Below, piece by piece: positions 1 through 53,050 of a stretch of 53,050 bases of DNA. How positions within the stretch are numbered: the first letter of the stretch is position 1; every line of letters begins with the position of its first letter. Both the position numbers and the translations under genes were made by a program. Location of the stretch: the IMG/VR virus record IMGVR_UViG_3300005095_000123, positions 1 through 53,050 of that record; one strand, 5' to 3'. Below the pieces are notes generated by a model. That model worked only from the letters and a program-made list of their open reading frames with translations. It was not told the origin of the DNA and ran no database searches. Source of the DNA: a virus (lineage: Duplodnaviria; Caudoviricetes).

Positions 1-142
1 GCCCGCCCTCCCCTATGATGGCCAGGGGGCCTATACCTAGGCCCCGCCGGCCTCTTCTTAACTTGTCCGAAAAATTTCCAAACGTTTGGAATGTTACTAT
101 TGTCGCTATCGTGCCAAGTAGGAGTTCGGTTTGGATTTAACT

Positions 143-559
143 TTAGTCCGCCGGGCGGGCTATGAGAATGTCGTCCGTGCATAGAAGGAGGGCCGGGCCG
201 GTCGTCGCCTCTATGAGGCCGGGCTTGCCGGACACCGTTACCTTTACCGGGGCCGTCGGACGGCAGGTAGTAAGAACCCTGGCCCCGGCCATGACCTTCA
301 CGTCCCGCCCGCCGTTTACTGTGCAAAGCCTAAGATCCCCTACCTGCTTAGAAGAAAAAGGAATACAACACCTCTCTCCGAAAAACGTCTTCTCGCAGGT
401 CTTCTCCGGCGTGGCCGTGAAGTCGAAGAACGTGTTTCGATAGAGCACGGTCCACGGCCCGGCCAGGTCCGTTACGTCAAAGGAGAATACCTTTACCACC
501 AAAGCCATCAACAAAACGAAGAGAATCATGATAACCATGAACGTGACCTTCCTTCTCAT
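143..559 (-). CDS. Hypothetical membrane-anchored or secreted protein immediately downstream of the array
   Basis: 138-aa ORF with AAAGGAGG RBS and an N-terminal basic plus hydrophobic segment (MRRKVTFMVIMILFVLLMALVV). Confidence 0.7.
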   Translation of the reverse strand: MRRKVTFMVIMILFVLLMALVVKVFSFDVTDLAGPWTVLYRNTFFDFTATPEKTCEKTFFGERCCIPFSSKQVGDLRLCTVNGGRDVKVMAGARVLTTCRPTAPVKVTVSGKPGLIEATTGPALLLCTDDILIARPAD

Positions 560-577
560 AAAGCCTCCTTTATTTTT

Positions 578-1648
578 TGGTAACGCTCGTGCATCATGGG
601 TTGCTATCTGCGCTCGGCACGCTTATCTATGTAGGATTTCTTTAGTCTAGCGGCCCGCTTCCTCTTTATGGGCCTCTACTTGTCGCCAGGCCCGCTAATA
701 TATAACGGGTTGCTTCAAAGGTTCGGCCCGCTTGCTATAAATGGGTGCCTGCATCACTTCGGCACGCTTTAAAGCGCGTGGTCTCCTCTTACATAACGGC
801 TCGCTAATGAGAATAGGGTTTCTTTAGGATATTGGCCCGCTAAACCTTTTTGGTCTCCTTACTTAGATTGGGCTCGCTACCTGAAATCTGGAGGCTCAAT
901 CCCACCGGCACGCTGTTTACCCAAGGACTCCTCGCATCGTAGCGGCACGCTGGTCAAGCATAGGGCGTCTCCCGATCTTCGGCTCGCTTGGTCCGTGCGG
1001 ACTGCTAGGACTTAACGGCCCGCTAAAATAACTAGGTCTTCTCAAATTCAGCGGCACGCTAAATAGCATACGGGCTACTTGATTCCCACGGCCCGCTCGG
1101 AGAAGCAGGGTATCTAAATTCTGGCGGCCCGCTAGTCAAAGAGCGGATTGCTTAACTTCCATGGCTCGCTTTTTCCGAAACGGGTTACTTAGTTTCCATG
1201 GCACGCTTCTCTACATAGGGAGTCTAAATCGAAACGGCTCGCTATGCCAATCGGGTCCCTTACATTCCACAGCTCGCTTTGTAAACTCCTGGTAGCTTGA
1301 TTTCCAAGGCCCGCTTCTGTAAACCGGTCATCTAAAGTTTAACGGCTCGCTCCGGCCTTTTAAGGGTAACTTGGCACCGACGGCCCGCATCTGTCCCTTT
1401 GGTTTACTCTACTAAATAAGGCACGCTGGGTCACCGTCGGCCTCCTTTTGCCTTTAGGCACGCTAGATATTGTCGGTTATCTTTGTGGCCCGTCGGCTCG
1501 CTTTTTGTCGTAGGTGGTCTAGCGCACAACGGCCCGCTATGATCTGTCGGTTATCTTCGAGAAGCGTGGCCCGCTTCAACATAGCCGGTCCTCTACCCTC
1601 TCTCGGCTCGCTCTTTTCGGTTGGGCACCTGAATACTAGCGGCGCTTC
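578..1648 (-). ncRNA. TIGR-like tandem interspaced guide RNA array, 29 units of ~36 nt
   Basis: 30 edge repeats (+ strand NGGCHCGCT, first and last degenerate) at 578, 615, 651, 688, 724, 760, 797, 833, 870, 906, 943, 980, 1016, 1052, 1089, 1125, 1162, 1199, 1235, 1270, 1307, 1343, 1381, 1419, 1456, 1494, 1530, 1567, 1604 and 1640. They alternate with 9-nt loop repeats (mostly NGGNNNNCT), separated by unique 8-11 nt (mostly 9 nt) spacers. Strand inferred from the flanking genes. Confidence 0.88.
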
Positions 1649-1908
1649 TTTTTCTTTCGCTTCATAGTCTTGACCTTGGCCTTCGACCAAAGTCTCTTAC
1701 CCTTCTTCGTTCTCTTACTCCTTAACAGGGCAACCGCCTTCGTCCGCCCTCCACGAGGGCCTTCCTTCTCCTTTATTCAAACAAGAACTTTTCGTCCCGG
1801 CTTCTTCGGAACGTCAACGTAGCGGTAGTCCTTACAGCCCCGACGAGTGGCTAGCTTCTCCCTTACATATTTGCCCGTCTTGTAGCGGTAGTATTTTGTT
1901 GTCGCCAT
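1636..1908 (-). CDS. Small very basic protein (90 aa) with in-frame UGA at codon 44; candidate selenoprotein or readthrough
   Basis: Manual translation MATTKYYRYKTGKYVREKLATRRGCKDYRYVDVPKKPGRKVLV-UGA-IKEKEGPRGGRTKAVALLRSKRTKKGKRLWSKAKVKTMKRKKKKRR. The ATG overlaps the upstream TAA (TAATG). Hairpin GCCCTC-GTG-GAGGGC starts 16 nt after the UGA. Confidence 0.6.
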
Positions 1909-2168
1909 TACTTCTTCTTCCTCTTCTTATTTGCCTTTAGAAACTTGGCCGCAAGATTCGCCCTCTTCCTGGTCTTAGGGTTGGGAGATCTCTTACCCTC
2001 TTCGATGCACTTCCACGTCACCTTCTTGTAGCCTTTACGCTGACAGTAGCGCCGGAAAGCTCCCTCGGTCCCCTTGCGCTTGATCTCCTCCTTTACTTCC
2101 TGCATCCACTTCTCTTTACTCTTCCGGCTTGACCTCGATGACCGGCGGGTCTTTTTTCGTTGGGCCAT
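1908..2168 (-). CDS. Small Lys/Arg-rich basic protein (86 aa), possible nucleic-acid-binding or condensing protein
   Basis: ATG at 2168 preceded by AGGAGG; sequence MAQRKKTRRSSRSSRK...KANKKRKKK. Confidence 0.7.
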   Translation of the reverse strand: MAQRKKTRRSSRSSRKSKEKWMQEVKEEIKRKGTEGAFRRYCQRKGYKKVTWKCIEEGKRSPNPKTRKRANLAAKFLKANKKRKKK

Positions 2169-2637
2169 TTCCGTCCTCCTTCGGTCCTTTTCCTCTATCT
2201 TGCCCGTCATCGGCCAAGCCTTCAATCTGAAACACGACCAGGTTTTGCTGGCCGCCTGCCTGCTTCTCACGTAGGAGCCCCTCTATCTTGGCCAGGAGCT
2301 CAAGCGCTTGAATCTTCTCCTGGGGCTTCGTCTTCGGATTCTCTACGATCCGCCGAATCTCCGTTACGAAGTAGTCCTTGCTTACGTTCTGCCGAAGCAC
2401 TATCACTTCCCGGTCGAGGGCGATGGCCTTCTTTACGATCTCCTCTTGGAGCCACTTTAGGGCTGTGGCCCGGCGGACGCCGGCCACCTTGCAAGCCTTG
2501 CTCAGGTCCCCGCCGGTGATCGTAAGGGCTCGGACGAAGGCCCGCTTCTTCTTGCCGAGCCTACGAAAGACCTTCTCCCGCTCTACGAGAGCATCTACTA
2601 TCTCAGTCGGCGCAAGGCTCGTTGGCAATGACGACAT
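2116..2637 (-). CDS. HTH protein, probable terminase small subunit
   Basis: HTH-like GGDLSKACKVAGVRRATALKWL followed by a TerS-like helical region (KIQALELLAKIEG); not adjacent to TerL. Confidence 0.55.
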   Translation of the reverse strand: MSSLPTSLAPTEIVDALVEREKVFRRLGKKKRAFVRALTITGGDLSKACKVAGVRRATALKWLQEEIVKKAIALDREVIVLRQNVSKDYFVTEIRRIVENPKTKPQEKIQALELLAKIEGLLREKQAGGQQNLVVFQIEGLADDGQDRGKGPKEDGNGPTKKDPPVIEVKPEE

Positions 2638-4003
2638 AGCCTTTCTCCTTTATGAGAGCATAGGTCCCCTGATCCATTTGAACGACTGGCGTGATCTTTC
2701 TCATCGCATCCGAGATGGCCTGCGTCAAATTGGCCCTCTTTGTCATTATCGCATCGAGTATTCCGTCGTTGATGGCCTGCTCTATCTCCGCCCCTGTGAG
2801 GGATTCGGAGACGGCCACCAATGCCTCCACGTCTATCTGGTCCCGCTTGGCCTTCGGAAGATTAAGGGCCTTGAGCTTTATCTTGATGATCTCCTCCCTC
2901 TCCGAGGCGAAAGGTGCGTCGAGAAAGAAGATCTTATCAAGACGACCGGCCCGTAAGAGCTCCGTGGGAATACGTGTGAAGTCGTTAGCCGTGAAGATGA
3001 AGAAGACCGGGGCCTGTGTCTCCTGCATGAAGAATAGGAGTTGCGAGAGCATCCGGGCCATGACCCCGGGATTGCCCATCGAATTGTAGCCGGAAAGCTC
3101 CTTCTCCACCTCGTCTATAAGGACTACACACTCGCCGACCCGCTCTATCGTAGAGAGGGCCTGGCGGAGATTGCTCTCTGAGTTCCCTATGTAGGGATTG
3201 AGCAAGGCCCCTATATTCAAGTGGAGAAGGGGCCGCCCTAGTTCATTAGCCACGGCCTTGGCCGAAAGAGTCTTTCCCGTCCCCGGCCATCCAGAGAGGA
3301 GCATCCCTCTCGGAGGCTTTAGTCCTAGCTTCCGCAATCTTCCGAAGTTCTTGAAGTAGAACTTGACCTTCTCGATATACTTCTTGAGTCTAGGAAGCCC
3401 GCCTATGTCGGAGAGCGTCACGTCAGAGCGGATCGTGTTAAGCAGACGGCTGGCATGAATTATCTTCTCCTTGGCCGTGCGCAGGATCTCCGGGTCGTTC
3501 TTGACAAGATAGATCGCCGTGATGCTCTCGACTTCCGTAAGGGAAAGTCCTACCAGCTCTCGGGCTATCTCCTCCGCCGTCTTCTTGTCTAAAGCAAACC
3601 CATCCTTTATATATGCGACGATTTCTTCCTCGGTCGGCGGAGGAAGTTCGTAGGAGACGAAGAGCGTCTCGGCCCCCTTCGGTAGCTCCATACCTATGTT
3701 GACTATATGGGCGTGCTTGCCACGGGCCTTACGGTAGAACTCTATGAGCCCCGGCCCGCCCTTCAAATTGTAGGTGATTACGGCACACGGGGCCTTGCGC
3801 AGGGCCTTGATGATAAAGTCGTCGTCAACGAACAGAGGATCACGACCACCGTCCACGCACTCGAGTCCGCCTTTGGTCATGAAGTAAACAGAGCCCATAG
3901 ACACGGCCTCGAAGGCTTCTCTTACTTTCTGTTCTGCGTGGATCGGATCTGCCGTGAATATCTGGATTAGCGGACAATCAGCCTTGAAGAATTGCTCTAA
4001 CAC
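2603..4003 (-). CDS. AAA+ ATPase (Ycf46-like)
   Basis: DIGGL, Walker A GWPGTGKT, Walker B VVLIDEVEK, second region of homology TAN...PTELLRAGRLD. Confidence 0.9.
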   Translation of the reverse strand: MLEQFFKADCPLIQIFTADPIHAEQKVREAFEAVSMGSVYFMTKGGLECVDGGRDPLFVDDDFIIKALRKAPCAVITYNLKGGPGLIEFYRKARGKHAHIVNIGMELPKGAETLFVSYELPPPTEEEIVAYIKDGFALDKKTAEEIARELVGLSLTEVESITAIYLVKNDPEILRTAKEKIIHASRLLNTIRSDVTLSDIGGLPRLKKYIEKVKFYFKNFGRLRKLGLKPPRGMLLSGWPGTGKTLSAKAVANELGRPLLHLNIGALLNPYIGNSESNLRQALSTIERVGECVVLIDEVEKELSGYNSMGNPGVMARMLSQLLFFMQETQAPVFFIFTANDFTRIPTELLRAGRLDKIFFLDAPFASEREEIIKIKLKALNLPKAKRDQIDVEALVAVSESLTGAEIEQAINDGILDAIMTKRANLTQAISDAMRKITPVVQMDQGTYALIKEKGYVVIANEPCAD

Positions 4004-4571
4004 CTGCGCCCTCCTTTTCTTCCTCCCTTATCCCGGCCAGATAGGACGACACGGCCCGGATGATCGCCTCCTTCCTCGACAAGTCGAGCTCCTCGGCGAG
4101 CGAGTCTATCAGCTCGGCCTCGTCCTGCGTAAGAGTGAGCGACATTCGGACGAAACCGTCTTTCTTCTCTCCGTAGTTTACTTGGAGCCAATTCTTGAAC
4201 TCCGCATAAGACATCTCTCTTGCGAGATGCAACATCTTATCCAGCTCCTCTCTTACGAGATGGATCTTCCCAAGGACGACCGCCGCCTCCTTGAACTTCG
4301 TCCAGTTTATTTCTTCAAGGTCTTTCGGCGTCAGTCCGTAATCACGCATTATCTCTCCGATCTTTACCATATACATGAAATACGAATACGACACCGGTAG
4401 CTGAAGCTCTACATATTCCCTGATCGTGTCGTAGCCCATCGCCCTCCATCCACCAAGCGAATAGAAAGCATAGGCGATCTGTGCTTTTTGATACCACGCC
4501 TTTGTTTCTATACGCATTACTTCTTTGAGCTTATCGCTAAGTGTTATTGCATTGTTCGTCTTGTCCGCCAT
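3978..4571 (-). CDS. DNA-binding protein with C-terminal ribbon-helix-helix (CopG-like) domain
   Basis: C-terminal VRMSLTLTQDEAELIDSLAEELDLSRKEAIIRAV fits the RHH pattern; N-terminal helical/HTH-like region. Confidence 0.6.
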   Translation of the reverse strand: MADKTNNAITLSDKLKEVMRIETKAWYQKAQIAYAFYSLGGWRAMGYDTIREYVELQLPVSYSYFMYMVKIGEIMRDYGLTPKDLEEINWTKFKEAAVVLGKIHLVREELDKMLHLAREMSYAEFKNWLQVNYGEKKDGFVRMSLTLTQDEAELIDSLAEELDLSRKEAIIRAVSSYLAGIREEEKEGAGVRAILQG

Positions 4572-4592
4572 CTTGTCCTCCTACCAATTCAT

Positions 4593-5042
4593 TCAAAATT
4601 CATTCAAAATTCTTTCAGCTTGTCTTCTATCTAGCAAAGGGAATACCGTTGACTCTACGATAGAGAAGTCGAACATGGACGCCAGATGGTCGAGCGAGCT
4701 GTATATGTCTCTCAACCCGTGGTAGATAATGAACTCGATGAATCTGTCGTCAACAGTCCTGCGTAGGCAAAATAGAGTCTTTCCGTCAGGCGTCCAAAAC
4801 AGCTTGTTGCATTTCTCCGTGTGGCAAAAGTTCTTTTTGATTAGACGCTTGATTATGTTCCTGGTAAGCGTCGCCGGCGACACGGCCCGCCGAATGTCAA
4901 CCGGCTTCCCGTTTATGATCCCGAACTCCACGAATCCTATCTTGAACAGCCGTCCGGGGGCCTTCTTTCGGTAGGGCTGTTCCTCGCACACCATGGCCAC
5001 GGTGTCCTCTGATAGGCGTGGGTCGAGGACGACTGTGGTCAT
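4593..5042 (-). CDS. Hypothetical protein
   Basis: ORF in a tightly packed minus-strand operon; start uncertain (ATG 5042). Confidence 0.55.
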   Translation of the reverse strand: MTTVVLDPRLSEDTVAMVCEEQPYRKKAPGRLFKIGFVEFGIINGKPVDIRRAVSPATLTRNIIKRLIKKNFCHTEKCNKLFWTPDGKTLFCLRRTVDDRFIEFIIYHGLRDIYSSLDHLASMFDFSIVESTVFPLLDRRQAERILNEF

Positions 5043-5052
5043 CACGGAGAGA

Positions 5053-5439
5053 CTATTTCCTTCCACGCCCGGCCCTCCTGCGGTAGGCAATGAACGCCAG
5101 GCACCCGGCACCTACGAGAATAAGAGTAGGCGGGGCCGGGACCGGTGCGGTCTCAGGCTCGTCATTTCCAAACGTTTGGAAATTTCCGAATCTGTTCGGC
5201 GAGAATCCGTAGGCCCGGCGGTGGCAGGACGAACACTCCGTCCATCTGGGACAATGATTAATTCCGAACAGAAACTCCCTAGTAGGATTGGGATTGATCT
5301 CTATAGCCAGCGTAGATAGAGCGTTGCCGAGGAGCCACTCCACGGCCTTGGCGTTCTCCTCCACTCCGCCGGCCACCGAAATCTCGCTATATAATAGAAG
5401 GATTGCAAAAATCATGCCTAACGCTTTTTTAATTCGCAT
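5053..5439 (-). CDS. Secreted PEP-CTERM-type sorting-domain protein with a CxxCH motif
   Basis: N-terminal signal peptide, internal CSSCH, C-terminal VPAPPTLILVGAGCLAFIAYRRR (PEP-CTERM-like motif, TM helix, Arg cluster). Confidence 0.75.
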   Translation of the reverse strand: MRIKKALGMIFAILLLYSEISVAGGVEENAKAVEWLLGNALSTLAIEINPNPTREFLFGINHCPRWTECSSCHRRAYGFSPNRFGNFQTFGNDEPETAPVPAPPTLILVGAGCLAFIAYRRRAGRGRK

Positions 5440-5777
5440 AAGCGTCTCTCTATCTCCTCTTTGATTTTTTTCTTTGGGATGTTTACGAGATCGAAGAAGA
5501 CGAGATCATCAATCTTCTTCGATAGTCCTTCTATCTCCCAGAATAGGCGGCGACGGTGGTTCTGATAGAACGGCGATTCGCCCGTCTCCTCCAGATACTC
5601 GAGGTCCTGGAAGACGGACAAGACCACCGCATTGACGAGCTTCTTGACACGCTCCACGTCCTCCTTCGGAGGAGTGTGCCGTTGATGCCACTCATAGAGG
5701 ATCGGCACCCACGACCGAAAGGAGAACGGGTCGTCGGAGAACTTACCTTCCTGGTAGAACTTCTTGATGATGCTCAA
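5418..5777 (-). CDS. Hypothetical protein
   Basis: 119-aa ORF coupled to its neighbours (ATGA overlap). Confidence 0.65.
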   Translation of the reverse strand: MSIIKKFYQEGKFSDDPFSFRSWVPILYEWHQRHTPPKEDVERVKKLVNAVVLSVFQDLEYLEETGESPFYQNHRRRLFWEIEGLSKKIDDLVFFDLVNIPKKKIKEEIERRLCELKKR

Positions 5778-6004
5778 TGAATGGCCTCCGAGTTCTCAAG
5801 CGAAGCCTTGGTCTTTTCAAGATCGAGGAACTCTCGAACCATCATAACGGCAAGGGGCATGATGTCCTTATCCCGGGCACCTGCACGGCAAATAAGAAAC
5901 AGGGCCGCCGCAAACAGCTCATCCCCAGAGAGCTCCTCCGGCTCGTCTATGCGGACAACGACGTGATCGTCCTTCTTCTCCGTGTAGAGCGTGATTCTCT
6001 TCAT
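5774..6004 (-). CDS. Hypothetical protein
   Basis: ATG at 6004 with AAGGAGG RBS; first gene of the left operon. Confidence 0.65.
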   Translation of the reverse strand: MKRITLYTEKKDDHVVVRIDEPEELSGDELFAAALFLICRAGARDKDIMPLAVMMVREFLDLEKTKASLENSEAIH

Positions 6005-6023
6005 GTCGCCCTCCTTTCGTGAT

Positions 6024-6052
6024 CTTCTACCACGGGAGAGGACAAAAGTCAA
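6024..6052 (-). promoter_or_regulatory. Putative sigma70 promoter for the left operon
   Basis: TTGACT-17 bp-TAGAAG on the minus strand just upstream of the RBS of 5774-6004. Confidence 0.45.
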
Positions 6053-6078
6053 GGAAATGCAAGAACTTTCTGCGGAAG

Positions 6079-6362
6079 GCCGGCGTCGCCGGCGGCTACT
6101 GTTTGAAGGCGGTAGTGGGCGAAACCCTGTTTTCTTTTATTACTGATTCCGAAGGAATCAGTAATAAAAATGCCGAAGGCATTTTTATTTCGGAGTTTTC
6201 TATGTCTGATTTTCAGACGGACTTCTCCTTAAATCCCCCTATTGGATTGGTCGCCGAAGGCGACCTGGATGGTGGTTTCTACCAACCCCGAAGGCACGTT
6301 GAACTCGCTCGTTATGCCCTACCGGACACCCGGTTACCGTCGGTTGCCTCTACCGAGGCAAC
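6079..6362. other. Cluster of hairpins, several with CC-GAA-GG loops; candidate replication origin or structured RNA
   Basis: Perfect stems at 6135-6169 (16 bp), 6163-6189 (12 bp) and 6249-6265 (7 bp), all closing a GAA loop; further inverted repeats at 6079-6093 and ~6343-6362. Confidence 0.6.
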
Positions 6363-6587
6363 ACGACTAAAAGCCTAGGGAGGAGTCGCAAGGTTTCTCT
6401 ATCTCTCTAAAAACCAGGGAAGGCATCTTGCGGGCGATCACCAGTAGGCAAGGCCCTACTGGTGAGCAAGGCCCGTAAGTGGGAGGGTTACAGAACCGTA
6501 AGGCTAAACGACATCGGTAAGGCTCTACAAGGCAGGTAGGCTCTTCCTCTATCCCCCTTCCCTCACCCTCCTCCCCCACCCACCACC

Positions 6588-6615
6588 ATTATACAGGCGA
6601 AAAATACCTTGTCAA
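6588..6615 (-). promoter_or_regulatory. Consensus sigma70 promoter
   Basis: TTGACA-16 bp-TATAAT on the minus strand. Confidence 0.75.
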
Positions 6616-6763
6616 GTCCGAAATTCGGCGATTATAGCTGATTATTTTACTTTCGCTTAGCCGAATTTCTTTTTTCTAACTTTCTTGTAGAAAATTAACT
6701 ATTGTAGGATAAAGGCAAATTCACCGTATTTTTGTTTTCGATTGGGTCGTTCCAAACGTTTGG

Positions 6764-6803
6764 AAATAAAAAATGGGGAGCCGTCGGGGCGTCGGCTCCC
6801 CAT
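6764..6803 (-). terminator. Intrinsic terminator
   Basis: 11-bp GC-rich stem (6773-6803) followed by a U-rich tract on the minus strand. Confidence 0.6.
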
Positions 6804-6929
6804 GAGGAAGGAGGCGAGGAGGTTTGGTATGTCGAGGAAGTGTCTATGCAAAAGTTAGGCCCGCCGGGGAGGCGGGCCTAGTTGGGTAGGGGAGGGATGG
6901 AGGACACGGGGCTATGTTCCTAGGCTAGC

Positions 6930-6963
6930 AAATAAAAAAGGCCCCCGCCACAATGACGGGGGC
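6930..6963 (-). terminator. Intrinsic terminator downstream of the HU gene
   Basis: Minus strand GCCCCCGTCA-TTG-TGGCGGGGGC followed by CTTTTTTATTT. Confidence 0.7.
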
Positions 6964-6992
6964 GAGGTGCCATGCCGTCGGCTTGTTGACAC

Positions 6993-7304
6993 TTAGAGGT
7001 ATTTACGCAAGACCCTTGACGCCTTGAATCCGATCGTCCTGTAGGGCTTTACCTTTTGGACTCCGCCCGTCAAGGGAGTCTTGACAGTCTTCCTTCTATA
7101 CTCCCGGGGGTAGAACTTACCAAACTTCGGGATTTTGATTTGGGCGCCCTCCTCTATGATCTTCTCCTCTACCTTGTTAATGAACATACGAATGATGGCG
7201 TTCACGGCCTTGGTGGTGACGCCGAGAGCCTTGTTATGGAGCTTGGTCTCCTCGGCGATCTCTCGGGCGATGTCAGTTATGGTGTAGGATTTTTGCTTGC
7301 TCAT
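6993..7304 (-). CDS. HU/IHF-family DNA-binding protein
   Basis: IKIPKFGKF...KTPLTG...IGFKASRVLR signature; ATG 7304 with AAGGAGG. Confidence 0.9.
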   Translation of the reverse strand: MSKQKSYTITDIAREIAEETKLHNKALGVTTKAVNAIIRMFINKVEEKIIEEGAQIKIPKFGKFYPREYRRKTVKTPLTGGVQKVKPYRTIGFKASRVLRKYL

Positions 7305-7446
7305 GTCGTCCTCCTTTCCGTTTGTGTGCTCTACTTTACCTGTAAGTTCTAGATCTATCAACAAAAATAAGAACTTACAGGGAAGGGCTTGCATCCGTCG
7401 AAAAAGCCGTTAAACTTTCAGGGGAAAACAAGAATAGGAGGAGACG

Positions 7447-7722
7447 ATGGAGCCTGCATTTTTGTTTGTATTTACGTGTTTTGGGGCGTTTGCGGGGCAA
7501 GTTAATTTGGATCACACAAATAATGATGAGCTAGTGTTGGATAATCCGGCCATAATAATGTTACGTGTGGGTCGGTCTGAAATTTTGCCTATAGGAAAGA
7601 CCCGTCTCCATATTTCAAGGAGACAGATAATCGGACAATGCAATATGCCCGAGGACGTGGAAAAGCAGTATCGCATGGAGCTGTTGGGGCTTAAAGGAGG
7701 AGCTAATGGTCATAGGAAGTAA
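7447..7722 (+). CDS. Hypothetical protein
   Basis: AGGAGGAG RBS; first gene of the plus-strand operon; TTGCAT-16-TAAACT upstream (7389-7416). Confidence 0.65.
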   Translation: MEPAFLFVFTCFGAFAGQVNLDHTNNDELVLDNPAIIMLRVGRSEILPIGKTRLHISRRQIIGQCNMPEDVEKQYRMELLGLKGGANGHRK

Positions 7723-8230
7723 GCGCATCGAGCACCTTCTAGATATTGGCGTCTTGGTCATCAATCCCCGACCAAGGCCGGAGGCCATTCAGCCGGCCTC
7801 AGTTGACCTGCGACTCGGAGACCAGTTCCGGGTTATCTCCAAGAACGGGTCTATTATCGATCCATCTAAAGGAGCGGCATACGAAGAGGTCTCCGGGGTA
7901 TCTGAGTTCGTCCTCTATCCCCAAGAATTTTGTTTGGCCCACACCATAGAGGAGATAAAACTCCCTGTGGAGTTGATGGCCTCTCTCGAGGGGCGATCCT
8001 CTATCGGCAGGATGGGTCTATTCATTCACAACGCCGGCCACGTTGATCCCGGGTTTCACGGGCAGTTGACCCTGGAACTGTTCAACGCCGCCCCGGTTCC
8101 TATTCGCCTCTATCCCGGGATGCGTATTTGCCAGATAGTTTTTCAAGAGGTGAAGGACGCCCACTTCTATCGAGGAAAGTATCTCGGACAAAGAGGGGCG
8201 ACGCCGAGTAGGATATACAAGGACTTTTAA
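7706..8230 (+). CDS. dcd: dCTP deaminase
   Basis: IQPASVDLRL, EGRSSIGRMGL, AGHVDPGFHGQLTLE, GMRICQ, Y-GKY-GQ motifs. Confidence 0.95.
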   Translation: MVIGSKRIEHLLDIGVLVINPRPRPEAIQPASVDLRLGDQFRVISKNGSIIDPSKGAAYEEVSGVSEFVLYPQEFCLAHTIEEIKLPVELMASLEGRSSIGRMGLFIHNAGHVDPGFHGQLTLELFNAAPVPIRLYPGMRICQIVFQEVKDAHFYRGKYLGQRGATPSRIYKDF

Positions 8231-8231
8231 G

Positions 8232-8576
8232 ATGCCAAAGAGCCCTAAAGAGACCGAGTATCAAAAGCTCATAAAGACATACATGGAGACCAATGGGTTC
8301 CTTGTCCTCCGCATCCCGCCCTCTATCTACACGAACATGAAGGGACTTCCAGATCTCGTATGCATCAAGGAGGGGTTCCACGTATGGATAGAGGTCAAGA
8401 AGCCAAAGGGCAAGCTCTCGAAGAAACAGGAAGAAGTAATCTCGAAGATGCGTGAGGCAGGAGCCCTTGTCTTGATCTCCTACGGATTCAACGAGGAGGC
8501 TCTGGCAGAGGTAGTTGCCAAGGTAGATAAGATGATAAAACTTCTCCAGAAAAAACTTGAGAGAGGAAAGAAATAA
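8232..8576 (+). CDS. VRR-NUC / Holliday-junction-resolvase-like PD-(D/E)xK nuclease
   Basis: GLPDL...WIEVKKPKGKLSKKQ. Confidence 0.85.
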   Translation: MPKSPKETEYQKLIKTYMETNGFLVLRIPPSIYTNMKGLPDLVCIKEGFHVWIEVKKPKGKLSKKQEEVISKMREAGALVLISYGFNEEALAEVVAKVDKMIKLLQKKLERGKK

Positions 8577-8916
8577 GATGGTCGATACGGTCTTTGAACG
8601 GGCGACACGAAGATATTTCGAGGCGTGCGAAGTTGTTTTCTGGCCAGGTGTGGATGTAAACGTGGCTCTCCACCAAGATAAGGCCAGCGCTTATGCCGAA
8701 GTCGCCTTTATATCCGTGTTGCGTCGGCATAGGAAATTGCTTTATTACCAGGGTCTCCTTTACCGGGGTCATCCCGATGATCTCCGCCGACCGGACGACG
8801 GCCAAGCGAATGATGTCGGCAGAGGAGAGGGCGTCCTTGTCGGCCCCGGTGATGTTGGCAAGGAAGAGCCCGCCGTCCATAGTAAAATGATTAAGGAGGG
8901 TTAGGGGTATGTCCAC
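8488..8916 (-). CDS. speD: S-adenosylmethionine decarboxylase-family pyruvoyl proenzyme
   Basis: GISAGLILVESHVYIHTWPE...LEISSC with the E-S-H autocleavage site; lies antisense to the surrounding operon. Confidence 0.85.
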   Translation of the reverse strand: MDIPLTLLNHFTMDGGLFLANITGADKDALSSADIIRLAVVRSAEIIGMTPVKETLVIKQFPMPTQHGYKGDFGISAGLILVESHVYIHTWPENNFARLEISSCRPFKDRIDHLISFLSQVFSGEVLSSYLPWQLPLPEPPR

Positions 8917-9367
8917 TTTTTTTCAGAACCTACGGCACTTTTCGCCTCATGAAAGATGGGGCGACCCGAACAAGATGGATCATTTGCTCCTACTCGTCCT
9001 AGATGAATTGAGGGAGCAGTATGGATCTCCTTTTATAATCCACGAAGGTTATGCCACGTCGGGCCACACGCCCAGGTCTCTCCACTACGTAGGGAAGGCC
9101 GTGGACTTCCATCCCAATGATGATCGGTCCCCGGAGGAGCGCCTCTATCAAATGGCCGAGGCCCTATGGCGGGCGAACCAACGGTTCATTGAGGCCGGGA
9201 TAGACCTGGGGGTTATTTGCCGGTTGGGTTGGTATCCAGAGTGGGTCAATCCAGGGTTTCATTTGGACGTGGCCGGACGACCCCTCTATTGGGTCCGCCG
9301 TGGGGATCATTATTACTACTACGGTATGCTGGAGAAGTTGATCTATGCCGAAGCTGAGCGTGTGTGA
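8909..9367 (+). CDS. Endolysin, peptidase M15 family
   Basis: SLHYVGKAVDF and FHLDV zinc-ligand motifs; AAGGAGG RBS. Confidence 0.85.
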   Translation: MSTFFQNLRHFSPHERWGDPNKMDHLLLLVLDELREQYGSPFIIHEGYATSGHTPRSLHYVGKAVDFHPNDDRSPEERLYQMAEALWRANQRFIEAGIDLGVICRLGWYPEWVNPGFHLDVAGRPLYWVRRGDHYYYYGMLEKLIYAEAERV

Positions 9368-9698
9368 TATTTGGGATTTTCCCGCCGAGTTCGAGGGGGC
9401 GGTGATCGTCCACGAGAAGCAACGGGCGATCGCCTCTATTCCGGCCAAGTTTTATCGCAAGGGGCCTACGCTCCGCATTGTCCTCGAGAAGGACTGGGAA
9501 GGAAAATTCGGGAAGGAGAAGCTCTATCTCGGTATTAAATACCATGACGGTTTCCGCCCGTTTTTTATCCATCTCCTCGGGCGACCAGGAGACCGTCTGT
9601 TGTTGAAAAAGGATTTTGCGATAGTCACGGCCTCGGACGAGGCCGGAGTAAACCTATTAGATATAAAGGAGGGCACGGGAGATGAACGGAAGACTTAA
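9345..9698 (+). CDS. Hypothetical protein
   Basis: 117-aa ORF overlapping both neighbours. Confidence 0.6.
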   Translation: MPKLSVCDIWDFPAEFEGAVIVHEKQRAIASIPAKFYRKGPTLRIVLEKDWEGKFGKEKLYLGIKYHDGFRPFFIHLLGRPGDRLLLKKDFAIVTASDEAGVNLLDIKEGTGDERKT

Positions 9699-10341
9699 AA
9701 TCTTGACCAGTCTGCACTTTCAGGTCCAAAAGAACCGCATTCGCTTCAACAACGCATCAAAGGCGTTGGAGCGGGAAGGGCTCGGAGACGAGCGTGTGAG
9801 GGAGATTTATGAGGCGATCATTGACGACCTTCTACGGGCCGAGCGTGAAATTCAAGAAGAGATGATGATAGAGCTCAATGAAGAGGAGATCTATACCGAG
9901 TGGCTCAAGAAGGTTAAGGGTGTCGGACCCGTGATGGCGGCTTGGCTGGTAGGCTGGCTCGACCCGGAGAAGGCCGACACCGTGTCGGCCTTTTGGAAGT
10001 ATTGTGGCCTGCACGTGGAGGACGGACAGGCCCCCCGCCCCCGCAAGGGACAAAAGATAAACTGGAACCCGAAGCTCAAGGCCAAGTTGATGGGAGTGTT
10101 GGCGCCGTCATTCCTGCGGTCGAAATCTCCCTACGCCGACTTCTACTATCAATACAAGGAGAGGAAATTAAACCTGGGATGGAAGGAGGGTCATGCGCAT
10201 TTTGCGGCCCTTCGTTACATGGTAAAACAGTTCCTCAAGGATTTGTGGGTTACGTGGCGGGAGATGCTCGGTCTTCCCGTGCGCCCGCCCTACCACGTGG
10301 AGAAGCTCGGCTTGCACGATCACGCCCCGAAAGTGGCATGA
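9682..10341 (+). CDS. Nop/IS110-like RNA-binding-domain protein lacking a nuclease domain (TasA-like)
   Basis: Coiled coil followed by WLKKVKGVGPVMAAWLV...SAFWKYCGL...NWNPKLK...HAHFAALRYMVKQFL, resembling the IS110/IS116 C-terminal and Nop fold; no RuvC/DEDD or HNH domain; AAGGAGG RBS. Confidence 0.8.
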   Translation: MNGRLKILTSLHFQVQKNRIRFNNASKALEREGLGDERVREIYEAIIDDLLRAEREIQEEMMIELNEEEIYTEWLKKVKGVGPVMAAWLVGWLDPEKADTVSAFWKYCGLHVEDGQAPRPRKGQKINWNPKLKAKLMGVLAPSFLRSKSPYADFYYQYKERKLNLGWKEGHAHFAALRYMVKQFLKDLWVTWREMLGLPVRPPYHVEKLGLHDHAPKVA

Positions 10342-10382
10342 TCGTTGCAACAAAATAATAAAAGTAAAAGGAGGATCGTAGT

Positions 10383-10634
10383 ATGGCTGATGTATTGGAA
10401 CAGAAAAAGGAAGAAACTATTGTAAAGAAGGAAACCAAACCCGGATGGAAGACAACTGAATTTTGGACCAGCCTCGGGGCTTCCGGCGTCGGGATTTTGA
10501 CGACCCTGGGTGTGTTGACTCCCGAGCAGGCCAACACCGTTGTTCAAGCCATCGGGCAGATCGTCGGAGGGATTTTGGCCGTGGCCCCGATCGTCGGCTA
10601 CGCCATTTCCCGGGGACTGGCCAAGAAGGTGTGA
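10383..10634 (+). CDS. Holin-like membrane protein
   Basis: KPGWKTTEFW followed by two hydrophobic helices and a basic C-terminus; near the endolysin. Confidence 0.7.
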   Translation: MADVLEQKKEETIVKKETKPGWKTTEFWTSLGASGVGILTTLGVLTPEQANTVVQAIGQIVGGILAVAPIVGYAISRGLAKKV

Positions 10635-10670
10635 TGGATTTCCAAACGTTTGGAAAAACCGGAGTGAAAA

Positions 10671-10973
10671 ATGCTTAGATTGTCGGCCCGCTGTATCGAA
10701 GTCCTTACGAAGTTCCGCAAGGCACCTGATTATTTCTACGTCCTGGTTCTCCTCTACAAGAGCATGGACAAGGACGGATCGGTGCCATGCACGGCCAGGG
10801 ACGGCCAGCGGGCCTACGACGAGATAGTCAAGCAGTTAATAACCTTGGGGATTTTGATAAAGCATCGGGGCAGGTGTTACTTCAATCCCCAGTATGTAAG
10901 TGTGGCGAGGAACGGAGCCGATGGCACGTCAACGGGAGCTAGTAGAGCTATCTATCGCATACCCACCGTTTGA
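10671..10973 (+). CDS. Hypothetical protein, possibly winged-helix
   Basis: IVKQLITLGILIKHRGRCYFNP resembles a wHTH wing. Confidence 0.5.
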   Translation: MLRLSARCIEVLTKFRKAPDYFYVLVLLYKSMDKDGSVPCTARDGQRAYDEIVKQLITLGILIKHRGRCYFNPQYVSVARNGADGTSTGASRAIYRIPTV

Positions 10974-11235
10974 GACGTTTCTGCCGGCCCCCCGTATAAT
11001 CCTGGCGGCCCCGGTCCACGTCTCCAACGTTTCGGATCTACTCCGTTATTTTGAGAAGCTGGGGATAACGGCCCGCTACGACACGCAACGCCGGGCCATC
11101 GTCTTTTGGGAGAACGGCCAGGAGAAGACCGCCTTCGTCGGCAAGCACTATATCGTCCTCATAGACGGCCAGGTTGACGTAATGCGGAAGGAGACTTTCA
11201 ACCGGAAGTTTATTCCGGTAAAGTGCCTGGTATGA
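10921..11235 (+). CDS. Hypothetical protein
   Basis: ATG 10921 after GGAG; ATGA overlap with TerL. Confidence 0.55.
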   Translation: MARQRELVELSIAYPPFETFLPAPRIILAAPVHVSNVSDLLRYFEKLGITARYDTQRRAIVFWENGQEKTAFVGKHYIVLIDGQVDVMRKETFNRKFIPVKCLV

Positions 11236-13130
11236 GAATCCTTCGTTATTCTTTCCGTTCAGTTCCGACAATCAAGCGTTTTGTTCTTTCTCGCAAAAAG
11301 TATAAGTATCTACAAGGACCGGTAGGATGCCTCCCCGGCGATGCCGAATTTTTAACCCCTACTGGATGGAAGCGTATAGATTCTTATGAGGACGGAGACT
11401 TTGTAGCTCAAGTGGATTGGGAAAATAACAAAGTTTCTTTTGTAAAACCGACCGCCTATATTTCTGCGCCGGCAGATAAATGGATCGTTTTTGATCGGGG
11501 AGATTTTGTTATGAAGGTCTCCCCGGAACATAGAGTTGCTTTTCTTGACGAGAACGAAAAGCTATTCGTTATTCCCGCCCGTGATTTTTTGCTGTTCGAC
11601 GGCCTGTTGTCTCTTATTTTTCTAATTAACAGGGAGGAATACGGGATAGAGTTTTTTGTTCCGAAGTTCGTTCTCGGTAGCGTGTATAAAGTAAAAATAT
11701 TTGAAGAGGAACCTAAAGACCGGGAGAAAAAATATTGCTTTGAAGTTCCTACTTCTTTATTCCTCGTGCGCCAGAACGGAAAGGTTTTTGTAACAGGAAA
11801 TTCAGGGAAGTCTAGTGGCTGTGTTTTCCATCTTTTCTACTATGCTATGCAACAACCGCCTAACGTTAATGGAGTTAGACGCACACGTTACGTCATCGTT
11901 CGTAATACCTATCGCCAGTTGCAAGACACGACAAAGGTGACCATAGACGAGTGGCTCGACCCGTCTATCGCCAAGTGGAAAGAAATGAAGTCCCTTTATG
12001 AGATCAAGTTCGCCCTCAAAGACGGTACAACGGTCGAGTCCACCTGGCTCCTACGGGCCTTGGACAATCCCGATCACGTTCGGAACCTTTTGTCCTTGGA
12101 AGTGACGGGGGCCTGGTTCAACGAGGCCCGGGAGATACACCAAGACATCTTCGAGGTTATGCGGACGAGGATAGGGCGCTTCCCGCCGGCCAAGGACGGA
12201 GGCCCCGACTATCCTTTTATTATTCTTGACTCCAACCCGCCGGACACGGACCATTGGCTCTACAAGCTCTTCGAGGAAGCGCCGAAGAAGGACCCGAAGG
12301 TGGCCGAGCTGTTCGAGGCGTTCTATCAACCGTCCGGTCTATCACCGGAAGCCGAGAACATAGAGAACCTTCCTCCCCGATACTACGAGGAGTTGTGCAT
12401 CGGGCAGGACGAAGACTGGATTCGTGTTTACGTCCACGGTGAATACGGCTTCCTCAAAGAGGGGAAGCCCGTATTCTCTGCCTATCGGGACAAGCTCCAC
12501 CTGGCGGACGAGGAGCTCATGCCCATTAGGGGATACCCTCTTATAATCGGAATGGACTTCGGCCTTACGCCCGCCACCGTGATAACACAGAAAATAAAGA
12601 ACCGCCTATACGTCCTCGACGAGGAATATACGCTCGAGCCGACGGATCTCGAGACCTTCGTCAACGAGCAATTGATTCCTCGCCTAACGGAGCGGAAGTA
12701 TTTGGGGATGGACACGATAATCATAGGCGACCCGGCGGGGACTACCCGTTCCCCTACGGACGGACGGACGTGCGTGGCCGTGCTAAGGCAGTATTTCCCT
12801 CGGGTTTATGTCGCCTGGACGAACGCCATCAACGAGCGGATAAGGGCCGTTAACGAATATCTCACTCGGATGGACGGAGACGAGCCGTGCTTCAAATTGT
12901 CTCCTACGTGCAAGTGGCTCCGACAGGCGTTGAATGGTAAATACTATTTTCAAAGGAAGCGGGGATCGAAGGGCGTTTACAGCGACGTTCCGGTGAAAAA
13001 CGAATATTCGCACGTCGCCGACGCCCTACAGTATGCGGCAATGGGTTATCGGCCCAGCTACAATATGGTAAAGAGACCGGAAACAGCTCCTGGCGGAGGT
13101 AAGCGAGTTGGCTTCGACGCATTCGTATGA
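11232..13130 (+). CDS. terL: Terminase large subunit, intein-containing
   Basis: Walker A GPVG/SGKS split by an intein; AWFNEARE; DSNPP; nuclease motifs IIGMDFG and HVADALQY. Confidence 0.93.
   Translation: MRILRYSFRSVPTIKRFVLSRKKYKYLQGPVGCLPGDAEFLTPTGWKRIDSYEDGDFVAQVDWENNKVSFVKPTAYISAPADKWIVFDRGDFVMKVSPEHRVAFLDENEKLFVIPARDFLLFDGLLSLIFLINREEYGIEFFVPKFVLGSVYKVKIFEEEPKDREKKYCFEVPTSLFLVRQNGKVFVTGNSGKSSGCVFHLFYYAMQQPPNVNGVRRTRYVIVRNTYRQLQDTTKVTIDEWLDPSIAKWKEMKSLYEIKFALKDGTTVESTWLLRALDNPDHVRNLLSLEVTGAWFNEAREIHQDIFEVMRTRIGRFPPAKDGGPDYPFIILDSNPPDTDHWLYKLFEEAPKKDPKVAELFEAFYQPSGLSPEAENIENLPPRYYEELCIGQDEDWIRVYVHGEYGFLKEGKPVFSAYRDKLHLADEELMPIRGYPLIIGMDFGLTPATVITQKIKNRLYVLDEEYTLEPTDLETFVNEQLIPRLTERKYLGMDTIIIGDPAGTTRSPTDGRTCVAVLRQYFPRVYVAWTNAINERIRAVNEYLTRMDGDEPCFKLSPTCKWLRQALNGKYYFQRKRGSKGVYSDVPVKNEYSHVADALQYAAMGYRPSYNMVKRPETAPGGGKRVGFDAFV
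11328..11801 (+). mobile_element. Mini-intein (158 aa) in the TerL Walker A loop
   Basis: Starts CLPGDAEFLTPTGW; block B SPEH; ends FLVRQNGKVFVTGN before a Ser nucleophile; no LAGLIDADG domain; AT-rich. Confidence 0.92.
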
Positions 13131-15126
13131 AGAGACCCGGGAGGAAATAAGGCAAGAGCAGGAATACGAAGAGCGGATAAGGGTCCTCCATCCGCTCGTG
13201 GAATTTATCAACGACGCCTTTACGAAGGCCCGGGACGCAAAGCGGCCCATCGAAGAGCGGATGCTCGAGTGCCTGCGGGCCTTCAAGATGCAGTATTCCG
13301 AGGAAAAGCTCGCCGCCATTAGGGAGATCGGCGGCTCCGAGGTCTATCTTCCGCTTACCAATGTAAAGGCCCGAGCGCTTAAAGCTTGGCTTAACGACGT
13401 TTTCTTCCGGCCCGGGGAACCGCCTTTCGACATTGAACCATCCCCCGTCCCTACTCCAACAGAGGCCACCGAGGAGAAAATAGGTCAAGGGCTCCAGGAA
13501 GATTATTCCGAGATAATGCAAAAGGTGGCCGAGCTCCAGATGCTCTCCGGCGGACAGATAGACGTTTCCGCCATTTTGGAAAAGATGGAGGGCATCTCCT
13601 TTACGGACGAGTATATGCGCCGAGTGGAGGAGAGGGTAAAGGAGCTCGCCGAGCAGGAGAAGAAGAGGATAGACGACCAGTTCACCGAGGGAGGGTTTTA
13701 CGAAGCCCTGGACCACGCCCTCTTAGACATCGCTATTTTTCCATGCGCCATCATAAAGGGTTCGGTCCCTCGGAAGAAAAAGATCTTCGACAAGAAGAAG
13801 CAGGTCGTCGAAAAGGTCATTCCTACCTTTAACAGGGTTTCTCCCTTCGATATTTACCCCTCGCCAACGGCCACGGATTTTTCAGATTACGTCATAGAGA
13901 TCCTCCATCTCACTCCGGCGGACCTGGCCTCCCTGCGAGGCGTTGACGGCTACAACGACCAGGCCATCAAGAACATTCTCGAGCGCTACGGCGACGACGG
14001 TTACGAGATCCCCGACACGATGGGGACTTCCCGTTGGGATCTCGAAGGAAAGAAGAGAACGGACGCCCCTCTTATTGATGTTATCGAGTTCTGGGGAGAG
14101 GTCCCGGGACGTATTCTCGACGACGTTGAACTTGTTACCCTCGACCGGACCGAGGTGGAGATAGAGCCTGACGAGTATTATTCCGTTCAGGTTCTTATAG
14201 TTGACGACGAGATCCTCAAGTGTGTCTTAAATCCCGATCCTTTCGGGGAAAAGCCATACGCCAAGGCTAGTTTCGTCACCATCCCCGATTCTTTTTGGGG
14301 TCAATCCCTGGCCGAGGTTCTCCTTGATCTGCAAGAGGCCATAAACGCCCTGGCCCGGGCAACGATAAACAATGCAGTCCTATCCTCCGGCCCGATGGTC
14401 GAGAGGAACATAGACCGTATTCCTCAGTCCGAGGAGAAGGCCATCCTTCCTTGGAAAATCTTTGATGCCACGACGCTCGGCTTCAACGAGGCCCCTGCTT
14501 ATCGGTTCTATCAGCCTCGGCTTACATCTGCGGCCTTGGTCCAGGTAATCGCTTACTTCTTGAAGTTGGCCGACGAGCTCTCCGGCGTTCCGGCCTATGC
14601 TCACTCGGACGTGACGAGCGGGGCCGCCGCCCGGACCGCCGCCGGCCTACAAATGTTGATGCAGTCGTCAAGTAAAGGTTTGAAGCAGGTGGTAAAGGCG
14701 ATAGACGAGGGGATCATAGCGCCCATCGTTCGCCGGCAGTATTACATGAACGTCATAGATTTCTACGGTGTGGGCGAGGAAGTGCCGGACCTCAATATCC
14801 GGCCCAAGGGAACCGAGTATCTGCTCGAAAGAGAGGCGCAGACCCAGCGCCTACTCGAGCTCCTGAATCTCACCAATAATCCGACGGATCTCCAGCTCCT
14901 CGGCCAGGAAGGCCGTAAGATGCTCCTCGAACGGATCTTCAAGAACTTCGGCGTGGAGATTCCGTTCGACACGCAAATGAAGGAGATGGTGGACGAGCTT
15001 ACGGCTCAATTGTCTCGGATGCAGGCGGCGCAGACGCCGAAACCGGCCCAGAACATCGAGACGGTCCCCGGTATGGCTGGACAAATGAGGGCCGAGTCCC
15101 TACAAATGAGTGGGTTCAAGAAATGA
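13108..15126 (+). CDS. Portal protein
   Basis: 672 aa directly after TerL; RVSPFDIYP, WGQSLAEVL, RTAAGLQML motifs typical of podovirus-type portals. Confidence 0.85.
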   Translation: MASTHSYEETREEIRQEQEYEERIRVLHPLVEFINDAFTKARDAKRPIEERMLECLRAFKMQYSEEKLAAIREIGGSEVYLPLTNVKARALKAWLNDVFFRPGEPPFDIEPSPVPTPTEATEEKIGQGLQEDYSEIMQKVAELQMLSGGQIDVSAILEKMEGISFTDEYMRRVEERVKELAEQEKKRIDDQFTEGGFYEALDHALLDIAIFPCAIIKGSVPRKKKIFDKKKQVVEKVIPTFNRVSPFDIYPSPTATDFSDYVIEILHLTPADLASLRGVDGYNDQAIKNILERYGDDGYEIPDTMGTSRWDLEGKKRTDAPLIDVIEFWGEVPGRILDDVELVTLDRTEVEIEPDEYYSVQVLIVDDEILKCVLNPDPFGEKPYAKASFVTIPDSFWGQSLAEVLLDLQEAINALARATINNAVLSSGPMVERNIDRIPQSEEKAILPWKIFDATTLGFNEAPAYRFYQPRLTSAALVQVIAYFLKLADELSGVPAYAHSDVTSGAAARTAAGLQMLMQSSSKGLKQVVKAIDEGIIAPIVRRQYYMNVIDFYGVGEEVPDLNIRPKGTEYLLEREAQTQRLLELLNLTNNPTDLQLLGQEGRKMLLERIFKNFGVEIPFDTQMKEMVDELTAQLSRMQAAQTPKPAQNIETVPGMAGQMRAESLQMSGFKK

Positions 15127-15317
15127 GAAAAATTTTGAAGAGTCTAAGAATCGGATCTCCCGAAGTGTTTGAACGCTTCGTAGAGGAATTGGAGGCGGAG
15201 AAGGCAAGGCTTCTATCTTCTCTTCTTACTTGCAAGGATTTTTCGGAGATTCGTTTTTTGCAGGGGCGCTTATTCTCGTTAAACAAAATCTTGGAGGAAG
15301 CAAAAAATGATTCATGA
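15123..15317 (+). CDS. Hypothetical protein
   Basis: Small ORF after the portal (IRFLQGR), ATGA overlap. Confidence 0.65.
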   Translation: MRKILKSLRIGSPEVFERFVEELEAEKARLLSSLLTCKDFSEIRFLQGRLFSLNKILEEAKNDS

Positions 15318-15639
15318 AGAGTGCGCCCTTCACTCCTACTTGGAGCGCCAGATAGAGGAAAACAAAAAGAGACTTATCGAACTCGAGGCCGCTATTCATT
15401 CGGAGCTTGCCGCCCTACGGAGGGCCATAGACGAAGGCCACCGTGAACTTTGTCGGGAGATCTCCGAGCTGAAAGAGGCGGTAGCACAATTGAACGTTTC
15501 GGAGCATTCCAAACGTTTGGAAAAACTGGAGGAGAGAATTCTTGAAAAGGTGGGGCGGAAGGAGATCGCCCTTATCTTCACGGCTATTTCGTTTTTTCTC
15601 AGTCTGGTTTATCTCATAATTAGGTTGGTCGGGAGATGA
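15307..15639 (+). CDS. Coiled-coil protein with a C-terminal transmembrane helix
   Basis: Heptad-rich N-terminus; IALIFTAISFFLSLVYLII. Confidence 0.7.
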   Translation: MIHEECALHSYLERQIEENKKRLIELEAAIHSELAALRRAIDEGHRELCREISELKEAVAQLNVSEHSKRLEKLEERILEKVGRKEIALIFTAISFFLSLVYLIIRLVGR

Positions 15640-15980
15640 CGAGGGACTTTTTCGCCGGCGACACGGTAAAGATTCGGATTTATTTGAAGGACAAGAACGG
15701 GAACCCGATCTCCGTGGACGGGTTCGAGTTCGTTGTTACCATGAAGAAGAGGCCGACGGACCCGGACGAGGAGGCCGTAATCCAAAAGATAATCAACGCC
15801 ACGGACAACCCGGACGACCCGCAGGGGTTTACGGAGATAGTCCTTGAGGCTTACGAGACTCGACTCATTCCGGCAGGTGAGTATTTCTACGACGTGCAGA
15901 TGAAGTCGGACACCGGCGACGTAAAGACGATCCTCTATGGAAGGGTCCGGGTAAAGCAAGACGTGACGCATAGGACGTAG
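15636..15980 (+). CDS. Virion structural protein (BppU N-terminal-like Ig fold)
   Basis: AGDT...G-YFYDVQM...TILYGRVRV pattern. Confidence 0.6.
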   Translation: MTRDFFAGDTVKIRIYLKDKNGNPISVDGFEFVVTMKKRPTDPDEEAVIQKIINATDNPDDPQGFTEIVLEAYETRLIPAGEYFYDVQMKSDTGDVKTILYGRVRVKQDVTHRT

Positions 15981-15982
15981 AG

Positions 15983-16423
15983 ATGGATTGTTTTCCTTTA
16001 CCGGAAGCCGAGTATTTGATCGTGTGTATCGAAGAGCCGGTCATCGAGGTGACCGTGGATACCTTATGCGTGGCCGGCACGGAGGGCGGATTGGCGAGCA
16101 AGCTTCAAACCGAAATTCGGGCCGCAGATCTTCCTGTCGGGACGACCCCGATCATCGTCGGAGCACTTCCTACGGACGGGACGGTTCTTTCTGTTTTTGT
16201 TGATATTCTCGAGCCGTTCCCGGAAGGGACGACGATGACGATAGGGACGGACGCCGACCCGGCTATGTTTGTCTCCTCCGACCTGGTGGCGATGTCGGTT
16301 CCGGGAACCTATGAGATAAATCTCGACAAGGAATACGAGGGTTCGCCGATCACGAAGATTTTTGTGAGCCTGCCCACGGCCTCTACCCAGGGGAAGGCCC
16401 TGGTTTCGATAATCCTTATGTAG
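15983..16423 (+). CDS. Putative virion structural protein
   Basis: Beta-rich ORF in the structural operon; resembles the C-terminal part of 16436-17260. Confidence 0.55.
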   Translation: MDCFPLPEAEYLIVCIEEPVIEVTVDTLCVAGTEGGLASKLQTEIRAADLPVGTTPIIVGALPTDGTVLSVFVDILEPFPEGTTMTIGTDADPAMFVSSDLVAMSVPGTYEINLDKEYEGSPITKIFVSLPTASTQGKALVSIILM

Positions 16424-16435
16424 GAGGAAAGCGTT

Positions 16436-17260
16436 ATGGCCACGGTTTACGGAAACTGGCTGGGGACCATGAAGCAGATCTTTAAGATCGGGGGTCCCCT
16501 GGGAAAGGGATTCAAGCTCATTACCGAGGGGCTCGCCGCCGTCGATGCGGACGACAACCTTATCAACTTGCAGATAGAGCGAGCGGCCCAGGACGACCAC
16601 GCCGCTACGTGGCTCGACGTGAAAGAGGCCGGCGTCCTGGTGGAGTTCGCCATTGACGGGAACTCTCCGCCGTCCCCCGGCACGAACTCCGGTTCTTACG
16701 GTATCGTCACGACCGCCGGCGGGTCCTATCAGGCCGGAGAGATCTACTACGACGACGGGTCTCAGCTCCGGTTGGTGGCCACGTGGAAAGGCCAGCATAT
16801 TACGATCGGAAATTCCGACCTTACGGGGAGCGACCTATCCTTCCAGGCAAACGGCGTCTATGCGGCGCACTCGGCGTCTCCGCCCTACGACTGGACCCTC
16901 AAAGGAGACGGTGCGCCGGAGCAAATAGGATACATCCGCTTCATTGAGGTTCCCATCGGGACAAACTCTTCCTACCAGAGCACCACGGCCATCCCCGATG
17001 GATCCCGGATAGTGAAGGTGGAGACGAACGTGACAACCCCTTATTCCTCCGGGGCGACCGTGCAGGTGTCCTTGGAGACCGGTGTTATCTTACAGCCGAC
17101 GGACGAGAATTATCCGCCGGAGGCCGACCTTTACGTCTCCGATCTCTATACGGTTGTTGGTTCCGGGCAGGGTGGAAAGGTAAAGGTGGACATCGGCGGG
17201 GGACCGACCGCCGGTGAGGGAATGGTCCTCGTGGCCTATATTGAAAGGACGCTCGTGTAA
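16436..17260 (+). CDS. Putative virion structural or decoration protein
   Basis: Gly/Ser/Thr-rich 274-aa ORF with AGGAGG RBS. Confidence 0.6.
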   Translation: MATVYGNWLGTMKQIFKIGGPLGKGFKLITEGLAAVDADDNLINLQIERAAQDDHAATWLDVKEAGVLVEFAIDGNSPPSPGTNSGSYGIVTTAGGSYQAGEIYYDDGSQLRLVATWKGQHITIGNSDLTGSDLSFQANGVYAAHSASPPYDWTLKGDGAPEQIGYIRFIEVPIGTNSSYQSTTAIPDGSRIVKVETNVTTPYSSGATVQVSLETGVILQPTDENYPPEADLYVSDLYTVVGSGQGGKVKVDIGGGPTAGEGMVLVAYIERTLV

Positions 17261-17532
17261 TGCCTTGGCGTAATTTGACCGGGACATCGAGGAGTTCTTT
17301 TCGGTTTGCGTTCGGCAAGGCCGAGGTTGGTGCCCTCGAGCCCGACCGCCTCTACGGCAAGGACGAACGTAATTACTCCCGGGATCTCATTCGGCACAAC
17401 CCGAAGTGGAAGCTGGATGATTTTGAATATCAGCGTGTAGAGCGTAATGAATATCAGCATTTTCCTGTTATGGATCTCGGCGAAGGGGCCTACGTCGAGA
17501 TGGAAGAAGGAGGGATAATTGAGATTGGATAA
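17260..17532 (+). CDS. Hypothetical protein
   Basis: TAATG coupling to the upstream gene. Confidence 0.55.
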   Translation: MPWRNLTGTSRSSFRFAFGKAEVGALEPDRLYGKDERNYSRDLIRHNPKWKLDDFEYQRVERNEYQHFPVMDLGEGAYVEMEEGGIIEIG

Positions 17533-17615
17533 AGGCGACGTGTGTATAGTCCTGGCCGTCTTAGCGGCCATGCTCCGCGTTTTTCTAATCTTCATAAGGA
17601 TGTAAGGAGGGTAAG

Positions 17616-18245
17616 ATGCCCACTACCCCGTCTTATTTCATATTGGTTCCCGGAGCATCCCTTGCCTTCACTCCGCCGGAGGGCAAGGTGGTGGTTTTTC
17701 ACGACGGGCAAAAGCTTGTCACGAAAGACGCCACAGGACGCTCTACGGCCTGGAAGGCCATTCAGATTTCTACCACGGACGACGTAATAAACATGACCGA
17801 CCCGCAGATCCTTCCTACGACCAACATAGATTTCAATAACGACGAACTGGGGGAATGTTTCGAGGTCGGGGACGACTATGTAAATATAGTGGCCACGGGT
17901 GTTTATGCTTTGTCCTATGGGATACGAATGGAGTATGCTCTTTGGACCGATAGTTCTTGGATTAGGTGTGCGTGTTACGGTCTGTTTGTATTTAATGGTT
18001 CTGTGGTGGAGGCCACCAGACAGATGGGTTATGCCCGCGCCGCAGACGCAAGCAGAGATGCCTTGCGATATACGGGAAGCTCTTTGGCTCGGTATTTTAT
18101 TCGTGTGGATACGGTTCCTTTTAAGGTCCAATTGGCCTCTGCGTTCTTGCGTGAGGACGGAACGACCACTTCCGATCCGGATAATAGCAAGATAGTCAAA
18201 ACCCTTGCCGGTTCCTTTTTTAATATAGAGTTTCTGAGCCTATAA
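17616..18245 (+). CDS. Hypothetical protein, possibly a receptor-binding or beta-sandwich domain
   Basis: AAGGAGG RBS; lower GC; TGVYALSY beta-strand pattern. Confidence 0.55.
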   Translation: MPTTPSYFILVPGASLAFTPPEGKVVVFHDGQKLVTKDATGRSTAWKAIQISTTDDVINMTDPQILPTTNIDFNNDELGECFEVGDDYVNIVATGVYALSYGIRMEYALWTDSSWIRCACYGLFVFNGSVVEATRQMGYARAADASRDALRYTGSSLARYFIRVDTVPFKVQLASAFLREDGTTTSDPDNSKIVKTLAGSFFNIEFLSL

Positions 18246-18273
18246 CGAAAAAATAGAATAAAGGAGGAAATTT

Positions 18274-19218
18274 ATGTTGCCGAAACAGGTCCAAGAGATG
18301 GCGGATAAGGCTTCCGAGCTTCTCGAAGGGTTCGGAAAGGACCATCCGCCTGCGGACGTTGACGATCCCGACGGGGTAGCCCCCGAAGAGGGAGACACCC
18401 CGGAAGAGCCGGAGGCGGAGCCCGTCGAGCCCTCGGAGGAACCGGAGGGCAAGGAGCCCGAAGAGCCGGAGGACCAGGAGGACAAATGGGAGCACAAATA
18501 CAAGGTGCTCAAAGGAAAATACGACAAGGAGGTTCCGGCTCTACACAAGGAGATCAAGCGTCTCCGGCGTGACAACGAAGAGCTCAGGGCACGCATTGCC
18601 CTGCTCGAACAGATGATTACGCAGATGCGCTCCGTCCAGGAGTCTCCGGAACAGCCGGAGGACGAAGAGGACGAGGCGCTTCGTTCTTTGAAAGAGAACT
18701 ACCCCGAGATCTACACGGCGATCTCGAAGTTGTTGGAGAAGAAGATCAAGCGGGAAGTGGAGCCGAAAGTCGCCAGGACTGCGGACGAGATCTTCTATGC
18801 GCAGTTGACCGCTCTGGTTCCCGAGTGGCAGAAATTGAATGTTGATCCTGATTTTCTCGATTGGCTCGATGAGCGTGATCCCGTGTCCGGGTTTACCCGG
18901 AAACAGCTCCTCCATATTGCCTATGAGAAGCGGGACGCTCAGGCGGTAGCCAATTTCTTCAAGAAGTATTTGGAGGAGCAACGAGGGACCGAAGAGCCCG
19001 AGCCGGCCACTCCGCCGCCGGCCACCAAGGCCGTTGCGCCGCCAGCCCGCCGGACCAAGAAGAGCGGGAAACCGACGAAAAAGATCTGGAAGCAGAGCGA
19101 AGTAGAAGCGCTCTACAAGAAGGCGGCGCTCGGAAAGATAGATCCAAACGAGTGGAAGAAGCTCGAAAAGGAATTGGTGGAGGCGGCATTGGAGGGCCGG
19201 GTGCTATACGGAAAATAA
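18274..19218 (+). CDS. Capsid scaffolding protein
   Basis: Acidic disordered N-terminus; WEHKYKVLKGKY coiled coil; immediately upstream of the capsid gene. Confidence 0.8.
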   Translation: MLPKQVQEMADKASELLEGFGKDHPPADVDDPDGVAPEEGDTPEEPEAEPVEPSEEPEGKEPEEPEDQEDKWEHKYKVLKGKYDKEVPALHKEIKRLRRDNEELRARIALLEQMITQMRSVQESPEQPEDEEDEALRSLKENYPEIYTAISKLLEKKIKREVEPKVARTADEIFYAQLTALVPEWQKLNVDPDFLDWLDERDPVSGFTRKQLLHIAYEKRDAQAVANFFKKYLEEQRGTEEPEPATPPPATKAVAPPARRTKKSGKPTKKIWKQSEVEALYKKAALGKIDPNEWKKLEKELVEAALEGRVLYGK

Positions 19219-19238
19219 TTTTCTAGGAGGTAAGAACG

Positions 19239-20174
19239 ATGCCTATTCCCGGCACGCCAGGAACGCCTGATTATACTTATAAGACCGGAACCGGCTGGAT
19301 TCCTATTGTCTTTGCCGGTAAGACTCTTGAGAAGTTCTATGCGAAGACCACCGTCGCCAACATCACGACCACCGATTACATCGGTGAGTTGAAACGCCAA
19401 GGCGACACGGTGGTCATTCGCACGACCCCCTCTATCACCATTAAGGATTACAAGAGGGGCCAGACGCTCGACATTGAGTTTCCCGAGGCCCCGTCTATCG
19501 AGCTCACGGTCAATCGGGCGAAGTATTTTAACTTCGCTATGGACGACATCGACCAAGCGATGACCGACATCAATTGGTTGGACAAATACGCCGACGATGC
19601 CGCCCAACAGATGAAGATTGTTATTGATCGGGAGTTCTTTGAGGACATCGTGTCCTATCCCGATCCGGCGAACGTCGGCACCAGCGCCGGTAAGGAGACC
19701 GGGCTCTACAATCTGGGAGCCCCGGGATCTCCGATTACCCTTAACCGGGACAACGTTCTCGATTTCATTGTTGATTGCGGAACGGTTCTCGACGAGCAGA
19801 ACTGCCCGGACGAGGACCGGTGGATCGTTCTTCCGCCTGCCGTATTCAACCTGATTAACAAGAGCGACCTGCGGGACGCTTCGTTCTCCGGTGATTCCAA
19901 ATCCCTCATTCTCCGGGGCGGGTTCACCGGGAAGATGCTCGACAGGTTCGCCATCTACGAGAGCAACCTGCTCTTCAAGGTCCCGGACGAGAACGCCTTT
20001 TACATTCCGTTCGGTCGTCGTGGGAGCCTCGTCTATGCCGCCATCCTGGAGAAGACCGAGCGGTATCGGCCCGAGAGCACCTTCGCCGACGCCATGAAGG
20101 GATTGCTCGTCTATGACTGGGCCTGCATCTACCCGGCCCATCTCGGCATGGGCTACGTGACGGTTGCTCCGTAA
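19239..20174 (+). CDS. Major capsid protein
   Basis: 311 aa; TTDYIGEL-GDTVVI, KYFNFAMDDID, RWIVLPP, FADAMKGL patterns of HK97-fold podovirus capsids. Confidence 0.88.
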   Translation: MPIPGTPGTPDYTYKTGTGWIPIVFAGKTLEKFYAKTTVANITTTDYIGELKRQGDTVVIRTTPSITIKDYKRGQTLDIEFPEAPSIELTVNRAKYFNFAMDDIDQAMTDINWLDKYADDAAQQMKIVIDREFFEDIVSYPDPANVGTSAGKETGLYNLGAPGSPITLNRDNVLDFIVDCGTVLDEQNCPDEDRWIVLPPAVFNLINKSDLRDASFSGDSKSLILRGGFTGKMLDRFAIYESNLLFKVPDENAFYIPFGRRGSLVYAAILEKTERYRPESTFADAMKGLLVYDWACIYPAHLGMGYVTVAP

Positions 20175-20180
20175 ATGATC

Positions 20181-20201
20181 GAGGGGCCGTGACGGCCCCT
20201 C
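20181..20201 (+). terminator. Stem-loop after the capsid gene (terminator or stabiliser)
   Basis: GAGGGGCCGT-G-ACGGCCCCTC inverted repeat; weak U-tract. Confidence 0.55.
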
Positions 20202-20226
20202 TTGAATAAAGAATAGGAGGTCTGAG

Positions 20227-20682
20227 ATGGCTACTTACGATATTTCTGGGGGCGCTAACGGCTATCCCTGGAAGGGTCAGGGGGCCTGCTTTTGTCTCGA
20301 AAGGAAGGTCGTCTTTCCCAACAACGTCGCCCAGGGAGACCAGTTTATCCTTTTCAATGTCCCGAAGGGGGCGACGATCTTCAAGTATGAGTTGATCGTC
20401 GAGCGCCCGGACGAAGGGGCTTCTTCCTGCACGGTGAGTCTCAAGAAGGACGGGACTTCTTTGTCCACCGTGGACGCCACAGGTAAGAACACCAAGGTGA
20501 TGACTCCGGCCATGCTCGAGGTGATTACTTCCGATGTGGAGATCTCTATGGGTGTGGACGCTCTTACGGTGACCGATCCCAATAAAGATCGGGCAATCGT
20601 GACCGCCAGGGTATTCATTATCGGAATGGCTTACAGCGACGAGGCCAAGGACAACACCATCAACGTGGTGGCTCTTACCTAA
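20227..20682 (+). CDS. Putative capsid decoration or structural protein
   Basis: AGGAGG RBS; beta-rich; follows the capsid gene. Confidence 0.6.
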   Translation: MATYDISGGANGYPWKGQGACFCLERKVVFPNNVAQGDQFILFNVPKGATIFKYELIVERPDEGASSCTVSLKKDGTSLSTVDATGKNTKVMTPAMLEVITSDVEISMGVDALTVTDPNKDRAIVTARVFIIGMAYSDEAKDNTINVVALT

Positions 20683-20697
20683 TGAAGGAGGATAAAA

Positions 20698-20907
20698 ATG
20701 GCCTTGGTTCTTATTCGTAGGAAAGACGGTTACGTTTTTTGGGGTCCGTCGAGCAAGGTGGACAACGAGGAATTTTTCCTCGTAAAAAAGGAGGAGAAAA
20801 AGGATGGCGAAACGCCGTTGCGGAAAGAACCGTCGCCGGCAAGGTCGGCGGTCAAAAAAGAAGAAGTGAAGGAAACCCCCAAGCGGGGTCGCCCTAAGAA
20901 GAGCTAA
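20698..20907 (+). CDS. Hypothetical protein with a C-terminal KRGRPKK motif
   Basis: AAGGAGG RBS; 69 aa. Confidence 0.65.
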   Translation: MALVLIRRKDGYVFWGPSSKVDNEEFFLVKKEEKKDGETPLRKEPSPARSAVKKEEVKETPKRGRPKKS

Positions 20908-20912
20908 AATCG

Positions 20913-20938
20913 GGGGCCGGGAAACCGGCCCCTTATTT
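20913..20938 (+). terminator. Intrinsic terminator
   Basis: GGGGCCGG-GAAA-CCGGCCCC-TTATTT. Confidence 0.7.
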
Positions 20939-20949
20939 CATAAGGAGGG

Positions 20950-21378
20950 ATGATGCGCAAGTTTTCCGTTTTCCTTTTTGTCTTATGTTTGGTTGGGTGT
21001 GCGTCGTTCGGGGGACGACAGGCTTACGACACGACAATCTCTGTTTATGCCCGGGCGGCTCTCCTCTACGACATGGCCGCAAGGACGGCGGCCCGTGCCT
21101 GCATCCTCCACAACGTCCCGGAGGAGAAGTGCGATGAATGGGGTCGTGTCTTAGAGGAGGCCCGCCGGACGCTCCTGGACTACGGCAACTTTCTCGACGC
21201 CATGTTGGCTCTGGAGCCGACGCCAGAGTGCTTAGAACGGACGAAGATCTGCACGACGGAGGAATGTCGGCAGAGAAACCTTCAAATTTGTTATGAGCAA
21301 CAGATGGTTCGTTACAGTCGGGCCATCGAGCGGACCATCGGCGCTCTCAAAAAAATCATAGAGGAGGCACGGGGATGA
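20950..21378 (+). CDS. Predicted lipoprotein
   Basis: Signal peptide with lipobox LVGC. Confidence 0.7.
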   Translation: MMRKFSVFLFVLCLVGCASFGGRQAYDTTISVYARAALLYDMAARTAARACILHNVPEEKCDEWGRVLEEARRTLLDYGNFLDAMLALEPTPECLERTKICTTEECRQRNLQICYEQQMVRYSRAIERTIGALKKIIEEARG

Positions 21379-21590
21379 GCGAAAAGTCAACAGAAGCCCT
21401 TATCATTGAATCTCTTATAACCTTGTTGTCCATGTTTCCGACCCTCTTGCAGATGTTTCAGAACAGAGGGGCCTTGACCGAAGAGGACATCCGCTATTAT
21501 CGGGAGCGGATAAGGGTTATTCAGGAGACGAGTCTCCGATCGTTCGATAAATACCTAGAGGAAGCCAGGGAGCTTTACGGTGACGGTTAG
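21375..21590 (+). CDS. Hypothetical protein
   Basis: ATGA overlap; GGAGG RBS. Confidence 0.6.
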   Translation: MSEKSTEALIIESLITLLSMFPTLLQMFQNRGALTEEDIRYYRERIRVIQETSLRSFDKYLEEARELYGDG

Positions 21591-22200
21591 AGAACTCATC
21601 GAGTATGCCCGGATGCTTCTTCAAGACCAGGAGGATCCGTTTCTCTGGCACGACCGGGAACTTCTGGCCTACTTCAACGACATCTGGGGCTTCTTCGTCC
21701 GGGAAGTAAAGGCCCTGCGCTACGAGGGATCGTTCACGACCGTGGCCGACCAAAAGGATTACGAACTTCCCGTGTGGCCTATCCTGGTTTACGGGGTCGT
21801 CCGGGACAACGAACGGCCCCTGGCCAGGGTAGATAAGGAGATTCCGGCCAAGTGGAGTGAGACGACCGGAACGCCCAGGTATTTTTCGGTCCATGAAAAT
21901 TTCTTTCGTCTTTATCCGACACCGGACAAGGAATACGTAATTTCCTATAAGGTGGCTCCTCGGTTGATGGCTCCGCTCGACTATGAGGACCAGATTCCCC
22001 TCCCTGACGGAGATGCGCCGTCCCTGGTCCACGGCATCCTTTGGAAGGCTTATCAAAAGATGGATCACGAGGCTTACGACCCGAAGGCCGCCGACATGAA
22101 TCGGAATCAATTTCTGGCTTTCATAGGACAGATGAAGCAGGCAAACATATTTGCGTCGTGGCCGGCCTATCCCTCCCGGGTGCATAGGGGGCTCTTGTGA
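21580..22200 (+). CDS. Head-tail adaptor / tail tubular protein A-like
   Basis: MTVRELIEYAR...GTPRYF...RLYPTPD pattern of podovirus adaptors. Confidence 0.7.
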   Translation: MTVRELIEYARMLLQDQEDPFLWHDRELLAYFNDIWGFFVREVKALRYEGSFTTVADQKDYELPVWPILVYGVVRDNERPLARVDKEIPAKWSETTGTPRYFSVHENFFRLYPTPDKEYVISYKVAPRLMAPLDYEDQIPLPDGDAPSLVHGILWKAYQKMDHEAYDPKAADMNRNQFLAFIGQMKQANIFASWPAYPSRVHRGLL

Positions 22201-23180
22201 GGAGAGGGCGTTATCTCGAACAGCCGATAGCCGCCTTCAAACCCATGCGCTTTCTGGGAGAAGGGAATTATCCCTATCCCTATTTTCAGTTGGACCTTGA
22301 TCTCGACAAGGACGGTGTTCTTCGGGCGAGGCCCCGCCTCAAAAAAGTAATTTCCGCCGAGAAGCCCCATTCTCTTTTTTCCTATCGAGGATTCCTCTTC
22401 TACGTGTCCCAGGGAAAGCTCTATCTTTACGGTGGAGTTGACTCGGCGGAGATAGCGGACATCGGCCCGGACGAGACCCTTTATTATGTCGGCATCGCCC
22501 ACGTGGTTTATATGTCGAATCGCAATTGGCAGGGCATTTTCGATTTCCAAACGTTTGGAACGAGGCCGTTCCCGACAAAGGAAAAAATCGTCCGGCAATT
22601 CTTACCGGACATAGGGGTTCCCCTTGAGGAGGCCGACTTCGAGACGCTTCCGCCCTTGGACTTCCTTACGTTCCACCAGGGGCGACTCGTGGGAGCCAGG
22701 GAAACGACAGTAATTTTTTCGGAGACGGGATTCTACGAGATGACCCGGCCTTTCTATTATATAGAAATAGGAGAGCCGGTAACGATGGTGGCGAGCGCCC
22801 TGGACACCCTATACGTGGGGACGAAAACCAAAACGGTGGTGGTGACCGGGCCGTTGACCAATCCGTCCTACCGGGAAGTCCCGGTAGGGGCCGTGAAGGG
22901 GACGCTCGCTTACAAGGCGGTAAAGGGAGTTAAAATTCCGTTCTGGGCCACGCTCACGTCTATCGTGGCGGGCCTGCCTGGAGGAGAGATAAAGCCTATG
23001 AGCAAGGAATTTTTTGACTTGAGGTTCGACACGGAGGGCAAGGGAGCCGCCGTATCGTCCGAGCACGACGACCGTGTGATAATGTCCGTGCCGCAGGCCC
23101 CGGACCGGGCGAAGGTAACGGACGATTTTATCTGCGAAGTGGTAAGAAAGGGCTCCGTAAGGAAGGCCCTAAAACAGTAA
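22197..23180 (+). CDS. Tail stabilisation or nozzle-like protein
   Basis: Follows the adaptor; DLDKDGVLRARP and beta-propeller-like HQGRLVGA...FSE. Confidence 0.55.
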   Translation: MRRGRYLEQPIAAFKPMRFLGEGNYPYPYFQLDLDLDKDGVLRARPRLKKVISAEKPHSLFSYRGFLFYVSQGKLYLYGGVDSAEIADIGPDETLYYVGIAHVVYMSNRNWQGIFDFQTFGTRPFPTKEKIVRQFLPDIGVPLEEADFETLPPLDFLTFHQGRLVGARETTVIFSETGFYEMTRPFYYIEIGEPVTMVASALDTLYVGTKTKTVVVTGPLTNPSYREVPVGAVKGTLAYKAVKGVKIPFWATLTSIVAGLPGGEIKPMSKEFFDLRFDTEGKGAAVSSEHDDRVIMSVPQAPDRAKVTDDFICEVVRKGSVRKALKQ

Positions 23181-23200
23181 GGAACTAGGAGGAGAAAAAA

Positions 23201-23716
23201 ATGAATATCGCTTTTGCAAGATTTGAATGGACTTTCGAGGCGGAGAGGAACGGAAAGACATTGTGGACCGAGCAGGGGAAGAACATCGTCACCTACGAGG
23301 GCCTCAATTATATGCTGAACGCATCCTTCAAGGCCGGGACCCAGGAGACGGCCTTCTATGCGTCTATGTTCAAGAACAACGTCGTGCCGGCCCTTACCGA
23401 CACGGCGGCCACGGCCCTCGGCTCCGGCGGACTTTATGGAGAGGTGACGGACGACGACATGGAGCCCCTCACCAACCGCCCGCAGGTTATCTGGGGTGAC
23501 GTGACCGACGGAGTGGTGGACAACGCCGACAACCGGCTGGAGTTCACCTGTGTTGCTTCATCCCTTACGCTCTATGGTGGATTCCTCACTACCACTCAGC
23601 CGAAGCTCGACACGAGCGGGAAGCTCATTTGTGCCAAACGGTTTGAAGTCCCCAGAACCCTTATTCAGAATGACATTCTTTATGTTATCGTGCGGATCGT
23701 CTTGGTGAGCGGTTAA
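23201..23716 (+). CDS. Putative tail protein
   Basis: KNIVTYEGLNYML motif; AGGAG RBS. Confidence 0.6.
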   Translation: MNIAFARFEWTFEAERNGKTLWTEQGKNIVTYEGLNYMLNASFKAGTQETAFYASMFKNNVVPALTDTAATALGSGGLYGEVTDDDMEPLTNRPQVIWGDVTDGVVDNADNRLEFTCVASSLTLYGGFLTTTQPKLDTSGKLICAKRFEVPRTLIQNDILYVIVRIVLVSG

Positions 23717-24045
23717 TGCTTCGTAAGAGTATTTTTGGCGTTCAAGTAAGGACGCAAATAAGGTCTTGGGAGGAGAATCTCCCGGACGTAAGCAATTTTG
23801 TCCGGGGCACTTTTTCCGGGGAAGTGATCCCGGTCGGTCCCTCCGCCTTTCTTAGATATGAGCGACGCCCTCAATGGAGGGCGTCTTTGCAATTGGGTAA
23901 TCGTCCCGAATACACGGACGCTTTACGGTCGTGCCTCCAGGATACGGAGACCTTTTCTTTCTGTGGGGCCGGGAACTGTAAGGCCGTCGTGATGCAGTTA
24001 GGTCGGGAAATCAATCTTAAAAACGTAACGATGACCTGTTCATGA
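23716..24045 (+). CDS. Hypothetical protein
   Basis: Coupled at both ends (TAATG, ATGA). Confidence 0.5.
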   Translation: MLRKSIFGVQVRTQIRSWEENLPDVSNFVRGTFSGEVIPVGPSAFLRYERRPQWRASLQLGNRPEYTDALRSCLQDTETFSFCGAGNCKAVVMQLGREINLKNVTMTCS

Positions 24046-25481
24046 TAGATCGTCCTTTAGTTATAGACCAGTCCTTATTCAACGGTCAGGCCCACACCGA
24101 TTGGTGGATCGAGTATGCCTCTCGGTGGACGGAGGCGGATTGTCTTGACTGCACGGACCCCGTTGAGATCACGGAGAACGAGCCCATCGGAGTTGACGGC
24201 CTATTTACGGGACCGGAAGTAAAGACCCCGGTCGGGCCTCCTCCAGGAAAGCCCCTATCTGGGATAATAGCCCCGGATGTCCCGGAGGACCGCAGAGGCT
24301 ATTGGGCGGCCCAGATGAAGGGGCTTCTTCCTTACTTCCGCCGGCTAATAGAGGACGCCTACGCCGATTCCTCCATCGTAGAGAGGGACGCAATATTTTT
24401 TTCCGAGCTCCATGCCGGTTCTCTATCCCGTCTTTTCAAAGAAATTTCCTACGTGAAAAACGACGGGGCCGTGTGCGAGTTGGTCGTTTCTGGAAGCAAC
24501 GAGATCCCACAATCTCTATGGGGAGCGTTGCGGGAAGGGTATGATCTGTCCTACGTGGACGGGTTTACTTCTTTTGCGGATGCTGACGGAGTATCTCCGG
24601 CGGACTTCTTTGTGACATGGCCTTTGTCTCCTGGAGCCCGAGCCATCTTAGGGGTAAATGCTTTTTACGTAGGAGATTCGACCGATTTTGTGTTTTCCAG
24701 GGGGGAGAACATCCTGGCCCGTATAGATAGGGCATCTTTTTCCGTTACCGGACAGCTCCTTTGCGGAAAAAGGGAGCCCGACTTGGCCCTGGGACACGGA
24801 TTCACGGAAAATTATTTTTGGCTACTTTACGGAAAGACCGAAACCGCCTTAGGGGATACGGAGAAGCTCATAGTTCTGGAGAAGTCGGACATCGAGACGG
24901 CTATGGATTCGGAAAGCGCCCACCTTTATACGGAGGAATTTTATTTTCCGGCGAGGATTTTTCTTACCTGCTTCGAGCACAACGGGCGTTTCGTAGCCGT
25001 GTTTTTGCAGGCCGGAGTAGAGGACGACGGAAACGAATACCGCTATTTAGTATTTGTTGATCTTTTTAATCAGGCGGTAATTTCCACGTTCAAGATAAAT
25101 ATTTCTGCTCTTATGCAGGAGGCGTGGGAGCTCGCGCCGGACACGACGAAGGGCTCCTGCTTCATTTTCGGGACCGACATCACTCCTCGAGGGACCGGAT
25201 TCGAGTTTGTGGCCTCTGTTAGCCTTTCTGTTTGCCATTCCAGTCGGACGCTAAACGCCTTCTTTCATTTTGTAGAGGGCGATGCCGGGCAGGAGTATCC
25301 TCACGACTACGGGACCGGAGTAGGGATGTTTTTGCGGAACATCTATGAGGTCAGTCCCCGCTACATGGCGTCGTGCATAATCAAGGACTACTACGACACA
25401 GACGAGGATAAGCGTTATCTTGTGGTTATGGGGTATGCTCCGGGAGCAATTGCTCCTATTGGCTTGATTCCGGGGGAATAA
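24042..25481 (+). CDS. Putative tail-associated protein
   Basis: 479-aa acidic ORF in the tail operon. Confidence 0.6.
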   Translation: MIDRPLVIDQSLFNGQAHTDWWIEYASRWTEADCLDCTDPVEITENEPIGVDGLFTGPEVKTPVGPPPGKPLSGIIAPDVPEDRRGYWAAQMKGLLPYFRRLIEDAYADSSIVERDAIFFSELHAGSLSRLFKEISYVKNDGAVCELVVSGSNEIPQSLWGALREGYDLSYVDGFTSFADADGVSPADFFVTWPLSPGARAILGVNAFYVGDSTDFVFSRGENILARIDRASFSVTGQLLCGKREPDLALGHGFTENYFWLLYGKTETALGDTEKLIVLEKSDIETAMDSESAHLYTEEFYFPARIFLTCFEHNGRFVAVFLQAGVEDDGNEYRYLVFVDLFNQAVISTFKINISALMQEAWELAPDTTKGSCFIFGTDITPRGTGFEFVASVSLSVCHSSRTLNAFFHFVEGDAGQEYPHDYGTGVGMFLRNIYEVSPRYMASCIIKDYYDTDEDKRYLVVMGYAPGAIAPIGLIPGE

Positions 25482-26948
25482 ATGGGCGTCGAATATATCC
25501 TTGTCCCTCTTGACGACGGGCCGCTCACCTTCGAGACGGACCTGGATTCTATATTCAATTATCCAGACGCCACCGTTGTATTTGATCTTCTCGTAGGGCA
25601 AAGCACTTCTTTTTCTTTCGAGGCCGACGCTTCGGACGATGTTTTTCCTCTTAATTATCCCGCCGTAGAAGAGGAAACGTCCACGACGGACGAGTTATTC
25701 CTTCCGAACTATCCGGTAATTGACGAAACCGTCGATACCGTTTTTCGAGAAGGAGTTTCCTCTCCCTATGATCCCATTTTGGGAGAGCTGGTCTTTTTCA
25801 ATGATGATTTTCCTTACACCTATTTTGTAGGGGATCTTCTCGAGTATGTCCTTTACGGTGTGGACGCCTATTACGATACGCTTATCTTTGGATTCGATTT
25901 TGAAGAGCGTATAACGTGTGCGCCCGAGTGTTTGATAGAAGTGTTTTTCATGCTCGATTTTTCGGCGCAGATCTTGTGTGAGCTTCTTTCGGACTTAACC
26001 TGGTTGTTCGGAGAGAGTTTGCGTCTTGTCCACGACTGCACGGCCTACGCCGTCTTGGAGAAGATAATTTCGGAGCAGGTGTCGGCGACCGGGGAGTGCG
26101 CCGGCGGGCGCTCGATCGAGGAGACCGCCGAGGAAGAGGTGACCCTCACGTTCTCCCTATCTGAGAGCGTTCAAGCCCTACTCGATGCCGTCGTCAAGTT
26201 CAGGGCCGAATGCTCGGCGTTCCAAACGTTTGGAAATGACCTGGCCTATACCGTAGAGGTCGGAACTGAATGTCTCATCGAGCATATTGCTTCCCTGGTG
26301 GCCCAGGCCACAATAGGATTGGAGATGGAGGAGCAGGCCGCCGCCGTTCTTCTCGGATCGGCCACGGCCTCTACCGAGTGCCTCATTCAGGTAATCAAGG
26401 AGCTCCTCTGCGACGACGAGGTGCGGGCCTCTCTGGATTTCCTCGGGCAGGCGGCTCTACTGCAACGGTTGACCGACTCCGTAAGAGTCTTCAAGGATTG
26501 CGAGCTCACCCAGGGAGTCGTTTGTTACGGCAAGTTTCGCCCCTATCAGCCGACCGTGTGCCTGCGAACGGAGATAAAAGGGGCCTCGTTCTACTCCTTC
26601 AATTTCTCTTCCGCCGTAGAGCACGACGGAACCCTCTACTTTGCCCTGGAGGACGGGATATATATGGAAGAGGAAGCGTCTGATTCCGGGGAGCTGGTCT
26701 TTTCCGGTCATCTTTCGCCTGGCGGACTGGTCCGCACGGACGCCGTGTTTGTTGACGGGGAGGTCGACCGCAATCCATATTTGATACAAAGGGTAGAGGG
26801 CTACACCAAGCTCTATGAGTTCGAGGGAAACAAGGTGCTTTGCGCCAGGGGCCTGCGGGGCCGGAAGCATCTTTATGCGACCGGCAAGTGGCGGGAGATC
26901 TATTCGATGCTTCTTAGGTTCTACAAGTCCGTAAGGAGGCTAAAGTAA
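25482..26948 (+). CDS. Putative tail-associated protein
   Basis: 488-aa acidic ORF with quasi-repetitive beta segments. Confidence 0.6.
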   Translation: MGVEYILVPLDDGPLTFETDLDSIFNYPDATVVFDLLVGQSTSFSFEADASDDVFPLNYPAVEEETSTTDELFLPNYPVIDETVDTVFREGVSSPYDPILGELVFFNDDFPYTYFVGDLLEYVLYGVDAYYDTLIFGFDFEERITCAPECLIEVFFMLDFSAQILCELLSDLTWLFGESLRLVHDCTAYAVLEKIISEQVSATGECAGGRSIEETAEEEVTLTFSLSESVQALLDAVVKFRAECSAFQTFGNDLAYTVEVGTECLIEHIASLVAQATIGLEMEEQAAAVLLGSATASTECLIQVIKELLCDDEVRASLDFLGQAALLQRLTDSVRVFKDCELTQGVVCYGKFRPYQPTVCLRTEIKGASFYSFNFSSAVEHDGTLYFALEDGIYMEEEASDSGELVFSGHLSPGGLVRTDAVFVDGEVDRNPYLIQRVEGYTKLYEFEGNKVLCARGLRGRKHLYATGKWREIYSMLLRFYKSVRRLK

Positions 26949-28318
26949 TGTTTTGGGCCGGCCACTTCGACACGATAGGCCGAGGGAAGTGTCCTCTTTC
27001 ACTTTCCGGCTTGGCCCTTCCGCCCTACTTCGTCCAGGACGGAGACGACGAATACAAGAATATATTTGTGCGTAACGTCCTTCTAAAGGACTACATACAC
27101 GATTGTTTTATCGATGTCCCGGTTTATACGTTCGTCCAGCCGCCTACTTTTCAGGCCGCCGTTTTTGTAAATTACGACGAGGTTTTCGTAGCGCCGAAAC
27201 CGGAGTTGGGCTCTACGGTGACGCTCTATTACGGGACATCCGACGAGTGCCCCAACTCCGATTATGGGTTTAGGGTTTCCCGGGATACGGTTTGGCCGGA
27301 TGGGTCCTTATACACGTCCCTTGGGATCACCGGCGTGAAGAGCATCGTCGGAGTAGGGGATGGAAACGTAACGGTTTCGATAGGTAACCGCATATATGTT
27401 ATTTACTGGCCTTTCTCCGAGGTCAATTATTCGACCGTCCCGGATGATCACGGACAATGCATTCAGGCCCCGGCCGCCGAGGCTCTAAAGACGGGGACCG
27501 CCCTGGAGCCCAGGATTGTGGTTCTTGCGGATGAGCACGACGACTACGACTTCGGACGGGGATGGGTTCTCTACGAGCCGGACACCGGCGACTGGATCGT
27601 AGAAGGCGTTTATTCCCGCTACGACCCATCCACCGATCAATCTATGATCTACTACAAGAGGACCACGGAGGTAAGGGAATACGGGCCGTTTGACGGGCAG
27701 GTGCTATTTGCGAGTCGGTATAGCTTTGACCCGGATCGAATTTTGAAGCCCGCCTACGAGCCGGACCTTCTATTGGTAGCCACAACGAAGGCCGTCATCC
27801 ATATAGTAGAGGGCGGGTTGGACTCCGCTTATTACCCTTCCTATCCCGTGTGGGGGCATTATTTGGGTTTTGCTTTTCGGGACAGGGCCGTCAATCCCGA
27901 CAGCGGCGAAGAGGAGGATGTAATTCTCGAATACGGGATAAACTATACGGAGCAACTCTACGTCTTCGACGCCGACGGGAATTGGGAAGTTCTACGCCCG
28001 ATAGATTATTTCTACGGGGATTTTTCTCACCCCGCCCTACCTTCTGGGATAAAATTCAGGGCCATTTGGGACGATCTTTGCCCTTATTATCACGTAGATA
28101 CGGTCGAGATTTACCATCCCCCGTTTTTCGTTAAAAATAATAAGGTTTATACTAAGTTCCTTTATGAGGGTAACACTTATCCCACCACAAAGTTATTAGG
28201 AGATTTTCAGGAAATAATCCCCCGCAATCCGGCGATAGTGGTGCAGGACAACAAAGTAATTCCCGTAGTCGGTTACTGTAAGCGTTATTTTGCTCCGTGG
28301 AATAGGATCTGCTTCTAA
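26948..28318 (+). CDS. Putative tail-associated protein
   Basis: 456-aa Tyr/Asp-rich ORF; TAATG coupling. Confidence 0.6.
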   Translation: MFWAGHFDTIGRGKCPLSLSGLALPPYFVQDGDDEYKNIFVRNVLLKDYIHDCFIDVPVYTFVQPPTFQAAVFVNYDEVFVAPKPELGSTVTLYYGTSDECPNSDYGFRVSRDTVWPDGSLYTSLGITGVKSIVGVGDGNVTVSIGNRIYVIYWPFSEVNYSTVPDDHGQCIQAPAAEALKTGTALEPRIVVLADEHDDYDFGRGWVLYEPDTGDWIVEGVYSRYDPSTDQSMIYYKRTTEVREYGPFDGQVLFASRYSFDPDRILKPAYEPDLLLVATTKAVIHIVEGGLDSAYYPSYPVWGHYLGFAFRDRAVNPDSGEEEDVILEYGINYTEQLYVFDADGNWEVLRPIDYFYGDFSHPALPSGIKFRAIWDDLCPYYHVDTVEIYHPPFFVKNNKVYTKFLYEGNTYPTTKLLGDFQEIIPRNPAIVVQDNKVIPVVGYCKRYFAPWNRICF

Positions 28319-29784
28319 TGTCGTGTGAATTCAAAACCCCTACTCCGCCTACGTTGGCGGACATAAAAACTACTCTCGGCGACGTGACGTTGCCCGGGGA
28401 GTTTTCTTTTTCGTTCGCCCTCCCGGATTTTTCGGAAGAGGAGATTCCCGAGCGTCCTGCATTCCTCCGGGTCCCCGACCCACCGGACCTTCGGAAATAC
28501 ATAGAGGAGCTCCCCCTACCCGCCGGCGACGACTTTTACGATGATTTTTTGCGTCGGGTCATCGCCGACGTAAAGCTTTTACAGCGCCAGATTCTCCGTA
28601 AAATCCTTTCTACTTACACGGAAAAGTTTTTGGAAAGCCGCTCGAAGGAGGCGCAGAGAAATTGGAGCGTAATGGACGGGGCCGCCGAGTATGCTTACTA
28701 CACCTTGCAGAGGAGCGTCCTGGAGGACGTGAGGGCCGCCGAGGCGGAGATAAAGCAGAGGATACTCGATCGGTTGGACAAAGCCGCCAAGGATCTTTTT
28801 TCTCTATTTTTGCGGGAGGATGCCGCCAGGATAGAGGTATTGCAGATGGAGTCGCAGATAAATCAAGCCGAGAGGGAGGCGTCTCTACGACGTTTTCGTT
28901 CCCTGGTGGATGCGGCTCTTGCGGAGGGGCGGGCCGTCGTTGCGGAGCTCCGGGCCAAGGTGGCCGCCGCCCGGGAAGTTTATATGCAGAACAGGAAGGC
29001 CATCATGGAGGCCCGTGTGCGGTTCGAGCGGGCGCTTGCGGAGATAGAGAAGGCCGATCTTGCCAATCAGGAGAAGGCCATTGCGTTCGAGCTTGCCGCC
29101 GCCAACGTGGATCTTTTGTTGATGATGGCCGAGATGGAGCTCCTACGAAGGGAGATAGTCGCCCTGGAGGGAAAGAAGTATGCGGCCCTCCTCGGTGTTT
29201 TTGCGGCGGAGATAGACAAGGCCAGAGCCGCTATCGAGCTCTTTCAAATTCCCTACCGCCTGGCCGCCGCCGAGCTTGCCGTTGCCGACGCAAAAATAGG
29301 GGCGCAGAGGTCTTTGTCCCGCCTCAATGCGGCCAAGCTTTCCCTATTGGAGCAGGAGGCCAGGACGGAGATCGCTAAGCTCAGCGCCGCCGAGAACGTG
29401 AACCGCTCCCGCCTGGCCGTCCTCGAGGAGAAGATCAAGGAATATCAGACCCGGATAGGGGCTCTTCTCGGCAGGTTCAAGGCGGGCGTGGCGCACGAAG
29501 AGGCCGCCCAGATTTACGACTTTTCCTCTTACATTTTAAATGAGCTCCTACCGAGGCTCCGTCAGGCTTACATAGAACGGGACGTTCTGCGGGCGGAGCA
29601 CCGCCTAGCGATGGCCGATCTACGGGTAGCGGCGGAGAACTGGGAGGCCCGGGAGAACTACCAGATGATTACTACCGCCGGCGAGAAGCTGGGGACGAAT
29701 GCGAAGACGAGGGAGATAGCACGTGCTACGATAATTGCGAACGCCCGGGTAACGGCGAATCTCATTCACGTGGTAGGAGGGTAA
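28318..29784 (+). CDS. Pro-rich N-terminus plus long coiled-coil virion protein
   Basis: 488 aa, Ala/Glu/Arg helical. Confidence 0.65.
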   Translation: MSCEFKTPTPPTLADIKTTLGDVTLPGEFSFSFALPDFSEEEIPERPAFLRVPDPPDLRKYIEELPLPAGDDFYDDFLRRVIADVKLLQRQILRKILSTYTEKFLESRSKEAQRNWSVMDGAAEYAYYTLQRSVLEDVRAAEAEIKQRILDRLDKAAKDLFSLFLREDAARIEVLQMESQINQAEREASLRRFRSLVDAALAEGRAVVAELRAKVAAAREVYMQNRKAIMEARVRFERALAEIEKADLANQEKAIAFELAAANVDLLLMMAEMELLRREIVALEGKKYAALLGVFAAEIDKARAAIELFQIPYRLAAAELAVADAKIGAQRSLSRLNAAKLSLLEQEARTEIAKLSAAENVNRSRLAVLEEKIKEYQTRIGALLGRFKAGVAHEEAAQIYDFSSYILNELLPRLRQAYIERDVLRAEHRLAMADLRVAAENWEARENYQMITTAGEKLGTNAKTREIARATIIANARVTANLIHVVGG

Positions 29785-31446
29785 ATGAGCACGTGGATCA
29801 TCCTTCCCGAACCGGACGTTTCCTTTACGCCGTTCGAGGCCGAGTTCACCGGCGGATGGGAGTGCTCCCTCGACAATCCTCCTTTCTTCGAGACGGCCTT
29901 CCGCATCACGGCCCCGGCCATCCCAGACGCCCCGGAACCGGAGATGGAGTGGAAGGTTTATCTCCCTCGGGAGCTGACAAAGCCCTCTTTACGACCCCCC
30001 GAGCGAATAAGCATTCCGTTCTTTACGGTCCCGGAGGCTCCGGAGCTCACGCACACGGAGATAGGGGAACCGCCTACACCGGTTGACGTGGTGGTTGACT
30101 GGCCGGACGTGACCTTCGAGGACGTAGATTTTTCCTTCCCCATCGTCTCGACGCCTACCCGGATAGAGGTGAAGCCGATAACGCTTGACGCCGAGATGGA
30201 GGTCCTCCCGGAGATACCTACGATCCCGGCGGACCCGTCGCAGGTCATTTCCAAACGTTTGGAATGGGCCGTTGACCGGTTTTCCCTGGACGACCTGAAA
30301 GCACTCCTCGAAACCCTTACGGCCAAGGAAGCCAGGTTCGGATTTCCTTTTTCCTTCCAGGGACGGGCGAAGGAGTGGCTGACGGCCAACCTTTACGAGA
30401 TAGACCGAGAGTGGAAGGCCCTCATAGACGACATTCCGGCTGAATTTTCGCCGGAGGTCCTGCGGCAGATAGCCCTCGAGAAGATAAAGTTAAAAATTCA
30501 GGAATGGCTCATTCGGGTGCGGGAGGAGGCGGCCCGCTACGATTATCAGGTAAGCGTCGTGGACATCTATAATAGAGGCGTGGGCGAGCGCCTCGCCCTT
30601 ATGGTCCAAGAATACGAGACGCTGATAAATGCCAGGATACAAGCTCTCGCCGACGCCCTCGACAATTTCATGGGGCTCAGCGAGCTGGAGATGTTTTCTA
30701 TTCGTGTGCGGTCGGCGATGCTCAAGCTCAAGGCCAAATACGCCAATGAAATAACAAAGATTCAGCGGACCGTGAACGCCATTAATCGGCAGATGATCGG
30801 GCTTTACCGAAATGCTTTATCTTTGGTCACGCAGATGGCCGACATTTGTTCGCTGGCCGCCAAGAAGGCGGCGCTCCAGGCCCGCTGGGATTCGACGGCC
30901 TTGTCGTTGCAGGTGGAGCAGGCCCGCTACGCCGAGCTGGACGCCCGCCGGCAGGCCCTCCTCTACGAGTCCGAGACGATAGGGTTGGACTACGGGATCT
31001 TGAACGAACGGGCCGACTTGGCCCTGGAGCAATACGAGGCGTCGCTCGAAGAGCTTGCGGCCAAGCACGAGACCCTTCTTGAAAGCTTCAATTTGTTGAA
31101 GACAACCGCCGACTTGTTGGAAGAGAAGGCTCTTACCGAGAGGGATGCGACGCAGGCGTCGGCCCTGCGGGCGCACGCAAGCCTTGTCCGTCAGGCGGCC
31201 TACGAATACTTGAACGCCATGCGGGTCATCTCGAGCGTAACGGGGTCCTGCGCCTACTATGCGGCGGACCTGCAAGCGGCGGCCAGGGAGATAGAGGCCC
31301 GGACGAACGCCGCCTTGAAGCGGACGGAGGCTTACCAAGACTCGAGCCTCATAAGGGATTGGCTTTACAGCCACGGCGTCATCGCCGCCCAGAATATTCT
31401 TTCGGAGGCCAATATTACGAGCCGACTGGTAGAGGTCTATGAATAA
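29785..31446 (+). CDS. Pro-rich N-terminus plus long coiled-coil virion protein (likely paralog of 28318-29784)
   Basis: 553 aa; same architecture and similar C-terminus. Confidence 0.65.
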   Translation: MSTWIILPEPDVSFTPFEAEFTGGWECSLDNPPFFETAFRITAPAIPDAPEPEMEWKVYLPRELTKPSLRPPERISIPFFTVPEAPELTHTEIGEPPTPVDVVVDWPDVTFEDVDFSFPIVSTPTRIEVKPITLDAEMEVLPEIPTIPADPSQVISKRLEWAVDRFSLDDLKALLETLTAKEARFGFPFSFQGRAKEWLTANLYEIDREWKALIDDIPAEFSPEVLRQIALEKIKLKIQEWLIRVREEAARYDYQVSVVDIYNRGVGERLALMVQEYETLINARIQALADALDNFMGLSELEMFSIRVRSAMLKLKAKYANEITKIQRTVNAINRQMIGLYRNALSLVTQMADICSLAAKKAALQARWDSTALSLQVEQARYAELDARRQALLYESETIGLDYGILNERADLALEQYEASLEELAAKHETLLESFNLLKTTADLLEEKALTERDATQASALRAHASLVRQAAYEYLNAMRVISSVTGSCAYYAADLQAAAREIEARTNAALKRTEAYQDSSLIRDWLYSHGVIAAQNILSEANITSRLVEVYE

Positions 31447-32948
31447 TGCTTTCTCCGAGGAAGCTGTTATTCGAGCACCGGCCCGTCTCTTACTTGCGGA
31501 CCGCCCGCCTCTTGAATTTTGATTATTCTCTTTCGTCACCTACCGTAGGGATCTCTCCCGTTGACCTGATTTTTTACGACGACCCAGAATTCTCGAGAAC
31601 CGTGGCCATCTTGGAGCAGAATTTCTCGATAGACGGGATCTCTTTGAAGATGCATCCGCAGGGATACCGCTACGTCCAGAGGTATAACCCCGACTATTAC
31701 CAAGGATCCTTAGAGCCTTATCCTCATTTGCAGTATTTGTGGAAGGACGAAGGGCCGGTCTTCTTTGCCGTGGGCGTAGGGGTGATGGCGCATTGGGCGG
31801 AGAACGCTCCGCACGACTCGACGCTCATCGGACACGCCTTGGTAAGAGGCTTGTCAGATACGGATTATCCGTCGTGGCCGCCGTGCGTTATGCAACAATT
31901 TCCGTATTTGGTGATGTCCCCGGAAAACACAGAGTTCGTAAAGATAGAGCGGGAAGAGAGCTCTTACCTGGGATGGTATAAGCCTTTCGTCGTCATAGGG
32001 GAGCGGAACGACAAATACTGTGAGCTTTTCTTCGGAGGGGACGAGACGGAACTGAGTGACGAATACTGGCCCCTATTGTCCATGAACTCGACCAAGACCG
32101 TCGGCAGAACCCTGTTTTTGTTTTCTTTTCACACCTACGCCCCGGATCGAGAAGACATAGAGGCCGAGGAGATTTTCGTGCCCTACAACATCCTCGATCG
32201 AGGGAACGCCGTTGGTTCTTACGAGACGAAGGTTTTGTGGGAATCTTTCGGCCCGGACGACGTAGGTAAATATTATTGCTATCGCAATTCTTTTCGCATT
32301 TGGGAGCCCATCGGATTTTTTCTCCTATTCAATCAAGAATACATCCTGAAATTCATAGGGACTTGGTTCGGGCACTATGCGGACACCGCCGCAGATTCTT
32401 TGTCGTGGGGCTATGCTTTGTTTTCTTATTACGTTTTGGACGAGGACTACTTCGACGAGCTCGGCGTTTGGCGGGGATGGGACCAGCTTCATTTATGCTT
32501 CGACGGAGTGGGATGTTCTCCGAGTGTAGTCCTCTCGGCCATAGACACGGGAGGATCAATCGGTTACGAGGACGGCGTTTTTACGTTCGTCACCTATTGT
32601 CCTCGATGGATAGAGAACCGTTATTTTCCTTCTTGTTGTGCTGTTAACCGTTGGTATAAGGAAGGTTACGTCCACGTGGACGAGACCGACGAGGCCCGGC
32701 GGGCCAGGGTCCAACTCTTTTGGGACGCCATTCAAAATGAGGATCTCTCCGTTTTCGACGAGATAGCGACCGGGACCTACCCTTACGACGACGATGGAGA
32801 AAAATATACAAACGACGACAACAATTTCTGGGAGGCCAATGTCGGCGGATTGATCCTCGATCATCCTCTATTCGATTTTTCGGTGGAGACATGGGAGACG
32901 AAGAAAGAAGAAACTTACCACGCCATCCGGTCCCTATTGGGGACGTAG
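31446..32948 (+). CDS. Putative tail-associated protein
   Basis: 500-aa aromatic/acidic ORF; TAATG coupling. Confidence 0.6.
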   Translation: MLSPRKLLFEHRPVSYLRTARLLNFDYSLSSPTVGISPVDLIFYDDPEFSRTVAILEQNFSIDGISLKMHPQGYRYVQRYNPDYYQGSLEPYPHLQYLWKDEGPVFFAVGVGVMAHWAENAPHDSTLIGHALVRGLSDTDYPSWPPCVMQQFPYLVMSPENTEFVKIEREESSYLGWYKPFVVIGERNDKYCELFFGGDETELSDEYWPLLSMNSTKTVGRTLFLFSFHTYAPDREDIEAEEIFVPYNILDRGNAVGSYETKVLWESFGPDDVGKYYCYRNSFRIWEPIGFFLLFNQEYILKFIGTWFGHYADTAADSLSWGYALFSYYVLDEDYFDELGVWRGWDQLHLCFDGVGCSPSVVLSAIDTGGSIGYEDGVFTFVTYCPRWIENRYFPSCCAVNRWYKEGYVHVDETDEARRARVQLFWDAIQNEDLSVFDEIATGTYPYDDDGEKYTNDDNNFWEANVGGLILDHPLFDFSVETWETKKEETYHAIRSLLGT

Positions 32949-33598
32949 CGCAGGCGTTCAAGGGTCCGCACCACCTTTTATGGAAGCTCCGGGCGGGCCT
33001 TGAGGACGAGATGGGCCTCGGCCCCTACGTCCCGGCGATGGGCGAGGTCTATACGTTCTCCGACGCCAAGGGGCAGGTCTCCGGACATGCCTTATTCCTC
33101 GGCGGCCTGGCCGCCTTGAAACTAAAGGAGTATTCGGTAGAACTTCCGCCGGAGCTACAATGCGGGCCTCATTCGGTAATTTCCGGCTATCCTTACTGCT
33201 TCTACATTTATCCCATCCGTGTGCGGTGTGCGCATGGCCACCACTTCATAGGCGTGCAGATTTTCCGCCTCGTTGGCCTGGACAAGACCGGGAGGGAAAA
33301 GGAACTGCGTCCGCTGGTCGTGGGGCACTTCCCCTACAATCCAGGGGACTGGCCCTACGTTCCCCTCATAGACTGGCCTCGGACGGTAAAAACCTACGGT
33401 ATGATTCCCCTAATTCACTCCCTCTATAAGAAGGTAGAGGGCTGGGAGAACATGAATTATCATGAACGAGAGATGGTAAAGAAGTATGTAGCGGAGAAGA
33501 AGGAATCTCCGACGCAGGACGATTACGAGAAGCAGGCCGCCCTCGGCCTGTATTGGTTTCGTTTACTACCTTACGCAATAGTCTTGGAGGAGGAGTAG
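32891..33598 (+). CDS. Hypothetical protein
   Basis: 235-aa ORF filling the operon. Confidence 0.55.
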   Translation: MGDEERRNLPRHPVPIGDVAQAFKGPHHLLWKLRAGLEDEMGLGPYVPAMGEVYTFSDAKGQVSGHALFLGGLAALKLKEYSVELPPELQCGPHSVISGYPYCFYIYPIRVRCAHGHHFIGVQIFRLVGLDKTGREKELRPLVVGHFPYNPGDWPYVPLIDWPRTVKTYGMIPLIHSLYKKVEGWENMNYHEREMVKKYVAEKKESPTQDDYEKQAALGLYWFRLLPYAIVLEEE

Positions 33599-33600
33599 TA

Positions 33601-34089
33601 ATGGCGGCACCGGTCCAAGGATTGCCATACGCAATAGATTGGGATGCTTTGAGAAACCTGATGCGGGAAAAATACACGATGCGCTACGGGTCGGTCGGTC
33701 CCCGGGACGCCTTACGTAGCGCTCAGGCGTCCTACTATCAGCAACAGGCCGCCGCCATCCCCGTGCAGACGGCCACCGAGGCCGACTACCGTAGGGCCTT
33801 GGCTCAGGAAGCCCTTACGAGGGCGGAGGATCTCATTCCGGCCCAGGCACAGGCGACCAGGGCCAGGGCCGATTATCTTACCGCCGGGGCCTTGGGCGAG
33901 CAGGCCCGTGCTACGTTGCTTATTCCCGCCCAGGCGACGGAGACGATGGCGAGGGCCAAGATGGCCATTCCTATGCAAGCCCTGGGAACGATGACCTCGA
34001 TTACGTCGGCCATCAATCAATGGATACACCCCGACGTGCTCATGGGTCTCGGCGACATAACTGAGCTCTTCCTTGGAGGTTTGAAATGA
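33601..34089 (+). CDS. Putative internal virion (ejection) protein
   Basis: Ala/Gln-rich with repeated LIPAQA; ATG 33601 after GGAGGAG. Confidence 0.55.
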   Translation: MAAPVQGLPYAIDWDALRNLMREKYTMRYGSVGPRDALRSAQASYYQQQAAAIPVQTATEADYRRALAQEALTRAEDLIPAQAQATRARADYLTAGALGEQARATLLIPAQATETMARAKMAIPMQALGTMTSITSAINQWIHPDVLMGLGDITELFLGGLK

Positions 34090-34664
34090 GGAGAACGGCG
34101 CTTCCTACCTTTGAGCAGATAAGTGCACAGGCCGTCCCCGACTGGTGGGGCTACGTCGAGCCCGCAATTCAAGGCGCGGCCCTGCGGATGCAGGAGCAGA
34201 TAAATCCCGTGGGGATCATCATGACCCGCCAGCGTAGGGCGAGGGGCGAGATGCCGTTCTCTCCCGGGACGGCGGCCAATCCCTGGGCCAGGGTGAACGA
34301 GCTCCTGCGCCATCCGGCCATGAACCCCCAGGCCGCCAAATACGTCCTTGACTACGTAACGATGCTCTCCCGGGCGACCGCCGGCGACAGTCAGGCCCTT
34401 CTTGAGGTAGCCAAGCAATGGGACGCCCATCTAAAGGCCATGCTCGACGCCTTTACGAGGGAGACGGACCCGGAGAAGAAGAACGCCCTTATGGGCCAGA
34501 TAGGAAAGCTAACCAGGGTGCGTAACATTCTTTATCAGCGCCTCGGTGTTCCGGTAGAGGCCCCGGCCATGCCGGGAGGCGCTTTGCCGTCACCCATGCC
34601 CGCCGGGCCGCAAGCCGGAGGAGCCATCCCTATCAACCCGCAAACCGGTCTTCCGTTGCGCTAA
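34086..34664 (+). CDS. Putative internal virion (ejection) protein
   Basis: Helical with a Pro/Gly tail; precedes the giant virion protein. Confidence 0.55.
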   Translation: MRRTALPTFEQISAQAVPDWWGYVEPAIQGAALRMQEQINPVGIIMTRQRRARGEMPFSPGTAANPWARVNELLRHPAMNPQAAKYVLDYVTMLSRATAGDSQALLEVAKQWDAHLKAMLDAFTRETDPEKKNALMGQIGKLTRVRNILYQRLGVPVEAPAMPGGALPSPMPAGPQAGGAIPINPQTGLPLR

Positions 34665-34691
34665 TTTCCAAACGTTTGGAACGGAGGAGTC

Positions 34692-37600
34692 ATGGCCGAG
34701 GAAAAATGGGGAGAGCTGATTAGAGAAGCCCAGAAAAAGGGCATAGACATCAATCAATATATCCTCGAAGGCGTCCCCTATGAGACCCTAAAGAGCTACG
34801 TCGAAAAGATCCCCACCAAACGTGGAGTTCTCGGCGAATTCACCGCCGGGATGGGCCGGGCCGCCCTGGCCGTCGGAGAGGGCGTGGCCGGTCTCGGAGA
34901 GATGCTCCGCATTCCCGGGGCGGAGAAGGCCGCCGAGTTCTTCGAGGAGAAGAAGAAAGCCCTCGCCCCGGCCCCGGACATAGGACTTGCGGCCAAGGTG
35001 GCCGGCTACGTCGGCGAGGCCATTCCCATGTTGGCCGGTGCCTTTCTGGCCCCGGAGGTGGCCATTCCGGCCTTCGGCCTCGAGGCCGCCGGCGAGATCT
35101 ACCACGAACAGCCGGGGGAGAAGAAGTCCGCTCTGCGTGCCCTCGGAGCGGGGGCCGTCGTAGGGGCCGCCGGGGCCATCCCCTACGGGAAGATAGCGGG
35201 TAAGGCGGGCATCCGGGCCGTGTCCCGTGCGGCCACCAAAAAACCCTTCGAGGCCCTGGCCAAGGCCGCCGCTACCGCCGAGAGAAAGGTTCCCCTCAAA
35301 GTGCAAAAGAACATTGCCTACCGCCTGGCCCGCCAGGCCGGGGAGAAGGTGGTCTCCGAAGGTGTAGCGGGGGCCGCCGCCCGGGAGGCCGCATCCCTTC
35401 CCTTAACCTTCTATGGAATGAACCTGGCCTATGAATACGGCCTTACCGGCCAGGCGTCCCCCAGGGATCTCGCCGCTTTCTTCATAAACACCCCGGAGGG
35501 GCGTAGGGAACTACTCGCTCAGGCCATCCTCGGTGCCTTCTTCGGTGCCGGCGGAGAGGGCGTAGAGCGCCGCCTCGGAAAAAAGCCCCTCGAGAAAGAA
35601 ATCCCTACCGAAAAGCCCAGGAAAAAGATCCCCTACGACCGGAAGCTGGTAGAGGAAAAAATAAGAGAAAAAATCTATAAAATGTCCGACGAAGAAATAG
35701 AGAGGTATTTGACCGAGATCGCCTCTAAGCGTCGGGAAAAAATAGTAAGCGACCTAGAAAAATCCTTACGGGAATTCATAAAGTTCGACAATTTGCCTCC
35801 TGTAGAGCGGGATGCAGTAAAGAAAATTTTAAAGGAGTATGCGACCGCCCTCGAAAAGACAGTTTCCGGGATAGAGGCCGAGAGGGAATTGCCTACGCTT
35901 GCCCGCCGGCGGGAGGAGGTGGCCCGGGCCGCCGAGAGGATAGAGCCGGAGAGGATCGTAGAGGAGGCGGTCAAGGAGGTGGAAGCGCAGGAGCCTCCGA
36001 AGCCCCTCGACAAGGAATTTTTACGGGCCATGAAGAAGCTCGAAGAGGGGAAGGTGGAGGGTGAGGGAATTCTCATTCCCACCGAGTTCGGGCTTCTTCC
36101 TCCGGGCGAGGCCGAGAAGAGAAGGGTCCTGCTCGAGGCCCAGCAAGCGCTGGCCAAGCCCCCGTTCGAGAGGACGGCAGAGGATCTTCTCGCCATACGT
36201 AAGGCTAACGAGCTCGGCCTCGAACCACAGGTCCTCACGCCGAAGCAGGAGCCTCCGAGGGAGAATGTATCTCTTATCATCCCGGAGGAAGCGGACAAGC
36301 CCTATCGGAAGATAAGGGACGTTCTGCCGGAGGAGGAGCGCCGGCGGATCATAGAGACCTTCGACAAGATAGCAGACAGGCGTCGGCGGGAAGTCGTCGT
36401 TGACACGGGCCGCAAGCGCATTCGTCTGGTCAAGAAGGCCCGACCGGAAGAGGTGCAGGCCGTCAAGGCGACCGCCCCGGAGCCCGTGGTAGTGGAGAGC
36501 ATCCTCTCCAAGTTCGCCAATCCCATAGAAGAAGGAAAAAGGAAGTTTAGAGTCGAGCTCCCGGAAGGGGAGCGGGAAGTGGCGAAGATGGCCGCCGAGT
36601 GGGCCATGAACTCCTTTTACAACATAGGTAAGCGGACGCTCTTTCCCGAGTGGGCGAAGAAGAGGGGATGGACGCTAAAGGACATCGAGCGGTCCGTAAA
36701 CAAGTTCAAGGAGGACCAGCCCCTTACCAAGAAGGAGTGGTCCATCGTAAAGACTCTTCTTGAAAACGCTCCTTGGGACAAGATTCGGGCCTACGAGGGG
36801 AGGCCCGTGGTGGGAGAGCGGATAGTAGGAGCGCCGGAGGAGATTGCTCCGAGGGAGATAACGCTCGACCACGTGGCCCGGGAGATAGCCGGGGAGACGC
36901 CGGATGCAGTCCGCCGGCGGACCGCCGAGATGATCTACGAGGTGGCCTCTCAATCTCCGTTTTCTCCTACGGCGGCGGTGCAAAAGCTCTTGCAGATCCT
37001 TCCGCCCCGGATAGCGAAGACCCTTCATGCCTATGCCCGCAATCCCGAAAAGTCCAGGATAGGCGAGATCATCAAGAGGATTACGTCGGAGGACCCGACG
37101 GACGAGGCCGTGAGGGCCGAGCTGATAAACGAACTCGAAGGAGAACTTCGTCGCTGGAGCGATAAGATCTTCACGGCCACGGACTACGAAAATCTGCACC
37201 AGTTGGCGAGGGAGAATCCCATTCGGGTCCTCGAGGGGCTGGAGCGTCTGCGTGAGCGCTACACTGGGATCAAGACCGACCCCGAGGTCTATCGTGGGAT
37301 CATGGAGGATATTCAGCGGGCCGTTGACGAGGCCAACGAGGCCGTGCGCCGGATGCTCGAGGAGAATCCCGCCTTCGACTTCGGCATAGCCGACATTGTG
37401 GAACGAAAGCCGGTCGAGTGGACGACGGTCGGGCCGTTCGTGGCCGTAAAGGTTCCGCTACTAAAGATAAAACACGGAGTCCCGTTGGAAGAGCGGACGG
37501 ATTATAACTTTCTCCGCCGCTACCTGGAGAATCTGGACATGGAGAACCCGGTAGATGCGGCGACGGCGGAGGACGTGCGGCTCGCAATGATGGATCTCGA

Positions 37601-40600
37601 AAAGTTCCCGTCCATGTCCATAGACTTCGACGAGGCCGTTTTCGTCTTCGATCCCCAGGGAAAAATAGCGGACAAGGAGACGCTCAAGAAAGCCCTACTC
37701 AACGAGCTTCGGGCCGTAAATCCCGGGGTTAAGTTCAACAAGAGCGTCGAGAAGCTCCTAGACAACATACGGGTTATCGGGCCGGAGGAGTATATTCTCT
37801 TTCCCCGGGACGCCGATACCGGGCGAGTGGATCTCGCCACCTACTTGAAGAACACGGTCAAGGCCGCTCAATTCGAGGCGGCCAAGCCCCGGATAGTCCT
37901 CCTCGAAGAGAAGATCCCGCCGGCCATGAAGCCGGAGGACGTAGAGGCCCTCCTCTACCATGAGGCGAAAAAGAGGTTCGCCGACCTGGTTCGCCTGGAG
38001 GTCTTGAAGAAGGACGCCCCCACGGCCCAGATGATCATCCAAATGTTTGGACCGAGGGTCGCCGGTCTTACGGCGATCGTAAGGGACCGGCCCACGGTGG
38101 CGGTTCTTCTCAATGACCATACGAACCCCATAAAGACCCTCTTCCACGAGCTATTTCACGTGGCGGCCCACCACTTCACGCCGGAGGAAGTAAGGGTCTT
38201 CGAGAGGAAGTGGGGTAAGAACTGGGAGGAGACCGCCGCCGAGGAGTTTGCAAAATACCTTTGGCAAAAGGACTATCAGCCGGAGCCCTGGTATAGAAAG
38301 GTCTTCAACGTTCTCAAGGACTACTATGAGCGCCTCACCAATGCCCTACGTGGCATAGGGTTCGAGAGCACGTATGGGGTCTTCGATCGGATAGATCGAG
38401 GAGACTTCATTGCGAGGATAAGGGAGGAGCGGAAGTGGCCCGGTCGCCAGAACATCTCCGAGCACTACCGTGATCTCGCCCTCCGGGACATCGTTTCGCT
38501 CTTGCCGGACGAGGAGGTAAAGGTTGCCCTACGTGAGGCCGACCAAGAGGCGTTCGTCCTACCGTCGCAGGAAGAGTTGAAGGAGACCATGAAGCCCGGG
38601 CGCTTCGTGGACACGGCCAAGTTCTTCCTGGCCGATATGGTCTCTGCGGCCAAGATAGCCTTCGGGAAGAAGTATCCGTTTTGGTATAACTTCATTACGC
38701 CTTCCTTCGTAGCCAAGAAGAACGAGGCCGTGGCCGCCGTTTATCGGCTCCTCGAGAGGTCGGCGGTAAAGGCCAACGAGATCGTCATGGAGGGCTACGA
38801 GCCCGTCTATGCCCGCTACAAGAGCCTTTCCGAGGTGCAGGCCAAGGCGTTCAACAAGATCGCCTATTGGGCGGGCGTGAAGCAGAGGGTTCTTTCCTTG
38901 GAAGAGATGCGGGCCATCGCCCGCCGGGAGGGCTTCAAGCTCTCCGAGCGTGAGCTCCAGGAGATAGAGTCGGTATTCAGGGCCTATAAGAAGTTCGGGG
39001 ACTATCTCTTCGTAGAGCAGTCGAAGGCGATTTTCACGAGGATTCTCGCAAGCCATAAGAGGGACGTGTCCGATATGAACTTCGCCCGCCGGATAGCGGC
39101 GGACTACCGCCTGCTTGATCGTTTCCGACAGGAGTTTAAAGATCTTCCGCCGGAGGAGGCGGCGGACCGGGCCTTCTTCAAGGCCGTCGATTATCTCAAG
39201 GGGATAAACGACGAGCTCGGCGTCATCATCGAAAAGTTCTTCGTCCACGAGGATCGTCTATGGGGCGACACGGACCCCAGGGCCGAGGCCCTCGGCAAGC
39301 TCAAGAAGCTCCGGGAGAAGATAGCCGCCGAGGCCCCGGAGCTCCTCGAATACTACGACAATATCTTCTCTCTTTTCGATCGCTACGAGAACTACTGGGA
39401 GAACCTGCGCAATTTCTTCTACGCTCCTCGGGTAAGGGAGGGCGGAAGGTATGAAGTCCGGGTGATGAAGAAGGTGGACAAGGAGACCTACGCCAAATAC
39501 ATGGGCCTCGATCCGGCCACGCTCCCGGACGACCGGCCCTACTATATCCTTGCCGGCTACTACACGACGAAGAAGCGGTTGTCGGACTCGGCGGAGCAGG
39601 TGGAGAAGCAGAGGATCGTAGAGGCGTTAAAAAGGAAACTCGGCGAGGACGTTCTCGTTACGGAAAACACGGTAGAGCGCAGGGAGGTCTATTCTAGTGG
39701 CAAAGAATGGATCGTTTTGCACGGGCGCATCCCGGAGAAGGAAACCCTTAGCCTTACGAGGGCGATGGAGCTCTCTCCGACGGAGCTCTTTGAGGTCATT
39801 CATCATCTTTTATCGCAAACGCCGGAAAACCCCGAGATAGAAAGGGAAGTATCGAAGTATTTGAAGACGGCGGCGGACCGTCTGGTCGCCCAGTTCTCCT
39901 ATGCGAAGGCCCGGCAGTTAAGCCGAACCATTCTTCCTACGGACATCCCGGCGATCATGGGGTTCTCCGAGGACGTGGTGGGGACCTTCAACCGCCACGT
40001 CATCAATATGGCGAACTTCATAGCGAACTCCTACTTCCTGGCCGACTACATTCCCTTACGGACGCATTCGGCCTTCAAGCAGGTCATAGACCCGGAGACC
40101 GTTCAATTCTTGAACCGCTGGGTCTCTATGGTAACGGCCCCGTTGAACGAGACGGCCCGGTTCGTCTATAAGACGAGGGCTCTCGCCGCCTTCTACTTCT
40201 TGGCCTTCCGGGTGAGTTCGGCGGCCATAAACCTTTCTTCCATCATGACCACGGCCATCCCGGAGCTTTCGGCCTACGTCGAGGCCGTGAAGGGGGAGGC
40301 CGGACTCATTCCGAAGAGACGGCGGGTGCCGCACCACAAGAACGTCGTAAAGGCCGCCGGTGCCTGGAAGAAGGCCGTAGCGGACATCGTTGACTTTTGG
40401 CGGAAGCCGGGGACGCAAAAGCTCTCCCCGGAGGAGAAGGCCATGCTCGACACCCTCCGCAAGGAGGGAATCGTCGCCCCTATGTTTCTGAATACGATAA
40501 GGATGGAGGCCCTGGGGGCCTTCGGCAGGAATCTCCAGTCCTTCATGGACATGGGAATGATTCCCTTCCAGTTCACGGAAGAGAAGATGAGAGAGGCCGG

Positions 40601-41651
40601 GGCGCTTGCCGCCTACCGGATCTTCCGTGAGCGTGGCCTCAATCACGAAGAGGCGATAAACCAAGTCCGTCAGTATATTCGGGACGCCTTCTTCGACTAT
40701 ACCCGAATAAACCGCTACTGGTGGACGAACCCCGGAAATACGCTCGGCGCAATTTTGAACATCCCTACGACCCTCGGCGGGTTCATGTTCAATTATTTGT
40801 CCTGGCTGATAACGGGCCTCCACGAGACCGGTGGTGGGATTTATCTCGATAAAGCATTGCTTTCGTTCGCCGCCTTTGCGGCCCTCGGCGGAGCCTTCTC
40901 CATGCCCTTCGTAGGGGATATGCTCGATGCCGCCGAGAAGCTGTCTAAATTGATGGGGCATCCGGTCATCGTTCGGAAGAAGATCGAGAACGTGATGAGG
41001 GATCAATTGGGAGACGGGATAACGAAGGCCCTCCTCTACGGCCTTCCCCATGCGGCGGGGATCGTTGACTTCGGAGCGGCCCTTCGGGTAGAGCTTCCGG
41101 TCCCGAAGTCCCTTACGCCCGACGACCTTTTCAACTGGTTCTTCGGCGTCCACGCCACGGAGTTCAAGAGGTTGTCGAAGGCGTGGGAGAGATACCGCTA
41201 CGGGGATTACTGGGGAGCGCTGGCCGCCGTGGTCCCCTCGATGGCCCTATCGAACGCCCTGGAAGCCCTCAAGCTTTACGAAGTAGGGATGGAGACCAGG
41301 GGCGGGACGCCCATAAGGGATCTTGAAGGGCGGATATTCAAGCTCACGGCCCCGGAGGCGGCGTTGAAGGCCCTGGGCTTCCGTCCGGCCCGCCTGGCCG
41401 AGATGCAGGATCTCCTCTACACGTCGAAGAAACTATCGGCCATTCTCAAAGAGGAGAGGTCCGAGCTCCTTGCCAGGTGGCTCAGAGCCCGGACCCCGGA
41501 AGAGCGCAACGAGGTCATGAAGGAAATAACGGAGTTCAATCAAAGGATCGCCCGATTCAAGGGCATCGTCAGGCCGATAACCGCCGAGTCCCTACGGCGG
41601 AAACAAAAGATAGACCCGAACCGGATGATACGGACCGTTCCGCTCATATAA
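34692..41651 (+). CDS. Giant internal virion / large polyvalent protein (2319 aa) with a zincin-like HExxH motif
   Basis: Ala/Gly-rich N-terminus; LFHELFH at ~38139-38159; hydrophobic C-terminal region; last gene of the structural operon. Confidence 0.75.
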   Translation: MAEEKWGELIREAQKKGIDINQYILEGVPYETLKSYVEKIPTKRGVLGEFTAGMGRAALAVGEGVAGLGEMLRIPGAEKAAEFFEEKKKALAPAPDIGLAAKVAGYVGEAIPMLAGAFLAPEVAIPAFGLEAAGEIYHEQPGEKKSALRALGAGAVVGAAGAIPYGKIAGKAGIRAVSRAATKKPFEALAKAAATAERKVPLKVQKNIAYRLARQAGEKVVSEGVAGAAAREAASLPLTFYGMNLAYEYGLTGQASPRDLAAFFINTPEGRRELLAQAILGAFFGAGGEGVERRLGKKPLEKEIPTEKPRKKIPYDRKLVEEKIREKIYKMSDEEIERYLTEIASKRREKIVSDLEKSLREFIKFDNLPPVERDAVKKILKEYATALEKTVSGIEAERELPTLARRREEVARAAERIEPERIVEEAVKEVEAQEPPKPLDKEFLRAMKKLEEGKVEGEGILIPTEFGLLPPGEAEKRRVLLEAQQALAKPPFERTAEDLLAIRKANELGLEPQVLTPKQEPPRENVSLIIPEEADKPYRKIRDVLPEEERRRIIETFDKIADRRRREVVVDTGRKRIRLVKKARPEEVQAVKATAPEPVVVESILSKFANPIEEGKRKFRVELPEGEREVAKMAAEWAMNSFYNIGKRTLFPEWAKKRGWTLKDIERSVNKFKEDQPLTKKEWSIVKTLLENAPWDKIRAYEGRPVVGERIVGAPEEIAPREITLDHVAREIAGETPDAVRRRTAEMIYEVASQSPFSPTAAVQKLLQILPPRIAKTLHAYARNPEKSRIGEIIKRITSEDPTDEAVRAELINELEGELRRWSDKIFTATDYENLHQLARENPIRVLEGLERLRERYTGIKTDPEVYRGIMEDIQRAVDEANEAVRRMLEENPAFDFGIADIVERKPVEWTTVGPFVAVKVPLLKIKHGVPLEERTDYNFLRRYLENLDMENPVDAATAEDVRLAMMDLEKFPSMSIDFDEAVFVFDPQGKIADKETLKKALLNELRAVNPGVKFNKSVEKLLDNIRVIGPEEYILFPRDADTGRVDLATYLKNTVKAAQFEAAKPRIVLLEEKIPPAMKPEDVEALLYHEAKKRFADLVRLEVLKKDAPTAQMIIQMFGPRVAGLTAIVRDRPTVAVLLNDHTNPIKTLFHELFHVAAHHFTPEEVRVFERKWGKNWEETAAEEFAKYLWQKDYQPEPWYRKVFNVLKDYYERLTNALRGIGFESTYGVFDRIDRGDFIARIREERKWPGRQNISEHYRDLALRDIVSLLPDEEVKVALREADQEAFVLPSQEELKETMKPGRFVDTAKFFLADMVSAAKIAFGKKYPFWYNFITPSFVAKKNEAVAAVYRLLERSAVKANEIVMEGYEPVYARYKSLSEVQAKAFNKIAYWAGVKQRVLSLEEMRAIARREGFKLSERELQEIESVFRAYKKFGDYLFVEQSKAIFTRILASHKRDVSDMNFARRIAADYRLLDRFRQEFKDLPPEEAADRAFFKAVDYLKGINDELGVIIEKFFVHEDRLWGDTDPRAEALGKLKKLREKIAAEAPELLEYYDNIFSLFDRYENYWENLRNFFYAPRVREGGRYEVRVMKKVDKETYAKYMGLDPATLPDDRPYYILAGYYTTKKRLSDSAEQVEKQRIVEALKRKLGEDVLVTENTVERREVYSSGKEWIVLHGRIPEKETLSLTRAMELSPTELFEVIHHLLSQTPENPEIEREVSKYLKTAADRLVAQFSYAKARQLSRTILPTDIPAIMGFSEDVVGTFNRHVINMANFIANSYFLADYIPLRTHSAFKQVIDPETVQFLNRWVSMVTAPLNETARFVYKTRALAAFYFLAFRVSSAAINLSSIMTTAIPELSAYVEAVKGEAGLIPKRRRVPHHKNVVKAAGAWKKAVADIVDFWRKPGTQKLSPEEKAMLDTLRKEGIVAPMFLNTIRMEALGAFGRNLQSFMDMGMIPFQFTEEKMREAGALAAYRIFRERGLNHEEAINQVRQYIRDAFFDYTRINRYWWTNPGNTLGAILNIPTTLGGFMFNYLSWLITGLHETGGGIYLDKALLSFAAFAALGGAFSMPFVGDMLDAAEKLSKLMGHPVIVRKKIENVMRDQLGDGITKALLYGLPHAAGIVDFGAALRVELPVPKSLTPDDLFNWFFGVHATEFKRLSKAWERYRYGDYWGALAAVVPSMALSNALEALKLYEVGMETRGGTPIRDLEGRIFKLTAPEAALKALGFRPARLAEMQDLLYTSKKLSAILKEERSELLARWLRARTPEERNEVMKEITEFNQRIARFKGIVRPITAESLRRKQKIDPNRMIRTVPLI

Positions 41652-41829
41652 TCCGATCCTTCTTGAGCTTCCTGTTCAACTCTTGCAGGCGCTTTACGAG
41701 CGCTTTGAACTTGCTTTTCGGAAGCTCGTAGTAGGTGTGTCTCTTCTTGCAGTTCTCACAGAAATAGCGCCTGCGGGTGTAGCGCAGGCCCTTCCTGCCG
41801 TAGTAGGGAAAGCGAAGCTCGAACTTCAT
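41644..41829 (-). CDS. Small basic protein with CxxC
   Basis: 61 aa, YFCENCKKRH. Confidence 0.45.
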   Translation of the reverse strand: MKFELRFPYYGRKGLRYTRRRYFCENCKKRHTYYELPKSKFKALVKRLQELNRKLKKDRII

Positions 41830-41897
41830 AAGGGTTCCGCAATCCGGACACGCCGGATGTGGTGCGTGATACTTCTTTCAGAGCCAGTTCAAGAACT

Positions 41898-44348
41898 CTA
41901 TAAAGCGCCTATTTTTTTCCGTAATTTCGCCCATGAGTATTCCTCCAATTCTCCGTCGTATTCTTTCAGGTCGGCCCAGGAGCGTCCGCAGGACCCGTCG
42001 GACTCTACCTTGTAGCCGACCTTTATTCCAAAATGCTTGCGGACGTAGGCCGGAGCCCCCTGCTCGAGGGCAAATTTTAACAGGCCCATCGCCCGCGGGA
42101 ACTCCTCCTCCGGCCCGTAGAAGCGGATGTCGTCGTGAATGAACACCCGCATCCTCGACCGAAGGCCGAGCTTTTTCGCCCACCGGTTGAATAAATAGCC
42201 TCCTATGAGGCCCAGGTCCGAGGAAAAATTCTGGATTATGAAATTGATGGCCTGCCGCCAGGCTCTTTCCTTTTCAGCCTTGGTCATCCGATCGAAGTTC
42301 GGGAAACGTCTCTTCCTACCCAAGACCCCCCGGACGTATTTGTAGCGGGAGAGTATCTCCCACACCTTGTTGTGAAATTTAACGATCTCCGGGTAGGCGG
42401 CGAAGAATTTTTCGACCTTTTCCGTCGCCTCCTCGAGGCTCATGTCTATGCCGTAGTCCACGAGGGCCGTCCGCTGGACCGTCCGAGGCGTGCCCCGGTA
42501 GATGAGTCCGAAATTGATGGGCTTGGCCGCCTGACGCATTTCCTTCGTTACTTCCTCCTCCGGCACGCCCGATATAAATGAGGCCGTAAGGCGGTGCGGG
42601 TCCTTACCGGTGGCGAAGCATTCTAGGAGCAGGGTGACGCCGGCCAGCCAGGCCATTATTCGCAGTTCGGACTGTGAAAGGTCTCTGCTCCCTATCAGCC
42701 ATCCCTCTGGGGCAACAAATACTTCGTTTATCTTTTCGAGGTAGGGGAGGCCCCGCTTAGGTATATTCTGCATATTCGGGTTGAACGAGGCCGTCCTACC
42801 GGTAACCGTCCGCCACAGGACGAAGTTCGGATAGATCTTCCGGCCACGGAGCCTCTTCTCTACGCCTTTCAAATAGGTTCCTAGGAGCTTCTCCAGCTTC
42901 TTAATATGGATGTATTTCTTGACGATCTCATTGTCGCCGTAGTGTATTTCGAGGTCGTCGGCGCTGAGTGCCGGAAGACCGCTACCCGTGTAGGCAAAGG
43001 GCTTTAGCCGGAGCCCCTTCGGATGCGTAAAGAACCACTCCCGGAAGAGCCGGTCGGTCGTTATCTTCAACCGTCCTTCGTATTTCTTCGCCAGCTCTTT
43101 CGGCAGGTGTTTGAAGAGCTCGGCGGTCTCCTCGATGATCTTTTTCTCTATGAAGCGGATGTTTTCTTTCAGCTTCTCCACGTCCACGTCTATACCGGCC
43201 ATAGACATTTCGGCGAGCAGGTCCGTTATCGGCAGGACGAACCGGACCCAATAGCGGTAGAGGAGGGGATCTTTTACTAGCTTCTTGTGCATCTTTATGA
43301 AGGAGTCGTAGGTGGCCCGGGCGTCTATGCCCGCATAGGCCACCAACTGATGCCGAGGCATTTGCGACGGGGTGTGCCGCAGGCCGCCGGCCACGTCCTT
43401 GATGTTGTTCCATTTTGTATAAGCCGAGGCGATGTTTTCCAAAGAGATGTCCATATTCTCGTCGAGGAGATGGGCCATAGGGAACAGGTCTATCCAGCGT
43501 GGGCCTTTGTAAGGGATCTTGAGGGCCTTACAGGTCTCCTCTTCGACGGGGCGGTTGGCCACGACGAGAAGCCGACCCGGCTTCACCACGTTTCGGAGGG
43601 ACTTTTCCATGTTTTCTCCGTCGGCTACGACAACCGTTTTCCTCTCTGTGGCGAAGGAAAGGGCATAGACCCTGCGCCTACCGTTTTCTTCCTCGAACTC
43701 CGAGTCGAAGGCGACCACCTTGGCCGCCGTCCAGTAGGGACGTTTCAGGTCTATCACGTCGCACTTCGTCTCCGCCTCGGAGATCTCCTCGCCGAGAAGG
43801 GGCCGAAGAACGGCCTTCAAGTCGTTTTTCCAGATGGCCATAAGGGAGGCCGGCTTTCCCATGCGGATCAAGTAGGAGGGATGGAAGGCCGCCCCGGCCA
43901 GGTATCCGCCGAGGTCGAACAAGCGTCCCCGGGCGTCCTTATAGGCCGCTCTCGGTATGACCGCCCTGGAGGCTATCTCCCCTAAACAGAGGACAACCTT
44001 CGGCCCGACGATCTCGATGCATTGCCGGATGTTGTCCTTACAGGTCTTTACGGCCTTCCTTATGTCCGCTTTTTCCTCTATGACGCAGAGACAGGCGTTC
44101 GTAATCGAATACTTCTCTCGGCCCAAGCCGGCTATCTCCTCCAGGGTGCTCATGAGGAGCTGACCGGATTCCCCTACGAAGGGCCGGCCCGCCCTTTCCT
44201 CGGCCTTCCAAGGGGCCTCTCCCACGATCAACAGGTCCGTGCCGGGCCGGAGCTCCGGCGGGACCTTTGGAAACCTGTTATAAGCGGCGCATTCCTTACA
44301 GCGCAGTTTGATCTTAGGCTTGCTCGTCGACATTTGCATCCTCCCCAA
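41898..44348 (-). CDS. polA: Family A DNA polymerase with N-terminal uracil-DNA-glycosylase-like domain and 3'-5' exonuclease
   Basis: UDG family 4 motifs VGEAP...PFVGESG and HPSY; exonuclease FDSE; polymerase motifs DLSQSELR, RQAAKPINFGLIY, IHDD. Confidence 0.93.
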   Translation of the reverse strand: MGRMQMSTSKPKIKLRCKECAAYNRFPKVPPELRPGTDLLIVGEAPWKAEERAGRPFVGESGQLLMSTLEEIAGLGREKYSITNACLCVIEEKADIRKAVKTCKDNIRQCIEIVGPKVVLCLGEIASRAVIPRAAYKDARGRLFDLGGYLAGAAFHPSYLIRMGKPASLMAIWKNDLKAVLRPLLGEEISEAETKCDVIDLKRPYWTAAKVVAFDSEFEEENGRRRVYALSFATERKTVVVADGENMEKSLRNVVKPGRLLVVANRPVEEETCKALKIPYKGPRWIDLFPMAHLLDENMDISLENIASAYTKWNNIKDVAGGLRHTPSQMPRHQLVAYAGIDARATYDSFIKMHKKLVKDPLLYRYWVRFVLPITDLLAEMSMAGIDVDVEKLKENIRFIEKKIIEETAELFKHLPKELAKKYEGRLKITTDRLFREWFFTHPKGLRLKPFAYTGSGLPALSADDLEIHYGDNEIVKKYIHIKKLEKLLGTYLKGVEKRLRGRKIYPNFVLWRTVTGRTASFNPNMQNIPKRGLPYLEKINEVFVAPEGWLIGSRDLSQSELRIMAWLAGVTLLLECFATGKDPHRLTASFISGVPEEEVTKEMRQAAKPINFGLIYRGTPRTVQRTALVDYGIDMSLEEATEKVEKFFAAYPEIVKFHNKVWEILSRYKYVRGVLGRKRRFPNFDRMTKAEKERAWRQAINFIIQNFSSDLGLIGGYLFNRWAKKLGLRSRMRVFIHDDIRFYGPEEEFPRAMGLLKFALEQGAPAYVRKHFGIKVGYKVESDGSCGRSWADLKEYDGELEEYSWAKLRKKIGAL

Positions 44349-45027
44349 AACAGAGCTTCACGTAGGGGCACTTCTTGGCCCGGCCCCATTGCGTCTTACA
44401 CGTCCGGGGCGGGAACCATCCGTCCTTCACCACGGAAACCACCTGCCGCAGGCGCAGGCGGTATTCCTTTTGTATCTTCGGGTCCTTGGGGACCCAAAAC
44501 GGCTTGAGGATCTCCGTTGTCTGCTGTTTGGGGATATAGACGACGAAGCCCCCGGACGTGTCGAAGTCCCGCTTCAATAGGTCTCCGAGGAGCAGATAGT
44601 ATTGCAACTGCCACTTGTGGGGGACCAGGGGCTCTTCGAGCCCGACGAAATCCTCTTTCTTGATGCTCTTGCACTCGACGACGTAGCGCCCTCCAACGGA
44701 GACGAGGAAATCCGGGTTCCCGCAGATGTAGAGGTCCTTCACCCGAAGGAACATCGGCTTCGTGGATTTCCCTTCGAGAAGTTCCTTTACGAGATCTTCG
44801 AGCACTCCGCCTATGCGGAACGTGAGGAGGGTCGTCGGAGGGAAGGACTGCTCCGGGGCGTAGGGTAGTCCCCGCTCGTAGGCGATCGCCAGACGCCGGG
44901 GACAGAAATCATAAAGGTCGTGGGCGTGCAATTCCAAACGTTTGGAATTCCTCGTCGAGGTTCTATTCCTCTGAGCGTAGAGGTTCTTCGTCGCCCTCTG
45001 TATCAGCTCTTTCTCGAGATCCTTCAT
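44314..45027 (-). CDS. Cas4-like PD-(D/E)xK exonuclease
   Basis: N-terminal CPRR; PDF...VECKS; QLQYY; C-terminal C...CPY..C Fe-S ligands. Confidence 0.8.
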   Translation of the reverse strand: MKDLEKELIQRATKNLYAQRNRTSTRNSKRLELHAHDLYDFCPRRLAIAYERGLPYAPEQSFPPTTLLTFRIGGVLEDLVKELLEGKSTKPMFLRVKDLYICGNPDFLVSVGGRYVVECKSIKKEDFVGLEEPLVPHKWQLQYYLLLGDLLKRDFDTSGGFVVYIPKQQTTEILKPFWVPKDPKIQKEYRLRLRQVVSVVKDGWFPPRTCKTQWGRAKKCPYVKLCFGEDANVDEQA

Positions 45028-45343
45028 TTCTCCTCCTCTTATAGATGGAGTAGAACAACCTGTCCTTCGTCAGCACAGCGGCCAGGAAATCTAAGGTCTT
45101 GAGCAGAATCGAGACCTGTTCCAGCGTTACTTCTTCCTCCTCGACCCGCCTTTCTACGTAGTCGAGGAGACGGCGTATGAGGTCGAGGAGCGTCTTGACG
45201 TGTCTCTTCTCCGGCTTGATCCGCCGGTGGGTCCGCTCCACGACCCGGAGGCCCATGAGGTCTATGAGCATGGCCTCCGTTAGATCCACTATCGAGAAAG
45301 CTAATTTCTCGTCTTCGGTGAGTTCTTGCTGTTTTTTCGCCAT
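44963..45343 (-). CDS. Hypothetical protein
   Basis: 126-aa helical ORF with GAGG RBS. Confidence 0.6.
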   Translation of the reverse strand: MAKKQQELTEDEKLAFSIVDLTEAMLIDLMGLRVVERTHRRIKPEKRHVKTLLDLIRRLLDYVERRVEEEEVTLEQVSILLKTLDFLAAVLTKDRLFYSIYKRRRNEGSRERADTEGDEEPLRSEE

Positions 45344-45747
45344 AGCGCCTCTATTTGCTTGTCCACAAGGAAGAAAGGAAATTCCTTGGCCGCCGAAAAG
45401 AACTTTCCGGCCCTATCCCAAATCCCCTTCACTTCCACGAAAACCCCATAAGAGGGAAGAAAGAAGTCGGGAACATAGACGTGTTTTTTGAGGCGGATCA
45501 CGTAGGGCTCATGCTCGACGGGCGTGTGCGGGGCGAGGAGCCCGTAAACGCTTTGCTCGAGCTTGGAGCAAAAGGCCCTCGTGATGGGATACCGCTCGAG
45601 GTTGTAGTAGCGGGGGCCGTAGCCCTGGGCCTCCAGGTAGGCGACGAAGCACTTGGCCGAGCAGGTGGGCGGGTAATATTGAGCTCCCCGCAAATTTTTG
45701 TGGATAAATTCCCTCCCGCAAATAGGACACCTCTTTACGACTGCCAT
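45301..45747 (-). CDS. T7 endonuclease I-like resolvase with N-terminal Zn finger
   Basis: CPIC...CSAKC; SKLE...YVPDF...VEVKG. Confidence 0.8.
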   Translation of the reverse strand: MAVVKRCPICGREFIHKNLRGAQYYPPTCSAKCFVAYLEAQGYGPRYYNLERYPITRAFCSKLEQSVYGLLAPHTPVEHEPYVIRLKKHVYVPDFFLPSYGVFVEVKGIWDRAGKFFSAAKEFPFFLVDKQIEALWRKNSKNSPKTRN

Positions 45748-46667
45748 AGTTTCCTTATGACTTCTTCGTAGTTTTCTCTTATTTCGATGTAGAGTTCTTT
45801 TAGTGTCTTGTAGTGGCAGTCCTCCCATACCCATCCTCCTTTTTCTTTCTTCAACAGACCAGCCCCCTCCATTTCTTTTGCTATTACCTGGGGACAATCC
45901 GTGTCCCCCTTCTTGAACGGCGGCTTGTCCACAAGGAAGTAACGGAAAATTCCTATTTCCTTCGGAATGCCGCCGGTCTTGTTTTTCTCTATCCGAAACT
46001 GCACTTCTAACTTGACCGGGCGTTTTTTTGAGTCCTTTACGAGGGACGTGGAGTAGAACTTCACTTCCAAGGAAGTAATGAAGTTCTGAAACTCTCCACC
46101 GGGCTTCGTGTCTCCCCCGCCCCAGGTCTGCTTGGCGACCTTCTTTCGGACCTGGTTTATGAGAAGGACCGTAAGGGGCTTCCCGGAGGCCCTGGCCCGA
46201 GAAACCTTCGGCAGGAGCCGGCGGAGTAGCCGGTTCACCGGACGGGCTATGTAGCCCACTCGGTCGGTCGTGGAGTCGGTATCCTCCTCCTGCATGGAGA
46301 TCATCTGGGCCAGGGAGTCCACGACGATGATGGAATACTTGTCGTCCGGCTGGGCCTGGAGCTCCTCTATGGCCTCTTCTACATAGACCGGTTGGATCAC
46401 GTCAACCCGGTCCGGGGCCTCTATGATGGACGAAGCCCACTCCGAGTCCAGGGCGTGCTCGGAGTCTATAATGAGCGCCGGGCGGTCGTCGTGGCGAAGG
46501 AAGGCGTTTACCACTTTCAGGGCCGTGGTCGTCTTGGCGGACGACCGGGCGCCCCAGAATAGGGAAAACCGCCCGACCGGAATTCCTCCCTTCGTTAACT
46601 TATCGAGAGTGTAGATCCCCGTAGGGATCTTCTTTATGGGCTCTAGCTCATTAAGTTTTACAGCCAT
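45735..46667 (-). CDS. RecA/UvsX-like recombinase
   Basis: IPTGIYTLD...GGIPVGR, Walker A GARSSAKTT, IVVDSLA, LINQVR, PGG, EKNK. Confidence 0.92.
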   Translation of the reverse strand: MAVKLNELEPIKKIPTGIYTLDKLTKGGIPVGRFSLFWGARSSAKTTTALKVVNAFLRHDDRPALIIDSEHALDSEWASSIIEAPDRVDVIQPVYVEEAIEELQAQPDDKYSIIVVDSLAQMISMQEEDTDSTTDRVGYIARPVNRLLRRLLPKVSRARASGKPLTVLLINQVRKKVAKQTWGGGDTKPGGEFQNFITSLEVKFYSTSLVKDSKKRPVKLEVQFRIEKNKTGGIPKEIGIFRYFLVDKPPFKKGDTDCPQVIAKEMEGAGLLKKEKGGWVWEDCHYKTLKELYIEIRENYEEVIRKLWQS

Positions 46668-47911
46668 TTCATCTCTGCTCCTATTTTGGAGTAAAACTTT
46701 TGCCTTGACTTAAACCAGTTACGTAAGACGACGCTCGATCCGTCTAATAGGTCTATGACGACCGGATTTTTCTTTCCCGGGGCCGTCCGAACTACCCGTC
46801 CTACGGCCTGTGCCACGTCGGCCCGTGGCGAGGCCATTATGAGGGTATCTAGTTCGGGGAGATCGAAACCCCTCCCGGCCACGCCGTAGGTAGCGACGAT
46901 AACCTGCCCGGTCGTGTCAACGGAGTTTCCTATGGCTACGGAGGCGCTTACGCCTCGCCCTTGCAGTTCCCGGGCCAAAGAGACGGCGTGCGCCCGGCGG
47001 TCCACCAGAATAAGGACACGCCGGCCCTTGCGAGCGGCCTTCTCGGCCAAGTCCACTATGAGCTTGTTTCGTTCTTTGTCCTTGGCAAGGGAATTGTAGA
47101 GGGCTCCCAGGTTCAGGTTTCCGTCTGGCCTATGGCGCACGGTCGGCTTGGCTTTTGTAGGAACGACGACCACCTTTGGGATCATTGGGAGGACTATCTC
47201 CGGCCCCTGGGGCCGGATGGTAGGTCCGACGTGCCAGTTAAAGAGGGGATGCATCCCGTCCTTACGCTCGGGCGTGGCCGATAGGCCGAGGCGCTTCTTA
47301 TCCCAGAAAAGTTTGACCGCCCTATGGAAATGTTCCGTGGCGGCCTCGTGGCATTCATCCCAAATAGAGAGGCCGAAGGCCGTGTAGAGCGCCCGCTTGT
47401 CCAGGCGCTCGCCCATCGAGAGGGTTTTCAGCATGGCCACCACGATGGGGCGGTCGAGGATGCACCGGTCCTGGACGATTATCCCGGGTTCTACCCTAGT
47501 CCACTTGTGGATCGCCCTTACCCATTGAGTAAACAGCGTGCGGGAGGGGACGACGATGACGGTCCGCAGGCCGAGCTTGTGGGCCACGTAGAGGCCCATG
47601 ACCGTCTTTCCCTTACCGGTGGGGGCCGCAAGAATGGCCCCCGGGTGTTTTCCAAACGTTTGGAACGCCCTCCGAAGGAGCGTCTCCTGGTCCTCCCGGA
47701 GCTCCCCTCGAAAGGGGATTTCCTCCTCCGGCCAGTCCCGCTCCTCCGGCAGGGCACCGGCCCAGGCCCTCGGGACGAGGAAGCCGTGCGGGGTCTTTTT
47801 GAAGGCCGAGTAATACTTGCTCTGGTATTTGTTCCAGAGCGTAAGGGCCTTCATCTGCCCCGGCGTTAGTTCGTCCACGAGGGCCTGTGACCGACACTTG
47901 AGGACCCTCAT
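46658..47911 (-). CDS. Superfamily 2 (DExH) helicase
   Basis: APTGKGKT, DECH, GLSATP, GFDLP, QAVGRVVR. Confidence 0.92.
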   Translation of the reverse strand: MRVLKCRSQALVDELTPGQMKALTLWNKYQSKYYSAFKKTPHGFLVPRAWAGALPEERDWPEEEIPFRGELREDQETLLRRAFQTFGKHPGAILAAPTGKGKTVMGLYVAHKLGLRTVIVVPSRTLFTQWVRAIHKWTRVEPGIIVQDRCILDRPIVVAMLKTLSMGERLDKRALYTAFGLSIWDECHEAATEHFHRAVKLFWDKKRLGLSATPERKDGMHPLFNWHVGPTIRPQGPEIVLPMIPKVVVVPTKAKPTVRHRPDGNLNLGALYNSLAKDKERNKLIVDLAEKAARKGRRVLILVDRRAHAVSLARELQGRGVSASVAIGNSVDTTGQVIVATYGVAGRGFDLPELDTLIMASPRADVAQAVGRVVRTAPGKKNPVVIDLLDGSSVVLRNWFKSRQKFYSKIGAEMKWL

Positions 47912-48180
47912 AGGTCCTCCATGAGCTCCTCGACGCCGGTCTCCTTACGGGCCAGCTCGGCCCGGATCTTTTCTTCTTCGACGTCGAGGATCTTCTTCAC
48001 AAATCTCTTATGCTTCTCCACGTCCTTCGTCGTCTTTATAGGGGCCGAGACGCCGGCCTGGATGGACCGGCTCTCGTAGTTCCCCAGGTTTATCGTCCTC
48101 TTCTCCGAATAAGTGAAGACCGTCGGATAGACGATCTTCATGATTGGTTCCTTACTCATCATCCTCCTCCAGGGCCTCAA
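47908..48180 (-). CDS. Hypothetical protein
   Basis: RTINLGNYES motif; precise start uncertain. Confidence 0.6.
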   Translation of the reverse strand: MRPWRRMMSKEPIMKIVYPTVFTYSEKRTINLGNYESRSIQAGVSAPIKTTKDVEKHKRFVKKILDVEEEKIRAELARKETGVEELMEDL

Positions 48181-49168
48181 TGTCGGCCATGAGGGCGTCG
48201 AGGCCCTCGATGTCCTCTCCTTCCTCAGCCAGCAGGGCGTCGGCCTCTTCCTCTACCACCTCTTCCTTTTTCTTCTTCGGACGACCCCGCTTCTTAGGTT
48301 TCTCCTCTACGGCCTCCTCTTCCTCCTTCTTTTTCTTGGGCCGACCCCGCTTTTTAGGCTTTTCCTCCTCTACTTGAGGCTCCTCCTCTTCCTTTTTCTT
48401 CTTCGGCGGGCGTCCCCGCTTCCTCGGCTTTGGAGCCTCCTCCTCGGGCTCCTCTTCCTCTTCATCCTCTTCCTCATCGAGAGGCTCCGGCTCGCCCTCT
48501 ATAAGAGCCTCGTCCTCCCCGGGCTCCTCGTCGTCCTCTTCGAGGACCGCATCGAGGTCCTCTTCTTCGAGGATGGAGTCGCCCTCGACAGGGACGACGA
48601 AGCCCAAGGCCTCGAGCTCCTCGTCCGTAGGAGGAGCGAGGACTTTCTCATACTCAAAGGGGACGGCGAACTCCCCTTTGAGTCGGACACGCCCGAGGAC
48701 TTCGACAACAATTCCCGTATTGGGATCTTTGTTCGTGTAGCGCTTGAGCCTGATTTTCAGGCCAACCAGGCTCTTATGCTTCTCTTTGAGTTCTATAAGT
48801 TGTTTGGCCAAGGTGCTCTTGGCAGGAAGGAGCACCTTTCTGGCCTTCAAGACCCGCCCGTCTTGCGTGGTAAACGGACGGAGATCAATTGCCGTGTAGA
48901 AGGTAACGCCGGCGGGACGACGACCCTTCACCTGACAAATCCGGCAGGGTCGCAATCCCTCGGAACAGGTGAGATTTACCCACCTGTTTCCGATTTGGAC
49001 GGTGTGGACTTCACACCAGAACGGGTCGTCATCGACTAGGACGACAACCGCCTCCTCCCCCGGCTTCAACCAAAACCAGGGGACCGATTTCTCTTTCAAA
49101 AGTTTGCTTACCTTCTCCTGGCGCTCCAGCGCCGTGATCGCTTCCTGTCCTCGCTTATACCAACTCAT
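48152..49168 (-). CDS. Probable single-stranded DNA-binding protein with an acidic, AT-hook-containing tail
   Basis: Position between primase and helicase; Zn-like H/C..CxxC; very acidic C-terminus with three KRGRP motifs. Confidence 0.65.
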   Translation of the reverse strand: MSWYKRGQEAITALERQEKVSKLLKEKSVPWFWLKPGEEAVVVLVDDDPFWCEVHTVQIGNRWVNLTCSEGLRPCRICQVKGRRPAGVTFYTAIDLRPFTTQDGRVLKARKVLLPAKSTLAKQLIELKEKHKSLVGLKIRLKRYTNKDPNTGIVVEVLGRVRLKGEFAVPFEYEKVLAPPTDEELEALGFVVPVEGDSILEEEDLDAVLEEDDEEPGEDEALIEGEPEPLDEEEDEEEEEPEEEAPKPRKRGRPPKKKKEEEEPQVEEEKPKKRGRPKKKKEEEEAVEEKPKKRGRPKKKKEEVVEEEADALLAEEGEDIEGLDALMADIEALEEDDE

Positions 49169-50031
49169 ACCTTCCTCCTTAAATTTGATTTTTTTAACAC
49201 CCGGCGGATCAAATTTCTTTCAACGATTTCCGCCGGGTCTTTCGCACCATAATAATTAACCACTTCGTATATGTCAAGAAAACCCTTGAACTTTCTGTAA
49301 CACAGCTCCTTGAAAAAATGCCCTTCCTTATCGTCGTCGAGAAAAAGGACGACCGCCTTATAAAGGGCACGGACGGTGCGGAGCTGGCCGTCCGACGGGT
49401 TTCCCAAAAAACCGAGTGTGTGGACGTAACGGGAAAGGAGGATCGTGTCCCGGTCGCCCTCTACGAGAAAGACGTATTTTTTCCGAGGCAGGTGGATGCC
49501 GTAAAGCTCTGTTTTCTTCCAGTCTGACGGGTCGAAGAGGAAAAATTTTTTATCGCTGAGATAACGGAATTTTATTGCCCGAAGATTTTTGTCTCTGTCG
49601 TAAAGAGGATAGACGAGGGCCTTATTCGTCGGATCGAACTTTATCTGCCACTTCTCGATGTCCTCTTTCGTAAGGCCCATTATCTCCGGGGCGTCCGGCA
49701 GGTCTCGAAGGAAGTCGTCGTGGATCGGTTGGATCTCCTTTTTGATCTTTTTTCTCCCTCTATTTTTGAGGAATTTTTTGATGTCCCGTTCGAGGGCGTA
49801 GTCATAGCGGCGGGTGTAGCGGGCGAGCTCCCGGGGAAGTCTGGATAGGGGGCCGTGAATGCGGCACCCGAAGCAGTTGAATCCGCCGTCTTCGGAGATA
49901 CCGAAGCTGGGGTGCTTGTCGCCGTTGGTGTGCCTCCAAGGAGCGAACGGGCAGGAGAACATGACCCATCCCTGTCCTACCGGACGGGCGTTTGGGCTAA
50001 AGTGCTTCCGTGCCAATTCCAGCAGAGTCAT
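49165..50031 (-). CDS. DNA primase (Zn finger plus TOPRIM)
   Basis: CPF...H...PSF...CFGC; LVEGDRD; LFLDDDKEG. Confidence 0.9.
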   Translation of the reverse strand: MTLLELARKHFSPNARPVGQGWVMFSCPFAPWRHTNGDKHPSFGISEDGGFNCFGCRIHGPLSRLPRELARYTRRYDYALERDIKKFLKNRGRKKIKKEIQPIHDDFLRDLPDAPEIMGLTKEDIEKWQIKFDPTNKALVYPLYDRDKNLRAIKFRYLSDKKFFLFDPSDWKKTELYGIHLPRKKYVFLVEGDRDTILLSRYVHTLGFLGNPSDGQLRTVRALYKAVVLFLDDDKEGHFFKELCYRKFKGFLDIYEVVNYYGAKDPAEIVERNLIRRVLKKSNLRRKV

Positions 50032-51196
50032 CCTCTCCGAACTCCCCTTTCAGCCAATTCCACTTGAGCGGAACGGCCACGTCGGCTACGGATTTTCTGG
50101 ACGCAACGATTTGCATTTTTCGTTGCTCCTCCGGGCCGTTCTGCTCCTTTGTGATGGCCACGAGAAACGAGACGATTTGCCCTATCGCATCGGATAGGGC
50201 CACGTGAGCGGTGTCCAGGTTCTTTGCCCGGGCCGCCTCCCTATTGAGTTGGTAGGAGCAAATGATCGGGAGCCGTGCCCGCATGGCGACCCGCTTGATC
50301 TCTTCGATGATGTAGCGGGCCTTTTCCCAATCGGTCCGGAGCCATCGTGGCCCCGGGATCAAGTAGGCCGCATCAATGAATATCAATTCCGGCGAGAAAG
50401 CTTCTATAAGGGGATAGAGGTCGGTCACGGCCTTGATGGCCGAGCTTTCTACGAAGAGAAAGTTTTTCTTTATCTTCTCCATCTCCTCTTCGATTTTCTT
50501 TTCGACGAACGATGAGATGCGTCCTTGGTAGAAGATGGTCGGGCTGGTTTTGAGGACTATCCCCCACAGGCGGGCGTAGATCTCTTCCTTGGCGAGCTCC
50601 ATCGAGACGAACATGGTCCGATGATTTCGGACCACGTGGTTGAAGGACCAAACGAGATACTGCGATTTGCCCGACTTGGGCCTGCCTGTAAAGGCCCACA
50701 CGTCGCCCCGGGAATAGCCTCCCGTTATCGTGTCTAATAGGGGCCATCCCGTCTCTATCCCCACGAGGCCCTTGAGCGAGGAAACACGAGCGTCGTCTAT
50801 GACCTGCTTCACGTCGGAAAGAAGGTCGTCCTCGGAGATGACGACATGCTCGTGGGTCATCTTGTCGAGGGCCTCCGACATGAGGACCCGGAGCGCCCGG
50901 GATAGACCCTGATGCGGATTCTCGGCCCCCCGCAGGTCGTCCGCCACGTCGAGCAAGACCTGTTGCAGGTGCCTCTCGTAGAGGGTGTCGAGGTAATACT
51001 CAATCGGATGGTCCTCGAAATCCGCCGGCGGGTCCTTCGGCGGGGGCGGGAGAACGCCGTATTTCTTCAAATATTTCTTTATGGCCCGTAGGAATCTAAG
51101 CTCTTCCTCTACGAGCCACTTCTTTTTTACCTTTTGTAGAGCGTCCGCCCGCTTTTCTTTGAGTATCTTGTAAAGTAAATGCTCCCCTATGAGCAT
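49997..51196 (-). CDS. DnaB-like replicative helicase
   Basis: GIETGW, GRPKSGKS, VSMEL, IFIDAAYL, QLNRE, SDAIGQ. Confidence 0.92.
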   Translation of the reverse strand: MLIGEHLLYKILKEKRADALQKVKKKWLVEEELRFLRAIKKYLKKYGVLPPPPKDPPADFEDHPIEYYLDTLYERHLQQVLLDVADDLRGAENPHQGLSRALRVLMSEALDKMTHEHVVISEDDLLSDVKQVIDDARVSSLKGLVGIETGWPLLDTITGGYSRGDVWAFTGRPKSGKSQYLVWSFNHVVRNHRTMFVSMELAKEEIYARLWGIVLKTSPTIFYQGRISSFVEKKIEEEMEKIKKNFLFVESSAIKAVTDLYPLIEAFSPELIFIDAAYLIPGPRWLRTDWEKARYIIEEIKRVAMRARLPIICSYQLNREAARAKNLDTAHVALSDAIGQIVSFLVAITKEQNGPEEQRKMQIVASRKSVADVAVPLKWNWLKGEFGEDDSAGIGTEAL

Positions 51197-51660
51197 TTTA
51201 GCCTCCGTGCCATCTCCATCGCCTCCGTCACTTCTTCTTCATTGTAGGAGAGGCCCGCCCGGTCGAGGGCCTCTCGCAGGTCTTTTTCGCTAACGGACGA
51301 TAAGGCCAGGGATAGGAGAAGCGGGTCGAAGCGCTTTTGAGGTCTGGGTTTCTCTTTCAAGTCGGCACGCTTCGTTACCCCGGGTGTCTTTGGTGTTGTG
51401 GGCAGACGGGAGAGTAAGAGGAGAGCCACTTTTGGGGAGAGCCAGGGGGCCTCGATGTCCTCCAGGCCCTCGTCGTAGAGGGCCTTTACACACCGCAGGG
51501 CCTCCTCCGGGTCTAGGCCCCGCTTCCGCGCGGCCTCTACGAACGACCGCACGTCCTCCGGCTCTATTCGCTTCAAGAGCGCCTTCGGCAGTCCCGCTAC
51601 CCTCCAAAAGCCGATCCGCGTCATGACCCTATATCGTAGCAGGAGATCGCCGACCTGCAA
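51187..51660 (-). CDS. Hypothetical protein
   Basis: First ORF of the replication operon; start uncertain. Confidence 0.55.
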   Translation of the reverse strand: MQVGDLLLRYRVMTRIGFWRVAGLPKALLKRIEPEDVRSFVEAARKRGLDPEEALRCVKALYDEGLEDIEAPWLSPKVALLLLSRLPTTPKTPGVTKRADLKEKPRPQKRFDPLLLSLALSSVSEKDLREALDRAGLSYNEEEVTEAMEMARRLKCS

Positions 51661-51720
51661 AGAGTTCTGGGCCTCGTCAAATTTACGTCACACCCGAGAA
51701 CGAAAAACCGCAGAAAGTTC

Positions 51721-51749
51721 TTGACTTTTTTGAACCGACGAGTTAAGGT
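51721..51749 (+). promoter_or_regulatory. Putative sigma70 promoter for the rightward genes
   Basis: TTGACT-17 bp-TAAGGT upstream of an AGGAGGAGG RBS. Confidence 0.5.
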
Positions 51750-51781
51750 GTCAAAAAATAAAGGTAAAGGAGGAGGAAACC

Positions 51782-52180
51782 ATGAAACAGAGGGAGCTTT
51801 TTAAGGATGTAGAGGAGAAGAAGGAAGGGTCCCGGCAGAAGGGATCCGAGCTCGTCCGCCTCGTTGACCGCTACGGCGAGCTCACGGAGATGGAGAAGAA
51901 GATCCGTGAGCTCAAGGAGAAGATAAAACAAAGAATTCTCAAGAAGGTGGAGCCCCCCATTACCCTCAAAGGGCTCCGTTACTCGCTGGACGTGCAAAAG
52001 GTCCAGCGTGTCGTTATCTCGCCGGAGAAGGCCCTGGAGATCCTGGGGAAGGACATCTTCCTCAGGATCGTGAGCGTCAAGGCGGAGGCCGCCAAGAAGG
52101 TGGCCACGCCGGAAGAGTATGAACGGATGATCGAGCGGACCGTGGAGACGGTCCGGCTCGTGGCCAAGCCGAACGAATAG
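51782..52180 (+). CDS. Hypothetical protein
   Basis: Strong RBS; coiled-coil N-terminus. Confidence 0.7.
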   Translation: MKQRELFKDVEEKKEGSRQKGSELVRLVDRYGELTEMEKKIRELKEKIKQRILKKVEPPITLKGLRYSLDVQKVQRVVISPEKALEILGKDIFLRIVSVKAEAAKKVATPEEYERMIERTVETVRLVAKPNE

Positions 52181-52188
52181 GGGGTCCT

Positions 52189-52341
52189 ATGTTGTGTCCC
52201 GCCTGCAACGGCTATGGATCGTGGGAGTTTTGGGGCCGTCGGGAGACCTGCCCGGTCTGCGGCGGCTCCGGGGAAATAGAGGAAGAGGAGGAAGGAGATG
52301 TTGAAAGTGAGGATTCCGGCTTTGTCTGTGAAAGAGGTTGA
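52189..52341 (+). CDS. 50-aa DnaJ-type zinc-finger mini-protein (absent from the ORF track)
   Basis: MLCPACNGYG...TCPVCGGSGEI contains two CxxCxGxG repeats; AGGGGG RBS. Confidence 0.7.
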   Translation: MLCPACNGYGSWEFWGRRETCPVCGGSGEIEEEEEGDVESEDSGFVCERG

Positions 52342-52840
52342 CGGTCGGCGGTTCTACTACGCCGACTTTGGATCCGAGACCCACGGGCGGACGACGTTCC
52401 GGCTGTGGGTTCACCACTCCCTCGTCGCCAAAGACGAGGAAGGAAACGCCTACCTTGAACCCGGCACGGAAGGCCGGGTCTTCCAGGGTAAGCACCCAAA
52501 GACCAAGATCCTCCGGCCCTCACCGGAGAGGTGGATAGTCGTTGTGTATTGTCCTTGCGGATACCGAGGGTCCGCCACGATAACGCCTACGACTCCCGGC
52601 GTCGAGGCGGTCAAGTTCTGGGAATATCGATCTCCTCGAGGGAACCTCGGGATCTCCGAGGGGGCGATTCTGGTGGTGCCGGCCAACCACGACGCCGTTA
52701 CGGTCCATTGGGAGCGGACCGGGCGGCTCTACGGGGCGGAGCCGGAGGGCACGGCCATCGTGCATAAGGACGGGCGGATAGAGGGTGTCGAGGCGACGGA
52801 CCTGTGTGAGATAGAGGATCTCGGCGCCCCGACAGACTAA
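52298..52840 (+). CDS. Hypothetical protein
   Basis: 180 aa with a GGAGG/AAGGAG RBS. Confidence 0.7.
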   Translation: MLKVRIPALSVKEVDGRRFYYADFGSETHGRTTFRLWVHHSLVAKDEEGNAYLEPGTEGRVFQGKHPKTKILRPSPERWIVVVYCPCGYRGSATITPTTPGVEAVKFWEYRSPRGNLGISEGAILVVPANHDAVTVHWERTGRLYGAEPEGTAIVHKDGRIEGVEATDLCEIEDLGAPTD

Positions 52841-52868
52841 TTTCCAAACGTTTGGAAAGGAGGGCATC

Positions 52869-53050
52869 ATGCTCGTATTTAAGAAAAGAGATGGACTTTA
52901 CGTCATAGAGGAGACCGGGGAGGTCTCTGTCGGCGGTGCGTGGAGTGCGTTGATAAACGAAGGGAAGACGGAGGAATACACGTTGGAAGTATGGGTGCAG
53001 TTTCGGCGTCCGCACGACAAGGAAGAAATAACGATTGCCGAATGCACTCC
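52869..53050 (+). CDS. Hypothetical protein, truncated by the window end
   Basis: AAGGAGG RBS, ATG 52869, open to the end (MLVFKKRDGLYVIEE...). Confidence 0.6.
   Translation, partial: MLVFKKRDGLYVIEETGEVSVGGAWSALINEGKTEEYTLEVWVQFRRPHDKEEITIAECT

Follow-up and report, generated by a model that had tools for sequence, protein, structure and literature searches.

A phage gene with an in-frame UGA at a conserved cysteine position is a candidate selenoprotein gene

A small and very basic gene of a tailed phage (Duplodnaviria; Caudoviricetes) carries an in-frame UGA exactly where its relatives have a conserved cysteine, and the sequence following this codon is still under protein-level selection. 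It therefore most likely encodes a selenoprotein with selenocysteine (Sec) at codon 44, paired with Cys25 and decoded by the Sec machinery of the host, although selenium incorporation and a Sec-competent host are inferred. The gene was identified in a DNA stretch of 53,050 nucleotides, hereafter the window, corresponding to positions 1 to 53,050 of IMG/VR record IMGVR_UViG_3300005095_000123.

A basic phage gene interrupted by an in-frame UGA

The features of the locus are listed in table 1. As stated in the original prediction, 43 codons precede the TGA, 46 sense codons follow it, and a perfect 6-bp hairpin starts 16 nt after it. Gene callers stored the first part as a 43-aa protein. TGA is otherwise a stop codon in this genome, as also noted in the original prediction: it ends 19 of 63 ORFs in a crude greedy ORF set of the window, and 3 of 12 in L005, a related phage contig described below. 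There is therefore no global recoding. The 90-codon gene would encode a small, very basic and mostly beta-strand protein.

Table 1. Features of the candidate selenoprotein locus and of its context in the window
Feature	Coordinates	Strand	Description
Upstream small basic gene	1911..2165	-	85 aa from ATG 2165, the ORF reaching GTG 2270; TAA at 1910-1908; translationally coupled; no Pfam or PHROG family; a homologue lies next to the family member in L005
First part of the gene	1780..1908	-	43 codons (Met1-Val43); ATG 1908-1906 overlaps the TAA of the upstream gene by one base
Cys25 codon	1834..1836	-	TGT, partner of the recoded codon
In-frame TGA	1777..1779	-	Codon 44, proposed Sec codon
Hairpin	1746..1760	-	GCCCUC-GUG-GAGGGC, 6 bp with GUG loop, in the codons of the conserved GPRGG motif; candidate bacterial-type SECIS
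Second part of the gene	1639..1776	-	46 codons (Ile45-Arg90): conserved GPRGGRTKAVALLR block and Lys/Arg tail
Stop codon	1636..1638	-	TAG of the 90-codon gene, on the first, degenerate array repeat
First array repeat	about 1645-1638	-	AGCGCCGC, degenerate
TIGR-type array	616..1645	-	28 units, period 35-38 nt, each AGCGNGCC + about 10 nt + AG-N4-CC + about 10 nt; starts at the stop codon of the gene
TasA-like gene	9682..10341	+	219 aa; likely partner of the array

Searches for a known family or fold gave nothing. No Pfam or PHROG family was detected for the 43-aa, 46-aa, or 90-aa products, or for 26 members of the family. A profile search of the PDB gave no hits, Foldseek against the PDB gave no hits at E <= 1e-3, a wide VIA-align search gave a best Z of 3.3, BFVD gave only one unnamed family member, and ESM Atlas scores were below 0.8. 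Only the strand assignment is known. Blastn of positions 1-4600 against deposited phages gave no match, and a search for related loci with the single protein found no relatives.

Homology and selection across the UGA

We searched 1.84 billion representative proteins with the read-through product using phmmer. We obtained 25 hits at E <= 1e-3, 13 of them at E <= 1e-10. All are uninterrupted proteins of 57-140 aa that span the TGA, and the best covers query residues 4-82 at 71% identity. The TGA column is Cys in 18 of these 25 homologues. Strikingly, this column co-varies perfectly with that of Cys25. Among 72 unique family sequences, both columns are Cys in 56, including three TGA forms, and both are non-Cys in 14. 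The two remaining sequences are one with a gap and a Ser and one N-terminally truncated fragment, and there is no true mixed case. The 14 members without either Cys indicate, however, that the pair is not essential.

Remarkably, two related phage contigs, L005 (identical to L036) and L035, which are 98% identical to each other, carry TGA at the first Cys column and TGT at the second. They fall with the window and a Cys/Cys protein, P0001, in one clade of five sequences (support 92/85). Random nonsense mutations are unlikely to land at these positions, as only 2 of 51 single-base routes to a stop codon in this gene lie on the two Cys codons. In addition, two proteins from other assemblies, P0027 (42 aa, 93% identical) and P0044 (41 aa, 76% identical), both end just before column 44, although in these cases the stop codon itself was not seen.

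The TGA persists in diverged variants. A 529-nt contig of run X1, 96% identical to the window, covers positions 1402-1930 with 21 differences and keeps the TGA. Sixteen differences that lie in the gene fall in 13 codons and all are synonymous; 13 of these 16, in 10 of the 13 codons, come after the TGA. In 200,000 random trials, 13 substitutions in that stretch were never all synonymous. In the comparison of the window with L005, synonymous sites are saturated, whereas pN is 0.05, 0.24, and 0.22 in the three segments. Between L005 and L035, we observed after their TGA four synonymous changes, two replacements, and one shifted terminal stop; the gene of L035 itself ends in TGA.

These data leave little room for a recent nonsense mutation in a decaying gene, or for a sequencing or assembly error. 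Such an event requires a single base change from TGT or TGC in a metagenome assembly, but the independently assembled variant, the synonymous divergence, the two truncated proteins ending at the same column, and the second TGA site in sister contigs bring this possibility close to refutation. An ordinary 43-aa gene followed by a noncoding, purine-rich leader of the array, with the hairpin as an RNA or terminator element of the array, is even less likely. The minus strand is indeed purine-rich, other frames are also open in this region, and the hairpin followed by a T-rich tail scores as terminator-like on the plus strand. However, this reading is contradicted by the homology of the 46 codons to uninterrupted proteins, by their synonymous-only divergence, and by the occurrence of the family without any array at other loci.

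It is also very unlikely that translation ends at the UGA and restarts to produce two polypeptides that assemble. In L005, an in-frame GTG lies nine codons after the TGA and gene callers start a 55-56 aa product there, and in the window an AAGGAG lies just after the TGA. Yet in the window no ATG, GTG, or TTG is found in frame between the TGA and codon 79, while codons 45-66 are strictly conserved. Furthermore, the break points differ between lineages and coincide with the Cys pair.

The candidate SECIS hairpin and the decoding of the UGA

The hairpin complies with the constraints of the bSECIS model (PMC13188914): a loop of 3-9 nt (3 nt here), a stem of 4-16 bp (6 bp here), a G in the first two loop positions (here G first, followed by U), 16-37 nt from the UGA to the loop (22 nt here), and an energy <= -7.5 kcal/mol (-9.1 kcal/mol here). 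In the X1 variant, changes at 1759 and 1747 convert one C-G pair into U-A, whereas either change alone would weaken the stem to -6.4 or -5.4. By our own estimate, however, this single compensatory pair has a chance probability of roughly 2-4%. The hairpin alone is weak evidence. Among the 1149 TGA triplets of the window, 85 (7.4%) are followed by a hairpin complying with the same simple model and 55 (4.8%) by one at least as stable, and the overall folding is no better than that of shuffled sequences (z -0.25 and -0.5). The hairpin is not specific to the TGA form: the GPRGG codons are prone to form it, and 3 of 44 other unique family genes have an equally stable hairpin after column 2, two of which are Ala forms with the same 6-bp/3-nt shape. 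At 70 C, the hairpin is not in the predicted minimum-energy fold, and in the X1 variant another fold is predicted to be more stable. The hairpin after the TGA of L005 and L035 (5 bp, 15-nt loop, -5.8 and -6.6 kcal/mol) fails two of the bSECIS constraints and ranks only within the top 8 of 45. An Rfam search of positions 1-2400 gave only an insignificant C/D-box hit inside the array (E 4.3), and no general bacterial SECIS model matched.

As the selection on the downstream frame requires only that it be translated, programmed or leaky read-through without Sec, in which a near-cognate tRNA (Trp, Cys, or Arg) reads the UGA in a fraction of ribosomes to give a mix of 43-aa and 90-aa products, must be considered. 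The modest hairpin evidence, the poor fit of the L005 and L035 hairpins, the unproven Sec machinery of the host, and the tRNA-Trp(CCA) encoded by the L005 phage keep this alternative alive, the last for that lineage. We consider it unlikely, as it does not explain why the UGA sits at one or the other of two co-varying Cys columns in two lineages. Moreover, the short products (43 aa here, 23 aa in L005) would each be only part of one predicted beta-sheet domain, and the window has no tRNA gene. In the read-through protein A1 of RNA phage Qbeta, the UGA, probably read by tRNA-Trp, would end a complete coat protein and the nature of the inserted residue would not matter. Here, the UGA lies inside predicted strand 39-46 of one domain, at a conserved Cys column, and all 25 relatives are continuous across it.

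The host is unknown, and evidence for Sec use in a possible host group is indirect. A partial Thermodesulfobacteriota MAG (G001) holds a Cys-form family member on a 3.5-kb scaffold. This MAG has selD with an in-frame TGA (340 bits) and a tRNA-Sec (80.5 bits, also found with ARAGORN), but selA was not found in this partial genome and SelB appears only as a C-terminal fragment (E 2e-4). The link is weak, as it rests on a short scaffold and a Cys-form relative, and other family members are labeled by their sources as Nitrososphaerota, Archaeoglobaceae, or Pacearchaeota MAGs. The large terminase matched 8 of 401 genomes sampled from the phylum of G001, best at 38-41% identity, without another phylum as control, and the host assignment stayed inconclusive. 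Neither the window nor the L005 phage encodes tRNA-Sec, selB, or selD.

We propose that the SelB-GTP-Sec-tRNA(Sec) complex of the host is recruited by the hairpin, so that Sec is inserted instead of the chain ending. Sec44 would take the place of the second Cys of the pair and most likely forms a selenenylsulfide bridge, or a shared metal or redox site, between two neighboring predicted strands. The pairing of Sec44 with Cys25 suggested in the original prediction is supported by the co-variation and by the sister contigs, but its suggestion of a nucleic-acid-binding protein remains a guess from charge alone.

The neighboring TIGR array and comparison with known selenoproteins

The original prediction also suggested a link between selenium and the adjacent array, which is not supported. 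None of the 66 family loci fetched from other contigs has such an array within its flanks, so the adjacency looks incidental. The array has the architecture described for TIGR-Tas systems (PMC12045711), with 36-37-nt units containing two boxed elements and two roughly 10-nt spacers. The protein encoded about 8 kb away on the other strand matches in the PDB TasH chains (phmmer E 2.2e-17) and 9mty_A (E 9.6e-27), with a weak Pfam Transposase_20 hit, although the Pfam Nop model itself found nothing. The loop element of the 28 units is conserved only at AG...CC.

Like bacterial selenoproteins with Cys-containing homologues, which seem to include families with Sec at either position of a redox pair (UxxC or CxxU), this gene combines an in-frame UGA between conserved sequences, Cys at the aligned position in homologues, a hairpin just downstream inside the coding region, and Sec, as proposed here, at one or the other member of a Cys pair. 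It differs by being encoded by a phage and by specifying a 90-aa basic beta-protein that is not a recognizable oxidoreductase. Its Cys pair is 18 residues apart rather than in a CxxC-type motif. It is absent from some members, so a structural rather than catalytic role is plausible. The viral selenoproteins named in a review (PMC8310308) are the glutathione peroxidases of two poxviruses, molluscum contagiosum virus and fowlpox virus. They also rely on the host machinery to read a UGA as Sec, and in fowlpox the SECIS lies in the coding region. However, these are captured cellular GPx genes of eukaryotic viruses with eukaryotic-type SECIS, whereas the present gene has a bacterial-type arrangement in a prokaryotic virus and belongs to a family that we found only in viral, metagenomic, and MAG contigs. 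In the deposited phage genomes searched, the only member is gp86 of the 178-kb Thermus phage phiLo (AYJ73938.1, hypothetical protein; tblastn E 1e-5, 57% identity over residues 15-63), a Cys/Cys form with no UGA and no annotated function.

Full-text literature searches returned no report of a natural bacteriophage selenoprotein, and a 2026 review of prokaryotic selenoproteomes contains no occurrence of "phage", "virus", or "viral". It is possible, though tentative, that this is the first selenoprotein family of prokaryotic viruses. In this view, in phages from hydrothermal settings, either member of the Cys pair of a small basic structural or DNA-associated protein has been converted to Sec, independently at the two positions, resulting in a selenenylsulfide cross-link that forms even under reducing conditions. 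Conversion would be easy because the codons of the conserved Gly/Pro motifs (GPRGG, VP...PGR) already fold into SECIS-like hairpins at the right distance from each Cys codon, and such a phage would depend on, and report, the Sec capacity and selenium supply of its host.

If confirmed, this gene would show that phages can use the Sec machinery of their host for their own proteins, that gene callers cut such genes in two, the databases holding 43-aa and 55-aa fragments, and that Sec can replace either partner of a Cys pair in a non-enzyme-like protein. It would also provide a simple marker for phages of Sec-using hosts and a compact natural UGA-plus-hairpin module for the study of bacterial SECIS recognition.

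Conservation of the reading frame across the UGA

The window is a whole 53,050-bp virus record, described as linear and about 87% complete, with phage replication, packaging, and head genes. All the elements of the original prediction, which proposed a translationally coupled ORF with an in-frame UGA and a SECIS-like hairpin running into an array, were found at the predicted places. The ATG overlaps by one base the TAA of an upstream small basic gene, and the TGA is preceded by 43 codons and followed by 46 more sense codons (see table).

Location of the candidate selenoprotein gene and of related or neighboring features
Feature	Location	Strand	Description
Start codon	window 1908-1906	-	ATG
In-frame TGA	window 1779-1777	-	codon 44
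Hairpin	window 1760-1746	-	GCCCUC-GUG-GAGGGC, starting 16 nt after the UGA
Stop codon	window 1638-1636	-	TAG
Upstream gene	window 1911-2165	-	85-aa basic protein
Array	window 616-1645	-	28 units, period of 35-38 nt
TasA-like protein	window 9682-10341	+	219 aa
Rfam match	window 1416-1493	-	C/D-box snoRNA family, E 4.3
Polymerase fusion	window 41898-44348	-	816-aa protein
Contig of run X1	window 1402-1930		529 nt
Cluster of differences in X1	window 1711-1737		codons 58-66 of the gene
Gene sharing the upstream motif	L005 4273-4521		82 aa
Segment sharing the upstream motif	L001 about 4001-4102		part of a 543-aa protein
tRNA-Trp	L078 1499-1574		anticodon CCA; record G002, the phage of L005
selD	L073 (G001:C40:3653-4585)		one in-frame TGA
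tRNA-Sec	G001:C92

An ordinary stop, with the purine-rich 138 nt after the TGA as a noncoding leader of the array, was the first reading considered, but it proved wrong. A phmmer search of the read-through product against 1.84 billion representative proteins returned 25 hits at E <= 1e-3, 13 of them at E <= 1e-10. All are uninterrupted proteins of 57-140 aa, and the best covers residues 4-82 at 71% identity. The block after the TGA (GPRGG-R/K-TKAVALLR) is the most conserved part of the family. No Pfam, PHROG, or PDB relative and no recognizable fold were identified, although AlphaFold gives a confident small model with five strands and one helix (pLDDT 87.3). The only member in the deposited phage genomes searched is the hypothetical protein gp86 of Thermus phage phiLo.

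In the alignment, the UGA column is Cys in 18 of 25 representatives. By adding genes read from 17 viral, 48 metagenomic, and 1 genomic loci, we obtained 72 unique proteins. The column of Cys25 and the column of codon 44 are both Cys (or TGA) in 56 of these and both non-Cys in 14 (T/A 7, A/A 5, V/G 2). One row has a gap/Ser and one is an N-terminally cut fragment, and no true mixed case occurs. The two residues therefore behave as a pair. They lie at the start of predicted strand 25-32 and inside predicted strand 39-46, respectively.

The contigs L005 (identical to L036) and L035, which are 98% identical to each other, carry the reciprocal arrangement. Their gene reads ...RRG-TGA-TKQF... with TGT at the second column, so that the partner Cys is the UGA. 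In a maximum-likelihood tree, these two, the window, the Cys/Cys protein P0001, and the long-branched P0004 form one clade (support 92/85), which suggests two separate Cys-to-UGA changes in close relatives. Only 2 of the 51 single-base routes to a stop codon in this gene fall on the two Cys codons. Two random nonsense hits both landing there are therefore unlikely (about 0.15% by our arithmetic).

The UGA also persists in a diverged variant. One public run (X1, labeled hydrothermal vent metagenome) holds a contig that differs from the window at 21 positions, of which 18 are listed, and the TGA is not among them. The 16 listed differences inside the gene fall in 13 codons, 3 before the UGA and 10 after it, and all are synonymous, including two-step Leu and Arg changes. 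Thirteen random substitutions in the 138 nt after the UGA were all synonymous in 0 of 200,000 trials. Eleven of the 16 differences are packed into 27 nt. This looks like a recombination tract from a more distant allele with the same protein sequence, or alternatively could be a remodeling of RNA structure downstream of the hairpin. Against L005, synonymous sites are saturated, whereas pN is 0.05, 0.24, and 0.22 in the three segments. Between L005 and L035, we observed after their UGA 4 synonymous changes, 2 replacements, and one change that moves the terminal stop. Two more gene calls from other assemblies, P0027 (42 aa, 93% identical) and P0044 (41 aa, 76% identical), known to us as proteins only, end exactly before column 44. 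A sequencing error, a fresh pseudogene, and a genuine 43-aa gene are therefore close to excluded. Nor is the code changed: TGA ends 19 of 63 ORFs of a crude greedy set in the window, including the AAA ATPase, terminase, and portal genes, as well as 3 of 12 ORFs in L005 and L035's own gene.

Candidate SECIS hairpin and decoding machinery

The hairpin satisfies all four constraints of the bacterial SECIS model as given in a 2026 review (PMC13188914): the loop is 3 nt long and starts with G then U, the stem has 6 bp, the distance from the UGA to the loop is 22 nt, and the energy is -9.1 kcal/mol. In the X1 variant, the two Gly wobble bases that pair with each other (1759 and 1747) have both changed, turning C-G into U-A. 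Either change alone would weaken the stem, and we estimate the chance of this at a few percent. However, the hairpin evidence remains modest. Among the 1149 TGA triplets in the window, 7.4% are followed by a hairpin that fits the model and 4.8% by one as stable, and so is 1 of the 19 TGA-ended ORFs. The fold of the whole stretch is no better than shuffles, and at 70 C, and in the variant, other folds are predicted. Three of 44 other unique family genes have an equally stable hairpin after column 2, two of them Ala forms with the same shape, because Gly and Pro codons are complementary. In L009 and L012, Ala/Ala family members, a perfect 6-bp/3-nt hairpin lies in the GPRGG codons at the same place as the candidate SECIS. 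The codons of this motif therefore form it without any UGA. The hairpin after the UGA of L005 and L035 (5 bp, 15-nt loop) fails two constraints.

The phages encode no tRNA-Sec, selB, or selD, and any Sec insertion must use the machinery of a host that is itself unknown. The phage of L005, with TGA at the first Cys column, encodes a tRNA-Trp. A Cys-form relative lies on a 3.5-kb scaffold binned in a partial (1.1 Mb) Thermodesulfobacteriota MAG (G001). This MAG has a tRNA-Sec, a selD whose in-frame TGA suggests a Sec-containing SelD, and a possible SelB C-terminal fragment, but no selA was found in this partial genome. As other relatives are labeled by their sources as archaeal MAGs, binning is not a safe guide. 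The HU, RecA, DnaB-type helicase, and family A polymerase genes of the window suggest, by inference, a bacterial host. An 816-aa protein of the window fuses a uracil-DNA-glycosylase-superfamily domain, a 3'-5' exonuclease, and a family A DNA polymerase.

The neighboring TIGR-type array

The stop codon of the gene abuts an array in which each unit consists of the edge element AGCGNGCC, about 10 nt, a loop element conserved only as AG-N4-CC, and about 10 nt. This matches the TIGR array architecture (PMC12045711). About 8 kb away, on the other strand, the window encodes a protein that matches solved TasH chains (E 2.2e-17) and 9mty_A (E 9.6e-27), although the Pfam Nop model misses it. The guide array of the original prediction is therefore a TIGR array with a likely TasA-like partner. 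The only Rfam match in positions 1-2400, an insignificant hit to a C/D-box snoRNA family, lies inside this array, which is curious given the reported likeness of tigRNAs to box C/D guides.

None of the 66 family loci from other contigs has such an array in its flanks. In L005, the gene lies between an endolysin and a homolog of the window's upstream basic gene, near the major head gene. The window's upstream protein and this homolog share a motif (G-x-F-R-x-[YW]-C ... KRSPNPK-x-RKRA), which also appears as a segment of a protein in an unrelated 84-kb viral contig (L001). The upstream protein has no Pfam or PHROG family. The proposed tie between selenium and array processing is thus unsupported. 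Co-transcription remains possible, because no minus-strand terminator-like site was found; the array sits inside a minus-strand operon between the candidate Sec gene and a 138-aa membrane-like gene.

A candidate phage selenoprotein

We found no report of a natural phage selenoprotein in the literature searched, supplements excluded. One review names only two poxviruses (PMC8310308), and the review that gives the SECIS model never mentions phage or virus (PMC13188914). The gene fulfills the classical computational criteria for a selenoprotein gene: conservation on both sides of the UGA, Cys homologs, a SECIS-like hairpin, and UGA used as a stop elsewhere. These are reinforced by the reciprocal UGA site and by synonymous-only divergence. 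Selenocysteine at codon 44 is the likely reading, although Sec insertion itself and a Sec-competent host are inferred. Read-through without Sec is unlikely but is the strongest alternative, a split gene is less likely still, a pseudogene or error is improbable, and an ordinary stop is very improbable. One reading, which is an inference, is that the conserved Gly/Pro motifs of the family pre-form SECIS-like hairpins, which would make Cys-to-Sec conversion easy.

Follow-up and report, generated by a model that had tools for sequence, protein, structure and literature searches.

A predicted compact TasA and a remote dual-repeat TIGR array in a phage genome record

An open reading frame at 9682..10341 on the plus strand of the window, as the whole stretch of 53,050 nucleotides analysed here is called, is read as the gene for the effector of a dual-repeat TIGR-Tas system, namely a compact TasA that lacks a nuclease. 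Together with the mechanism proposed below, this reading has in our estimate a probability of roughly 0.75. As its guide source we propose a 28-unit TIGR array, found on the opposite strand at a distance of 8 kb. The locus is a further example of a known TIGR-Tas system in an uncommon layout, and its mechanism is not new; the Tas family is already covered by a curated NCBI model. The first description of TIGR-Tas systems dates from 2025.

The tasA gene and its product

The frame starts with an ATG and encodes 219 residues, including the stretch GVGPVMAAWL...FWKYCGL, in which the first-pass annotation had recognised an IS110 C-terminal/Nop-like signature. Profile searches agreed with this description. 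Pfam Transposase_20 was borderline, with 20.6 bits in hmmscan and 22.7 bits in a six-frame search at a cut-off of 21.3, and phrog_4285 matched with an E-value of 1e-40. The NCBIfam equivalog NF052498 (TIGR_Tas_endo), which has a cut-off of 100 bits, matched at 160.2 bits (E 6.6e-47) and was covered from position 1 to 215 of its 215 positions. PADLOC returned no match. When the PDB was searched with phmmer, the product matched TasR (9mty, E 9.6e-27), with residues 48-213 of the query on residues 148-314 of the chain, and TasH (E 2.2e-17). Six-frame searches of the 53-kb record with the TIGR-Tas and Transposase_20 models showed 9682-10341 as the sole Tas locus, scoring 159.1 bits with the TIGR-Tas model. 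The protein family is present in 220 viral stretches, and the window protein is full-length relative to it. PHROG and some database records call its relatives 'transposase'.

The 219 residues are fully accounted for by a helical hairpin and a Nop domain, and RuvC and HNH are absent. Because a Tas protein without a RuvC or HNH part is a TasA, the frame almost certainly encodes one. The 46 other matches, from a search limited to proteins of 120-384 aa, were 253-384 aa long. The N-termini of the homologues aligned with the N-terminus of TasA, and their extra length consisted of internal insertions. Since all homologues are longer, a detached RuvC had been suspected, and the 117-aa ORF at 9345..9698 on the plus strand, which lies in another frame and overlaps the start of tasA by 17 nt, was considered as the missing part of a split or frameshifted TasR. 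This was rejected, as the ORF had no profile or PDB match and the homologues start at the N-terminal helix of TasA. The ORF matched nothing in PDB, Pfam, PHROG or PADLOC, had no homologue in 82 related loci and has no assigned function.

The predicted fold was compared with Nop5, IS110 and Tas proteins, as the first-pass annotation had proposed. The AlphaFold model (pLDDT 90.1, pTM 0.83) consists of an N-terminal helical hairpin and a Nop RNA-binding domain. Foldseek ranks 1-10 were all TasR/TasH chains, with E-values of 8e-10 to 3.5e-8 and TMq of 0.70-0.79, followed by IS110-family recombinases at E ~1e-3 and TMq 0.64. A close fold match to the box C/D snoRNP protein Nop5 was not found with Foldseek; the best was 1nt2_B with E 0.59 and TMq 0.38. 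The earlier view of a nuclease-less, TasA-like protein was therefore borne out by the NF052498 profile, the TasR/TasH sequence matches and the fold matches.

A homodimer of TasA was predicted with a score of 0.73 (median of three runs), compared with 0.11 for the best control. TasA thereby passed the mark for this score; of the proteins solved as pairs, 20 of 30 did so too, as against 1 of the 23 solved as single chains. The contacts agreed to 100% between the runs, the pLDDT of the partners was at least 83 and the interface was formed by residues 3-60. The pass may reflect the likeness of TasA to already solved TasR/TasH dimers.

The residues that might process the guide RNA were located by a phmmer alignment with SpTasH of the Salicola phage CGphi29 (PDB 9w03, 9w04, 21kl and others; PMC13421893), which is phage-borne like the TasA of the window. 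In this register and with the numbering of PMC13421893, R193, R201, Y204, E207 and K208 of TasA correspond to R278, R286, Y289, E292 and K293 of SpTasH. There, the two arginines, E292 and K293 are described as RNA-end-binding and Y289 as catalytic. Y204 was invariant in 33 of 33 alignment rows and H214 was present in at least 90% of them. Both H212 and H214 stand after an EKLG motif, as H296 does in SpTasH, and either of them could be its equivalent. At the position of SpTasH H268, TasA has Q183. The Y/H dyad of the dual-repeat class is present by alignment in the C-terminal loop of TasA as Y204 plus the nearby histidines. The candidate tigRNA-processing residues, Y204 and H212/H214, are located in a C-terminal tail that is flexible, and TasA appears to keep the residues by which SpTasH binds and cuts the precursor guide RNA. 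In contrast, the N-terminal HNH nuclease with which SpTasH cuts DNA is missing in TasA.

The array and its probable pairing with tasA

The TIGR array extends over 584..1612 on the minus strand and was delineated from exact motifs, unit tables and the unit grammar. Each of its 28 units is composed, on the minus strand, of an edge repeat AGCGNGCC, a spacer A of 10-12 nt, a loop repeat AG-N4-CC and a spacer B of 9-12 nt. The loop repeat had this form in 26 units and was AG-N3-CC in 2 of the 28. The spacing was 36 nt in eleven cases, 37 in twelve, 38 in three and 35 in one, giving a period of mostly 36-37. Exact copies of GGCNCGCT were found 26 times at 616-1612 and 10 times elsewhere in the window, at a shuffle mean of 9.6. 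The grammar of a full unit was matched exactly at 12 sites of the window, 11 of them in the array, where 0.01 were expected for the whole window.

The columns E2-E4, E6-E7, L1-L2 and L7 were invariant in 28/28 units. The edge and the loop have an AG...CC frame in common. AG was seen at E1-E2 (27/28 and 28/28 units) and at L1-L2 (28/28), and CC at E7-E8 (28/28 and 27/28) and at L7-L8 (28/28 and 26/28). The middle of the loop is A-rich, with 49 A in 112 positions. In these features, the array follows the published dual-repeat grammar: short repeats of two kinds alternate, the spacers are of ~9-10 nt, the period is 36-37 nt, edge and loop have one frame in common, here AG...CC, and the middle of the loop is A-rich. 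Its 3' end on the minus strand is marked by a truncated edge, AGCG at 587-584, after the last unit. No minus-strand terminator was predicted after this AGCG, and the RBS and ATG of ORF 143..559 come next. A convincing promoter was not found at the array. The flanking ORFs 143..559 and 1908..2270 had no family matches and neither is Tas-like. A possible further degenerate unit was seen at 1648-1613.

Between the first edge repeat at 1612 and the start of tasA at 9682 there are 8,070 nt, and the two elements are on opposite strands. No array adjoins tasA; only a lone AGCGGGCC at 10807, which has no loop motif, was found. The first-pass annotation had placed the array 8 kb away on the opposite strand with no repeats beside the gene, and both points were correct. 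The record contains one TIGR array (584-1612) and one Tas gene.

The co-occurrence of gene and array, another check that had been proposed, was followed in related viral loci, of which 75 out of 82 had a detected array. In 66 of the 82, the arrays beside tas have the edge repeat AGCGNGCC, and in 62 of these 66 it was confined to the strand of tas. In L004-L007, the four viral relatives that matched best, AGCGNGCC-type arrays are within 480 nt of tas. Since the distal array is the only array, tasA the only tas gene and the edge repeat common to the arrays of the closest relatives, the array is probably the partner of tasA, as had been presumed. In 70 of the 75 loci with an array, the nearest was within 1 kb of tas, and in none of the 75 was it solely on the strand opposite tas. 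In one relative, L054, tas and array are 5.7 kb apart. Given how regularly tas and array adjoin each other on one strand in the relatives, the split layout is atypical for the clade. The separation could mark a rearranged, possibly decaying system.

Relatives of the phage backbone were also searched for. In GenBank phages, only two short matches were obtained, covering 1-2% of 8 kb, and a search of IMG/VR with the portal-like protein found no backbone relative. The accessible text of Xu et al. 2026 does not mention trans or opposite-strand arrays and uses 'distal' of RNA stems, and that of Faure et al. 2025 does not mention orphan or array-less tas genes. It had been claimed that neighbourhood-based mining would miss the locus. 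It is true of mining within 5-kb flanks, as practised by Faure et al. 2025, but not necessarily within flanks of up to 10 kb, as in Xu et al. 2026.

Neighbouring genes and target searches

The tasA gene belongs to a tight rightward block of endolysin, ORF117, tasA, holin and terminase genes, in which it is wedged among overlapping or closely spaced ORFs. The endolysin-like peptidase at 8909..9367 on the plus strand matched phrog_894 (E 1.3e-10) and reached 23.1 bits with Peptidase_M15_3 at a cut-off of 23.2; the next ORF starts before this one ends. On the other side, a putative holin of 83 aa at 10383..10634 (plus strand) starts 42 nt past the tasA stop. It had weak matches to phrog_565 (E 0.0028) and Phage_holin_10 (E 0.0067), and two hydrophobic segments were read from its translation. 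The reported position of tasA between endolysin and holin is correct for the endolysin-like gene upstream, but the 117-aa ORF intervenes there and the holin assignment rests on weak profile matches.

Nucleases encoded elsewhere in the phage had been proposed to be recruited by TasA, namely VRR-NUC (8232-8576), a Cas4-like protein (44314-45027) and endonuclease I (45301-45747). The VRR-NUC gene lies 1.1 kb upstream of tasA. Homologues of these three genes were found in 0/82 related tas loci each, and they resemble the usual recombination and replication genes of phages, so the proposal was not upheld. A search for conserved tas neighbours showed that 14 of the 16 window neighbours tested occur at 0/82 related loci. 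The remaining two were an ATPase, found in 5 loci, and a portal-like ORF, found in 1 locus, and there they are several kb from tas. None of the tasA neighbours scanned was ParB-like.

Self-targeting was analysed with the spacer pairs of 26 units in both possible geometries, with the spacers read in two registers and gaps of 0-2 allowed. In the window, the matches were not in excess over mispaired A/B controls. For the two AG-N3-CC units and a solitary unit outside the array, the matches in the window were likewise not above the control, and spacer-pair targets in the 82 related viral loci (1.12 Mb) showed no excess over control. Unit 1315 had matches near two copies of a 16-bp palindrome (10627-10645 and 22531-22550; 4 mismatches each). 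These were judged to be chance, because only 2 of the 12 palindrome copies were involved and a shuffled control gave ~3.7 matches per unit at that threshold.

Outside the array, the full-unit grammar was matched exactly at a single site, the solitary tigRNA-like unit at 51332..51371 on the minus strand. This unit consists of an edge, 10 nt, a loop, 10 nt and AGCG, and is located inside a 157-aa ORF (51187..51660, minus strand). This ORF lies upstream of a DnaB-like helicase gene (DnaB_C on 49997..51196). A search for local matches to the solitary unit within 1.5 kb, with up to 5 mismatches allowed, found none.

Proposed mechanism and alternative readings

Among the closest described counterparts are dual-repeat TIGR-TasA systems such as FpTIGR-TasA of Flavonifractor plautii, in which binding of 36-nt RNAs by FpTasA has been demonstrated (Faure et al. 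2025, PMC12045711). Both TasA proteins are solo Nop-domain effectors without a nuclease, and both arrays have alternating short repeats, paired spacers of ~9 nt, a 36-nt unit and a box D-like/box C-like frame common to edge and loop. However, arrays of the FpTIGR-TasA type are found directly upstream or downstream of the gene, whereas the array of the window is 8 kb off on the other strand. Unlike the published dual-repeat TIGR-TasA, its units are 36-37 nt long with 10-12-nt intervals, and its box motifs are AG...CC, as opposed to the UG...CCA described for TaTasR arrays (Faure et al. 2025). TaTasR (9mty) was the best sequence match and a top fold match (TMq 0.76), with a coiled-coil plus Nop architecture in both proteins and a dual-repeat 36-nt guide as proposed for the window TasA, but TaTasR carries an active N-terminal RuvC (D11), which is lacking here. 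IS621 and ISCro4 (PDB 8wt6, 8wt9, 9t56) have a related RNA-binding Nop-like domain. IS110 guides are single bridge RNAs, whereas the presumed guides of the window TasA are encoded in a tandem array.

In the mechanism that we propose, the array would be transcribed leftward together with the minus-strand genes and TasA would be translated from the rightward block. A TasA dimer joined by the hairpins would bind the array precursor in trans, and the Y204/His dyad would cut in the middle of the edge repeats to release 36-37-nt tigRNAs. The two ~9-10-nt spacers of each guide would then pair with the opposite strands of a DNA site. Without a nuclease, TasA would stay on the DNA and keep the target from being transcribed or replicated. 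This target would most likely be a host gene or a mobile element that competes with the phage. As an RNA-guided repressor, TasA is a reasonable idea by analogy, which is already published for another TasA and thus not new. MbTasA and dead TasR bind DNA and repress transcription reversibly in a guide-dependent manner (Xu et al. 2026, bioRxiv 10.64898/2026.09.09.750476). This repressing TasA is of the stem-loop type, whereas the window TasA is of the dual-repeat type, and repression by a dual-repeat TasA was not found in the accessible text of the same paper. Steric repression is in our estimate about as probable an outcome as some other role in DNA binding.

An improbable alternative to steric repression is that TasA-tigRNA binds DNA in order to recruit a phage nuclease, or to aid integration, partition or packaging by DNA bending. 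DNA bending, ParB-like partners and aid to an integrase are discussed for TasA by Faure et al. 2025, and tasA is indeed located in a lysis/packaging block beside the terminase gene, with VRR-NUC nearby. Yet the three nuclease genes are absent from the related loci, no window neighbour recurs next to tas, a ParB-like gene was not among the neighbours scanned, and guide-dependent repression is the sole demonstrated activity of nuclease-free Tas proteins, as far as the accessible sources go. For the ORF being the decayed remnant of an IS110-family transposase that lost its DEDD/RuvC part and is unrelated to guide arrays, one could cite the borderline Transposase_20 scores and the 'transposase' labels on relatives. 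This explanation is very unlikely. The IS110 equivalog NF033542 gave 21.4 bits at a cut-off of 140 and the DEDD/RuvC N-terminal domain is absent, so the assignment to an IS110-family transposase failed, whereas the TIGR-Tas equivalog was clearly exceeded. Likewise, the structural E-values for TasR/TasH were about six orders of magnitude better than those for IS621 or ISCro4, the protein is full-length with respect to its family, an array stands at most of the related loci and the dual-repeat processing tyrosine is conserved.

It is also conceivable that tasA and the array are not a pair. The array would then be a relic or serve another Tas gene, encoded in the ~13% of the genome that is missing, and TasA would be an orphan with another guide source or none. 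The record is linear and ~87% complete with the array ~600 nt from its left end, and a second tas could lie beyond this end, at over 600 nt from the array. Judging by the relatives, whose tas has its nearest array at most 1 kb off (70/75) and on its own strand, a partner of the array would be expected nearby, and Xu et al. 2026 describe a compact Tas branch in dense viral genomes without a detectable array. On the other hand, no Tas-like ORF was found beside the array, as the six-frame searches yielded 9682-10341 only and the flanking ORFs had no family matches. The edge repeat is that of the arrays of the closest TasA relatives, the high regularity of the 28 units argues against decay, and L054 provides a precedent for a separation of tas and array. 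We regard a missing partnership as improbable, and favour the distal array as the guide source of tasA.

In this pairing of tasA with the distal array, the split layout may itself be functional, although we hold this to be rather doubtful. The guide complex would form only when both oppositely oriented blocks are transcribed, and the silencing of rivals or host genes would be gated to one infection stage. Remote arrays and single units in coding genes, such as 51332-51371, could then supply the 'array-less' Tas proteins of dense viral genomes.

The locus is a clean example of a very compact TasA with a remote 28-guide array on the other strand in a near-complete 53-kb phage record, and the small size of the protein could interest tool developers. 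According to Xu et al. 2026, 13,411 of 20,096 tas loci had no called array, at a median recovered flank of 5.4 kb. With a guide source as distant as the one proposed here, surveys scanning only a few kb around tas would under-count arrays, and a dual-repeat TasA would need the ability to take up guides in trans, from a transcript other than its own. If true, remote arrays bear on the question of 'array-less' Tas proteins that was left by Xu et al. 2026.

Identity and neighbourhood of the tasA product

The tasA gene was found at 9682–10341 on the plus strand and encodes 219 amino acids, including the motif GVGPVMAAWL...FWKYCGL reported in the first-pass annotation. A transposase identity was considered with Pfam Transposase_20, which gave a borderline 20.6 bits (22.7 bits in a six-frame search) for a cut-off of 21.3, and with phrog_4285, labelled 'transposase', which matched with an E value of 1e-40. 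The IS110 equivalog failed with 21.4 bits against a cut-off of 140. NF052498, the curated equivalog of NCBIfam named 'TIGR-Tas system RNA-guided endonuclease', was covered entirely and reached 160.2 bits (cut-off 100). The best PDB sequence match was 9mty (E 9.6e-27, query residues 48–213 on chain residues 148–314), identified by the structure search as a TIGR-TasR structure that includes tigRNA and target DNA, and TasH was also among the best matches (E 2.2e-17).

The AlphaFold and Foldseek comparison proposed earlier was performed and found a Tas fold. The AlphaFold2 model, built from a 33-row alignment, was all-helical (pLDDT 90.1, pTM 0.83) with a long predicted N-terminal hairpin of helices 3–31 and 37–65, and low confidence was limited to residues 118–122 and the C-terminal tail. 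Foldseek ranks 1–10 were occupied by TasR or TasH chains only (E 8e-10 to 3.5e-8, TMq 0.70–0.79), followed by ISCro4 and IS621 (E about 1e-3, TMq 0.64) and Nop5 (E 0.59). A homodimer was predicted with a score of 0.73 versus 0.11 for the best control, a contact agreement between runs of at least 100% and a partner pLDDT of at least 83; the predicted interface was the hairpin, residues 3–60. Among proteins of solved structure, 20 of 30 pairs and 1 of 23 single chains attain the dimer mark. Since Tas dimers have already been solved, the predicted dimer would indicate likeness rather than proof.

A broken TasR or TasH that had lost its nuclease domain was weighed because the 46 other homologues from a large protein search, which was limited to 120–384 residues, were all longer than the query (253–384 residues). 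The upstream ORF at 9345–9698 was tested as the detached domain and rejected, as it had no PDB, Pfam, PHROG or PADLOC match. The homologues share the starting N-terminal helix of the query, and their extra length consists of insertions in the coiled coil and the Nop domain. The protein is therefore, as first described, nuclease-less, and it is almost certainly a TasA, of the compact solo-Nop form. TasA is given as the commonest effector of TIGR systems in Faure et al. (2025, PMC12045711).

Xu et al. (2026, bioRxiv 10.64898/2026.09.09.750476) describe a Tyr/His dyad, located in a C-terminal loop, that dual-repeat Tas proteins retain and use to cut the precursor; the stem-loop types lack this dyad. 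In SpTasH the dyad is Y289 and H296, and processing also needs R278, R286, E292 and K293, among others (PMC13421893). In the register of the PDB sequence alignment, R278, R286, Y289, E292 and K293 correspond to R193, R201, Y204, E207 and K208 of the query, and H268 corresponds to Q183. All 33 of the 33 aligned sequences had the tyrosine of Y204, and H214 was nearly invariant. H212 and H214 both follow the EKLG motif, like H296 of SpTasH, and either is a candidate equivalent.

The window spans the entire IMG/VR virus record of 53,050 bases, which is linear with a CheckV completeness of about 87%. In it, tasA lies in a rightward block on the plus strand, where it overlaps or abuts its neighbours. 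The block contains a dCTP deaminase (7706–8230), an Hjc/VRR-NUC nuclease (8232–8576), an endolysin-like peptidase (8909–9367), the 117-residue ORF 9345–9698, which has no assigned function and overlaps both the endolysin-like gene and tasA, a putative holin (10383–10634) 42 nt downstream of tasA, two ORFs without assigned function and, as its last listed gene, the large terminase (11223–13130, 635 residues). The placement between endolysin and holin was thus correct for the upstream endolysin-like gene, but the 117-residue ORF intervenes and the holin call relies on weak matches. The claim that no repeats lie beside tasA was borne out: the gene packing leaves no space for an array, and a lone AGCGGGCC at 10807 lacks the remaining unit parts. 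A 16-bp palindrome was seen at 10640–10655, after the stop codon of the putative holin and ahead of the following ORF; its copies in the window matched tigRNA spacer pairs no more than by chance. The terminase ORF was matched by terminase profiles mainly from residue 194 on, by phrog_979 over residues 30–350 and by a PhoH-like PHROG over residues 21–108. Its N-terminal stretch opens with a Cys-Leu-Pro-Gly-Asp-type motif, which we take to be intein-like, and the ORF may contain an intein or a fused domain.

The array and its transcription context

The window contains one Tas locus and one array. The array has 28 units on the minus strand, running from 1612 down to 587 and followed by a shortened AGCG. 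Each unit consists of the edge repeat AGCGNGCC, 10–12 nt, an AG-N4-CC loop repeat (AG-N3-CC in 2 units) and 9–12 nt, with spacings of 36 (11 times), 37 (12), 38 (3) and 35 nt (once). Edge positions 2–4 and 6–7 and loop positions 1–2 and 7 were invariant in all 28 units, and the four central loop positions were A-rich (49 of 112). The motif GGCNCGCT occurred 26 times in 616–1612 and 10 times elsewhere, compared with a mean of 9.6 across the window after shuffling, and the full-unit grammar gave 12 matches versus 0.01 expected. The published grammar is an alternating pair of 8–12-nt repeats with spacers of about 9 nt, a 36-nt unit and an A-rich loop; the edge and loop repeats show covariation of their box D-like and box C-like nucleotides. 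By its sequence, the array fits this dual-repeat grammar. Ahead of the first unit there may be one more, degenerate, at 1648–1613.

The sole exact full-unit match outside the array was a solitary complete tigRNA-like unit (edge, 10 nt, loop, 10 nt, AGCG) at 51332–51371 (minus). It lies inside ORF 51187–51660 (minus, 157 residues), upstream of a DnaB-like helicase gene, and a search for targets of its spacers found none. A weaker half-unit with 1 mismatch was seen at 51499–51524 (minus).

The array sits among leftward genes: an ATPase (2603–4003), a possible regulator (3978–4571), small basic ORFs (1650–1900) and, directly after it, ORF 143–559. Since tasA is in a tight rightward block, this layout implies that array and tasA would be made from different transcripts, with guides loaded in trans. 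No convincing promoter or minus-strand terminator was found at the array borders. At 6588–6615 (minus) lies a leftward sigma-70 promoter sequence that matches the consensus at 12 of 12 positions; two strong terminator-like hairpins (6941–6963 and 6856–6880, minus) are located a short distance upstream of it. Imperfect 60–69-nt tandem repeats and 15-nt repeats, CT-rich on the plus strand, were seen at 48253–48556 (minus) within the 338-residue minus-strand ORF 48152–49168.

Pairing of gene and array in related loci

The co-occurrence check was run on related phages. A profile search of IMG/VR gave 220 viral stretches with relatives among 303 candidates; the best 80 and the first search (3 loci, one recurring) made up 82 loci, which include near-duplicates (e.g. 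L013/14/15/17 and L018/19/21), with flanks of up to 10 kb and often less. Array detection succeeded at 75 of the 82 loci and found nothing in the flanks of the other seven; the distance from tas to the nearest array was at most 1 kb at 70 loci, 1–5 kb at 3 and more than 5 kb at 2. Three loci left empty by the first array detector had 2–8 units beside tas. The two distant cases were L041, with a dubious 34-nt repeat, and L054 (9719–17232), where a 17-unit AGCGNNCC-type array follows tas (293 residues) about 5.7 kb downstream with same-strand ORFs between. Of the 82 relatives, L054 offers the closest parallel to a split locus. When the whole record behind L024 (G002:C1) was scanned, no AGCGNGCC cluster was found; a 4-unit run at 5524–5670 (L084), about 1.1 kb from tas, and a 5-unit run at 18035–18140, about 13.6 kb from tas, both with a 36-nt period, might represent small arrays built on another repeat.

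Arrays of the AGCGNGCC type were present in 66 of the 82 loci, in 62 on the tas strand only and in 4 with extra three-unit runs on the opposite strand; in none was such an array solely on the opposite strand. Because its edge repeat is common to the arrays of the relatives, the window array is probably the natural partner of TasA (roughly 0.8). The comparison of the 82 loci also makes its position and orientation exceptional for this clade. None of the window neighbours of tasA recurs next to tas in the 82 loci, which indicates that the tas–array module moves between unrelated phage backbones. Recruitment of the VRR-NUC, Cas4-like or endonuclease proteins, suggested initially, was disfavoured, as no homologue of these nucleases occurred in any of the 82 loci. 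Relatives, none of them reaching 40% identity, also occur in cultured phages, including Salicola phage CGphi29, Ralstonia phage phiRSL1, Microcystis phage Mvi-JY20 and many mycobacteriophages.

Proposed function and significance of the layout

We propose for this TasA the mechanism published for the family. A Tas dimer would bind the precursor guide RNA and cut it in the edge repeat, spacers A and B would pair with opposite strands of one DNA site, and the nuclease-free protein on this site would cause guide-dependent, reversible repression of transcription. Xu et al. (2026) report repression for the stem-loop-type MbTasA and a dead TasR. From the 8-nt 3' overhangs reported for TasR, the site was taken to comprise spacer A and then the reverse complement of spacer B, and an alternative geometry was searched too. 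Neither the phage itself nor 1.12 Mb of DNA from related viral loci held an excess of spacer-pair matches over mispaired-spacer controls. From the result in the window, the guides appear not to regulate the phage's own genome.

The family, the guide grammar, the processing dyad and the repressor function are already published (PMC12045711, PMC13421893, bioRxiv 10.64898/2026.09.09.750476), and a curated NCBI model for the TIGR-Tas family exists; the unusual feature of the window locus is its layout. Faure et al. searched for arrays 5 kb either side of tas, and Xu et al. took flanks of up to 10 kb (median recovered length 5,374 bp) and reported arrays for 6,685 of 20,096 loci. The passages of both papers that were consulted mention no remote or opposite-strand arrays. 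Xu et al. pose as an open question whether another guide source serves the compact Tas proteins that densely packed viral genomes encode without a detectable array. For a TasA, the window locus would be one answer, with a remote array as the source of the guides.
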